Below, piece after piece: positions 1-64,000 of a DNA stretch of 64,000 nt. This stretch comes from Emiliania huxleyi CCMP1516 (lineage: Eukaryota). The DNA is taken from contig NW_005201092.1 of NCBI RefSeq assembly GCF_000372725.1, positions 55,683 through 119,682 of the forward strand, given 5' to 3'. Position 1 is the stretch's first letter; every line of letters begins with the position of its first letter. The position numbers and the translations under genes were made by a program. Under the pieces are notes generated by a model. That model saw only the letters and a list, made by a program, of their open reading frames with translations, was not told the origin of the DNA and searched no databases.

Positions 1-50
1 CCGCGCGACTCCCTCCGCTGTCGCCATCTCCGTCGCCGTCTTCCGCATCG

Positions 51-540
51 TAGCTCTCGGCTAGCTCTCGGCTAGATCTCGGCTAGATCTCGGCTAGATC
101 TCGGCTTCCTCTCGACCGTGTTGCCGTGCACGCCGTCGCACTGCCAGACGACCGGCACGCCGCTCTCCTGCACCGCCTTGATGTGGGCGGGAAGCAGCGC
201 GGCGACCTTCTCGGCGCCGTAGCGGGTGATGAGCACCAGCCGCCCCTCCACCTTGTCCGGGGCGAGGACCGCAAGTCAGTCACTCACCCGTTTGGCCATC
301 CACTAGTCAGTGTGCCTCGTGTCGGCTCCCGAGCCAATCGTGTGCAGCGTGTGTGTGCGTGTGGGCCCGTCCTCCATGCTTGGAGGTGTGTAAGACTGAC
401 TGACTGACTGACTGACTAGTCCGCGCCGCCCCTCCACCTTGTCTGGGTTGAGGATGGCGCACAGCTCCTTCAGCTCCTGCGGCAGAGAACAGCAGCGGTG
501 AGGAGGAGGGTGTGGGTGGGTGTGTGTGCTGTCCTCGCGC
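51..540 (-). repeat. 490-bp inverted near-identical copy of DAHP synthase exon/intron segment 5737-6226
   Basis: Reverse complement matches 5737-6226; mirrored ORFs 83..283/5994..6194 and 126..407/5870..6151 are identical except one R/G change; includes intron sequence. Confidence 0.9.
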
Positions 541-589
541 CTCCCTCCGCCTCGCCCTCCCTGCCGCCGCCATCCGCATCGCCCTCCCC

Positions 590-1245
590 NNNNNNNNNNN
601 NNNNNNNNNNNNNNNNNNNNNNNNNNNNNNNNNNNNNNNNNNNNNNNNNNNNNNNNNNNNNNNNNNNNNNNNNNNNNNNNNNNNNNNNNNNNNNNNNNNN
701 NNNNNNNNNNNNNNNNNNNNNNNNNNNNNNNNNNNNNNNNNNNNNNNNNNNNNNNNNNNNNNNNNNNNNNNNNNNNNNNNNNNNNNNNNNNNNNNNNNNN
801 NNNNNNNNNNNNNNNNNNNNNNNNNNNNNNNNNNNNNNNNNNNNNNNNNNNNNNNNNNNNNNNNNNNNNNNNNNNNNNNNNNNNNNNNNNNNNNNNNNNN
901 NNNNNNNNNNNNNNNNNNNNNNNNNNNNNNNNNNNNNNNNNNNNNNNNNNNNNNNNNNNNNNNNNNNNNNNNNNNNNNNNNNNNNNNNNNNNNNNNNNNN
1001 NNNNNNNNNNNNNNNNNNNNNNNNNNNNNNNNNNNNNNNNNNNNNNNNNNNNNNNNNNNNNNNNNNNNNNNNNNNNNNNNNNNNNNNNNNNNNNNNNNNN
1101 NNNNNNNNNNNNNNNNNNNNNNNNNNNNNNNNNNNNNNNNNNNNNNNNNNNNNNNNNNNNNNNNNNNNNNNNNNNNNNNNNNNNNNNNNNNNNNNNNNNN
1201 NNNNNNNNNNNNNNNNNNNNNNNNNNNNNNNNNNNNNNNNNNNNN
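590..1245. other. Assembly gap (N run) inside Pro/Ser-coding repeat
   Basis: Run of n. Confidence 1.
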
Positions 1246-2390
1246 ACCGCCGCCGCCGTCCGCCTCGCTGTCGCCGCCGCCTCCCTCCGCCTCGCCCTCC
1301 CCGCCGCCGCCATCCGCCTCGCCCTCCCCGCCGCCGCCGTCCGCCTCGCCCTCACCGCCGCCGCCGTCCGCCTCGCCCTCACCGCCGCCGCCGTCCGCCT
1401 CGCCGTCGCCGCCGCCTCCCTCCGCCTCGCCCTCCCTGCCGCCGCCATCCGCATCGCCCTCCCCGCCGCCGCCGTCCGCCTCGCCCTCCCCGCCGCCGCC
1501 ATCCGCATCGCCCTCCCCGCCGCCGCCGTCCGCCTCGCCCTCACCGCCGCCGCCGTCCGCCTCGCCGTCGCCGCCGCCTCCCTCCGCATCGCCCTCCCCG
1601 CCGCCTCCGTCCCCCTCGCCGTCTCCGCCGCCCCCCTCCGCCTCGCCGCCGCCGCCCAGTCCACCACCGCCGCCCTCACCGCCGCCGCCGCCCTCACCGC
1701 CGTCAACCTCACCGCCGCCTGACGTGGATCCCGTGCTACCTGATCCGCCGTGCTTCCCCAGCTCGGCCACCGCCGCCCTTCGCGATGGGCGCACCGTCCG
1801 CCTCGACGAGTTGCGCGAGGGCGACGCCATCCTCGTCGGTTGGGCGGACGGCACGCTCGGCTTCGACGTCGTCACGCCGTGGTCGCTCGCCGACCACAGC
1901 GCGGAGGGCGCCCTCTTCCTCGCTCTCGCCACCTCAGCCAACACGACGCTGCGGCTCACGCCGACGCACCACCTCCCCGTCGGAGAGACGTGCTGCAAGC
2001 AGCTCAAGCAGGCGAAGGACGTGCGCGTCGGCGAGCTCGTTTGGGCCGTGGGGCGTGGCGCGGCGGAGCCCGAGCCGCACGCCGTTCTCTCCGTGCGCGC
2101 GACGAGCGGCCGCGGCTTGCACAGCCCGCTCATGCAGCGCGGCGGCTTCCCCGTCGTCGACGGCGTCGTCACGTCGTTCAACTCGCTGCCGCTAGTCAAG
2201 CTCAACGCGATCGCGCAGCCGTACCTCCTCGCGTCGCTCTGCGCCGCCTCCGCCTCCGCATGCACCGCTGCCCGCCGCGTCGTGGCTGCGGTGGAGTGTG
2301 TGGCCAAGCACGCGTGGCACGCGCTCGGCTCCTTTGCGCTAGCGCGCGAGCCGCTGTGCAAGACGCTCCACTACATTGACGGGCCGGTGG
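1246..2390 (+). CDS. Pro/Ser-rich (SPPPPSASP repeat) protein with C-terminal Hedgehog-type Hint (Hog) domain; 5' end outside window or in gap, 3' end uncertain
   Basis: CFPSSA at 1751 (catalytic Cys1), LRLTPTHHL (block B TxxH), GLHSPL..GG.PVVDGVVTSF (Hh-Hint C-terminal motif), preceded by 27-bp Pro/Ser repeat units. Confidence 0.85.
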
Positions 2391-2417
2391 TCCATGCGGG
2401 CAGCCTGCTGGTCTCGA

Positions 2418-2562
2418 CGGGCTCAGACGAGACTTGTCGACCCGTTCCGGCTCAGCTTCACCGTGGTCCTCGGGCGTCTGTCGACGTCAGGACCACCCAT
2501 ACAGCTCGCGGGTTTGAGGTCGCAAGAGCCAAGATGGTGGCGTTTGGACATCCCAACCATCA
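2418..2562. repeat. Dispersed ~145-bp repeat, inverted homolog of 39464-39609 (inside the putative Copia LTR)
   Basis: gggctcagacgagacttgtcgac...gtttggacatcccaaccatca present in both places; here flanked by the 21-bp direct repeat catgcgggcagcctgctggtc (2393-2413, 2561-2581). Confidence 0.8.
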
Positions 2563-4087
2563 TGCGGGCAGCCTGCTGGTCGATTCCAAAAGTCACGTGC
2601 GGAGGAGTAGCCCGCGATGGTCCAGATCGCCGCCTGAGGGCTCAGGTCAATGCCTCCCCCTCGCGGGTGTGTGTGGGGCAGGAGTCAGGCAGTCTACCCC
2701 CCGCATACTGCTCCACACGCCCAAAGACACAGGCAGGGAGCCCGCCCCCCGCAAGTGCGAGCCCGGTGGGGCAAGAGTGCGCGGGCGCGTGGTCTCCGTT
2801 TACCGAGTGGGGTGTGTGTGTCTTGTGTGTCTTGTGTGTCTTGTGGGTGTGGGGTGTGTGGGGTGGGGGGGGGGGGGGGGGGCCCCCCCACCAACAAGAC
2901 AAGTTGCCCCAGCGAGCCCCTTTTTTTGAGAAAAAGCACCCCCCCAACCTCCCCCGAGTTTACCTGCCGCGGTTATTGTTGAGGACGCGCGACTGCCAAA
3001 ACAAGTTGGGTCAAGCCCCTCGAATTGGGAAACATGAAAAACGCCCCGGGGCCCCCATCGTCCCTGTGGCTGCTGGGAGCCTCAAAAGGGACCCACAGCT
3101 CTGGAGGGGAGAGTCTTGAGAGTTAGTACACCGAAAAAAAAGAAAGTCACCACCCACAGCATAAGTACCCTCTACCCATAAGTTTGCCTAAGCCAGGTGT
3201 AGAGTATTTCTTTTTGCTTGGGCGGACCTCATGACGGGGTAGGTAGGGTAGCAGGGTCTGGGCCCTCCCACCACCGTCGGGGTTTCCCCTCTCTCTTCAC
3301 GCCGGAATTTTCACAGCAGAAAAAGAAATTTTCCACCGAAATCACGATGTCAACCCTCCCCAAGTGAGGTGATCTGGTGCTTGTAGGGCTTGAGAGTGGC
3401 CTGCCATGTCACAGGAAGGACTATGGTTGCAGGAGAGTACCACCAGCCATCACTTAGTTGGTATAGTACCCCACCTTCACCCCCGTCATGATTTCTTTTT
3501 TAATTTTTTAGCCGGCCACATTGAGCGGTTCGTCCGCGTCGCGCACTCGTCCCAACCGGGGGGCGCAGACTCGTTCTGCGCGCCAACGGCTGGTGACGCT
3601 GTGTTGCCCTTGAGCTAGTCCTTCCCCGGTCGCCAGCCTCTGCGCTGTCTGGCGAACGCCTGTATGCCATGCGCGCGGACCACGCTTCCACGCAAACCCG
3701 AGACGGTGACGGGATGCTGTCGTGCGTGTGGTGATCTCAGGCCCAGTGAGGTAGTGCGCCTGACTATCCCGGATCCTGCTGTGTGCTGACCAAGCAAGCT
3801 CCTCTTGTAGCTCGATCGCTCACACCGCCATCGCCGTCGGGGAGAGGGGGGACGACACTGCTCCTGCAGCGTGCACCTCGATCCTGTATGTACCGTGTTT
3901 GTTATGACCCCCCCCAATGAACACACCAGTGAGGGAGGGCGAGACGATCGAGGGGTCCCGTACCGCGGAATCGACCCTACCAGCGAATACGGGTGGAATA
4001 CAGGCCTCTGGGAGGTCATTTGGAATACGTGGAAAACGTATTCACAGAGTAGGCCCACCACACTGTTTCGACCTCGTTCAGTCTCCG

Positions 4088-7000
4088 ATGGCGCCGATGG
4101 AGGTTGAGACGGTGGCGACAGTCGGTGCGCGCAAGTGGTCGCCCGGCTCGTGGCGCAGCTGCGAGACGCTGCAGATGGCCACGTACGAGGACAGCCAGGA
4201 CTCGTACGCGGCGACGATGGACAAGCTCTCCAAGGTTCCGCCGCTCGTGCAGCCCGGCGAGGTGGATGCGCTGCGGGAGCAGCTCGCGGCGGCCGCTCGC
4301 GGCGAGAAGTTCATCGTGCAGGGCGGCGACTGCGCCGAGCGTTTCATGGACTGCACCGCCGACTACCTCGAGGCCCAGCTCAAGCTGATCGTGCAGATGG
4401 GCGCGCTGATGGAGAGCGCGACCGGCATGCCGACGGTGAGGGTGGCGCGGATGGCGGGGCAGTACGGGAAGCCGCGCTCGTCGCCGGTGGAGAAGCACGC
4501 CTCCTTCGGCGAGATCAAGTCGTACAAGGGCGAGAACATCAACGGCTACGCGCCGACCGACCGCGCCTGGGACCCGGACCGGCTGCTGCAGGGGCGAGAT
4601 ATAGCCGAGATAGCCGAGAGATTTAGCCGAGCTGTGGGCGCCACTCTCCAGCTCTGGCAGATCGGAGGCGAGACACCGCCGAGAGATGAGATCTAGCCGA
4701 CATACGACCGCTGCCCGAGAAGAAGCACCTCGTGTGAGTGTGGACAGCGCCTGTGCACCCCTCAAGATCAATTCCGAATCAAATCGAGGTCGACGCCCCC
4801 TTAGCTGCCCGTCCGCCGAGTTGACAACCGCACCCCGTGGGCAGGTACTGGCACTCGTGCGCCACGCTCAACACGATGCGCGGGCTGCAGATGGCGGACG
4901 ATTTCGGCGCTTCGACGGTGGACAACCCCGGCCAGGGACTGCCTCGGTGGATCCCAGTCTCCGAATCAACCAATGCACTCAACAGGTGGGCGACCTCGAC
5001 GTCGACTTCCTCAAGCCGTCGCCGCACTACGCCGCGTGGAGCAAGGCGGCGGACAAGGCGAAGGCGGCCGCGGCGGCCACCAAGCCTGGCGTCTTCACAG
5101 CGCACGAGGCGAGGGAGATCTGGGGAGATCTGGGGAGATCTGGGGAGATCTCACTCGGTCATGTGGCGGGAGGTATGGGGAGATCTGGGGAGATATGGGG
5201 AGATCTCGCTCGGTCATGTGGCGGGAGATCTGGGGAGATCTGGGGAGATATGGGGAGATCTGCAGCTCGACGACTTTGGGAGGCGGTGCGCGTGTGAGCG
5301 GCGTCTGTTCACACAGTGCTGGCTGTGAACAGGCTATGCAGCTCGACCTCGAGGAGGCGCTGACGCGGCCGGTCGCAGGCGAGGGGCAGCAGATGCCACA
5401 GCCAAGGGGGAGACGTGGGGAGACTGGGGGAGATTTGGGGAGATTTGGGGTCCGGCACTCACAACGCGGCTGCCGGCTCACAGCGCCGCCCTGCCGCCCA
5501 CAGGCAAGGGGCACTACAACCTGTCGGCGCACATGGTCTGGATCGGCGACCGCACGCGCCAGCTGCTCGGCGGGCGCGCGGAGTACTTTCGCGGCATCCG
5601 CAACCCGATCGTCAGGCAAGTCGATGAGCTGTGTTTTGAGCGCGGGGTAGGCACGTCGAGTACTTTCGCGGCATCCGCAACCCGATCGGCGTCAAGGTTG
5701 GGCCGTCGATGCAGCCGCAGGAGGGGACGGAGCTGTGCGCGAGGACAGCACACACACCCACCCACACCCTCCTCCTCACCGCTGCTGTTCTCTGCCGCAG
5801 GAGCTGAAGGAGCTGTGCGCCATCCTCAACCCAGACAAGGTGGAGGGGCGGCGCGGACTAGTCAGTCAGTCAGTCAGTCAGTCTTACACACCTCCAAGCA
5901 TGGAGGACGGGCCCACACGCACACACACGCTGCACACGATTGGCTCGGGAGCCGACACGAGGCACACTGACTAGTGGATGGCCAAACGGGTGAGTGACTG
6001 ACTTGCGGTCCTCGCCCCGGACAAGGTGGAGGGGCGGCTGGTGCTCATCACCCGCTACGGCGCCGAGAAGGTCGCCGCGCTGCTTCCCGCCCACATCAAG
6101 GCGGTGCAGGAGAGCGGCGTGCCGGTCGTCTGGCAGTGCGACGGCGTGCACGGCAACACGGTCGAGACGAAGCCGAGATCTAGCCGAGATCTAGCCGAGA
6201 TCTAGCCGAGAGCTAGCCGAGAGCTAGCCGAGAGATAGCCGAGAGATAGCCGAGAGCTAGCCGAGAGCTGCCGAGATCTAGCCGAGATCTAGCCGAGAGA
6301 CGTGCACGGCAACACGGTGTCCTCCGACACATCTTCCTACGACACCTCCTTCCTCCTAGACATCTTCCTACGACACCTCCTTCCTCCTAGACATCTTCCT
6401 ACGACACTACCTGGACACTTCCTAGACGCCACGACCACAGCGTCGTGCGAGCTCAAGAGCGCGCAACAGCTCAATGAGTCATCACCTCATCACGCGCGGT
6501 GGGCTGCAGGTCACAGCGTCGTGCAAGCTCAAGACGCGCAAGTTCGACGACGTGATGGCCGAGGTGTCGCGCGCGCTACAGGTGCGAGATCACCCGAGAT
6601 CCGCCGAGATCACCCGAGAGTCGCCGAGATCCGCCGGGAGTCGCCGAGATCCGCCGAGATCCGCCGAGATCCGCCGAGAGTCGCCGCGAGTCGCCGAGAT
6701 TCGACGCTGTGGTATGGCCGAGGTGTGCCAGCACGGGGGCGCCGCGCCGCGAGAGCGGCTCCACTCTCGTCTAATCTCGTCCAATCTCGTCCAATCTCGG
6801 CGAATCTCCTCAGGTGCACCGCGAGAGCGGCTCGACGCTCGCGGGAGTCCATCTGGAGATGACGGGCCAAGCCGCGGTGACCGAATGCACGGGCGGCGTC
6901 GTCAACATCGAGGAGCTTCGCCCCCCCGCCGCCGCTCCTGCCGCCACCATCCCTGCCTCCCGACTCGCGCCTCCCGTGTGCTCCTCCGCTTGACGCGTGT

Positions 7001-7300
7001 GTCTCGCGCCTTGGGGGGAGGGGGGAGGGGGAGAGGAGGAGCCTCTTCCCAAGAGCGCCACTCTTGGAGCGCCGCCGCCACCACCCAGAGCGCTGCGAGC
7101 AGCGCCGGGCGATGACGGCTTACCCCCCCCCCCCCCCCCTGGGGGGCACACCCCGGCCGCCTTGACTTTGCCCCACCGCGTGGTGCTCTCAGGAGGACAT
7201 GCTCACCCGGCAGTACGACACGTACTGCGACCCGCGCCTCAACTACGCGCAGTCCATCGAGGCGTCGCTCGTCATCGCGAACGCCCTCGGTGCGCGCTGA
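4088..7300 (+). CDS. Class II DAHP synthase (3-deoxy-7-phosphoheptulonate synthase), about 10 exons
   Basis: QGGDCAE, RMAGQYGKPRS, TAHEA, WIGDRTRQ, GHVEYFRGIRNPIGVKVGP, CDGVHGNT, GVHLEMTG..VTEC.GG, YDTYCDPRLN; TGA at 7298-7300. Confidence 0.95.
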
Positions 7301-7617
7301 GCGGTGCGCGCTGCAGCGCGCCGCAGCCGAGAGCCTGCAGCTGTGTCCGCAGCGAGCTTGCGCGGAGAGGGTGCAAGGCTGTTCGGCAGTACCCCATCCA
7401 TGATTTACTGACGCGGCGGGATCGAGACATCTCAGCGTAGGCCGTGCATCGGTAACCTTACGGCTTTGCCGGACGTCTTTTTTTTGTGTTTGAACTATAT
7501 CGATATAAAATGCCTCAGTAGGGTGCCAGCTAGCCGAACCGCATTTCCAAGGGCAAGGCGTTTACGGCATAGAGTACGGGGTGTGGAGCTGGAGGGTGAG
7601 TTGGGTAGTTGCAGCTT

Positions 7618-7815
7618 GCACGAGTATATGGGACAAAAGCGTCGAAAATGTCTCAGATTGGGGTGCCCGCCATGTTTGGCAGCTCCAGCGCGGCCCTCAT
7701 CAGCGGGACGCCGCCGGTCGGGCGATACACGCACTCCCTGGGCCCCACTGAGTGCGCCGAACCCGCTAGACCGAGTGCCTCATGCCCGAGGGCGCCGGCG
7801 GAACTGCCACAAAGT
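7618..7815 (-). mobile_element. Diverged relative of the right end of the 39183-39928 LTR/TIR element
   Basis: cgagtatatgggacaaaagcgtcgaaaatgtc is identical to the reverse complement of about 39890-39921; similarity continues (gcactccctgg...agaccga...acaaagtc). Confidence 0.65.
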
Positions 7816-8669
7816 CAAGGAAAAAGAGGGGCTCGGCCGCGCTTCGGCGGCATCCCAGGAGTGGCCAAAAGAAGAGAGGACAGGGCTGGGACACTGGCCA
7901 GAAGGCCAAACGGGCGCGATACGTGGAAGCGGTGCGTGCTACTACTCGCTCGAGGGCTCCGGCGGCCGCGATCGAGCCGTCGCACGTCGAGGAGCCGCCC
8001 GCCGCGCCCGTCGAGCGTGCCGACGAGCGGCCGCCGGCCGTGGGCCAAAAGCAGGCCGCGCGGCGCAAGCGCGACCGCAGGCATGCCGAGGCAGCCGGCG
8101 GACATGGCGCCGAGCCTCCAAGCGTGCGGGGGCGGCGCGGGCGAAGAAGCGGAAGCTGGCGGAGCTGGCCGCTGATCTCCCTCAAGACCTCGGTGCGACG
8201 GCGGAGGGGCGGCACGCGGCCTTTGCGACGACGCGCTCGGGCGGGCTCGAATGAGCGCGGAGGCGGCGCGGAAGGCGGCGTCGCACGCGCAGCTGCAGGC
8301 CTCCAAGTACTTGAAGGTGATGGTGCGGTGCGGCCACCTCAAGGAGGCGGCGGCTGTGATGGGCGGCCAAGCCCGCGACCCAGAGCTGCGCCTGCTCAAC
8401 CCGGCCGCCGGCCTGATCCTCTCCGAGGACGCCTCCGCCGAGCGTCAGATGATGGCAAACGTCGGCGAGATGCTGAACCGCGACGGTGGCGGCCGCGGCA
8501 ACCGCTCGGAGGACGCCGCCCGCTTCGCCAGCGCCGTTGCCGTCGCCGTGACCGACGCGGCCTCTCCCGCTAAGGTTGGCAGGCAGAGAGCGCCGGCTTC
8601 GCGCGCCCGGCCGCTCGCGGCCATGTCAAGTAACGCAAAGTTGCAACTTTCCCGCCGTCAAAACGTCCA

Positions 8670-9536
8670 ATGCTGCCGACGGTGCCGTCAAAACGTCCAA
8701 TGCTGCCGACGGTGCCGGCGTCAGGCACACGCGCCGCGCTGCTGCTGGGCTGCACGTCGCTGCTTTGCCTGCTCGCGCTGCTCGCACACGAGAAGCCTGC
8801 TGAATCAGCTGCTGACGTCTGCGCCAATGTTCCGCGCGTGCCAGCTGCGCCACTGAAGCACCTCTCACAGCAGGAGGCTGCCGATGTGGACGCAGCGCTC
8901 ATGCCGACTCCTGGCCTGAGCGTCGAGAGCCTCATGGAGCTCAGTGGCCTCGCGGTCGCGCACGCAGTACTCGCTATCTACCCACCGAATGCATACCCAA
9001 ACGTGCTCGCGGTCCTCGGTCCTGGCGGTAACGGCGGAGATGGCATGGTAACCGCTCGGCACCTTGCCAGCCTCGGATATTCGGTCAGCGCCTACTACCC
9101 GAAGCGAAACGGCGGCGCGCTCTACGTGGGCCTCGCCGCATCGCTCGAGCAGATGGGTGTCCGCTTCGTCGACGCGCTCCCGCCGCCCTCGCGCACCACC
9201 GTCGTCGTCGACGCGGTGTTCGGCTTCAGCTTCCGGCCGCCGCTGCGAGCGCCGTTTGGCGAGGTGCTCTCGAGCATGAGCGCCTTCCCGCACATTGTCG
9301 CCGTCGACGTGCCGTCGGGCTGGGACGTGGACGCGGGCCCGCCAAAGACTGGAGGCGGAGCTGAACTGCGGCCGTCGGTCCTCGTCTCGCTCACTGCGCC
9401 CAAGCGCTGTGCGTCGGCCTTTGACGGCACGGCGCACTTTCTGGGTAAGGTGCTCATGCCGCCGGAGGTGGGCGAGGCGCACGGGCTGCTGCCACAAACG
9501 GCCTGGGGAAGTAGCCAGGTCGTGCGGTTGGTTTAG
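8670..9536 (+). CDS. NAXE: NAD(P)H-hydrate epimerase (YjeF_N family) with hydrophobic N-terminal targeting sequence; intronless
   Basis: LMELSGLAVA, GPGGNGGDG, VDAVFGFSF, AVDVPSGWDV, LVSLTAPK; a 30-bp tandem duplication gives ATGs at 8670 and 8700. Confidence 0.92.
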   Translation: MLPTVPSKRPMLPTVPASGTRAALLLGCTSLLCLLALLAHEKPAESAADVCANVPRVPAAPLKHLSQQEAADVDAALMPTPGLSVESLMELSGLAVAHAVLAIYPPNAYPNVLAVLGPGGNGGDGMVTARHLASLGYSVSAYYPKRNGGALYVGLAASLEQMGVRFVDALPPPSRTTVVVDAVFGFSFRPPLRAPFGEVLSSMSAFPHIVAVDVPSGWDVDAGPPKTGGGAELRPSVLVSLTAPKRCASAFDGTAHFLGKVLMPPEVGEAHGLLPQTAWGSSQVVRLV

Positions 9537-9849
9537 GTTCGGGCGGGCCAAAGATGCTTCACACCGTATAGATTCACGACGTGCCTCGGGTCCGGCGGTT
9601 GCAAAACTCTGACGTGTCTTCGCTCTCAAATCACGCTGCGGGGTTTCTTATATAGTCGTGGGTGCTCGGGGCGAGGCCCCGAGCCGAGCGCCCTCCCCCC
9701 TTGACCATCAACCCGTGCGTGCAACGCACTCCCGTGCACCTCCCGACGAGCCCGCCGTCGCGTATTGAGAGTGAGAGCTGATCTCATTCCACGCCCGGAG
9801 TGGGATCTGAGGGTAGTGAATCGTCGTCTAAAGGAAACTTCACGCTCGG

Positions 9850-10890
9850 TAGGGTGCCCACAGGACCCAAAAGAAAATAGCTTTTCGACTCAAAAAGGGA
9901 CGCACGAGGCAAATCTGATGTTGGCCAGTTCCAATAGGAGCGAGGCCTCTTCCGTTGGGGGACCGAGTACATAGGAAAAGAGGGTTCCCCGGTTTGTCAC
10001 GCGCGAGCACGAGCGTGACACTGCACTTGGCGCCGAGCGCCCGCGGCACAGACCTTGTGCAGGCCACCCCTCGGTGAGTGCACCGGTCCGGACCGATGGC
10101 GCTCGGTGTGGAGCAAGCAAGACCCCCCCCCCCCCCCATCGGCGCGCGCTCGCCATTCCAACGGGCGCCAGGAGCACCAAGAGGACTCCTCATGGCTGCA
10201 CTCAAGTGGGCTTCGACCGGCCTCGGCTGGGGGGGCGGGTTGTTCCGGCTGCGGACGCCTTCTGCAGCCCCCTGGGCCCGTGACAGCACCCAAAAACTGC
10301 CCCTCGGCGGCATACAGCACTGCCAGCCAGCCTCTTCCTCCTCCTCAAGGGCTGTACTATAGGCCATATTGCGCCGCCTCCTACTAGCAGCCGGGCGGGC
10401 GCGCGCCGCGGGCGCCTCGGCGCGCGCACGGCTCGCAAAGTCCAACGAGTACTGCCGCCCGGCCGCCTCAAGGCTGCCGGGCGGCAGTACTCGCCTCGCA
10501 AGGCGCGCACCGGCTGCTCTGGCTGCTGCGCCGGCGGCCGCTGCGCTGGCCGCTGCTGCGCCGGCTGGCGGGCGGCACGGCCGCCGGCGGCCGCTGCACC
10601 CGCGCCTTCCCTCGCGGGCGCCGTCGCGCCGCGCGCGCCCAACCCTGCTGGTACACGGCACGCGCGCGTCACACAGCCGCGGAGAATAGGCGGTGCAGCG
10701 CGCGAAGCGCGCGCGATCTCGTACTTTTAAGGCTGGATCCGGCCATTCCAAGGGTATACCTTTGAGAATCCCCAGCGTCCCACCCTCCTAGTCACACTCT
10801 CAATTTCTCGACTGGCCAACACGAAGTGCTGCGATCGGGGGTGCCCCATTTCTTTTTTCCTTTCTTTTTTTGGGCCCTGTGGGCACCCTA
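9850..10890. mobile_element. Non-autonomous TIR DNA transposon (hAT/P-like MITE, 1041 bp)
   Basis: TIR tagggtgcccacagg(a/g)cccaaaa at both ends (one mismatch); direct repeat cgctcgg at 9843-9849 and 10891-10897; no transposase recognised. Confidence 0.85.
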
Positions 10891-11431
10891 CGCTCGGGGC
10901 GCCCTCTATATTCCTCGACTCTACTCCTAGATCACTTCATGCCGGCCATAAAACGGTGTAACTCTCAGATAAAAAAGTGTAACTCATTGGAGCGCGCGCG
11001 ACAGCTGCATCAGCGGCCCCTGATGCCTAGGAGCCGCTTTGAGACTGTTGCCGCGGCGGAGGTCGCCGTTGAGAGCGCGGCCGTTTTTGTTTGAAATGGA
11101 GCTTCCCGTCGCGGTCGCCCCACGCTTTGCTGAGCTCGGCCTCGGCGGTCTCGTCGAGCTCGTTGCTCCAGAGGCTGCGGAGCACGGTGCACGTGCAGCC
11201 GCGGTCAGCGAGGACGAGGATGCGAATGGAGCGCGCGTAGCACCCCACCGCGCACGGCCCAGCCGTCCCCGACATGAGCACGTGCGCAGCGCCCATGCAG
11301 CGGACGGGCAACAGGCATCTCGACTCGTTCCTCTACTTATACATGATTTTAATTAATGGCGCGAAACCGCATTCCGTTTAGCGTTTTCTCTTCTCCCTTA
11401 TGTGAGTTGTGTGCATCGCCGACCTGTCATC

Positions 11432-12571
11432 TCACACCATGATACCACCACGCGAATCGGCCGGAAGCGAATCGAGTAGCCTGCTCGCTGCGCCATTGCT
11501 CGGCTGCACCTTCAGCAGGGCACGCAGGTCGGCACGCGCTCTGCTGGCGTCCCCGTCGCCGTCGCGGCTCGCGTGTGCGCTCGCGCGGCGGTAGAGCGCC
11601 TTTGCGTGCGTGGGCACGGCCTCCAGGACGGCGGTGGCGGTCTCGATGGCGGCGTCCCAGTCGCCGAGTTTGAGGGCGGCCTGGGCGGCGTTGGCGCGCA
11701 GGTCGGTGAGCAGCGCGTCGGTCGTGCCCACCATGTGCGCCGAGCAGAGCACCCGCGCATGCTCGAGCGCGCAGAGCGCGCCCTCGCCCTCGAGATACCT
11801 CTCGAGTGCCGCGCGCGGCTGGCCATCGGACAGCAGTCGGTTCCCCTGGGCCTTGAGCTCGGCGGCCTGGGCGAGGCGCGCGTTGAGCGTCGCCTGCAGC
11901 GACGAGCGCTTCCGGCCGAGCTCCTCATCCAGCTCGACCTCCTCGGTGTCCTTGACATAGTCGGTGCACTGCAGCGCCGCGGTGCCGCCCCCCGCCCGGA
12001 GGGTCACGCCGATGCTGTCCTCGCTCTTGCCCTCGTTTTCGACCGCCGCGAGCGCGCCCGCCTCGTCGAAGCGGTCCCATGCACGGTACGCGTCGCGGAG
12101 GACGCTGGAGCCGCCCGCGCTGCGGTCGAGGGCGGGGAGGCGTCGCGGCTGCGGTGGTGGTGCGGTGGCAGACGAGGCCGGCCTTGAGGGCGCGGACGCG
12201 CCGGTCGCGGCTGGCGCTGTGCCAGGCGTGGTGGTCGCCGTCGTCTGGCGGATCGGGATCCGCCACTCGCACTGCTGCGCCTTGCGCAGCGTGAGGTGCA
12301 GAGATCCGTCCACGAGTTCCCACTCGCTCTCTTCCGGTGCAATTGTGCCGCCGAGCGGCCCATCGAGGAGGATGCGGCCGTGGCAACGCACGCACAGCGT
12401 CGTGGGCAGCATGCGCACGAGCAGGTCGCGCCCGCGCACGCCCGCTCCGACGCTGAAGAAGAAGCTGGCCGTGTCTGTTTCCTGCGCCCACTCGAAGTCG
12501 TCGAGCCCGGGAACGTCGAAGGGCTGGCGTGCCTGGTGCACCGTAATGGCGTCGAGGTTGTGGTGTGACAT
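11432..12571 (-). CDS. CS (p23/NudC-like) domain plus TPR co-chaperone; intronless
   Basis: FEWAQ...LLDGPLGGTIAPEESEWELVDGSLHLTLRK (CS domain); YRAWDRFD; ELKAQGN...NAAQAALKLGDW...KALYRRA (carboxylate-clamp TPR). Confidence 0.85.
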   Translation of the reverse strand: MSHHNLDAITVHQARQPFDVPGLDDFEWAQETDTASFFFSVGAGVRGRDLLVRMLPTTLCVRCHGRILLDGPLGGTIAPEESEWELVDGSLHLTLRKAQQCEWRIPIRQTTATTTPGTAPAATGASAPSRPASSATAPPPQPRRLPALDRSAGGSSVLRDAYRAWDRFDEAGALAAVENEGKSEDSIGVTLRAGGGTAALQCTDYVKDTEEVELDEELGRKRSSLQATLNARLAQAAELKAQGNRLLSDGQPRAALERYLEGEGALCALEHARVLCSAHMVGTTDALLTDLRANAAQAALKLGDWDAAIETATAVLEAVPTHAKALYRRASAHASRDGDGDASRARADLRALLKVQPSNGAASRLLDSLPADSRGGIMV

Positions 12572-13828
12572 ATATATATATCACATAAACACACACACAC
12601 CTGGGTTCCAACTTTTTCCGGGGTATGGTATCGGGCGAAAGGGTCGCTGCTCAGGCCGGGGGAGGGGGAGACCCCCTGTTCCTCGCGGAACGGGAGTAGG
12701 CCCCTCCTTGCCCGGTCAGGAAGCAGGGCGGTGGTCGTGCCATCGTCGCTTCGAACTCGAAACCACCGACACACGCCGCATTCGTCGCCGGCGCGCGACA
12801 GGCTCCCGTCGGCCGGACTGCCCTCGACGAGTGGGTGTCGCCAACCAAAGCGACACGCACTCGAGGGTAGTGCCGACGGGACGCGGCTCGAGGGCGACTC
12901 TCGCGAAGGCACGGCTGGCAACCGTGGCGTGGGGCTCGCGTTCGACAAGACCGGGATCGCTCTACCGGCAAACCTCTCGCTGACATGCGCGCCCCGCCGA
13001 GCTGACGGCGGGCGCGCTGAGGTCGCACGCCAAGCCCAGTTATATGCCAATGGCATGCGATCAAGAATCGGCTCGGTGTATCGCGCGCCTTGCGGGGGGG
13101 GCGCGGAAAAGAGGAACCTCTTAGCGCCATCGCCACGGTGCTGCATGCAGCGCCGGGCGACGACGGCTTACCGCCTCCCGGTCCCCCCGGCTCACGCGCC
13201 TCGACTCGCATACGCTCACCCATAGAATTGTCACCACCAGTGAGTGCGAGATAGGGCTAGCGGCTGGCGGCTAGCCTCTGTGGAGAGTGACCAGAGACAC
13301 CTCACACGACCCCACACACGGTCTAGTCCGGCCTCGCGGTCGGCGGAGATTGCTAGAGGACGAGCAAGCCTGCTCTAGCCTCACGCGTAGGTTCGCCCCT
13401 GTCGTCGTCTGTTGTGTTGTTGTGCCCTTGTTTGTTCTCTTGGCACCTTGGAGTGCTGGGGGGGGCGACAGGGAGGATGTGGCCTTGAGTTATGTGTACG
13501 CCAACTCAGGGTGTGTGGCAGCCAGTTTCTTGGAAAGAGAGAGTTTTGTTGCAAAATTCAATAAAAACATCTCTTTCCCGCCTGGGCGGGGCGGTGGGCG
13601 GGCGCGCGGTGCGGCATGGCGTATTTCTCGGAAAGGGGGTACAGATTGTGGGGGGTGCAACGTGGAAGGGGTGCAGCTGCTCGAGCGGTCAGGCCAGCTG
13701 CCGCCAACGCCATCCACCCCGCCGGGCGGCCGACCGCGCACCGCGCAGCAGCACCCGTTGGTGCGCACCAGCCTGACGCCCCGCTCCCCGCTCGCAGGTG
13801 GGTGGTGCGAGTCACCTCTGGCGCAGCG

Positions 13829-14746
13829 ATGCTGTCGCGCTTTCTCGTCATCCTGGTGGCTTCGCTCGTCCACGGCAGGACCTGCGACCAAAACCTCTGC
13901 GGTGGAGATTGGTGGTCCTCCTTCGACAGCGCAGGCTGGAGCACGTGCAACGATGGGTGCGGCATGGCGGGCTTGCACCTCAACAGCGTCGGTGGCTGCA
14001 AGTCGCTCTTCTGCCTTGAGGAGGCAAAATGCTGCCGCATCGCAGACGAGCACACCTGCAATAAGGTCGACATCCTGCTGTCGTTTGACACTCGAGGCTG
14101 GGCTGGCTGCCCGTCCAACCAGTACATGTGCCACATTCGTAGATGCATAATAAACAATCGCACGCTCGAGCCCCAGGCCACCACTGACATAAAATGTCGC
14201 TCTGCACCCACCAGACAGACACACGGCACATAAGATGTCCGGCTGCAGCTCCAAGCCACAGTGTGTGCCGCCCCAAGGGGTTTGGATGGAGTTCTCCATA
14301 ACCTCGTTAGGTCCGGCCTCTGGCGGAACTCGCGACAAGGCGATTCGGATCCCATCTCGTTGATTGAGACCATCGATTGCTGCGGCGCAAAGGACGGCTC
14401 CGGTTCGATGAGCAACTGCATCAACGTCGAGCTACCCCACTCGCGGGGTGCGCCGTATCGAAGCTGCCCGAGCGACTACCCGATTGCCTACTATGATACA
14501 CAAGTTGCAAATGTGTTCACAGCGTGCTGCAAGGAGTCCAGCTGGTCCGGTGGCAGTTGTGCCAGAGGCAGCGGTAGGGAGTACAGAGATTACGTGTGGT
14601 GCGACAGTGCCTTGAAGTCAAGCGGCCCTGGATGCCGGAATCACGACGAGAATTGGGCAATCTGCCCAGGCGACAAGGTGCTGACTGGCATCTACCGTGG
14701 CGGCGGAGGGGTGCTTAACGAGCACTGCCTTGACTTGCGTGTATAG
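13829..14746 (+). CDS. Secreted Cys-rich protein with W..SFD..GW..C...GL...L..(L/I)E...CC repeats; 3' end uncertain
   Basis: Signal peptide MLSRFLVILVASLVHG; GT-AG intron 14128-14310 restores the second repeat (CPSNQYMSGLWRN...LIETIDCC); third partial repeat WAICPGDKVLTGIYR. Confidence 0.7.
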
Positions 14747-17183
14747 GTCAACACATTCAGCAGCTCGACCGGCTCCGCCAACGGACTCGACCTCTCCGGT
14801 GTCGAGTCTGTCCACCTGCAGCTCTACTACATCGGCAAAGACTGTGGCGCTCTCGGCTCGACGCCCACGTGCTACTTCCCGATGCGTGGCTAGTCCTAGT
14901 GCATCGCCTCAGGAGATACGCCGACAGTATGGGGGTTCTTGCCGTGCTAGCCTACGGACGCCGAGGGAGCTCCCCGAGTCTGCTGTGCAGGCCTGCCATG
15001 CACGGCGGGCCACAGAGCGTCCTCTGCGGGCCGGGGGACTGATGTACATCCTACATCGCGCAAACGTCGCGAGCCGACGTTGCCTGAGCCTGCGTCGGGG
15101 ATCTTAGCGCGGGCGCGGGCCGTGCTGCTACTGGTCTGGGGGCGAGGGGCGCTGCTCCGGACCGTCTGTTTTGCAGCGCCCGCCATGCACGGCGGGCCAC
15201 AGAGCGCCGGAAACTGTCGTGGTGCTGCGGGGATAGAGGGAGCTGTGCGTCTGCCGCGACCCTGCTGACGGCTCGCCAGTGCTTTGCACGGCGCTCCAGG
15301 TCGGGTTTGCGGGGGGCTGTCGTTCAAGTGCTGCGGGGATACTGACGTAGAGGGTGGGGAAAGCCCAGAGCTGTCCTGACGGCCCGCTATTGCTTTGCAC
15401 AGCGGGCCACAGAGCGTCCGATGGTGATGTACACTTTTTTTAGGAATCCTCTGTACGAAGTAATGATCAGTATCCTGGTGGTGTGGCATCACTACGCTTC
15501 AATACTTCGATGGCTACGTTTACGGCGGAGTGCGACGACGTGAAGATAGAGAACGGAGTCTGCTGCTTCTGCTGGCATTCTTCCAGGTGAGAGACATGCG
15601 ACGGTGTATCATTCACTTTATGCCACCGTTGCATATCCAAGACAGCGCCTCCCAAAGCGAGTCGGTGAGGGCAAAGATGTCGAGTGCCTCCCAGCCTGTC
15701 TCGGCAAGGAGCGACCGTGACGCCGTCGGTTCTCGCCTATACCGGCTAGTGTGGAGCTCTCAGTGTGGTTGCGTGTTCTACTAGTGATGCTGCACTAGGC
15801 GGCCCGTTTTTAGCAAAAAGCAGATATCACATCGCGTGTGGTCATCGAAAAACCGTATGTTCGCCCGTCTGGGACCTCTTCGTACGGCTCCAAAAACCGC
15901 TCCTTAACGACGACTACGCGGCCCGGCGGTCGCTCTGCGCCTTCTCAGCGGTGGAGGGGATGTGGGCGGTACGTGCAGACCGCGTGGTGCTGCGATGGCT
16001 TGACGAGTGCGACTCCCAGCGTCGACTTTTCGACCCCACGGAGCCTCTGCTGCTCCGGGGGGGGGGGGGGGTCTGCAGACCACCCGGCCGAACTTCAGAG
16101 TCGCGGTGCTCCTCAAATACCGCTCAAACGCCCACGATGTTGTGCAGGGGACATATGCTGATGATCATGGCCCGATTGGTTTGCTCAGAAAGCTTCTGGG
16201 CGGTCGTTAAGGTTCGCTCCCCGCACAACGGCCCGGAAGTATCGACGGCAAGCGTAAGGATGACACTTTTGGCTAATCCACTGGACCGACAAATCCACTG
16301 GACCAACAAATCTCAATCCACCCAGCTGACATCGCCTCAATCCACCCAGCTGAACTCTCAATCCACCGGCATTATAATCCACCCACATAAAAATCCACCC
16401 ACATGACGATTTGGGCCGATCCACCGAACCGACGTTCTCAATCCACTGAACCAAAATTTCGGCAAGCGAGCGCTAGTGAACGCCCAGGGAACCGATATGC
16501 CCAGGGAACCTTTCTCAATCTCCAAACGATCATCTCCAAACCCAGATTCCATCCTAGAGACGCCGTCGGTTTTCCTACCAGGGGCTCTACGAGCAGCGTG
16601 GCGCACAACTTTACCCTCCCGTGTATATGGGCGTGAGTGGCACCGTTTCGTTTGGTGATTGGTTGTTGGCCGAAGCCGAATGCTTTATTGCTCCACGGCC
16701 GGAGCCGGTAGTGCTAGTGGGTGGAGCTGGAGGGGAGTGTGGCTTCCTCAATTAATGTCATCAAAATCAGGTGTGTGTAGTCTGTTCTGCCGTATACCCC
16801 AACGACTCCTACTGTATCGGTCACAGATAAAAGACAGCTAGAGAAAACATGCGATGCATACAGATCTCGATTTACATCACGGAGCGCGGAGCATGTCCTT
16901 GCAAAAAAACGGTACAAAATGGGTCGGCGCGGAGGCGGGCGCGGGGGCGGAGAGAGCGGCAGGTCGCTCCAGTAGTAGGTGAGGGAGCCTGCGACGCTGC
17001 CGGCGCTACCCGCGTTCGACCAGTCGAGTCATAACAAAGATTCGGCGCAAGAGGCTGCAGCGTTCAGTTGTCCGTCACCGAGATGTCCAGCATTGTCCAG
17101 CACCTCGTTGTCAGATCATGTCACCGTGTTGGCCAGCACGGCGTTGTCAGCTCGAAGCTCTCGCTCACCCTCCCGCCACCCGC

Positions 17184-19858
17184 CTAACTCGCACATCGAA
17201 CGCGACGTCTGAGCCGAGGCGCTTCGCCCGCCCCCGTCTCGCGGGCGCCCTCTCTCATCGCCTCCTCCTCCGGTGCCGCCGCGGGGCCGGTGAAGACCGC
17301 GTTCGCTGCCGCAGAGCCGAGGGCGTTGACGGACGCCGCCAGGCGCAGCGCGTCCGCCGCGACGTCCGCCATCAGAGGCCTGACGCGCGAAGCAGCGGCG
17401 TGCGAGGGGGCTGAGAGAGGGAAAAGGCACACACGGGCTCGGAGAGAGGGCCGCGGCGCGATGGAGGCTTGAGAGCTCGCCTGCTCGCGGGCTGCAGCTG
17501 CAAGCAGCTCCGGATGAGGTCCGCGAATGCCGCGCGGTCCGGGAGAAGGCTGGTGGCGGGGCGGAGGTCATGGAGGCTGCTGCCCGCCTCGTACTCGTCC
17601 ACGTCGCGAGGGTGCCTGGCAGGGAAGATGAGGGGAGGGCGCTCTCTGACGGCAGCAGAAGCCGGGGGGCGTCCGATCTCAGCAGTGCCTCTCGGCTATG
17701 CGCGTCGCCTCTGGTGCATGAGGGACCAGAGCAGCATCCCGTACGAGTAGACGTCGCACTGCTCGTTGTAGGCGGACCGCTGGACCAGCGAGGAGGAGGA
17801 GCGCACCTCGGGCGCCTGCTCACGGCCGTCTATGTGAAGAGGCGCTCGGCTGGGGTGGGAGGGGGGCGAGGGTGCGGTGGCCATGAAGTATCGGGTTCCG
17901 ATGCCGGCCGTGTGGCCTGGCGAGGGAGGCGAGGCCGAGGAGGCGGTGGCGGTGGAGGCGGAGGAGGAGGGCGAGGCCCGCGAAGAGGTCTTGTCGATGA
18001 GCGCCGCGATGCCAAAGTCGGCCACCTTGGCGTGCGCCGACCCATCGAGGAGCACGTTGGAGGGCTTGATGTCGCGGTGCATCACGTTGTTGCGGTGGAG
18101 GAAGGCGATGCCGGCCGCAACCTCGCTGGCGATGCGGCCGGCGAGGCAGGCGGGGAGAGGCTGCGGCTGCTCGAGCAGGGCGGCGAGGGTGGACGGCAGG
18201 AGCTCGAGGAGCAGCGCGCTCGAGCCGTCGGGCAGCAGAGTGTGGCCGTAGAGGGCGCAGACCGACGGGTGGCGGAGCCGCGAGAGGAAGCTCGCCTCTT
18301 TGCGCAGCTCGTGGTTCGCGCGCAAGTGTCGCGGCACCTTGACCGCCACCGGCACGCCGAGCCACCGGCCAGAGTAGACTGCCGCCTGGCCTCCCTGGCC
18401 AATCAGCCGGACGATGGTCACCTGCGGGCAGGGTCATCTGCTCAGATCCAGCCGAGATCCAGCGGCGATATCCAGCGGCAGGGCGGGTGCGGACACCTCG
18501 CTGGCCGATATCTCGGCGTGCCCCCCGGCGTCGCCCTCTGGCGCAGTAGCGAAGAGAGCTGCGATTAGATGCGCCCTGCGCGCGCCCGACTCGAGCGCGT
18601 GTCCAATCGTCTCGCCGAGCAGCAGAGCCCCCACCAGGCACGCGGGCTCTGCAGGGCGGCCGAGCTCGGAAAAGGTTGGTTGGGCAGCGACTCCCGCGCC
18701 GAAGACAACAAGGTCGAGGAGGCGGTGGGAGTAGTGGAAGCCAGCGTAACGTAGGTAGATGGGGAACACGCACCACGTCACGGCCATAGCAGGAACAAAC
18801 GCAGCCGAGCTCAGCTCGGGGGGGTGGACATGCCGCCATGGAATGTAGCACATCCACCCAAAGGTAACCATGCCGACACACGCACGCCCAAAGAGCAGCC
18901 GGGCGCGAAGCTGGTCGGCGTGCCGGTGCATCAAGACTCGGGCGCCGAGGATGATGCTCAAGCAAGCGACGAGGACGGCGTTCTCTGCGAGAGAGGCGGG
19001 GTAGGCCACCGCCAACAACCAAGCGCTCGCACCGAAGAAGAGCACCAGCGGCACGTACGTCGCGACAAACCTGTCGCTTATGTACTGCGCCTCGAGGTCC
19101 GCGTCCGCAAACTCGAGCGTCCAAGGGTGCAGCGCGGCGGACGGTGGTGCGGCGGGCGACGGTGGGAACGTGGCACTGGCGACGGTGGCGGCGGCTGGCG
19201 GGGCGTTGATGTGCTTCAGATGGGCGAGGCGCAGGCGACGCTCGATCAGATAGCCCACCGCCTCGCCAAGCAGCAGAGCCCCCACCAGACACGCGGGCTC
19301 CGCAGGGCGGCCGAGTACGGAGAACGTTGGGAGCGCAGCAAATGCCACGCAACAGACGGCGGAGTAGAGGAGGCGGTGGGAGGTGTAGACGGCGATGTGG
19401 CGTAGGTAGATGGGGGCCAAGAACCACATCACGGCCAGAACGAAGACAACCGCAGCCGAGCTCAACGCAGGGGGATGAGCATGCAGCCAGTTGATCAAGC
19501 ACATTGTAGTGCCTGTCACCACACAGACACACACACGCCCAAAGAGCAGCCGGGCGCGAAGCTGATCAACGTCGCGGTGTGTCCAGACGCGGGCGCAAAG
19601 GACGATGCTCACGCCAGAGGCGATGATAGCGTTTAGCTCGAGAGAGGCGGGGTAGGCCACCACCGTCAGCACGAGGGCAACCGTCGCTGCGCCGCAGAAG
19701 AGCACCAGCGGCACGTACGTCGCGACAAATCTGTCGCTCACGTACTGCGCCTCGAGATCCACGTCCACAAACTCCAAGGCCCAAGGGTGCAACGCGGCGG
19801 GCGGTGGCGTGGCGGCAACGGCCGGCACATGCAAGAGACGCTGGTGCAGAGACGCCAT
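17184..19858 (-). CDS. Multi-pass membrane protein (two duplicated ~6-TM cassettes) fused to a TKL-type protein kinase
   Basis: ALHPWxLEFxDxDLEAQYxSDRFVATYVPLVLF occurs twice, each followed by hydrophobic helices; GQGGQAAVY, VAVK, HRDIKPSNVLL, DFG, GTRYFM|APE, CDVYSYG; about 4 short introns. Confidence 0.85.
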
Positions 19859-20010
19859 TGTCGACAGAGTCGGCGTCGCTCTCGGCAATCACGCTCTTCA
19901 CCCGCCTCCAGTGTGGGCGGCAGATAAGCCTCCTGAGCGAGGCTCGGGCCGGCGGCGAGCTCGGAGCTCTCTGAGGGCGTCTTCACAGCCTGCTATTGAT
20001 GGAGCCGGAG

Positions 20011-20640
20011 AAAAAGAATTTTACAAGAAATCCCTCGCACAGCAAAAGAATTTTACGGCAAAACTCCCTCGCACAACACTGCGCAGGGGACTGGCGCGAA
20101 CTGGCACTAACACAGGTACACCACTGGAGCCGCCTAAGCGACTCCCGCGAGGACGGCGAGGCACTTAGCTCCGTGCACTCGACCGCCCTCGCCGCTGGCA
20201 AGCTCATTCACAATCTGCTCTGCGATGGCCGTGTGAAGAACGACTGAGATGCGCTGCTTCTGCAGCCCCAGCCAGCTCTTGGTGGTCCAAGTCACCTCAT
20301 CGAGGTACTGGGCCCGCGTCAGCTTGTTCTGCAGCACGTTCGCCGCCCCCCAGAGGATCTCGCCGACCCCCTTCCCAAACCCACCGAACGACTCGAACAG
20401 CAGCAGCCGCACGTCGACGTCCTTGTCCTCCCTGGCGTAGCGATACTCGCCGCCATAGGACGGTATGCGGCGATCGCCGCCCACTACCCTGCCCCCCCTA
20501 GTATGCCATCGACCAGTCCCCTGCCCCCTCTCGCCCTTGCTCTTCCTCTCTCCCTCCATTCCCTCGCCCCCATACCCCTCACACTCCCCTCCATCCCCCT
20601 CCCCCTCCCCCTCGCCTCCCCCTCCCTCCGCGGTAGGGCC
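20011..20640 (-). mobile_element. 5'-truncated RLE-type (CRE/R2-like) non-LTR retroelement, diverged subfamily
   Basis: FESFGGFG...LDEVTWTTK...QRISVVLH...GVA* is homologous to the 41161, 51830 and 59660 copies; shared 3' tail ending aattctttt. Confidence 0.7.
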
Positions 20641-20709
20641 CATGCCCCTCGACCATGTTCCCTCGTGAGTTCGTCGGGTACTTTTCGCGTATAAAAATCG
20701 GCTGCGCTG

Positions 20710-21061
20710 AGCTCCCTGGCCCTGGATGTGAGGTTACCGACTGCACTCCAAGTGCTCCAAGTGCGGGCGTTCTGCTGCTAGGGGAAACCTGGAGCGCGGA
20801 GCTAACCCTCGGAGACCCGTGTTTAGACCCGTGTTTAATTATTTTACGGCCCTTTCCCTGCGAACGCGCACCCCCGGGGCTAGGGCTCTCTTGGGCTGCT
20901 ATGCCCCGAGAGCCATAACACCATAACAATAACTGTGTCCGGGGACCAGCTCTCTTGCCCGTAACCCGATACCGATCATCCGGCCCGCTGGGTGCGCTTC
21001 TCAGCTCCCCGGCCCTGGATGTGAGGTTAATAACTGCACTCCAAGTGCTCCAAGTGCGGGC
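20710..21061. repeat. Small element with ~58-bp direct terminal repeats; second copy at about 29045-29248
   Basis: gctccc.ggccctggatgtgaggtt...actccaagtgctccaagtgcggg at 20710-20768 and 21003-21061; internal part repeated at 29045-29190. Confidence 0.75.
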
Positions 21062-21258
21062 CTTCCATCTGGTGCTACCAACGGCCTGGCGGCCTCGAAT
21101 CCGGCCTCGCAGCTCGACGCGAGCGCCAAGGTGGACCTGTCTCCGGCCTCTCGAGCCCCTCTCGGAGCCGTGAGAGGGTGCAGGCCGAAACCACAGCCGC
21201 TAACGTCCGTGTGGCCGAACGGGACCAAACTTTCGCCGCCGGGTCCCGGGCCACGGGT

Positions 21259-21428
21259 AATGGCACCGATCCCGCAGTTTCCCCGGATTTTACTCGACAC
21301 TCTTGTGCCCCGAACTTTCCTCTCCCCGTCCCGAGCACGACCAGAGCTGCTCCGGCCTGGTTTGGAGCGAGGTACGGGTGGCGGCGGGTTCGAGTAATAT
21401 CCGGGGAAACTGCGGGATCGGCGCCATT
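21259..21428. mobile_element. 170-bp MITE-like inverted-repeat unit
   Basis: 39-bp inverted repeats (21259-21297 and 21390-21428, two mismatches); flanks ccacgggt and ccataggt. Confidence 0.6.
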
Positions 21429-22261
21429 CCATAGGTGCTCCAACGCCCTAGCCGGCTCGGGAGCACTGTCCTGCCCGTTGTATACGCACCCGCTCACACT
21501 TTTAGGCTCTCCGGCGGCCTCAGGGGCCTTGCCGAGGGCCGCTTCAGCGCGGTCACAGTGCCGTGGAGCCGGCCAGCGTGCTCGCAGCCATGCCGCTGGT
21601 GGACCATGCCCGCCTCCCGCCCGGCGGCTCCAACCACAGCCCGCCTCACCGTCGGCGACGCACCTCGGGCCCTTCGCGGCTGCGTCGTCTGTCCGGCTCC
21701 ACGAGGCCAATTCCGAGTACACTTCCGCGCGGGCCGAGGCGACGAGTACCGGCAAATCCGGCCCGGTGTGGCCGGCAGCTGCCTAGCGCTGGCCTGTGAC
21801 CGGCGCCGCGGTGGCGGAAGAGGCGTCTCGCCGCCGTGGTGGCGGGTCGGCAGGTGCGAGCGTGATGGCCACTGTCCTCGGAGACCCGACACCTCCGTGT
21901 TACCGTATGGAAGTTATGCCGCTTCCCGCTATTACGGTAGCGGCGGTGACCAAGCCGCCAGAGACGGCAAGCAGAGAAGAATGCCGAGCATAAGGTACAA
22001 AGAGACGCTGCTACAAAGCGAGCTTGACTGTGAAAGCGAGTGCCTGATCGGACGGCCTCTCAGACACCGAGACAGCCAGCCGACTCGCGGCGTCTCGTGT
22101 GAGACAGAGAGTAAAGTGCCAAGGGGGGCATTCCAACGCGACACGCCCCGAGAGAAGCGCTCTCCCTCCAAAGCCGTCTCCGCCGCACCGGCTGCTGTTC
22201 GATCGTACCCCAACCGGGCCAACGGACGGGATTCTCGCCTCAGTGCACCCGCCTTCCCCCC

Positions 22262-24780
22262 TCAGGTGCCGGGGACGAGCGACGGTGCGATGGCGAGCGA
22301 TCCCCGCTCGATGAGGCTCCACACCGCCTCCTCGAGCTCCCCCCGCGACCGCAGCGACTCGATGGTCCGGATGAGCTCGTCGGCGCCGCAGCAGCCGAGG
22401 GCTCGGCTCGAACCGAGCGCGCCTAGAAAGAAACACGGGCGGCGCGTATTTCATGTTTTTAGTCGTTGGCCGACGGCGCGGCTCGAGCCGAGCGCGCCCT
22501 TGAGGCGGTGCAGCCACTTCCACAGCTCGCACCTACAGGAGGGAGTACCGCACCCTATTCCTGCTGTTCCTCGAAGGTGGCGCAGCCACTTCCGCAGCCC
22601 GCACCACGGCGCACTGGCGCGCTCCGCGCCGATCAGCGCCACCAGCCGCCGCAGCTCCGCCGCCGCCGCCGCTCGCATCTCGTCCTCATCGTCCAGCTGC
22701 GCGCTGTCGGCGGCGCTGCGCGCCGGCGCACCCTTGCGCGTCACCGCCTCGCACCCAAAGCGGGTGACCCACGTGCGCAGCACGGTGCGCCGGTCCGGCT
22801 CTGACGGCGCCTGAGACGCGGAGATGACTCCGAGATCAAGCTGCGATGCTAGCCGGGCTGGCCGACGGCGCCTCGAGCCCGAGATCGGCCGAGGGTACCC
22901 CGAGATGGCCCCGACGCTTCTTCCGAAGACTCTCGTCGAGTTTAGCCAAAGGCATCGAGGGGCGCCGAGATGACTCCGAGGTGACTCCGAGGTGACTCCG
23001 AGGTGACTCCGAGGTGACTCCGGGGCTCGCAGAGTGCGCGCCTTGCTGAGGAAGCCATGCGTGCGCTCGTTGTAGAGGGCGACGTCGGACTCGGAGTCGT
23101 TCGCCGAGCGGACGAGCACGAGCGTGCGCGCCTACCACACCACCAAAGCACCTGAACCCACGCTGGATTCGGTACTCTGGAGGTATGGCGCGCGCCTCCT
23201 CGCTCGGCGGCATTCGGTTGAGCGCCGTCCGCGCGGCGTACGACCCCGAGACGGTCTCGGACGAGGGGAAGGCCAAGTCCAGGTTCTCGTCGACGATGAG
23301 GAGGAGGCGGCCGTCCGGGGGCAGCGCCTCGACCGCGGCGACGATCGTGTCCGCCGCGCCCTTCACCTCCTCATCCGTCGTGCCGATCAGCGTGGTGCTC
23401 TCCTCCGGGATGCCGAGCGACGCGAAGACGGCCTGACTCAAGACGTGGCCGTCCGCGCTTTCCGGCTCAATGCATGAACGAGCTCCTCCGGAATGCCGAG
23501 GGGAGGGAGAGGGGGGGGGGAGAGAAGGGCCACCCGAGCTTCCCCGAGCTTCCCCGAGCTTCCCCGAGCTTCCCCGAGCTTCCCCGAGCTTCCCCGAGCT
23601 TCCCCGAGCTTCCCCGAAATTAGGCGAGCTTCCCCGAGCTTCCCCGAGATTAGGCGAGATTCCCCGAGATTGGGCGAGATTCCCCGAGATTGGGCGAGGC
23701 TAGGCCTCGAGACAGACGAGCTGGAACTCGCAGTCGTCGATCGCGAGCGCCGTCACGCCGGCAGAGAGGTCGGCCTCGTCGAGGAAGGACTCCTAATGAC
23801 TCGAGGAGGGGGGGGGGGGGGGGCGATCCTGAGCTGATGTTTCGTTAGGGGAGGCTCGGCCCCTCGAGGGGAAGGGGCGCCTCCAGCCGCTGCGGCGCCG
23901 GGCAGCGGAACTCGAACACCGTCTCCGCCTCGCGGAAGGCGATGGAGCACTCGCCGAGCATGCACTCGGCGCACTTGGCCATCACCCAGCCGCCGTCCCC
24001 CTTGGAAACCCGCGCGGTCGCGATCGCCTCGTCCGACGGCAGTCAAAAGTCAGCACCGGGTCCCAGGGAAGGCGAATGCGATGGCGGCCTCTAGTGCGAG
24101 CTCTCGACTAGTGACCGCCGGTGTCGCCACACCGCAGGCACACGTCTAGGAAGTGTCTAGGAAGTGTCGTCACACCTCGTCCGACGACACGCGGTGCAGC
24201 CTATGGGGAGAGATGGGGAGAGATGGGGAGAGATGGGGAGATCGCCTCGTCCGACGACACGCGGTGCAGCCTCGTCCCCTTTGCGAATACCGACGCCGGG
24301 TCCAGACCCCGCACGCTCTCGTGCTGCTCGCCCGGCTCGTTGACGACTCGGATGGTGAGCTGGTCGCCCGCAAGGACCACCTACACAAGAGGCGCAGGTG
24401 TGGCTCTTCTTGGCAGTCCGGGTCGTGAGCTGGTCGCCCGCAAGGACCACCTCGGTCGCGACGACGCTTCATTCATGCACGAGTTCACTAAGCGGTGCTA
24501 TGAACTAGTGCGTGACTCGACGCCTCCGTCGCGACGACGCCGCCGTGGCGGCCGTACTTGCAGGCGTTGGAGAGGGCGTTGCGGTGGACGAGGCAGAGCA
24601 GACGCTGGTCGATGTCGACCACGGGGAGCGGCGAGGGGTGCGTGGTGAGCGGGAACCGCTCGTTGATCTGCCAGGCGAGGCCGAGCGCCTGCGGCTCTCG
24701 CGACGCACCCATTCATCGGGTGCACACTGGCTGGTGTGGCCTCGTGGTGCATTCATTAAGAGAGGGCATTCATCGGCTGG

Positions 24781-24843
<63 letters not shown>

Positions 24844-27574
24844 AACGACTGGTTGGCCTCGTGGTGCATTCATTCTCATCAAGCCGTGCACTCATTGGCG
24901 GGTTGGCGAGGGCCGGGCGCCTGAGCTCGATCTCAATCCACTAACTATTAACTCATCCATCGATCAGTTGGCGAACTAACGGGCCGGGCGCCTGCTCGAT
25001 CTTGCACGGCGCCGTGCGCGGCAGGTAGTTGCCGTGGAGCACGTCCCGCGCCAGGGCCTAGAAGGCTCCCAGAAGGTTCCGAGAAGGTTCGTAGAAGGTG
25101 TGGAGCACGTCCCGCGCCAGGGCCTGCGAGAGCACCGTCTCGAGCGTGTGCGTCAGCCCCGACCTACCACACCACCAACGCACCTGAACCCACACTGGAT
25201 TCGGTACTCTGGAGGTATGGCGCGTCAGCCCCGACCGCATCGACGCCAGGGAGCCTACGTGCTGAGTACGCCGACATGAGGGCGGGAAGACGGAAGTGTG
25301 TGCAGCGTCTTCAGAGCACCGCGTGAGTACAACGGATAGGAGTACAGTGAGTCAGCGGAATACGGATGAATACAGCTGAACACGTGGCCCTCTCGGGCGC
25401 TAGACGGGGTACAAGAACACGTATTCCGCTTCTAGGCTTGCGAGCGGTGGAAGGTGGCGCCGGCCTCGAGGCCGACCTGAGTAGGCATGAGGAACGAGGT
25501 GTGGCGGAGAGAGGGAGGAGGCTGACCGTGCGCCGCATCTCGGCGGCATCTCTCGGCCATGCCTCCCCACATCTCCCCACATCTCCCCCTATCTCGCGAC
25601 CTTGCGCCGCATCTCGGCCGAGATCGAGTCGAGCTGCGACAGCGCGGCGAGCACGCCGTTCTTGACCTCGTGCCGTGAGAAGCGGTTCGCCTCCTCGTCC
25701 TTCTGCCGCTCCACCGCCGCCGCGGTCGCCTCGCGCTCTAGCTGCGCGAGCCTACTCACTGCTCACGACCTGCTCACGACCTGCTCACGACCTGCTCATG
25801 AACTGCTCAGGAGTTGCTATGAGCTGCTAACTACAAGTAAGGCGGCGCTCTAGCTGCACGAGCCGTTCCTTCTCGGTCACGTCCCGGACGATGATCACGC
25901 ACGAGCCCGCCTAATTAACTAATTAACTAATTAACTAATTAACGTCCCGAACGATGATCACGCACGAGCCCGCCTCGTCCGAGAGCGCAGAGGAGACGTC
26001 GCAGACGGCGGCGCGGGCAGCACCCCCTCCGCCTCCCCCTCCGCCTCCGCCTTCGCCTCCGCCGCCGCCGCCGCCTCCGCCTCCGCCTCCGCCTCCGCCC
26101 CGGACGATGCGGCACGTGAAGCGCGAGTGCCACCACGCCGCCTCGACGAGGCGCGTGAACTCGAGCTCGTCGGCGTGTGTCGGCAGCGGCGGCGCGCCGC
26201 CACTCCACAGATGCCGCTCGAGCTCGCCTGCAAACAGGCTCCGAGGAGTTCGGCCTTCAGGCTGCCTCTCGGGCTGCCTCTCGGGCTGCCTCTCGGCTGC
26301 ATCTCGGCTGCCTCTCGGCTGCCTCTCGGCTGCCGCTCGGCTGCCTCTCGGCAAGCTCTCGGCGGTCTCTCGGCTGTCTCTCGGCTGCCTCTCGGCGGTC
26401 TCTCGGCTCCGAGCTCGCCCGGCTCTCCGTGCTGTCGGCCCGCCACCCACCTCCCCGCCTCGTGGCGCTGCAGCAGGTTGGCGACGCTCGGCGACGCGGT
26501 CGAAGAGAGCGACCCGTCACGCAGCCGCCGCGACACGACGATGACGTCGGCGGCGCCGCGCCACACAAAGTCCATCCGCTCGGCCGCCTCGCGGCCGCGC
26601 TCGAGGCCGTGCAGCAGCGGCGCTGCCGTGGCGCCTTCCTCGATGGCGGAGGCGTACAGCTGCTTGGCAAGCACGTCGATCGCGGCGTCGGCGACGAAGC
26701 CGACGTCCACCTCGGATGCGACGCCGAGCAGACGCGCGAGCGCGTCGCCGCACCAGACGGCGACCAGCAGCGACCAACAGACGACGCACTGGCGCATGAG
26801 CGACGCGGCGAGGCGCGCCTTGGCGAGCTGGTACGAGTCCGCCTTGCACTGCTCCGACAGCGCGCGCAGCCGCGCCTCGCGCTCGAACAGCCGCAGCACG
26901 ATGCACGAGAAGAGGAGGAAGGAGGCGACCAGAGTGACCGCCCAGGCGGCGCCCCCGCCGGCGAGTGGGAGCAGCAGGCCGCACAGTGTGGAGAGGGCCT
27001 GCGAGGTGGCCGTGATGAGCGGCGTGCGGAGGCGCGTCGCGTCCGTCGCGTCCACCACGAAGGTCATCAGCCCCGCGAGCACGACCCACTCCCCCCACCG
27101 CAGCATGCAGTTTGGCCGGCCCGTGACGGCGTCGACGACAAACGGCGTCGGGAGGAGGTAGAGGGCGAGGTTGGTCGCCGCGGCGCAGAGCTTGACAGCA
27201 ACGATGCAGCGAGACGTCCAGCGCATCGAGGGCAGCGGCCTGCGCGTCAGCTGCTCCAGCGCGGAGCCCGTTTGCACCGTGAAGGCGAGCAAGACGGCGT
27301 TCGACTCGACGGCGCCGAGCCGCACGCAGGCGGCGGAGGGGAGCCAGGCGACGAGCGCGGCGTCGATGAGGGCGAGCAGCGTGATGGAGCCGCCGATGAG
27401 AGCCATACCCACCCGCCCGTCATTCAGGAGGTACGCACTCTCCTGCTCGACGTCGACGGCAGGCGGAGCGCTCGACGCGGCGGCGCCGCTGCCGTCCTTG
27501 TCGCCGTTTCGTTGCGACGAGGCGCTGGCGACGGCCTCCGCCACGAAGGCGGAGCTCGAGGGCGCCTCGCACAT
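22262..27574 (-). CDS. Histidine-kinase rhodopsin: 8-TM microbial rhodopsin - PAS - HisKA - HATPase - REC - HPt (more than 12 exons)
   Basis: Helix C LRWGEW (27086-27103); helix G IDVLAKQLY (Lys 26663-26665); PAS/PAC end IIVRDVTEK; H-box SRHEVKNG (His 25670-25672); N-box HRNALSNACKYG (about 24551-24590); SKGDGGW (about 23985-24005); REC AIDD, IVDENL (Asp 23289-23291), RSAN, GFLSK; HPt WLHRLKG (His 22508-22510); TGA at 22262-22264. Confidence 0.85.
24781..24844. repeat. (TAAA)n microsatellite in an intron of the rhodopsin-kinase gene
   Basis: Perfect tetranucleotide run. Confidence 0.95.
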
Positions 27575-29044
27575 CAGCCAGGTGGCGCCGCGGGCGCAGC
27601 GACGCTGGTTGGAAAACGGCAGCCACGACAGGCCACGAAAGAGTTCGACGACGGGGAAATTTCCGGGAGGGGTGCCCGAGAAAGAAGAAATTTGCTCAGC
27701 CCCGCGAGGGCCGCGAGGCACCATCCCTCCCTTGGGTTGTCTGTTTTATTTCTTTCTTTCTTTCGGCGAGGCACTTTGCACTCAACCGCCCACGCCGCAG
27801 GCAAGCTCTTTGACCATCTGCTCTCGGGAGAGCAAGTTGGGGGGTTTGAGAGAGATTTTTAGCAATACCAAACAACTCTAACACTCACACGTCATTTGGG
27901 GCCTGGAGCCCTGTTCACGCGCGCGCGAGACGTGCAGACAGGGTCGCCAGGTGAGAGCGAATGGCGCGGTTCACGCCTCGCACAACAGAGAGAGAGATGC
28001 GCTCTGCATGGTGGGACATAAAAGAAAGCGAGTACTGTTTTGGGGTTTGTTGTTGTCATAGAAGGGTACTATACATTATAAAGACACCACAACTTCACCG
28101 TCACCCAAGTGCACCAAAATCAACCGATCTAGATACATCTGAAGCAGCATGTTTCACATCTCTCTTGTCTCTGTTGGCTGGCAGCACTGGATGACTGACT
28201 AGCGTGGTTTGCAAACACAACACTTGGCTGAATGACTGCGGTGCATGCGCCTTGGCGCTGAGCATGCCTGCGCTCATTGCTTTCACGCTGCGAGTCGCCG
28301 ACACACGCTGCACTGCGGATGAGGACCTCTTGCCTCTGAGGACCTCTTGAAGGATGAGGACCTTTTCGTCGTCTGCGGCTCGATGAGGCACGTCGATCCA
28401 TCGTTTCAAAAACCCAGAGAGGGCAAACACCTGCTACCCCGTGCACCGCCAGAATCAGAACACATGACAAGCCGCCGAGGGCGAGACAGAGAGATAGAGC
28501 GCAAGATCCAAGAAGGTCCTCACTCGCAGGTGTAAAAGGTCCTCACGGATGCGGAGGTCCTCACGCAGTCCTCATACACGAGGCGGTCAGGACCTCCCCA
28601 CGAGCATATGGTAGAGCTCGATCCGGACCCCCCCCCCCCCCCTTCTACACTGTATTTGGTGACCCAAACTCACTCCGACCTGACTCCGTTTGTGGTGCCT
28701 GTGCCTGGCAGAATCTATTTTCCCATGAAATCCCATGTAGAGGCAAGATATGGTGTGTTGATAGTGCTGGTTGCAACGCGGTAGCCCTTGTTGTTAATTA
28801 ACCATGTGTTTAGTCGGTAAAGGGTGTCAGTGATGTCTTTGCTAAGACCCTCTCCGCACCATTCGTGGGGCTCCTGCCCGCGTGTGTCCGGGTGTGGAGA
28901 TGCAAGTGGGATTCGCACGCGGCCCTCTCAGACAGCATGTCTCCACTCGTCCTCATGCTCCTCGCTCGGCCGGGCAGCGGCACGGGTGGTAAGGTGTCGT
29001 GCTAGTGCCTGGTGTCTACTAGCCCCGAGTAGAGGGGGCGCTCC

Positions 29045-29248
29045 GCTGCTAGGGGAAACCCGGAGCGCAGAGCCAACGCTCGGGGACCCGTGTTTACTTT
29101 AAGGCCCTTGCCCTGCGAACGCGCACCCCCGGGGCTAGGGCTCTCTAGCCCGTAACCCGATACCGATCATCCGGCTCGCTGGGTGCGCTTCTTAGCTCCC
29201 TGGCCCTGGATGTGAGGTTGATAACTGAACTCCAAGTGCTCCAAGTGG
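29045..29248. repeat. Second copy of the 20710-21061 repeat family
   Basis: ctgctaggggaaacc...ccctgcgaacgcgcacccccggggctagggctctct...ccaagtgctccaagtg is shared. Confidence 0.8.
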
Positions 29249-29875
29249 GTTGCCCCCCATGAGCCATGTGACACCATGTGCACCAATTTGTGTGTGTACC
29301 TCATACCTTACCCCTTACCTTACCCTCTCCGCAGACAAACTGCGATCACCCCCCCATGGGTGCCCTTTCTAGTCATTCTAGTGAATGAATGGACTCGTCC
29401 CAGTGGATGTGTCCGATTTCCGACGTCGCTGTCAAAATGTGCGTGACGTCCGATCCTTTGTAATCGTCTAGAGACGCTGGATACATGAGCACGGAGCAGG
29501 CCGCTCCCGGCCCCACGCTGGTCGCTGCGCCCACCGTGGGCCACGGCCCGCGCGGCCGGCGCAGCCCGCCCGGGACGCGGGAGCTCAGGCGCTACCCGCT
29601 CCGCTTGCGCACAAACATTAGCATCCCGGACACCATGCGCAGGCGGGCGCGTCGCGCGCTCGGTGTTCAACAAACAAACTAAACTGAAACCTCAAGGCTC
29701 TCACCACTCCTTGATGTCGCTTGTGGCTTGTGTGCATGACTGAGCCACAAACTGAGGCGGGTGCACGCACGGAGAGACTCTCTAACATCGATATACGTCC
29801 GATCGTGGGGATTGATTGGCGCGACAATCGCCGCGAGTTTCAGCGAGGATAGCGCAGCTCCCCGGCCCCACCCGC

Positions 29876-30763
29876 TCAGAGCTCCGCCTTGGCTGCTCCC
29901 GTCGTTGGCGAGGCGACGCAGCGCTGCAACTGCGCCGCCAGCTGCTCGACGCTCGCCTCTGTCGGTCGGCTCGTCGCACACTTGGACCAAGTCGCGCCGC
30001 CGTCGGGCGTCGTGTAGAAAGCGGGCGCCGACAGCTTCAGCTTCTCCGCCACAGCATCCTTTGTGTATCCGCCCTTCACGAATCTCGAATCCGCTGTCAG
30101 CGCAAACGCCGCCGGTGCGTCGTCCCCCGCCTTGGCGGCGGAGCGCGCCGCCGCCTTGAAGGCGGAGAAGAGCTTCGCGGTCTTGGTGGGCTGGCGGAGC
30201 ACTGCGAGAGCGCGCGGCGCTCCCGCCTGCCAGGACGCGTAGTCGTCCACGCCAGCCAGCTCTGTGAATGGAGGCGGGCCGCGCTCCGCAGGCTTGCCTG
30301 GACCCTCAATCTTGAGAATCTCCATGGTGAAGATGAGGCAGTCGCCGGCGCCGATGTCGCCACCCTGGCCGCTGTCGCCGTATGCGAGCTCGGAGGGGAT
30401 GTAGAGCTCCCACTTGTCGCCGGCCACCATGAGCTGCATGGCCTCTGTCCAGCCCGCGATCACGCCCGACGGCGCGAAGGAGGTCGGATCGCCGCGCGAG
30501 TACGAGCTGTCAAAGGTCTTGCCCTTGGGCGACTTTGAGTACTCTTGGGCCGTCCTTCCCTCATAGTGGCAGGAGCACTGCGTGTCCTTCAGCGGGTGCT
30601 CCTCGCCGTCGCCCTCGCGGAGGACCTTGTAGAGCAGGCCAGACGGCAGCGAAACGACGCCCTCCTCGGCGGCCTTCTTGGCGAGGAACTGGCGGCCAAA
30701 CTCGTTGGTGCCAGCGAGCACAAGCGGGGCGATGGTGGAGAGGAAGAGGGCGCGTAGAAGCAT
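29876..30763 (-). CDS. FKBP-type peptidyl-prolyl isomerase (Mip-like) with signal peptide, C-terminal extension and KDEL-like KAEL; intronless
   Basis: LPSGLLYKVL, HYEG, FDSSY.RG, VIAGWTEAMQLM, ELYIPSELAYG; N-terminal hydrophobic leader; ends AKAEL. Confidence 0.92.
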   Translation of the reverse strand: MLLRALFLSTIAPLVLAGTNEFGRQFLAKKAAEEGVVSLPSGLLYKVLREGDGEEHPLKDTQCSCHYEGRTAQEYSKSPKGKTFDSSYSRGDPTSFAPSGVIAGWTEAMQLMVAGDKWELYIPSELAYGDSGQGGDIGAGDCLIFTMEILKIEGPGKPAERGPPPFTELAGVDDYASWQAGAPRALAVLRQPTKTAKLFSAFKAAARSAAKAGDDAPAAFALTADSRFVKGGYTKDAVAEKLKLSAPAFYTTPDGGATWSKCATSRPTEASVEQLAAQLQRCVASPTTGAAKAEL

Positions 30764-30789
30764 TGGCGGCGCGATGATGTCACCGCTTG

Positions 30790-31036
30790 AAAAGAATTCT
30801 TAAGATACAAGCCTCTCTCACAGCTTGAAAAGAATTCAAAGAAAAGAACTCTCTCTCGCACACAGGCTCGAAAAGAAGAACTCTCGCGCGCACTGGCACG
30901 ACAAGGGCACGGACTGGCGCGGACTGGCACACACACCGGCTCACCACCGGAGCCGCCTAAGCGACTCCGTTAAGAACGGCAATGCATTCCGCACCGTGCA
31001 CAATGCCGCTCTCCCCGCACGCTAGCTCGTTCACCG
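30790..31036 (-). mobile_element. Short 5'-truncated RLE retroelement copy with target-site duplication
   Basis: Near-identical to the 3' ends of the 41161 and 51830 copies; tcaccgcttgaaaagaa at 30780-30796 and 31031-31047. Confidence 0.85.
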
Positions 31037-31149
31037 CTTGAAAAGAAGAATTTTGTGCGCCAGAAAAACAATCTGAGCATCACCTTGGTCATGAAGCGCA
31101 CAATCTGAAGGTGATAGAAATTCAACGTCTTACCTAACTGGATGTTCGT

Positions 31150-31685
31150 CAGCCGAAATGCTCGCACGATCCTGCCAAGCACACACGCCCCATCCCGGCC
31201 GCCTTCCTTGAAGGTGCCGCACTCCACTGGCTGTGGGACTACTGTGGGACTGTGGGTAGGCCACGGGGGGCGTGCAGGAGGCTGCACCTGGAAGATGTGG
31301 TTGAGCTGGAAGCAGAGGTCCTCACAAGTGCAGAGGTCCTCACCTGACACCTCGCCGGAGGACCTCACTCACAGAAGCCCCATCCAGCGACTGATGTCAC
31401 ACCCAAACAAAGAAAAGGAGCGCCGCAGTGCTCGAAATGTACTATTGAAGTTCTTCGTAAAAAGAAATCTTAGCACATGGGATATAATTAGACGTCTTAA
31501 ACTCACATGAAGTACGTTAGCCGAAATGCTCGCACGATCCTGCCAAGCACACACGGCACACGCCCCATCCCGGCCGCTTATAGGTGCCGCACCCCACTGG
31601 CTGTGGGACTACTGTGGGACTGTCACGTGTGGGTAGGCCGGGGGGGCGTGCAGGAGGCTGCACCTGGAAGATGTGGTTGAGCTGA
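31150..31685. repeat. Local direct duplication of about 160 bp (31150-31306 and 31519-31685)
   Basis: agccgaaatgctcgcacgatcctgccaagcac...cacctggaagatgtggttgagctg occurs twice. Confidence 0.85.
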
Positions 31686-31689
31686 CTTG

Positions 31690-31780
31690 TCGTGCCAGTA
31701 TGCTGTGAGAGAGGCTTGTATTTTATGTGGAGAAGTTTACCTTACCTTACCTTACCTTGTATTTTAAGAATTCTTTTCTT
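31690..31780 (+). mobile_element. 3'-tail remnant of the RLE retroelement interrupted by (CCTTA)n
   Basis: gtcgtgccagt.tgctgtgagagaggcttgtat...ttaagaattctttt. Confidence 0.65.
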
Positions 31781-33701
31781 TCTGGGTCGAGCGAGCGAGG
31801 ACAGACACGTCCCCACCTTTGCAGGATTTTTGGAAGGGCGAGGGGGAGGGGGCGCATCGCGGCGTGGAGAGGGCTGGGCACAGGGCACAGGTGAAGGGGC
31901 AACTCCGTGCTGCACTGACGGTCGGCCGTCAGAAAGAAACACGCCTCCGTGGCTCGGGTTACACCAATCCTCGCTACCCAACGCGGCCAAAGGATATCCA
32001 CCTCGAGAACCTCGAGAACAGGTAATGTGAGTGAGTGAGTATTCTTGATACGAAACCACGACGACACACACCAGTCGACTCGCATCGGTTGCCTCCATGA
32101 ACGGCGGAGCTATTCTCGCGCCCACACCACACCTGGCTCCAACGTGGACACGCCCATAGCTGGGGACACTACTAGGTCACGCATGGCACAGAAGTTTTAT
32201 CTCTGGGCCCCGAAAGGCATCTCTAGCCGCGTCGTTACACATGCCCCCTCCCCTCCTGGGCGCATGCGCCTCACGTCTCGCCAGAGCATAAGCCCTTGGC
32301 GTGTGGCGAGACGAGTTTTTCGCCATGCAGCGAGCAGCCAGCCGCCCGCCGCAAACAGCCGGAGGCCTCGCCGCGGCACTGGCTGCGCCGCGGTCCCGCA
32401 CCCGTCGACGCAGCTCCCCCCGCGGAAGACCGCGCGTAGCGACGCCTTGACGATCGAGATGAGCGTGCCTGAAGCTCGCCCACCTACTGCCCCTGAGAGT
32501 TGGTTATGAGTGGGATCAGCTCCCCCCCTTGGGATCGAAGCCGCCACAACCTCACACCCAACATCGCAGGCGGGATCAGAAGGAGACTCCGCACCGGACA
32601 CCGCCCGGGCACAGACCCCCTACCCGTCGGATTGCACAGGGCCCCCTCGGAGCAGCCCACACACAATCACGCATCGGCAGAATTAGTGCCTGAGTCAGGC
32701 AGACAGCACAGACAAAGGAGAGGAGACAGCACAGACAAGGAGAGGAGAGAGAGAGGAGAGGAGAGAGAGAGAGAGAGAGGAGAGGGGAGAGGGTGAGGGT
32801 GTGTGCACACGTGTGGAGCAGGGAGGGTGTCTGTGGTGGGCTGTAGTCATACTACGTGGTTAGAACCACGCGCCCCTCAGGAGCTAAGGTAGAGCTGAGC
32901 GTCCAAGACGCCTCGGTGCCTCCCACCGGCGTGTGACCATCCGGATCTATCGAGCTCGCCTCCGGCGGGCCGTCCCCGCGATGGCCCACGGTCCTCCGTC
33001 GCCTGGTTGACCCCCTGCCTCCCAGTTGACCCCCAGTCCTCGTAGTCGACCATTAAATAAACTCAAAGGTCCACCACAGCCTCCAGCCTCCACCTCCACC
33101 CGCGAGCCGCCACCGCTGCCGCCCGCGACGCCGCCCGCCGCGTCAGATTGCCGCGACGCGCGCACCGAGTCGAGTCGGAGAGCCGCGCCGCACCAGCAGC
33201 AGCATCTGCACCACCACCAGCAGCAGCAGCAGCAGCATCACCACCAGAGAGAGAAGCGCACCTGCCCGACGCCGCCCGCCGCGTCATATGCTCGCGACGC
33301 GCGCGTCGAGCCCAGTCGCAGAGCCGCGCCGCGCCAGCAGCAGCATCTCCACCAGCAGCAGCACCATCACCACCACCAGCAGCAACAGAGAGATGCAGTG
33401 CAGGCGCAGGAGCGCTCGCAGAGCGGCGCTCAGGGCCGCGCACGCCACGCTGCGGACCGTCGGACGAGCGCAGCGTACGTCGGCGGCGAGCCGCGTCGCC
33501 AGCCGTCTCGCGAGAGAGCGGCGCCGCCGCGTGCGCGCAGCAGCCGCCGCAGCAGAGGCGAGCCGCGGCGACGTCCGCACAACCGATAACTGCCATTGGC
33601 GGTTTTACACACACACACACACAACAGGTAATGCCAAAAGGAAGGATTTTTATTATCTAGATAATCCACCGCATTTGGCCGACGGCAAAAGACAGATCTT
33701 C

Positions 33702-36126
33702 ATGTCGCTCAAGTTGGTCTCGCTTCTGCTCGTCGCGCTGCCGGCGTCTGCCCTTCCGGTGCCCTTTCTCCTCTCGCCCTTTGGCGAACCCGATCCGACG
33801 CTCCCATACTCGTTTGGCGAACCCGATCCGACGCTCCCATACTCACGGCCCTTTGGCGACGCCGATCCGACGCTCCCATACTCGCGGCCGAGCAAGGTGC
33901 CTCACCGCGCGTTGGAGGACTTGGTGCCCAACGGCGGGTTTTGCGGGCTCACGGAGACGTTCGGCGCTGACTGTGAGGGCCAAGTCCACGTCATGCCCGG
34001 CGGCTCCCCTGATTCGGCGACCGTGGTGTGGACAGGTTCGGCCGAACTTGCGTTCGTTACATTGAACTGCCCTTCGTTCGACAGCCCGCGGAAGTTCCGC
34101 TCGCAGCAAGACACGTACTCTCAGCTGATGAACATTCGGGTGACTCACCTGGTCGGAGAGGAAGGAATCGGCGAGCCGACAACGAACCGCGAGTTTCTCG
34201 CGTCGCTTCAAAACACCAACTTCTCGGCGGACGCCTGGGCATCTAAGATGCCGTGGAACCCGTTCCAGCCAGGCCTCTCGGTCGTCGGGGGTAAGTTCCC
34301 CACGGACCCATTCAGGGAGCCGTCGGTGAGCGACGCGAGCACCTACGGCGGCCTCCTCTTGTACAAGATCCAGCGTTCGGTCGGCTCTGTCTCTGGAAGC
34401 TACTACCAGTCGCCCATCATCCACAAGGCAAACGTCAGCGGAATAGAGCCTGGCGAGACGTGCGGGTACACCATCGGCACGATTGACGACAGCTCCACGC
34501 TGGGGTCGACATATTCCTTCCGCCAACCGCCCGCTCCAGGGCGCATGTACCCCTACAAAGTAGGTCTCGTCGCCGACATGGGACAGACTAGCATCTCGGA
34601 GCAGAACATGCAGATCCTCCTCGACTCGCTCGAGAGTGAGGAACACTCGCCCGTAATCATCTTCGGCGGCGACCTGGCATACGCGGACGGCTTTCTCCCC
34701 CGCTGGGACTCGTGGAGCTTCATGATGCAGCCGCTCATGTCCAAGATTCAGGTCATCACGACGGCGGGCAACCACGAGGTGGGCGACGGCGAGCACTTCG
34801 TAAGCTACTTTGCCCGCTTCCCGCAGCCGTTCCGCGAGTCGGGCTCGACCTCACAGCTCTGGTACTCCAAGGAGGTGGGCCCGATGCACGTCGTCAATCT
34901 CTGCTCGTATGCGGCCACCTTCAACGGCTCCTTCCAGTACGACTGGCTCGTCGCGGATTTGGCGTCGGTAAACCGCAGCAAAACGCCATGGCTCATCGCC
35001 AATTTTCACGGCGAGCGCGGTGTTGCACCGCCCCCGCACCCTGCCCCACTACACCCACCGCCCCCTCCCCCGCCCCCGCCCCAACGTTGCAGCTCCTTGG
35101 TACAACTCGAACAAAAAGCACCAGGGCGAGGCCGAGCCCATGCGTCTCGACATGGAGGAGCTGCTCTACGATGCGGGCGTCGACATCGTGATCAACGGCC
35201 ACGTCCATGCCTACGAGCGGTCGGTGCCCGTGTACAACGCTTGCCTGAACGAATGCGCGCCCAACTACGTTGTCATCGGCGACGGTGGCAACTACGAGGG
35301 CGCCAGCACGCAGTGGATCCAGCCGCCGCCGTGGTCAAAGGTGCGCGAGTCGTCTTTCGGTGTTGGGTTCCTCACCATCATCAACGACACGCACGGTGAG
35401 CCCCCACACGCGTAGGTTGCCGCAGTCCCGCCCCTGCCAAGCCATATCCGCTCTTACCTCGCCGGCCGTGCCCCTCGCGCCACAGCCTTTTACAACTGGT
35501 CGCGCTCCGCCTGCCAGTCCAAGGATGCCGACGCCCACTTTGTGGATCTGGACGGAGCAGGCTGTTCAGGGGGGCTCAACAAAGGCTCGACGCAGTTTTC
35601 GTCCGACTCGACCTACTTTGTTCGCGAGGAGCCGAGCATGCGCAAGCCCGAGCATAACCCGTCGTGCCCGGATAAGAAGCGCAAGCCGTGCGGCGGTGCT
35701 GGAGGCCCGGCCTTCCCGCCGTACCCACCGCGGCCGCCGCCATCGCCTCCGACTCCGCCGGCGCTGCCGTCGCCGCCGTCGCCTCCCGATCCTCCAGCAC
35801 CCCCGCCGCCAGTGCAGTGCGGTGACAACCATGGCTGCGCGGAAGGCTCGACCTGCTACTGTGAGTACAAGAACAACTCTCACGGAACCCGCAGCGTGCT
35901 CTTCTCGAGTCTGCCGCCGGATTCGCGCGGATGCTTCTGCTTCCAAGACGAAGCGTCGCCTGACGACGACATGGTTGGTGGCGAGCACGCGTCCCCCCAA
36001 GTGAAGGCCAAGATCAAGAAAATGCGCAACCGGCTCGAAATGTTGATGAAGCACTGCGCCGTAGTGATCCAAGCCGCCGATGCGCAGGGCGCCCCTATCG
36101 CGGAGGTGGACCCTTCTTGCGAGTGA
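33702..36126 (+). CDS. Secreted purple acid phosphatase (FN3 + metallophosphoesterase) with Pro-rich linker and Cys-rich tail; 2 introns
   Basis: Signal peptide; five metal-ligand motifs DMG, GDLAYAD, GNHE, FH|APWY, GHVHAYER; introns at about 35011-35092 (GC-AG) and 35396-35486. Confidence 0.93.
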
Positions 36127-36392
36127 CGCGCATGCACGGCCGGACCCGTCATCCTCCAGGTGCAGGGCTAGCCGTAGGGGCCTCTCATCGCTCTGGTCAC
36201 CGCCGGCTCCCCCTCCTCCTTCGCTCGCTCTTAGTTCAATGCAATCACCCCGGGAGGCTAGATTGTCCCTTGCGACTGTTCTCTATGTGTAACTTGTGGC
36301 GCATGTGGTTGCGGCCGTGCTAGCTCCTGGCTCTGCACATCACACATCACCCTCTGTGCGTGCGCTTTGGGTTTCTTTCGTGTGGTGCAAGC

Positions 36393-36468
36393 TGTGTTAG
36401 TGCCAGTGTGTGTGCGCGCTAGTCCCGTGCCCAGTGTCGTGCGAGAGAGTTTTGTTGTAAAATTCTTT
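36393..36468 (+). mobile_element. 3'-tail remnant of the RLE retroelement (20011-type subfamily)
   Basis: tgtgttagtgccagt...gtgcgagagagttttgttgtaaaattcttt matches the reverse complement of about 20043-20115. Confidence 0.65.
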
Positions 36469-36657
36469 CGTGGTGTACCTACCTGTGTTCGTCGTCGTGC
36501 GAGACTGCGAGTGCGCGCCGCTTCATAGGTTGATGAATACGCGTGGGCACAGGACGCGGCACAGACCGACAGACGGGGCACAGATGCCAGGCGTGCAGAC
36601 TCATCTCTATGTACAGCACAGCCCTTCAATTCACGCCACGGTGTCTTCCAGCACGCT

Positions 36658-39114
36658 GTGTGCGCGTGCCTTGCTTATGCCGACGATGCGCCCCAGTGCC
36701 TGTGGCCGTGGGCTATGCGACAGAGCGAGCTCATCTTCCGACACCTCGCCACCACGTCGCATTCCCCCCCGATCTCGCCACGTGACTTTGCAAATCCAAA
36801 TCTCGAGCCAGCCGAACTTGGATGGGCGCGAGTTCTATTTTGCAACGTCACTGTTTTCATCCCGCTGCGAGACAAGGATAACAAGATCAGCCACACCCAG
36901 GCCGATGCTTGCCACCTTGGATACGACGAGAATCACCACTGCCACTTCGCCTATGTTCCGTCGCTCCGTCGCGTCGGCAGCTACCGCGTCACGTCGTGGT
37001 GCGGAGAAAACAAGTTCACGATCGCGAAGACCATCTCCTGTGACACGCCAATCACATACATGCAGAGTGACTTCCCCTTTGGCCGCGCCACCGGTGCCTT
37101 CCTGCCCAAGCACTTTGTTGCGCGTCGCCCGCCCGCCCGCCCAGCTGGCCTGCCAGACCAGGGGGGAGCAGCTAACGCAGATGGTCCGACAGCCAGCGAC
37201 GGCACCGTAGCCCTTGTACGGCGTTATGCCGCCGTCGGCTGCGCCGCATTTGCCAGTGGGCAACAGACTATTGCCCGCCTCGCAACTGACCGGCTTGCAG
37301 AGATAGCCTACTCAGCCTTCATCGACGACGACAACACCGAGGTCGCATGCGTCTGGAACGACACAGGCTGCAAGCCGCCGCCAATCGAGATAGCGCTTGC
37401 AATCCAGTCCGTCGCTTCACAGACTATGCCCGACATCAAAACAGTCGAACAGGCTCGCCAGTCTATTTACTGGCCTCTCATCAAACGTGCTATGGAGGAT
37501 GAGATTCACGGAAAGTACGTCGTCAACCGAGCGTGGGACGTTGTCCGACAGGAGCCGTGGATGCACGTCATTGGAGTCAAGTGGGTCTTTACCTTTGTCT
37601 TCAATGACGACGGCAGCATCGCCAAGGTCAAGGCTCGTCTCGTTGGGAAAGGCTTTGGACAACGTGAAGGCAAGGAGTACCACGAGTGTTTTGCGCGCAC
37701 TCTGAGCGCAACAGCCTTCCGCCTATGGTGTGCCATAGTCGCTGACGAAGACCTCGAGACTGACACGGCCGACGGCGTCAAGGCGTTTACTCAGGCTGAC
37801 GTCGATGCCGAGATCTACACCCAGATGCCACCCGGGTTCGTCAAGAAGGGCTTTGTGCTCATGCTTCTCAAAGCGCTCGAGGGCATCAAACAGGGCTCCT
37901 ACCTTTGGTTCAAACTCAACCAGGACGCCCTCGTCAAGCTTGGCTGCGTCGCCTCGCTCACCGAGCCAAACTTCTACAGCCACCCAGCCTTTCGCCTAAT
38001 CATCGTTGTTTTTGCAGACGACGTCGCAAACGGCTTTGCCGCTTCCGCCACCGACCAGTACGTCCGGTTCAAAGAGGAATATGGAACGTACATCAAGATT
38101 GCGACGCTCGATATCGTCCCCATCTCCGTCTTCACCGGAATCGAGGTACTCCGCGACCGAGCCAACCGCACGCTCACTATTCGGCAGACCCGGTACATCG
38201 AGCGGATTGCCGCCCTCTACGGCAACGAGATTGGCGCTGGTGCTCAGTCCACCCCAGCCGGCTCGACCGACGTCCAGCGCGCCCTCTTCGATAAGCTCGA
38301 GCCTGCTGCCGAGTGCGACCGCATCCCCGTCACCGAGTTCCTGAAGCCGCTAGGAACCATCGGGTGGCCTGCCGAGATGACGCGCCCCGACATCAAGTAC
38401 TTCTTCTCGAAGCTCGGCTCTTTCTCTCAGGCTTGCGGCGCCGTCCATCGTGACGCCATCATGACCGTCATCAACTATCTCAACGCCACAAAGCACCTCG
38501 GCATCACCTACGGCGGAAAGCTCAAGATCCCCTACGGACTCGACACTTTCCCGCCAGGCTTCATCGAGTCTCGTGGCCTCCACGCCTACCATGACGCCTC
38601 CTTCGGCAAGGCGCCACACTACGGCGGATGCGTCGTGATGTTCAACAACGGCGCCATCGACTGGAGCGCCAACAAGTCCAAGATCGAGGCTCTCAGCGTC
38701 GCCGAAGAGGAGACCGCCACCGCCTCCGTAGCCGCCAAGAAAGTCGTCTCCTGCCGGCTCATGCTCGAGGACGCTGGCCGAGCTGTCGCAGGCCCCACGC
38801 CCCAGCTCGGTGACTGCAAAGCCGTCTTTGACATCATCGTCAAGCCCGGCTCTACTGCTCGCACGCGCTACTACGAACGTGCCACCACGTTTGTCAAGCG
38901 CCTCTTCATGCTCCGCCACGTCGCGCCGTACCTCGTCGGCACTGCTTATATGATCGCCGACGTCTTCACCAAGACGCAGGCGACGCGAGCTATGTTCTTC
39001 ACCTGTCGCGACTACATGCTCAACGCCAGCAACGGCCCCGGCTTTGCTGTGACGCTCCAGGGGCAGGCTGCCCGGCTGTGGAGCAAGCTCGTCGCGACCG
39101 TCGGCAAGGCGTGA
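36658..39114 (+). mobile_element. Ty1/Copia pol remnant: integrase C-terminus, reverse transcriptase, RNase H (uninterrupted ORF; gag/protease missing)
   Basis: LWPWAM...HLGY; KWVF...KARLVGKGFGQ; LEGIKQG; VFADD; TRPDI; AYHDASF, EEE, GDCKA, ADVFTK; INT-RT-RH order. Confidence 0.95.
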
Positions 39115-39182
39115 GTCATCACCCCTTCGCCGAAGACGCGCGAGTCGTCCGAGATAGTTGCCGATGCAACTAGGGGGGGGCT

Positions 39183-39928
39183 CGTTGTGCGAGTATATGG
39201 GACACGATGTCTCAAATATGAGAGGTTTTGACTCCTACCGGCTCCTGACGCTATCCCTGGCAGCTCTAATGACCAGGATCAGTAGTGTTGTGATAGAGGG
39301 TGCCCATACTAGCGCAGGAGCTGCCACACTCGCCCGGACCGTCCCCTTCTGGGGCCGGTTCCGCAGCCCGCGAGAGCCAACTCAGCGGGGCCGTGCCGCG
39401 GGTGCCTACTGCCGAGTGCCACAAACACTGCGCCGTCCCGCCATCACCTACAGGCTGTCTTGTGTGATGGTTGGGATGTCCAAACGCCACCATCTTGGCT
39501 CTTGCGACCTCAAACCCGCGAGCTGTATGGTGGTCCTGACGTCGACAGACGCCCGATGACCACGGTGAAGCTGAGCCGTAACGAGTCGACAAGTCTCGTC
39601 TGAGCCCGTGGCGGTCGCCGGCTGAGTCGCTGTGCACGGGCCGGTACCTCAGGCGTCACCTCCGCAGCCTCAGGTCTCACACTCCATCACCGCCGCCAGG
39701 ACGCCGTCGGTGGCACGCTCGGCGGCGACTTTGTTGCAGCCCCACAGCGAGCGCGGCGTCGAGCCCATTCGGTCTGGTCGGTTCGCGGCACTCCCTGGGT
39801 GCCAGGGAGTGCCGCCGACACGCGAGCGGTGCTTCCTGGCAGCGCGCGCCAGCTGTGGGGCTGCAACAAACTCGAGACACGCTTTTTGGGACATTTTCGA
39901 CGCTTTTGTCCCATATACTCGCACAACA
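39183..39928 (+). mobile_element. Probable 3' LTR (746 bp) after polypurine tract 39172-39180, with 21-bp terminal inverted repeats
   Basis: PPT agggggggg + ct + (c)gttg...caaca; gttgtgcgagtatatgggaca at 39184-39204 is the reverse complement of 39907-39927. Confidence 0.7.
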
Positions 39929-40352
39929 TGCCGGGGAGCGTTAGAGACGACTCTCTTTCTCCCAACTGTGAACAGTCGTTATCTGTATATGCGCAGCTAT
40001 TCATAGCCGCGCCTGTTGTTTGTGTGTGTATCCGCGCTCTTGGCGCGATTACGAGACTGACTAGTGTGTCGCACTAGTTGTACTTTTCGTAATAGTATTC
40101 CGCATTCATTGCGAGGGCGGACCACTCCTAGCGTGCAGACCGCGGGAGCTGGTGCCGCGGCCAGTGTAGACCTGGCCTGCGCTGTGACGCGCGCGCTCAT
40201 CTTCAACGCGCTACCCGTGCTGCAGCAGCTTGCTTTTGCATTTACGCACTTGCTGTCGATCGTGTCGCCAAAGTGAACTAGCTCACCTGACAGCTGCTTG
40301 TTGCATATTAGGACTTGCTCGCTTGATTGCGGCGGTGATCACGCATCCAGCG

Positions 40353-41121
40353 ATGGCAGCTGCCCTCAACGACATCATCACCGACGCCATCGTCCAGGGA
40401 GTGCGCGGCGCACGTTCGCCCTGTCCGCTCTGCCTCTGCATATCGGCACGCGAAACCACTGTACCGAGCGCTTTCTCTTCATGGCGCCGCAGGCTCAGGA
40501 GATGATGGTCGATGCAAAGACGCCCGAATGCGCGCGCCTGCTTATATGGCTACGATGCCGAGAGTGCCTGCGTACGCCGTTGGCAAGCATGCGCCGGCGC
40601 AGGCGGGCCGTTTTCTCGTCGGCCTGGTGCGCGGGACGCTGCCGTGCGTCGAGCGCTGCGCTCATCTCGACCAGAAGGTTGGCGGTCGTCCAGCGTTGGT
40701 CAATGATATGGTTGAGGACGAGCTGCAGCTTGCCAGTGCCTACCGCGAGCAGGCACAGGCGCGGCTGAATGAGCTGGCTGCCGAGGTCAAAATGATGCGC
40801 GTGAGCTCGATGGAATCGGCAACCTACAAGGAGCGTGTCGAGGCGGCACTGTCGCCAACTCGAGACCCCCGCATCCACCCGGCGAGGCCGCACTTGAGCC
40901 CTGAGCGAGGTACGTCTGCAGCCTGGCCGCACTGTAATCGGGAGGCCGATGAGAGTGACCCCACGCATCCACCCAAGACGACCAGGGGCAACGGCCCGGA
41001 AGCCGCCGGGCAGCACAACCCTCAACGTGGCGCATGCAAGCCACCCTGCAGCTCCCGTCGAGAAGGAGTTGGAGGCATAGAGCAGCACATCCCAGCAGTG
41101 GAAGAGAACCTTGCCCGCTAG
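40353..41121 (+). CDS. Hypothetical protein (possible coiled coil), probably one intron
   Basis: MAAALNDII... then ORF 40528..41121 with coding-like composition; no family motif recognised. Confidence 0.3.
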
Positions 41122-41160
41122 CCGGATCGTGGTATTGGCTATGGCGGCTGGGCACACTGT

Positions 41161-41664
41161 GAAAGAATTCTTAAGATACAAGCCTCTCTCACAGCACACT
41201 GGCACGACAAGGGCGCGGACTGGCGCGGACTGGCACACACACAGGCTCACCACCGGAGCCGCCTAAGCGACTCCGTTAAGAACGGCAATGCACTCCGCAC
41301 CATGCACAATGCCGCTCTCCCCGCACGCTAGCTCGTTCACCGTCTGCCACGCCACGGCGGTGTGGAGGACGACAGACAAGCGCTGCATCTGCAGCCCGTG
41401 CCAGTTCTTGGTGGTCCATGTGACCTCGTCCAGGTGCTGAGCGTGCGAAAGTTTGTTGCTCAGCTGGTTCGCCGCCTCCCTCAGGGTGCTGCGAACCTCC
41501 TTTCCAAAGCCTCCGAAAGCCTCAAAATCAAACAAACGTAGATCGCAATCCTGCTGCCGCGCAAAGGGGTAATCGCCATCCAGCTCCTTGAGCTTTCCCT
41601 TGGGGGCATCCTCCTCCTCCCCCTCCTCCCCCTCCTCCTCGGCCTCCTCCTCCTCCTCCGCCAC
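41161..41664 (-). mobile_element. 5'-truncated RLE retroelement copy
   Basis: 133-aa ORF nearly identical to the C-terminus of 51749..52540; same 3' tail. Confidence 0.85.
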
Positions 41665-42476
41665 CAGGGTTGCACGCGTACACTGGGGGACGAGTTAATG
41701 CGCGGTTGGGGGGGTCTGAAAAGGGGAGCTCCCTCTCCCTTCCTGGGTTGGAACGATAAATGGCCCCACAGGCTCCCAGGAGACCGAATAGTGGACAGGG
41801 CTTTAGACGTCTTGATCAGATGATGATGTGGCGACGAGATAGATCTCTAGTGAGGACCTCTGCGTGTGTAGGGGGCCAGTGAGGACCTCTCGCTGTGAGG
41901 ACCTCTGAGCCTGGCGCGTCCACAGGTGGACAGCCAGGACGCAGCTACGCCTGGCGCGTACTCCTCCGACTGCAAAGCAAGCAGCGCCGTTCCACAAACG
42001 GCGGGGCCTTTTCGGTGTCAAAAAGACGCGGCGGCGCAGAGACCGCGGGAGCGAGGCAGTCTCGTGTCGCTCTATAGAGGTAAGAACAAGGGAGACGACA
42101 AACCTTTTAGGAGGTGCGGGTCACCACGTTTGAAACGCGAGAGTGGCACCGGCGTGTAGCCTCGAAGGGGCAGCCGGGGTCTCGCGTTTAGGGCCGTAAA
42201 AAGATGTAAGACACAAGAAGCAGGGCGCGAGCCGCGCACGAAAGCTACATACACAGAAAGCAACCCCGCGTGACACAATCGAGGGAAGAAACTCATGTGA
42301 GACAGAGGGTCACGCGGGACACGAGCAAAGTGCCAAAAGGGCACCACAGAGAGTAGTTACTATCTCCGCATTCCAACGTGGCGCCCGCGGCTACAAAGGC
42401 GGTACAAATTCTTTTTTTGCTGCGACACTGGAGCACCGACAGCGAAGGAGCTCGTTGGGCTCTCGCTAGGGCGCCG

Positions 42477-43925
42477 ATGCCGCTCGCCACGCTCGCCGCC
42501 GCTTTTGCCTCCGCACCGGACCTGCCTCCTCCTCCGCCACCGCCTTCGGACAACGACCTGTTCGAGAAGCTGCAATGGCAGATGCCTCGATCTGTCCCGA
42601 CCTCCACCGGCGCCTCGGCGCTTCAGCGCATGCTCCTCGGCCAGCACTGCGAGGAGGTTGTCTCCACGTCGGTCTGTCCCGACCAGTTCTTCGCTTTCCT
42701 CTCGGTCGAGCCGTCTGTCGTCCTCTTCCCCGACCGGAGGACCGGCCTGCAGTACTCGCCCGGCTTCCGCTGGGTGGCGACCTTTCCGGAGTGCGCCTCG
42801 TACCTCCCGACGCAGCACGGACCGGAGCGGAACGGCTTCTCCGTCCTCGCGTCGACCGGCACCAACACGCGCGGCCACCTCGAGGCGGGCGCCGTCCTGC
42901 TGCGCTTCGAAAACACGACGTCTGCGGACCACGGCTGGCGCTCGCTGGCGGGGAAGCAGCAGTGCACGGTGAGGGAGATATGGGGAGATATGGGGAGATA
43001 TGGGGAGATATGGGGAAGCAGCAGTGCACGGTGAGGGAGGGACGTGCAGCGAGGGAGAGAGAAGGAGGGCTGCGAGCACACACCCTCTTGCACGCGCCTC
43101 TGCAGTACGTGTAGAGCGCTCCAGCCCTTGCGCGCACGCTCACGTGCACCTCCTCTTCGCACCTCTGCGCACCTCTTCTCACCTCTTCGCACCTCTGCGC
43201 ACCTCTGCTCTCCTCTGCTCACCTCTGCGCACCACCTCTCCCTGAGCACGCTCACGCTCACTCCTGACGCGACCAGCACCGCACATGTGCATGCGCATGT
43301 GCATGTGCATGTGCATGCGCCTCTCCCCGCACGCTCACTCCTGTCCGCCGTGTGCCGCCGCCCTCTCACAAGATCACAAACCCCAGACCACTCGCACTGG
43401 CAGTCGAGGACGGACAGGCCGACAGAGATTGACTAGTCAGACATCCAACGCAAAGACATGCCGCCGCCCTCTCAGGTGCAGTGCTTACTGCGCGACCTGC
43501 GCACATCTCCCCACATCTCCCCACATCTCCCCATATCTCCCCATATCTCCTCAGGTGCAGTGCTTACTGCGCGATCTGCGCACGCGGGCACGCCCGCGCC
43601 TCGCGGGACCGCGCGCAAGCGTGGTGCGCCTCTCTTCGGCAGCCGCGCCATTGTCTTGTAGGCGAGCACCGCGAGTGGGCTATCCCCCCCCCACTCCCTT
43701 CGGAGTGATTCATAGCTAGTTCACTGCTTGAGCAGGCGATCCGCGTGCGGACTGATCTCCCCATATCTCCCCATATCTCCCCATATCTCCGCATATCTCC
43801 CCAGGCCATCCGCGTGCGGACGATGCACGTGCCTTGCCCGAGCGACACGTCGGAGCGCGCACTCGCGCCCGGCAAGGCTTGCTCAACCCCCCCCCCCCCA
43901 CACCACACACACAACACGCACACGC

Positions 43926-43984
<59 letters not shown>

Positions 43985-44600
43985 ACTCACCACTCACCAC
44001 TCACCACTCACACACACAGAGCGTTGCACTTTGAAATGCCGTGGGGCTCCTGTCGTCTAGACGTGGAGGCAGAGCTGTTGCACCGCCCTTGCCCCGCCAC
44101 CTCCAAAACTCACCTCGAGGATCTGACCTAGCCTGACCTGACCTGACCTCACCTCACCTGGCCTGACCTGACCAGGCGGGCTGCGCGTCGGAGGGGGAGG
44201 CGAGATCCAGCCGAGATCCAGCCGAGATCCAGCCGAGATCTGGCCGAGATCCAGCCGAGATCCAGCCGAGATCTAGCCGAGATCTAGTCGAGATGCAGCC
44301 GAGATGCAGCCGAGATACAGCGAGGTCCGTCTACTCTTATTGGGAGAGCAGCAGCACGGAGCACACCAGTGGGTGACACATGGCGAGGACCGCCACTACA
44401 CGTATGGCAATGGTAGCATCAGCACTAGGTCCAACCCCACACGCTCCTCCACCCCGCGGAGACTGCCATTATGCATCGTTCGCAAGCAGTGGTGCCATCC
44501 GCGCTAGCTCATACCTGCATACCTGCAGGCGACCATGCTGCTGCACCCCGCGGGGATTCGCGTGACGGACCCGGACTCGGCTCTCGAGGGGGAGGAGCGA
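42477..44600 (+). CDS. Hypothetical multi-exon protein; 3' end uncertain
   Basis: Coding-like first exon 42477-42968 followed by short exons between repeat-filled introns with exon-duplicate starts. Confidence 0.45.
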
Positions 44601-46079
44601 GATTGATCGAGATTTGCCGAGATTTGCCGAGATTTGCCGAGGTTCGCTGGACTCGTCTCTCGAGGGGGAGGGGCGAGATTTGCCGAGATTTCCCGAGATT
44701 TGCCGAGACTTCCCGAGAGCCGCCGAGAGCTGCCGAGAGTTGAAGACATTTGCCGAGAGCTGAAGTCATATGCCGGTATTCGGACCTGTCCCGCAGTACT
44801 ATGTCCCTAGGTGTGCTCGTGGGCTCGTCCAGAGAGGCCCCACTTGCCAGACGGCTGGGAGGCGGAGCAGGGGGCGGCGGCGGCGGCGGCGGCGGCGGCG
44901 ATGACCGCTCTCGCGTCGCCTGCCACGGCGCGGCGCTCCCGCGAGTGAGACAGAGAGAGGTGAGGGCACAGTCAAGGCAGCGATTGGATACCAGTGTGGG
45001 TGTGGGGCCCCGCACAGCAGCGAGATGGAGGGACGGCCGCAAACTAGCGACACACAGACACGCACGGGCAAGACACTAACAGCGAGCGACCCACACATAC
45101 GCCCCCCCCCCCCCCCCCCCTCCCAATCATGCCTCCCACAAGTAAGCCACCCCAACCCGCACCCCCGCGACTCGCGCGCCGCGGCGACGCCGGGCTCGTG
45201 CCCGTCGCCACCGCGCTCGACGGAGCGAGCGATGGCGCAGCACATCGCCCCGCGCACCCCGCGTCTCCTCTTGCTATGTTCCGGGCGCCGTCGCTCCCTC
45301 CCATCAACACTCCCCCCCGCGCGCGCCCCCCTCGCAGGCGGCGGTGTGGCTTGGCAAGTCGTACTTGGTGGCACGCGGCGCGGCGAAGTTGCTGATGCGT
45401 CTGCAGCTGGGCTAGCCACGGCCGAAAGGGGGGGAGGGGGGGAGGTGCGCGGTGGCTCGCGAGGCGGCAGGCTTGCCGGGTGAGCAGGTGGGCGCGACTC
45501 CGACGCGTGCGACCTGAGATAGGTCTGTGTGAGCTGAGTCTGACTGTGGAAACATGAGCTTGTACGACGAGAGCTGTCGAGGGTGAACACGTGGAGAAAC
45601 ACTGCGAGCTCAAAGTAGAGCTCGAACTCCGGCTTGGTCTAAATGGTAAGTGGACGGGAACGTACTTAAAAACGATCCGCGATTTTCACGTGTACACTAT
45701 AGGTCGGTCGGAATCCCCCAAAACAATTAAACTCCCTTTCGAGCGGAGAGGTTTTGGGATTCGACTCCCGCGCAATCAAGTCATCAACGATGGTGCCAAC
45801 GGCCAAAAGAGCGCCGGTACCAAGCACGATGGAGGTGCGTCTTTCCCATGCTCGCGCGCCCCCCCGGGCGCGCGAACTATGCATGTGGGGATCCACCCGG
45901 CACCACCCCCGCCCCCCACCTGCCGGCTTACCTGCCGTCAGTTCACGCGGGAGCGCCCACAACTGTCAGCAACTGAAATCCAGTTGCTTCAGCTGTGACT
46001 TCAGCCTCGCCTCACCGCTCTCCCTTCGGTCGCACGCCTCCGGAGAGAGGTCGCACACGTCGACGCTGGTGACCATTCC

Positions 46080-46995
46080 CGACGAGCCAATCGCAGGTCG
46101 CGACCCCTGAGGACCTCCACACCTCGAAGGAGAAGCTCCGCGGCATCGGCGAGGCGACCGCGCTCTTTTCAGAACTTGCTAGGGCAGAGGCCCTGTCCAC
46201 CCTGGCGTCCCTCGAGGGGTCGCCAGGGCCCGCCGCGGCCCTGGCGAGGCCCGTGGGCGGCCTGCTCCTCATCGACGCCTACGCCCTCGTCGGCCTGGCC
46301 GGCAAATATGCCAGCGGCGGGGGCGGCGCCGGCGATGCGGGTCTCATCTTTGCAAGGTGGGTCGAGGCGATGGCCGGGCACGAGTCGCTCGCGCCGACGC
46401 GGGCGCTCCCGGCGCTGGCCACGCCGGAGACCAAGGCGAACTTCGTGAAGTACAAGCGCCGGATGATCGCGTACAAGGCGGACGTGGAGCGCGCGCTTAT
46501 GCGGCGCTCGTCGGCCGTTTCTCGCCGGAAGAGGACCCGGCGGAGGCCGACCGCGAACTCGACCATCTCGCGCGGCAGGCGCACGTTCCTCTCCACATCC
46601 TTTCGGACGCGGCCGATGCGGGCGGCGGCGGCGGCGACGGCGGCGGCGGCGCGTCCTCGCTCGATGTCGAGCTCGACGTGACGGCGCAGCTGCGCGCGTT
46701 TGCCGAGGGTTTGCACCCGCGCCTCGGCGCCGACAGCGCCGTCCACCTCTTGGAGGGCTGCCGCGACGTCCTCGGCTTGATCGCCGCCGAGGTGCGCGGC
46801 GCGCCTCCGCCGCGTGGGCGCGGCACGTCGCAGCTCCGGCAGGTGTCGCTGCTCCTCAACTATGAGCGGCGGCGGCGGCAGCTGGGCGAGGCGCTCGCCG
46901 ACGAGCGGCGTGTCGAGCTCGAGCTGGCGGCGCGCCGCCAGCAGGCCGCCGTCGACGCCGCGCTCGCCGACGAGCGGCGGCGCTCCGCACAGTAA
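46080..46995 (+). pseudogene. Frameshifted unknown helical protein inside the TIR element
   Basis: Coding-like frame 46253..46681 switches to frame 46357..46995 near 46510-46530. Confidence 0.4.
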
Positions 46996-47249
46996 GTGCC
47001 TTGCCGTCCCATTCAGCACGTCGCACACACAGGCGGCAGGGCGTGGACATGGGCGTGTGGAAGGCGTGCAGTGTGCGAGGGCTGGAGCACGGCGAATGCC
47101 GCTGCACACAGCTAAACACGTGCCACATCTCCCCGTGTCTCGAGTGAGCAGTGCACTCGCGTGTCTATATGTCCAATGCTCACGGATGTCGTCTGTATAT
47201 AGAGGAGAGCTTGTCTTGCCACCTATCGCGTCCATCGCCGCCTTGTCCG

Positions 47250-47640
47250 TCAGCTCCTGGTTGCGCTCCTGAGGGCGAAGGGCGTGGGAGTGAGAAGAGC
47301 GAGGGCCGCGAGGAGGCCGGCGGCGGCGAGGAAACCGGGCACCTGCGCCACCTTCTTGACCTCAGCCAGCAGCTTTGGGAAGGCGGCATTCGAGGGATCC
47401 ACCGGCGCCAGCGTGATGTTCCTGGTCGCGAGGGTCATGATCTTGTCGCTGAGCAGCCGCCGGAGCGGGTTCTTGGCCAGCTCGAGCATCGACCGCAACG
47501 ACTTGCCGAGCCACGGAAACTTTGCCAGGTCGAGGCCTTCGAGCTCCTCTTTGGTCACGCCGTCGTCGCCCACCCAGGTCGCGGCAGGTTCGGCCGCCTT
47601 TGGCTTGACGGCTTCCGCGGATTGAGAAGCGGCCTCGATT
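47250..47640 (-). CDS. Unknown ORF or gene fragment inside the TIR element
   Basis: Coding-like ORF (KEELEGLDLAKFPWLGK...); no motif recognised. Confidence 0.3.
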
Positions 47641-48495
47641 CCGGTCGTCGCGACAAGAGAGCCGCCGCGAAAGCGGAGCGAAAAAGAATTTCCAGCAAAG
47701 AAACACAAACTCCCGTGTGCGAAGGGTATGTTGACACGCACTTTGGGACAACCGGTGGCACATCTCAGCACACATACAACTCAACTAATCTTGTTAAGGA
47801 ATCCCATTCTCTTTGTAATCGTGTGCTTTTCCTTTTGTCTCGACTACGCAGGCGAAACGCGAGACCTATAGGCGCTTAGCGGCCCATGATTGATGCGCCC
47901 CAAGGCGACGCCCCAAGCAGGTTGCTTGTCGCACGCCCCTTCCTCTTCGCCGCCCAAGCATTCAAAGATGCTTGCGAGAGGTCCTCACGAGAGGTCCTCA
48001 CGAGAGGTCCTCACGGCGAGGCATCGTGCTACGCCTTAACATCCCAAGAGCGCCGCCGTGAAAGCCTTACCGAGCCCAACCGATGACAAAACTCGGCAGG
48101 GAGGGGGCGTGCCGAGAGGTGCGACTCTCCTTCGATCCTCTCGCCTCCCTACGTAGAGGTCCTGACCTGGGACTGACACAAGGAGAGGTCCTCATCATGG
48201 CCGCTGCATGGAGAGGTCCTCAGGGAGAGGTCCTCAGGCCGTCAGCGAGCTCACTTGATCTCCTCGATGCGCGTTTAGCTACGATGCAACACCACAAACC
48301 TGACAGCCGCGTGTTTGTTGTTGCTTCGTACAAAGCCCCAGCTCGAGGTGGGCGGACGGTGGCGGCCAACCGTCGTGGACTGATGTGGTGTTGCTGCATA
48401 AATGTTGTCTGTGGGGAGAGAGGAGATATTTTAGTCACTTTTCCATGAAGTATTGTGCGGTTGACCTCTTTCGAGTGCGAGGACGACTGCGCGCG

Positions 48496-49044
48496 AGGTG
48501 AGGACCTCGAGCTGCGTGAGGACCTCTGGAAGGTGGCTGGGCCTTGCTAGGGCACGCCAGCCAGGAGACTGCATGCCTTTGCGAGTCAGACCAGAAAAGC
48601 CTGCCCTGGCCAGCCAGCATGCAAGCGCATCTTACACAGCCCCCCCGCGAGGAAGGATGAGCCATATATGCCCCCGGGGGGGCTGATGGGCTCATGTGAT
48701 TGGTGGTCGTGCCTTATATTCGCCATAAGTGTGTGCAAGAAACCTCATTATGGTGCGCGCGAATCAGCTGTCTATCACACTTTTTTTACAGCCTGCTCGC
48801 CCCGCTACAGCGAGGCTGCTCTGTGATATGAAATCTCACACATGAGGAGATGGAACAGCACCGAGTTGTTTGGTATTGTAAAATCTCTCTCTCCGATGAA
48901 AGGAGCTAACAAACACGTAGGGAGGGAAAGATTAAATTTTGCCGAAGACAATTCCCTGCTATCCCTACTCAGTCTCCTGGCTGGCGTGTGCCCTAGCAAG
49001 GCCCAGCCACCAGAGGTCCTCACGCAGCTCGAGGTCCTCACCTC
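48496..49044. repeat. Nested ~75-bp inverted repeat pair rich in GAGG(A/T)CCTC
   Basis: 48496-48571 is approximately the reverse complement of 48970-49044. Confidence 0.8.
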
Positions 49045-50270
49045 ACGTGCAGAGGTCCTCACCTCGAGAGAGGTCCTCACGGTCACGGCCATGCCGCCTC
49101 GGGAAGAGACAGAGGGCCCCATCTGTCAGTGCGCCGCAACAGTGACGTAACAATGAGGAAAGGACAACCAGAGAGGGTGCATGTATCGCTCCGACCAATG
49201 AATGCGTAACGGACTGCTCGTGTATATGAACGCTCCGTGTATATGAACGCTCCTGAGGATCGTAAAGTTGGGACTTCAAAGTCTGATAGTGAGTGCGGTG
49301 CCGTCCATTCTTTGCAGAGCAGAAAAGCCTGGTAAGCCAGCAAGCAAGCGCATCTTGAGGAAGGGCGAGCCTCCATGCTCCTTGCGGGGCCTATTGGTGG
49401 TCGTGCCTTCTATTCGTGGCGGTCTTGTGGTGGTGTTCTAGTCGCGCCGTCCGTGATACTTGAAATCGGTGAAAAACGAGACAAACAGCAGAGAACGGTG
49501 CAAATCGGTCAATTCCTTACGCTCCCCACCCCAAAAATCCCACCTGCGAGGTCATCCGCCCATTTTCGAGGTTACGTTCCGATTTGCAACGCGAAAATAA
49601 ACGTTTTGTAATGCAAATGTCCACTTACCATTTAGACCAAGCCTCCAGAAACTCGGCCACGGCGATGCATTCTAGATCGTGTGCGGGGTGCGTTCATGAG
49701 ACGCACTAGTGTGCGCGGAGAAATTAAACAAAACAACTCAATGGCGCGAGGAGAAAAAATATCCGTTACTAAATTTTTCAATGTATGTGGCTCTTACGTA
49801 CATTCTTTTTGTGTTGATCCGAGCTGTCAGCAGGCGGACCCCGAATTTCACAGAGCTATGAATAATATGGCATGGAAAAGTTCAAAGTTCATGGAACCGC
49901 TTTCCGACGGGAGTGTTACGGAGATCACATCATAATTTTCCGCGAACGGGAAATCTCGGCTAAATCTCGCGGCACTCTCTAATCCGCGACACTCTCTCAT
50001 CCTCGACGTTCTGCAGATCGGTCACTGGCCATGGTCACAAGTCCCACACGCATTCATCAGCTTGAGGCTCATCTTGCTCTCCCGCAAAGCCGTACTTTAC
50101 CAGGATACCAGGTCGTAACGTCTCAGCTACTTGCCGTCTGCCGCTCGGCCCGTGGCAACTATGGCATGGTTTGGGTGATGAGAGAGTCACCCACTGAGCG
50201 CTCTCGGCCGCTTTACTAAGTTATTAGTAAGCCTGTAGCGAGCGACAGCACGTGACGCCGGCCGAGCAGC

Positions 50271-51441
50271 TTACCATCGAGGTGTGTGTCCCACCTGGTC
50301 CTGCTCCTCTTCCGCCAACCGTATGGGCTGCGGAGGATGCTCCTCCCCGAGATTGGCAAGCCCTTCATCCTCGTGTGTGGCGTCATCGATGACGATGATG
50401 CGACCGTGCTCTCGCCGTGCATCGTCGGTCACATTGCCCTCCATGACGCAGACGAGCAGCGCACTCAGGTAGAGGTCGACGAGGAGGTATAGCCAGCCCA
50501 CCTACACCGAGTGGAGCGGAGTTGGGGTGGAGTTGGGGGAGTTGGAGTGGAGGTAGAGGGGAAGCAGTGGCGTGATGGCCCCAGCGACGCGAGCACACCT
50601 CGGTGGCGACCACTTCGTCGCGCGCCTCGTCGCCGTAGATGATGTGATGGAAGCCGCTGCAGCTTTGCTCGACATACACAAAGACCGCCATGTGAATTAG
50701 CAGCAGTCCGATCATCGCAAGCGACAACGCATACAATGCCCGCATCATCTTACAGAGCGGTGCCTGCCACGGTAGGTGGCCATGCACACACGATGACGTG
50801 AAGATGAGCGCGGCGGCGGCGGCTACGAAGAAGCCCGCCTTTTCGTGGAAGAAGACTCCGATGGGCTGACGGTCGTGCTGGTGTTTGATCGTCGCTAAGG
50901 CAATCGCAACGAGAGCCGTGGCATCGTGCAGCGGACGTATGCGTGCAGCGGACGCGAGCCAGCGGTGAGTGCGCCGCGTGTCGCAGAATCCGTGGCGTGA
51001 GGCGCTGCTGACGGCACTCTCCATTCCAAACGAGATGAATAGGACCACTTGGCCGAGATCAATGACGGCGTGCATCTGGTTATATACCCGGGCGTAGCCA
51101 TGATTGATAGTGAGACCTAGGAAGATGATGAAGTTGATGGCCGCACCGAGCGCCCCGTAGACCCAGTGCACCCGCAGCGGCCCACCGTTGCCTGACACTG
51201 CGATCCACGAGAGCCTCAAAGCACCCGTGCCCACTGCGATGTGCGTCCACGCGTCCTCACGAACGTGGAGGACCTGCTGTTGGTAGATGGCGCCTGTGAC
51301 GGCAGCAGCCGCCGCAGTGAGGCTCAGCCATGTACGCGAGCTGAGGACGATGAACGGGATTGTCGCGGCGGCAAGCCCGGTGACTGCGAGAGCTTTGTGG
51401 AAAGCCTCCATGGGTGCCGTCGCGAGGCTTGCACAACCCAT
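50271..51441 (-). CDS. His-rich multi-pass membrane protein (TMEM45/DUF716/Ytp1-like); one intron
   Basis: About 8 hydrophobic helices with His residues (WTHI, QMHA, KHQH...FFHE); intron at about 50502-50598. Confidence 0.55.
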
Positions 51442-51829
51442 GGTTGCTTGCAGTGCTCCCGTAAAACGTCTTGGCACCAGCTGAAGGCTTGCACGGCAGA
51501 GCAACGCAGAGCTCACGCAGTCGTGCACGGTATTCGGATTTTGCTATTTGCCCGTGTGGGGGTATATAAGATTTGTCAATGGCACACTGCGTCTGCGTGT
51601 GTGTGTGTGTGCGCGCCATCGCAACTGCCATGTCGGCAGGTTGTCGGCTGGTGCTCTCGCCCCGCTGGCGGCTCGGTCTTGCATGCAAAGGTAGGTAGGT
51701 AGAAAGTGAAGAACGGCCAGGCTCGGACTGGACACCAACGCGGTATGGGTGGACGCTAGACAGATGATGACGACACGCACGAGCGACACACAGACACAAT
51801 CAAGACTCCTTATCAGCTGGTCGGCCGCC

Positions 51830-52642
51830 ATGTGGGCCTCAGGGCCTGCTGCGGCGGCGCGGCCGGTTGAGGCCGAGCCGACTGCACACCTCAGTTACAG
51901 TAACCCAAAACAACCTGACGTGGCGGCGGCAAACATCGGCAGGGGGCACAGGCGCCTTGTTGCCGATCTGAAGCTTACAAGTTCGCTCGCGAGCAACAGC
52001 AAGGGCAAGGATGGAGAGGGTGAAATTCGGCTCGGCTGGAAGGGGGCCTATGTACGCTTTGGCAACACGGAGACCGGGCTGCTCAAGTTGGTCAAAGGGC
52101 GCGGCAAGTGGTCTCCGTCGGAAGCGACGGCAGCGGCGGTGGCGGGGGAGGAGGAGGAGGCCGAGGAGGAGGGGGAGGAGGGGGAGGAGGAGGATGCCCC
52201 CAAGGGAAAGCTCAAGGAGCAGCCTGGCGATTACCCCTTTGCGCGGCAGCAGGATTGCGATCTACGTTTGTTTGATTTTGAGGCTTTCGGAGGCTTTGGA
52301 AAGGAGGTTCGCAGCACCCTGAGGGAGGCGGCGAACCAGCTGAGCAACAAACTTTCGCACGCTCAGCACCTGGACGAGGTCACATGGACCACCAAGAACT
52401 GGCACGGGCTGCAGATGCAGCGCTTGTCTGTCGTCCTCCACACCGCCGTGGCGTGGCAGACGGTGAACGAGCTAGCGTGCGGGGAGAGCGGCATTGTGCA
52501 TGGTGCGGAGTGCATTGCCGTTCTTAACGGAGTCGCTTAGGCGGCTCCGGTGGTGAGCCTGTGTGTGTGCCAGTCCGCGCCAGTCTGCGCCCTTGTCGTG
52601 CCAGTGTGCTGTGAGAGAGGCTTGTATCTTAAGAATTCTTTT
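51830..52642 (+). mobile_element. Longest RLE retroelement copy, with PD-(D/E)xK endonuclease motif
   Basis: EP...KQPDV...LVADLK; DY...FEAFGGFG...QRLSVVL; 3' tail aagaattctttt. Confidence 0.75.
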
Positions 52643-52718
52643 CGCGGCACCATAGGCCACAGGCGTCTGCAAGCCTCCGCGGCGCTTTCGACGTTCGCTC
52701 CCTGCCACACAAGCGCGG

Positions 52719-54675
52719 ATGCGTGACTTTGAGACGCGTCACTTGTGCGAGCTCTCGGCGGAGCAGTTCTGGGCGCTGCGCGCCGACCTCTCCTACGATC
52801 AGTACATCGCCGACTTTGACAAGCAGGCCCGCCGACGGCCTCTCTGCTCGCTGCCGCTTTGCACCCCGCTGCTCCACTCGCCGCCTCCGCCACGCCACCC
52901 TCGCGCACGCCGCCTCGCACTGCCATGGCCGGCGAGGCTGGTCCACCGCGTCCGCGCCCACGCTTCGCGCCTCGACGCGCGCCGCAGGTCTTCCAGCTCT
53001 GCTGGCTCAAGGAGGAGGCTGACGCGGAGGGCCACCCGTGCGTGGAGCGGGAGGTGCGGCTCACCTTCCGCGAGAACCCGGTGCCAAAGGCGCTGCGCGG
53101 CATGCTCAAGGACCCCGAGTTCGCCTTTCTCGTCCGGGCGCGCTCTCCGAGACGCGTCCGAGACACTTCCGAGAGACGTCCGAGAGACGTCCGAGAACGT
53201 TCCGCCCGCATGGAGTTGAGGGTGCGGAGACGGCGGCAGGCGCGCTGGCGGACGCACGTCTGGGACGAGGCGCACGCGATGGAGTTGTTCGTGACGATCC
53301 TGCGCGCAAGAAGGAATCCTAGCGACGCACCACTGCATACTCAGGCGCACGCGATGGAGGTGGAGACGATCCTGCCGGTGTTTTCGGACCGAATCAAGAT
53401 CACCGCGCGGCAGTGGGCGGAGCCCGTCTCGCCTGCGCAGTGCTACGTGTGCTCGCGCGTGCACATCGAGGCGCCTACACCTCCGCAGACACCTCCGAGA
53501 CACGAGACACCTCCGAGACACCTCCGAGACACCTCCGAGACACCTCCGAGACACTTCCGAGACACCTCCACAGGTGTCGCGGCTGCCTGGTGTCGCCGGC
53601 GTGGTGGAGAAGGGCGTCGAGACGGGGACGCAAGGCCCTCGCCTCGCAGTTCTTCGTCGCTGACTCCTCCGCTCCTTCCTTTAGGCGTCGAGAAGGGAAT
53701 GCGAGACGCGTACCTCGCGCTGCCTTAATTAATAATTAATTAATTAATCTAGGCGTCGAGAAGGGAATGCGAGACGCGTACCTCGCGCTGCCTTAATAAA
53801 TAATTAATTAATTAATCTAGGCGTCGAGAAGGGAATGCGAGACGCGTACCTCGCGCTGCCTTAATTAATAATTAATTAATTAATCTAGGCGTCGAGAAGG
53901 GAATGCGAGATGCGTACCTCGCGCTGCCTTAATTACTAATTAATTAATTAATCTAGGCGTCGAGAAGGGAATGCGAGATGCGTACCTCGCGCTGCCTTAA
54001 TTAATAATTAATTAATTAATCTAGGCGTCGAGAAGGGAATGCGAGACGCGTACCTCGCGCTGCCGGCGCGAGCCACCGAGTACGCGCGCACGAACCCGCA
54101 CTCGGCAGCGCCTACTAGAAGCGGAATATCTCCCCATATCTCCCCCCGTATCCCCCCCCGTATCTCCCCATATCTCGGGCTGCTAGAAGCGGAATGTCTC
54201 CCCATATCTCCCCCCGTATCTCCCCATCTCTCCGGGAGAGCAGCGGGCCCTAGAAGCGGAATATCTCCCCGTATCTCCCCATATCTCCCCATATCTCGTG
54301 AGCAGGAGCAGCGGGCCCTGGAAGCGGAATGCGCATCCCTGTGCTCCGACCAGCGCTCGAGAGGACTCACGCCATTCCGCTGGATCCCGCCCGCATGTAG
54401 ATAGTCAGCTGTGCTCGCCGTATTCGTACCCCGCCCAGTCCTGCGGCGCTCGGAATACACCGCGCAAGTACCGTCCTCCCGCCACGACCTCGGCGTGCTC
54501 ATGGCGTGCTCATAGCGCCCTCCCGCCACGACCTCGGCGTCTTCGTCACGTAGGCCGTGCTCCCGCCGCTGCCCACCCCGGCCGGGCGGGCGGTCGGCGG
54601 TTCTGCTGCAAAGCTGGCGCTCGCAACGCCCGCCGCCGATGACGCCGACATCGCCGCCGACGCCGACGCCGCTGA

Positions 54676-54717
<42 letters not shown>

Positions 54718-57700
54718 TGCGCCCCCCGGTGCGCCGAACGGCGGCGCTTGCGGCGGCGGCGGAGGCGAGGCGTGCGGGGAGGGAGGAGGCGGCGGCGGCG
54801 AGATTCGGGCGGCCCCGCCTCGCGACGTCTTGGAGGTCGCTTCCTAGACACTTCCTAGACACTTCCTAGACACTTCCTAGACACTTCCTAGACACTTCCT
54901 AGACACTTCCTAGACACTTTCTAGACACTTCCTAGACACTCCCTAGACACTTCCTAGACCTCGCGACGTCTTGGAGGCCGCTGCGCGCAGAAGCGGAAGA
55001 CGCAGTCTTGCACTCCAACCAGCGCGCGAGGGGGCCACGTGTTGGGCTGCATTTGGCGCGTAGTCCGCCGTGGCTCGCTGTATTCGTACCCCGTGTGCTC
55101 CCGCGGTGGTATGGAGACGCCGCACCACACCGCATTCCCCCGCCCCCGAGGGTGGTGTGTTGAGCGCGTCGGATCGCCCTCGCCGCACCGTCGCTACCGC
55201 ACCACCCGCGGGACTGAACCCACACTGGATTCGATACCCTGGGGGTATGGGACACACGTAGGCCGCTGCAGCTGCGGTGGCGGTGTCGAAGGCGGCGGCG
55301 CCCGACAGCGAGGGCGACGCGCCCCCGGCATATGCTAAGGTGGCGGCGCTGCGCGCGCGGACCGAGGTGCTGCGGCAGGCGGTGAGGGCGGCAGAGGCGG
55401 CCGCGGATGCGCAGGACGCGCAGGCCGAGAGGCTTTTGGCTTCCGCGGGTGTCTTTTTCACGCCGCTCTTTCTTTGTTTTAGGAGGACGCGCAGGGCAGA
55501 GGCCTTTGGCTTCCGCGGGTGTCTTTTTCACGCCGCTCTTTCTTTTTCTCCAGGAGGACGCGCAGGTCGAGGCTGCAGAGAAGGCGAGGTCGTTGCTCGA
55601 GGATCGGCTGCGGCAGGAGCAGGCTCGCGCGGAGCTGCAGCCGAGATGCAGCCGAGATGCAGCCGAGGTGCAGCCGAGATGCAGCCGAGGTGCAGCCGAG
55701 AGGCAGCCGAGGTGCAGCCGAGAGGCAGCCGAGGGGCAGCCGAGGTGCAGCCGAGATGCAGCCGAGATGCAGCCGAGATGCAGCCGAGATGCAGCCGAGG
55801 TGCAGCCGAGATGCAGCCGAGATGCAGCCGAGAGGCAGCCGAGGTGCAGCGAGAGCCAGCCGAGCGCGCGGAGCCTCCAGGGAGCCTATGGCCGAGTCTT
55901 GGTTCCCGGCGCGACAACGCGCCTTCCTTGTCTCTAGGCTCGTGCGGAGCTGCTCCGCCAGCGGGTGGACGCGCTGTCGCAGGTGCTCGCCGCCGCGCGG
56001 AGGCAAAACACGAAGTCTGGCGGACCGGAAGAGAGAGCTGTGAATAGGAGCTCGCTGCCGAGCGGCGGTGCGTCACGACGCTCCCCCCACGCCCAATCTC
56101 GGGTCATCTCGGACAATCTCGGGCCATCTCGAGATCGCCAATCAGACTCGCCACGTCGCTCCCCATAGGTCTGTCTCCCCAGATCTCCCCAGATCTCCCC
56201 AGATCTCCCCAGATCTCCCCAGATCTCCCCAGATCTCCCCAGATCTCCCGATACCATTAGGCTCGTCACGTCGCTGCTCACGCAGCTCCGCCTCTCCTCC
56301 TCCCCCGCCGCCGCAGCCGCCGCCACTGCCGCCGCCGCTACCACCAACGGCGCCGCCCACGCCGCCGCCACCCCCGCTAACGGCGCCGCCACCGCCGCCA
56401 CCGCTGCGCCCGCCGCCGCCGCCTCCGCCGCCTCCTCCGCCGCCGCCTCCTCCGCCGCCGAGCCCGACGCCGCCACCGCCACCGCCGCCGCCGCTGCCGT
56501 GGCCGTGGCCGCTGCGGCCGAGGAGACGCGGCATGCAATCGCGGCGGCGCGAGCCGCGTCTGAGGCGAGCGCGTGTGCCAGCGCACATCTGCCCACATCT
56601 CCCAATTGTCTCTCCCCACGTAACCACACATCTCCCCACATGACCACACATCTCCCCACATCTCCCCACATCTCCCCCACATCCCCCCCACATCCCCCGA
56701 CACTTTCTACATCTCCCCACATCTCCCCACATCTCCCCACACCTCCCCACATCTCCCCACACCTCCCCACACCTCCCCATCTCTCCCCACCTCTCCCCAC
56801 CTCTCCCCACCTCTCCGCACCTCTCCGCACATCTCCCCCATGTCTCTCCCCATGTCCCATGTCTCTCCCCACCTCTCCCCCAGGCGAGCGCGTGTGCCGC
56901 CGCGGCGTGCAAGGCGCTCGAGTCGTCGGCTGCTGTGTGCGGGCCTGCCGCCGCTGCCGCCGCCCCGCGCGCTGTGCCGAGGGGTGCGTGTGCCCGGTAG
57001 ATAGGAGCCTTCCCTCCCTCCGCCCGGGGGGGCTCTAGCACACTTCGAGCCACAGGGGAGCCCTCGTGGCGAGATCGTGGCGAGATCGTGGCGAGATCGT
57101 GGCGAGATCGTGGCGAGATCGTGGCGAGGTCGTGGCGAGGTCGTGGCGAGATCGTGGCGAGATCGTGGCGAGATCGTGGCGAGATCGTGGCGAGAGCGTG
57201 GCGAGGTCGTGGCGAGAGCGTGGCGAGTGCACTTAGCCTCCCCCTCGGACGCCTCTCCGTCAGTAGACATAGAGCTGTACAGCACGCTCCCCCGGACTCT
57301 CGCGTCGTTGTCTTTCACCAGGGCCGCCGCTGACGCCGTCGGAGCAGTTTGCGGCGGAGGGAGGCGCGCAGCTGCTCACCGCGATGGCGGCGTCACACTT
57401 GCCGGAGGTGCTCCGCACCATCGACGGCGGCGCCTTTGCGGCGGAGGCGCCGCGCCGCCGCCGCGAGCCTTTTGTTTCTCGGCGGCGGCGCGGCCAGCAG
57501 CCGCCGCTTCGTCTCGTGTGTAGGCGCCGGTGCGGTCTGTGCAGCTGGGCGTGCAGGAGCTCGTCTGCACGCACCAGCGCCTTGTGCACCTCAAGTGGTC
57601 GCCGAGCGGCGACGAGATCCTCAAGACGTGGAACGTGCCGTGGAGGCAACCCCCCTCCCCGGNNNNNNNNNNNNNNNNNNNNNNNNNNNNNNNNNNNNNN

Positions 57701-57911
57701 NNNNNNNNNNNNNNNNNNNNNNNNNNNNNNNNNNNNNNNNNNNNNNNNNNNNNNNNNNNNNNGTGTGTGTGTGGGTGGGTGTGTGGGGCGGGGGGGGGGA
57801 GGTCACCTTTCCCCTACCTTACCCTACCTCACCGTACCTTACCTTAGGCGCGTCAAGGGCGTCGAGCTGCAGCGCGACCGGCGCCGCTTGCCGACGCGTC
57901 TCCCCTCCTAA
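52719..57911 (+). CDS. Multi-exon protein with N-terminal START/SRPBCC-like (DUF2505-like) domain and Ala-rich coiled coil; may be more than one gene
   Basis: Spliced MRDFETRH...EQFW...NPVPKALRGML...SDRIKIT...PGVAGVVEK GVEKGMRDAY pattern; many repeat-filled introns. Confidence 0.5.
53682..54064 (+). repeat. Tandem array with 68-bp period: six copies of splice acceptor + exon start, separated by five AT-only linkers
   Basis: tag at 53682, 53750, 53818, 53886, 53954, 54022, each followed by gcgtcgagaagggaatgcgaga(c/t)gcgtacctcgcgctgcc. Confidence 0.95.
57663..57762. other. Assembly gap (100 N)
   Basis: Run of n. Confidence 1.
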
Positions 57912-58520
57912 CTCACTCACCGACCAGTCCATTCGGTGACGGGCGCAGGCACCGCGTGCTGATGCTGCTCTTCTCGACGCGAGAGCTGCCCGCCGACAGC
58001 GGCGAGCCCGCGGATGCGTTGCACCCGCCGTCGCGCCAGGTCGATAGACAGAGAGCTGAGAGGTGGAGTGCACACCAAGGCCACGAGTCGACAAGAGATT
58101 GCTAGCGAGACGGAGAGCCGGTCATATCGAGGTCATACTCTCGCGCACACACAGACACATCCCCTTGCCTGACCACAGGTCGAGTGCGGCAACGCGGCGG
58201 CGACGCGACTCGTGTACGACGCGATCCAGACGGGCCGCGCGCTGCACGGCGAGAGGGAGGCGATGCTGCAGCTCGCGGCGAGTAGCGGCCCTTGAGATGC
58301 CGCGCAGCTGCCTAGTCCGGCGTGCGCGACACGCACCTCCTTGCCGTCCGTAATAATGGCAAGGGGCAGGGGTGCCAAGTCTCGTGTCTTCTCGTGGCAA
58401 GGGGGGGGGGGAGCCCTCCTGTTGAGATATCGATGTGTAACTGTACGCCCAGGCAAGAAAGGCCTGTAAAATATGTTTCCCACACGCCGCCAGAATCAAG
58501 GATGGGATACCTAGAAGCGG

Positions 58521-59510
58521 TCAGCCGAGATGGCCGAGCGCTTTGAGGGAGGCGGCCGCCTCGCCCACAAACTTGAGCGGCGCCTCGAGCCGCTCGACGC
58601 CGAGGAGGGCGCACGCCTTGCGGTTGTCGGTCGCGGGCTTCTTCGGCTTCAGGGCAGCAACCTTCTCATCGGCCTTCCAGGCAGCGAGGTCGAGGCCGGC
58701 GCATGCTTCTGGCGCGGCCTCTCGTGCCAGCTCGACGAGCTCCAGCGTCGAGTACTGGTCGGTCGAGCAGACAAGGTAGCGCTCGCCCGCGGTCTCCGCC
58801 TTCTCGATGCGCGAGGTGAACGGCCGCGACGTCGGCCGCCGAGCAGAGCCCAAACGCCAACGGAATGACCTTGCCGCTGAGCATCATCTTCAGGTAGCCC
58901 ATCGTCGACGACACGCTCTGGCCCTCGAGCACCGGGCCGAGGACGACGGCGGGGTGGACAGTCGTGACGCTGAACTTTTCCTTGTGCGCCTCGGCCAGCT
59001 CCCAAACCTTGGCCTCCGCCGCCGTCTTCGACTTGCTGTAGCCGGTTTCCGGGTTGTCATTCTTGTCGGCCTCGCACCATAGGTGGTCGGGGTCCTTGTC
59101 ACGCTGAGTACCGCAGACCGAAGCCATCGTCGCCGTTACGACGACACGTTGCACAGAGCCCGACGCGGCTGCAAAGCGAAGAGCACGCTCGGTGCCGGAC
59201 ACAGCCTGCTCAATAATCTGGTCGTCGGACAGGCTCCATCGCCCGGAAGCTGCACGGGCGATGCGACGTGCATGAGTCCGACGCACCCGTCCATTGCGGC
59301 CAACCAGCCCTCGTCGCTCAGGAGGTCTGGCACACGCACGAGCGAGCAGCCCATCTTCTCTAGAATTTTGACCTTGTCGGCCGAGGGATCACGGACTGCC
59401 GCGCGCATCGAGTAACCACTCTTGCACAGCAGGCTGCACACATGGCCGCCGACCAGCCCGCTCGCGCCGGTGACAAGCACTGCTCCAGACGCTGGCGACA
59501 AGTTCGGCAT
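58521..59510 (-). pseudogene. Extended SDR NAD(P)-dependent epimerase/reductase (DFR/CCR-like) with two frameshifts
   Basis: VTGASGLVG, HVASP, YSKSK, HPAVVLGP, DVAAVH, GERYL are split over three ORFs, with shifts at about 59235 and 58810 and no room for introns. Confidence 0.75.
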
Positions 59511-59659
59511 GGCCTGGGTCGCCAAAGCGCGGTGCGAACTTTTTGCGGATACAAATAGGAGCGCACAGGTGAAACGCGTTGCTGGGACTCTTCTGGCCGG
59601 TGTTGCCAGCGTCGAATGCCTAAATTTCTTCTTTCAGTGTTAGGGCATGCTGCATGGCC

Positions 59660-59970
59660 GCGGCCGGAGGGGGGGGGGGGGGGAGGGGGGGAGGGAGGCG
59701 GAGGATGCAGAGGCGGAGGCGGCGGCGGCGGAAGAGGAGGAGGGGGAGAGTGAGGGGGAGGGGGAGCGGAGGCGGGGGCACCTGTGACGGCCCGCTACGA
59801 GAAGGGCGACTACCGGTTCGCGCGGGAGAAGAATTGCGACCTGCGTTTGCTCGACTTCGAGACGTTCGGCGGCTTCGGGGACGGCGTCCGCAAAATTCTT
59901 CGGCAGGCGGCGGACCAGCTGAGTAACAAACTTTCGCACGCTCAGCACCTCGATGAGGTCACATGGACCA
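59660..59970 (+). mobile_element. Internal fragment of the RLE retroelement (third variant), 3' end replaced
   Basis: GDYRFAREKNCDLRLLDFETFGGFG...LSNKLSHAQHLDEVTWT. Confidence 0.8.
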
Positions 59971-60826
59971 AGTTCCCGCGAAGAACTCGGGCAGAGCGGC
60001 AACTGTGGCGGCAATTGGGCAACGCCAACGTCGCAACGATGCTGCGGATAAGGGCAGAGCAAGCGTGGGCACGCATTGGTCGGGTTCCATGCTGCAGCCG
60101 CGAGCCCCGCGCCGCAGCCGATGAAGAAGCTGCGGGCCGGCAGTAGCCACGTCGACCCGCCGCTGCGCATCGGGCAAAGCGCGAGCCCAGCAGTTCAGTC
60201 AGGCAAGCACGCTGCACCCACGACGGCGGCCTCGGGGCGCGCGCGACCGAACGCGCTTGCGGCGCCGCCACGCCGTCCTTTCACATCGCCGCCGGACCGC
60301 CCTCCCTCCTCCGCGACAGACGCCGCAAAGACGGCGCTTCTCGCCGCCGAAGCAACAGCAGCAGCTGTGGCAGCAGATCTTTACGTCGCTGGTGCACGCG
60401 GTGCGGACTCGCCGCAGTCTGGCGGGCGCTCGCCTCGCCCGGACCAGGCGGCCGAGCAGGCTGTGATCGCGGCCGAGGCGGATGATCGGGATGGGCTCGG
60501 GCGGGTGCCGCCTTGCGGCGCGCCGGCAAAGGAGCCTGCAGAGGCGGGGGCGATCGGCGAGGCGGCGGTGCTCGCACCTGCAGCTGACGCGCAGCTGCAG
60601 CATAGAGCGGAGGGCAAAACTAAAGGCACGGATGGTGGCTTCCGTCGGTTTCCATTGACCAAGATGTTTTGTCCACATACACTGACGTACGTCATACCAC
60701 ATCCATCCATCCAACCAAGAGAATGCAACTCAAGTTTTGATCGCTCACAGCTGGCTGACGTGTTGTTGAGTATCAGAGTATGATTCCTGTCTGCAGGTCT
60801 ATTCACACCTCACGCGATCTTCCATG

Positions 60827-60891
60827 TCCAGACAGCGTCCAGACAGCGTCCAGACAGCGTCCAGACAGTGTCCAGACAGCGTCCAGACAGC
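60827..60891. repeat. 11-bp tandem repeat (ccagacagcgt)n
   Basis: About six adjacent units. Confidence 0.9.
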
Positions 60892-61309
60892 AAAATCGGA
60901 GCGTCTAGACAGCTATTCAGACAGTAATAGCACTTGAGTGTACACAGCTGATTGAAGTAAAGGGGAGTGATGCAGCTGCCTGCCAGAGCAGAAAGATTCC
61001 TTAATTCTCTCCACTACAAAAAAAGTCCAGTGCGGAACCGAGATCATGGCCCCGAATGCCGTGCTCTCTAGGCAAGGTGCGGGAGCTCCACAAACCAGGT
61101 TAAATTCATAATACAAATTCGCAGTTCATATCCCAACCCAGGAGACATCTGTAACGGTAATGAATCATGTTTCAGAAACCAGTTAGTGTTTGCAGTTTTC
61201 TCAACAGAAGCCTTTTCCTTTGGTTTCTTTGCTCATCGCCTCGCTGGACTTTGAATTGTGAATTTGAGTCGTGAATTTGAACTCTGGCACCCTAAAGTTC
61301 TGCTGGCGT

Positions 61310-61760
61310 GCATGTGCATGCGCCATGTCCATGTCCATGTCCGTGCCCATGTCCATGTCCATGTCCATGTCCTGTCCATGTCCATTTCCATGTCCATGTC
61401 CATGTCCATGTCCATGTATAGCTCCTGCCGCACCGCAACAGGGACAGAAATCGTGCTCTCACGTGCGGTCCGGGCTTCTATGTTCTTTCAATCCCTACTT
61501 TACATCGACTCGGAGCGAGAAAGCTATGTCCATGTCCATGTGTGTCTATGTCCATGTCCATGTACATGCACATATCCATGTCCATGTCCATGTACATGCA
61601 CATATCCATGTCCATGTCCATGTCCATGTCCATGCCCATGTCCATGCCCATGTCCATGTCCATGTCCATGTCCATGCCCATGTCCATGTCCATGTCCATG
61701 TCCATGTTGTCCGTGTCCATGTCCATGTTCGTTTCCATGTATCCATCTCCATCCATGTCC
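61310..61760. repeat. (CATGTC)n microsatellite blocks
   Basis: Long hexamer runs. Confidence 0.95.
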
Positions 61761-62254
61761 GTGCACAGCATGCTCATGCTCGGCACACATGCTCACTCAT
61801 GGGCCACAACGCTCCGCCGCATGCCGCCGGCTCAGTCGCAACTCGCGCGCCGCCCGTTTGCCGCGCCGACGACGCCCTGCTCGGCCATCCGCTCAGCCGC
61901 TGCCCGGTGCATCGCCCGCCTGTGGAGGCCGGTGACACTCTCACACCCCATTCACGCCCTCATTCACATGCCCTGTTCACGTGCCCATGCACGCCATGTA
62001 CACCCTACTCCCACCACTCACACCCTACTCCCACGCTGTTCCGACCCCACTCCCACGCTACTCTCACCTCACTCCCACCCCACTCCCACGTGCAACCCAC
62101 AGAGCTGGATGGGCTTGAGTGACGGCGCGGGGATGGCCCGCCAGCAGCCCGGCGAGGTATTCGAGCTGCAGGAGATGTCGACCTGCAAGTCATCTCGGGG
62201 ACCAAATCGAAGTTCGCGCGCTCAGGTGCTTCATACCCGTCCGTTTCTGGATAC

Positions 62255-62490
62255 TTGGACGATCCACACGTCGTAACGCCGCGGCCACGGCGTGGATCGT
62301 CCCGTTTGAGGTCGCCCACGGACGCTCCATGTCGTAGCCGCGGCGTCGACGCCGCGGCCACGGCGTGGATCGTCCGTTTCCGCATTCTTGGACGATCCAC
62401 ACGTCGTAGCTGGATGTCGCGGCCACGGCGTGGATCGTCCCGATTAAGGTCACCCGCGGACGCTCCGCGTCGTCGCCGCGGCGTCGCCGC
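62255..62490. repeat. Three imperfect units containing cgcggccacggcgtggatcgtcc
   Basis: Copies near 62280, 62353 and 62418. Confidence 0.8.
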
Positions 62491-63650
62491 GACTCCTGGC
62501 TTCCCGCTCCGGACTTTTGCCGGCGCGCGTTGCGATTTCGTCCGCTCGCAGCGGCAGACTCGCCGCGAGGACTTCAGGCGGCGGCGCGGCAGACTCCAGC
62601 GCCCCGGGCAGCACGCGGAACGGCAAGTCGAGCGCCGCCTCGGCTTTCGCGAGCGCGCCTGCCGCCGAGACGGGCGCGCCGGCTCGACCGCACACCGCGT
62701 CGCCGCCCAGTGCAGCGTCACCGCCGCGCTAGGCGCGGTGTCGAGTTCCGCCGCCGCCAGGGAGAACGCCTCGTCGAGGTCCGCCGAAACGGGGGCGAGG
62801 GCTCCGGGTTCCTGCGCCAGCGACGCCACCACCCGTAGCGCCTCCCGTCGCTCCGCCGCGAACGCCTCCGCGCCGCCCGGCTCCGCGAGCAGCCTGACGC
62901 AGCGCCGGAAGCGCTCGTCGGCGAGCACGCGCCCTCGCGCCGCCCTCGCGCCGCCGCCGCAGCATCTGCGGTACAGCTTCTGGAGGAGGGCGGTGAGGGC
63001 TTTCCGGCGCTACCTTGGCCACGTGCAACGGCTGGCGCTCCCAGTCGATCGTCTCTTCCCGCCAGCGGGAGGAGCGCCGAGGCGCGCAGGGTCGTCCTCG
63101 GAGGCCGCCTCGGCGACCAATCGGTTCACGTCGCGGCTCGTGAGCGCTCGCGGCGAATCGTCGTCTCCCGAGGCCTTGGCCGCCGCGAGGGTCAGCCGGC
63201 GAGTGTGCGCTTGAGGACGGCGGGCCGCCTCGTTGCGGCGCCCCGGGCCGCTCGGCGAGAGCGCGCCCGTCGCAGCAGCAAATACCGTGTGAGTGCTGTG
63301 GCAAGACGCATGCTCGTCGACAGGCGCGCGATCAGGCGGTGCGGGTCGGCGGCGGCGCTCAGCGCCTGGGCAACAGAGTGTAGGCTCGACGGAGCGCGTG
63401 CGTCGCAGAACAGTGACGCGGACGTGCGCTGCGCCTACGCTCTCCTTGCGGACACGGTTTGCGGCAGCGCGCAGCGGTCGAGCCACGGCCGCTGCGCCGC
63501 GTGAATTTGACACAACTTTTTCATCGCAAGGCATTGCCTGATATCACATTTTTAGTTTATTGAACGCATCAGCACACACGAAAGAGTACTCGCCGCGCAT
63601 CGCGGTCGATGGCTAGGAAGCGCTGAGCCTGTGGGGTACACGTCCCCACT

Positions 63651-64000
63651 TCAGATTCGCTGCCAGATCATCGATCGCCAGGCAGGGAGCGAGGGAGCCG
63701 CTGGGAGGGAGGGGGCGGCCAGACCGCGGAGGGAGGGGGCGGTCAGACCGCTCATCCACTTGTGACGGTGCCTATACGCACACGCGAGGAGCAGCACAAG
63801 GAAGAGCGCGGCCAACACGCCCCCGACCACGGCGCCGGTGGGGAACGGGTCGCCGGAACTGTGCTCCACGGGCAAGACTGGAGGCTTCGGAGGCCGCGGC
63901 GGTGGCGCGGGCGCCCCGGCGGGTGGGTAGGGAGGCGGGTGAGGCGGCGGCGGCTGCGCAGGCGGCTTGGTAGGCAATGGCGAAGGCGGCGGCAGCGAGG
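63651..64000 (-). CDS. C-terminal part of a Pro-rich single-pass membrane protein (runs off window)
   Basis: Pro-rich stalk, TM AVVGGVLAALFLVLLLACAY, basic stop-transfer RHRHK. Confidence 0.7.
   Translation of the reverse strand, partial: SLPPPSPLPTKPPAQPPPPHPPPYPPAGAPAPPPRPPKPPVLPVEHSSGDPFPTGAVVGGVLAALFLVLLLACAYRHRHKWMSGLTAPSLRGLAAPSLPAAPSLPAWRSMIWQRI

Follow-up and report, generated by a model that had tools for sequence, protein, structure and literature searches.

On the minus strand of the window, by which we mean the whole 64,000-nucleotide stretch of Emiliania huxleyi DNA analysed here, a spliced gene encodes one chain with a rhodopsin fold carrying a predicted Schiff-base lysine, a histidine kinase and a receiver, as the original prediction had proposed. 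The product is probably a single membrane protein which binds retinal at Lys304 and in which light switches the fused hybrid kinase, with a relay from His513 to Asp814 and His952 that hands the phosphate to a separate regulator. Splicing, open frame, domain order, residues and family-wide conservation are the directly supported parts of this reading. Should the protein prove to be a photoreceptor, then a retinal-based light sensor that feeds into two-component signalling has been overlooked in coccolithophores and diatoms, and the cyclase-free light-gated relay in one chain would be a candidate optogenetic part.

Gene model and transcript evidence

22262 to 27574, minus strand: whole gene, 17 exons, 1008 amino acids, based on the open frame, RNA-contig junctions and collinearity with P0003
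Exons 1 to 6, minus strand: 27574-26419, 26227-25974, 25910-25864, 25751-25601, 25476-25446, 25254-25236
Exons 7 to 12, minus strand: 25163-25124, 25057-24992, 24688-24524, 24380-24246, 24027-23881, 23792-23706
Exons 13 to 17, minus strand: 23432-23196, 23131-23042, 22810-22605, 22532-22498, 22422-22262
23132 to 23195, minus strand: intron 13, with a body common to intron 6 (25235-25164)
27575 to 27724, minus strand: possible in-frame N-terminal extension (ORF 25958-27724; P0004; upstream ATG of the public model)

The spliced model runs from an ATG at 27574 to a stop ending at 22262, and both coordinates had been given correctly beforehand. The exons add up to 3027 nt with a single stop at the terminus, and all 16 introns are spliced out in contigs of public runs, the junctions being seen singly or in pairs across a short exon; exon 5 measures 31 nt in the RNA. 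This junction evidence stems from eight public runs, two recorded as RNA-Seq and six guessed to be RNA. In these eight runs no contig crosses the Gly-coding repeat at 26017-26109 and none covers the whole transcript. Because this repeat is uncrossed, a single full-length transcript is predicted rather than directly seen. A chance origin of the spliced frame is excluded, since the unrelated single-frame protein P0003 aligns with the product over 927 columns at 41% identity.

Every motif named in advance lies in frame in the spliced model: RWGEW at 27100-27086, DVLAK at 26677-26663, HEVKN at 25672-25658, NALSNACKY at 24580-24554, SKGDGGW at 24006-23986, DD at 23738-23733, Asp814 at 23291-23289, Ser854 at 23107-23105, Lys875 at 23044-23042 and WLHRLKG from 22516. 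Neither in-frame stops nor a division into separate genes was found. The latter reading was rejected, as the junctions chain through all domains and P0003, P0015, P0024 and P0168 are each encoded in a single frame; a pseudogene was rejected as well, the spliced frame being free of stops and the catalytic residues intact.

It had been expected that annotation would split or miss the gene. This was not the case: the public annotation holds one 855-aa model, from which three parts are dropped, namely the PAS core, the exon with the receiver Ser and Lys, and the His952 exon. The true start may be the upstream ATG at 27724, as in that model, and RNA contigs extend upstream to 27649. Introns 13 and 6 share a 27-nt word which is present in exactly two copies in the window, while none is expected by chance.

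The membrane domain and its family

26633 to 27412, minus strand: eight-helix microbial-rhodopsin-type domain, residues ~55-314, with Arg159, Glu162, Trp163, Leu166, Trp267, Asp300 and Lys304
26663 to 26665, minus strand: codon of Lys304, predicted retinal Schiff-base lysine (DxxxK), aligned to the helix-7 lysine of Rh-PDE

The seven-helix bacteriorhodopsin-fold core of microbial (type 1) rhodopsins is present, together with the helix-7 DxxxK lysine (Lys304, with Asp300) and the helix-3 carboxylate (Glu162). The predicted topology, with an extra N-terminal helix TM0 and both termini cytoplasmic, is that of type Ib. Eight helices are seen in the structure model, which represents a relative at 41% identity and not the window's own protein; TM0 is covered by its alignment with Rh-PDE, which begins at model residue 29-32. 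When P0003 was modelled from its sequence alone, the result had a pLDDT of 42 and could not be used. The eight helices, the deviation in helix C and the large haptophyte and diatom family had all been overlooked in the earlier reading.

In an alignment of 152 rows, the Lys304 position is occupied by Lys in 133 of the 137 rows with a residue. The TM3 motif EL[LMVIF] occurs in 119 of 152 rows, and Leu (128/152) stands in helix C where Rh-PDE carries Thr. A proline in helix F is typical of type 1 rhodopsins; here Val is found instead in 114 of 143 rows. The Pfam profile Bac_rhodopsin (PF01036) matched neither exon 1 of the window's gene nor 128 relatives (thresholds E 5 for P0001-P0003, E 0.1 for 41 relatives and E 0.01 for 87). 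As a weak lead, 29 of 30 Atlas feature matches are PF01036 clusters.

The helix-C Leu, the altered helix F and the missing profile match would also suit a rhodopsin-fold domain that no longer binds retinal or senses light and serves as a sensor of another signal or as a mere anchor, as would the loss of the Lys304 equivalent in some diatom members (6/80). We consider this quite unlikely: among relatives at ~25% identity the Lys, the Arg, the two carboxylates and the two Trp residues of the pocket are near-invariant, and retinal binding tolerates unusual sites, as in HKR2, which according to the available text of PMC8815786 lacks both usual carboxylates and still senses green light. A diverged rhodopsin fold with a predicted Schiff-base lysine is supported, and the protein is likely a light sensor.

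The gene is a member of a large haptophyte and diatom family that goes unrecognised by the standard rhodopsin profile. Scanning for patterns of the membrane-domain alignment, an insensitive method, gave 11 stretches in prokaryote genomes and 33 in viral contigs, none of which was confirmed as a relative. The family tree covers members of the family only. We tentatively suggest that these proteins might form an undescribed enzyme-rhodopsin clade of haptophytes, widespread in centric and pennate diatoms, in which a rhodopsin and a full His-Asp-His relay were fused independently of the green-algal HKRs. In that case two dominant groups of phytoplankton would have a light input that Pfam-based photoreceptor surveys cannot see, and the unusual EL-type helix C may bring new photochemistry.

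PAS-like region, kinase, receiver and C-terminal bundle

25875 to 26578, minus strand: degenerate PAS-like domain, residues ~333-482, interrupted by a Gly-rich insertion (codons at 26017-26109)
25124 to 25874, minus strand: signalling helix and DHp domain, His513 codon 25672-25670 in RHEVKN
23881 to 25057, minus strand: HATPase domain with N box, G1 box, F box and G2 box SxGDGxW
22790 to 23792, minus strand: receiver domain with Asp756, Asp757, Asp814 (predicted phosphoacceptor), Ser854 and Lys875
22262 to 22672, minus strand: C-terminal four-helix domain, likely HPt, His952 codon 22510-22508 in LHRLKG

The proposed PAS domain stands in part. Strands and helices follow the PAS order in the predicted structure, and the C-terminal strands match PAS2 of the relative P0080 (hhalign probability 83.8, E 7.8e-6, 29 columns), but the region is degenerate and Gly-interrupted, and neither P0003 nor the incomplete model P0004 gave a match to Pfam PAS. 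The PAS of P0080 itself is Pfam-positive; the match to it is partial.

The HATPase domain was assigned from Pfam HATPase_c in relatives, alignment with YycG and 9M08, and Foldseek. The N-box Asn (Asn629; 52/55 rows) and the G2 glycines (51/51 and 50/52) are retained, as expected for ATP binding. In the G1 box Asn657 replaces the usual Asp (Asn in 50/52 rows), as it does in the solved kinase 9M08, and the H+4 residue after His513 is Asn in 69 of 81 rows. An Asn at H+4 is found in phosphatase-competent HisKA kinases, and ArcB-type proteins can run in reverse. The atypical G1 and G2 boxes and this Asn could thus point to a photoreceptor acting mainly as light-regulated phosphate sink or phosphatase, with reverse flow from the regulator through His952 to Asp814 and a relay fed by other kinases. 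Given the retained N-box Asn and G2 glycines, and an H+4 Asn that is common in active kinases too, we regard this as quite unlikely.

In the receiver, 46 of the 48 rows that have a residue keep Asp814 and 43 of 48 keep Lys875, the structure model has the five-strand alpha/beta order, and P0080 matches Pfam Response_reg at E 1.5e-4. Rhodopsin, DHp-CA kinase and receiver with the His and Asp of an HKR are all present (His513, Asn629, Asp814, Lys875; fold matches). The chain ends ~130 residues past the receiver; a C-terminal guanylyl cyclase is absent from the window's frame and no cyclase family was found in 41 long relatives, in agreement with the predicted lack of an enzymatic effector.

The C-terminal domain comprises four helices in the structure model and carries His952-x-x-Lys-Gly. 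Pfam Hpt matched neither the window's exons nor close relatives, and the family's C-terminal profile gave no significant hhalign match with two Pfam-positive HPt domains: the similarity is confined to the HxxKG word, at a probability <1% and no better than shuffles. His952 is conserved in 29 of 37 rows and replaced in 8, and in the relative P0126 the bundle persists although kinase, receiver and His are all missing. These observations would fit a hybrid kinase that is gated by light and passes phosphate from His to Asp, with a bundle that is a docking or regulatory module, a separate HPt taking the phosphate. We think this unlikely, because the His is present in 72 of 80 further long relatives, together with the Lys and Gly and amid an otherwise variable domain, because P0080 has a Pfam Hpt (E 1.1e-5) in the same slot, and because 25 of 30 Atlas matches are Hpt clusters, though the Atlas hit has only 126 of 256 features in common. 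Whole-chain fold searches returned lists full of rhodopsin and kinase matches, and so speak to these two domains. Without a significant sequence match or separate fold-search support, the predicted HPt identity is thus graded as likely only.

Proposed mechanism and known systems

In the favoured reading, the eight-helix domain would bind retinal at Lys304, and its isomerisation would likely switch the fused hybrid histidine kinase. The protein would act as a dimer, its DHp coiled coil receiving the signal from helix 7 by way of the helical linker and then the PAS spacer, and phosphate would move from His513 to Asp814, to His952 and to a separate response regulator. By analogy with the green-algal 2c-Cyclops, blue-green light might inhibit a kinase that is otherwise active in darkness, sign and colour being unreadable from the primary structure. 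Points counting against this reading are the helix-C Leu, the helix-F Val and the missing Pfam rhodopsin match, further the G1 Asn, the weak HPt profile match, the 8 of 37 rows lacking His952, the use of a relative's structure and the lack of a spanning contig.

The architecture had been called unrecognised. No description of rhodopsin-PAS-HK-REC-HPt was found in the literature searched, but the HK-REC-HPt fusion is already known in some eukaryotes, namely Physarum and the oomycete Albugo (PMC6324907). In the available portions of reviews and surveys, green algae are the only hosts given for histidine kinase rhodopsins, a survey of the open ocean reported that transcripts for rhodopsin-histidine kinases were absent (PMC8017926), and the main text of Bulzu 2022 mentions neither histidine kinase nor haptophytes nor diatoms (PMC9601134). 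Three other kinases of E. huxleyi, and not the one described here, appear in a census of kinases across eukaryotes (PMC6324907 supplement); identity with the diatom 'ethylene receptor' or CHASE kinases of PMC6324907 was rejected, as those are described with other sensor domains.

Among solved structures Rh-PDE of Salpingoeca rosetta (PDB 7CJ3, 7D7Q) is closest to the membrane domain, and also the closest PDB sequence. Both have eight helices, Glu, Asp and Lys at equivalent places and a helical linker past helix 7. They differ in sequence (16% identity), in the effector, which is a phosphodiesterase in Rh-PDE and a kinase relay here, and in helix C, with Thr in Rh-PDE and Leu in the family.

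BvgS has the order PAS-HK-REC-HPt in one chain. So do ArcB and the Physarum and Albugo fusions (PMC6324907), yet unlike all of these the window's protein has a rhodopsin input, and its bundle has diverged too far to match HPt sequences significantly.

With the green-algal HKRs (Chlamydomonas HKR1/COP5, Cr2c-Cyclop1, Vc2c-Cyclop1, Ostreococcus Ot-HKR and Mamiellales Rhod-HK) it shares an eight-helix rhodopsin, the helix-7 lysine, and kinase and receiver in one chain. Compared by published descriptions, it differs from them in the TM3 motif EL[LMVIF], in being missed by Pfam Bac_rhodopsin and in its haptophyte and diatom hosts. The Mamiellales Rhod-HKs are likewise drawn without a cyclase in the accessible part of PMC12704426, and in Ostreococcus, as far as the available source goes, the HPt is a separate protein whereas here a likely HPt lies in the chain. 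In 2c-Cyclops, as described in the available extract of PMC6284317, the kinase follows directly after the opsin and a guanylyl cyclase comes after the receiver, whereas the window's protein has a PAS-like domain, a spacing of ~200 residues, between rhodopsin and kinase, and ends in a likely HPt without a cyclase.

Rebuilt gene and its splicing

Splicing of the minus-strand gene at 22262..27574 yields 3027 nt in 17 exons, which encode 1008 amino acids with a single stop. The exon structure was set from splice signals with P0003, a relative of 1062 aa, as a guide, and exon 5 was set from RNA. In a sequence search exon 1 matched P0003 and EMIHUDRAFT_247181 (E. huxleyi CCMP1516, 578 aa, partial), which shares a cluster with EMIHUDRAFT_201779 (P0004). 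The latter is the public model of the gene, labelled "hypothetical", and its N-terminal part is identical to the window frame. It had been expected that automatic annotation would split or miss the gene; alignment with the rebuilt protein reveals that P0004 omits the PAS core, the receiver exon with Ser and Lys and the His952 exon, but it is one model of 855 aa.

Between 42 and 47% of the stretch's sampled words are present in each of 13 public runs, eight of which were used for junctions (two on record as RNA-Seq, six guessed to be RNA).

Splice junctions found joined in these runs (all counts are lower bounds)
Intron 1: at least 4 of 4 runs
Introns 2 and 3 together: at least 5 of 8
Intron 3 alone: at least 1 run
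Intron 4: at least 7 of 8
Intron 5 alone: at least 2 runs
Introns 5 and 6 together: at least 6 of 8
Intron 6 alone: at least 1 run
Intron 7: at least 7 of 8
Intron 8: at least 2 of 4
Intron 9: at least 8 of 8
Intron 10: at least 1 of 4
Intron 11: at least 8 of 8
Intron 12: at least 4 of 4
Intron 13: at least 3 of 4
Intron 14: at least 4 of 4
Introns 15 and 16 together: at least 4 of 4

At introns 15 and 16 the aligner assigned the read to the degenerate exon 16 copy that lies within the intron. The four differences in run X4 are those separating exon 16 from this copy, so the sequence was read as exon 16. The original prediction of one transcript is borne out at every intron junction, but the Gly-coding repeat at 26017-26109, a region skipped in the contig alignment, is crossed by no RNA contig. 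We infer a single transcript from the chained junctions, the frame that stays open through the repeat and the single-frame relatives P0003 (41% over 927 columns), P0015, P0024 and P0168. With its 17-exon open frame, RNA junctions and single-frame relatives the feature is real. The frame also stays open if intron 15 (22604-22533) or intron 6 (25235-25164) is retained; with intron 15 retained, the helix preceding His952 would occur a second time in degenerate form.

Intron starts

Thirteen of the 16 donor sites are GC and three are GT. A GC-AG majority in E. huxleyi introns, and poor gene models because of it, are reported in the accessible part of PMC4028052. The 5' ends of the 16 introns (window 22423-26418) duplicate the beginning of the spliced mRNA downstream: at positions 3-12 there are 105 matches out of 160, compared with 54.5 +/- 5.2 in permuted pairings, none of which (7383 pairings) is as high. 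The longest exon copy measures 39 nt, and at the junctions of introns 9 and 10 themselves there are internal copies 26-29 nt long. Judged from sequence, these copies suggest that intron gain was accompanied by exon-sequence duplication; in the accessible literature we found no paper plainly on exon-copying intron starts in E. huxleyi. Behind differing duplicated starts, introns 6 and 13 (23195-23132) share a near-identical body of ~58 nt which resembles an introner element. A 27-nt word of theirs occurs twice in the window, and loose ends of RNA contigs at 25184-25220 suggest copies of this body in other genes.

Cytoplasmic domains and the proposed relay

Splicing, frame, domain order, residues and conservation were observed. 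In the predicted structure of the 41%-identical relative, helix 7 is followed by one helix and then by a PAS-like domain interrupted by a Gly run, whose last strands match the second PAS of P0080, a Prymnesium sp. relative, in a profile comparison. The kinase shows RHEVKN and a canonical N box; its G1 box carries Asn instead of Asp, as in the solved kinase 9M08, and its G2 box is SxGDGxW. In a fold search the model matched the kinase cores of HK853, CusS and ShkA. The receiver retains Asp-Asp, Asp814, Ser854 and Lys875. The final 85 residues are predicted to form four helices, with LHRLKG within the second.

The weakest domain assignment is that of this bundle as an HPt. Pfam Hpt had no match in the window's C-terminal exons, and against two real HPt domains the C-terminal profile aligned the HxxKG word alone, at shuffle level. 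Counting toward an HPt are the selective conservation of His952 within the bundle and P0080, in which Pfam finds PAS, HATPase, Response_reg and Hpt in that order. Hpt clusters also make up 25 of 30 Atlas matches of the bundle, though no more than 126 features are shared. That the HPt does not work is unlikely.

In the mechanism proposed by analogy with type Ib enzyme rhodopsins and two-component systems, retinal on Lys304 would isomerise, helix 7 and the linker would shift, and the PAS spacer would relay this shift to the DHp coiled coil of a dimer, changing autophosphorylation of His513; phosphate would then pass to Asp814, His952 and a separate regulator. According to the accessible part of PMC6284317, green light inhibits the kinase of 2c-Cyclops, which is active in darkness, and by analogy the same sign may be the default here. 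A flow in the reverse direction, with the chain as a phosphate sink, seems very improbable. By eye, we recognised no response regulator in the window's long ORFs, which include:

3917-4696, plus strand: class II DAHP synthase-like ORF
8670-9536, plus strand: YjeF-type epimerase-like ORF
11432-12571, minus strand: CS/TPR protein-like ORF
29876-30763, minus strand: FKBP-type isomerase-like ORF
33288-35399, plus strand: purple acid phosphatase-like ORF

Also by eye, a 799-aa ORF at 36715-39114 (+) looks like Ty1/copia reverse transcriptase plus RNase H, and kinase-like sequence near 17570-18839 lies shortly downstream of a 474-aa hydrophobic ORF at 18434-19858 (-) that consists of two near-duplicate membrane units.

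Family members and known systems

A membrane-profile search gave 380 clusters (50% identity, E <=0.001), of which the best 150 were considered; the alignment comprises 152 sequences. All four key columns are covered by 36 rows, the window's and two truncated sequences included, and 28 of these have Lys, His, Asp and His. When a member's sequence from the kinase to the C-terminus served as the query, 106 new proteins were added among the best 120 of 334. Of these, 80 have at least 950 aa; the membrane profile matched 78, Lys is present in 74, the terminal His in 72 and all four residues in at least 54, with alignment gaps in 16 rows. Pfam Bac_rhodopsin matched none of the 128 sequences scanned among the 149 new hits of the membrane profile. 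Loss of light sensing is distinctly unlikely. A light-switched kinase with a His513-Asp814-His952 relay is, by analogy, the reading we consider fairly probable; of the original prediction, the one chain, the domain order and the key residues stand, while the HPt step and light gating are predicted.

Named members come from haptophytes (Chrysotila, Prymnesium, Rebecca) and diatoms (Seminavis, Cylindrotheca, Thalassiosira, Skeletonema, Cyclostephanos, Ditylum); their public labels read "hypothetical", "uncharacterised" or a generic "histidine kinase". The ciliate Strombidinopsis is the stated source of one cluster member, which possibly derives from prey. A tree of 50 membrane domains without outgroup separates 18 rows (window and named haptophytes) from 32 (including Seminavis and Cylindrotheca) with support 100/99. 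Variants include an N-terminal Hpt ahead of the rhodopsin (P0013), a Rebecca sp. protein with rhodopsin, PAS and bundle that lacks kinase and receiver (P0126), a pair of PAS domains in P0080 and, ahead of the rhodopsin in P0159, part of a cyclic-nucleotide phosphodiesterase (E 1.8e-13), which may be a fused neighbour. As far as sequence tells, this is domain shuffling.

In their accessible parts, PMC8017926, PMC13436692, PMC12704426, PMC6798134, PMC4028052, PMC6284317, bioRxiv 2026.09.29.755320, PMC9601134, PMC7644710, PMC8815786, PMC12558739 and PMC6324907 describe no rhodopsin-kinase in haptophytes or diatoms. The E. huxleyi entries seen in the kinase census of PMC6324907 are XP_005765999, XP_005776763 and YP_277392; XP_005786594 is absent. 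Nor did we find a rhodopsin-PAS-HK-REC-HPt chain described in this literature, in line with the original remark that the architecture is not recognised as characterised; members could still be present in reviews under subscription and in most supplements, among them the PMC8017926 and PMC9601134 sequence sets. The chief interest lies in a hidden family spanning haptophytes and diatoms. By analogy, the predicted protein would work like a histidine kinase rhodopsin, but the gene is not a 2c-Cyclop, the green-algal rhodopsin-kinase-receiver-guanylyl cyclase.
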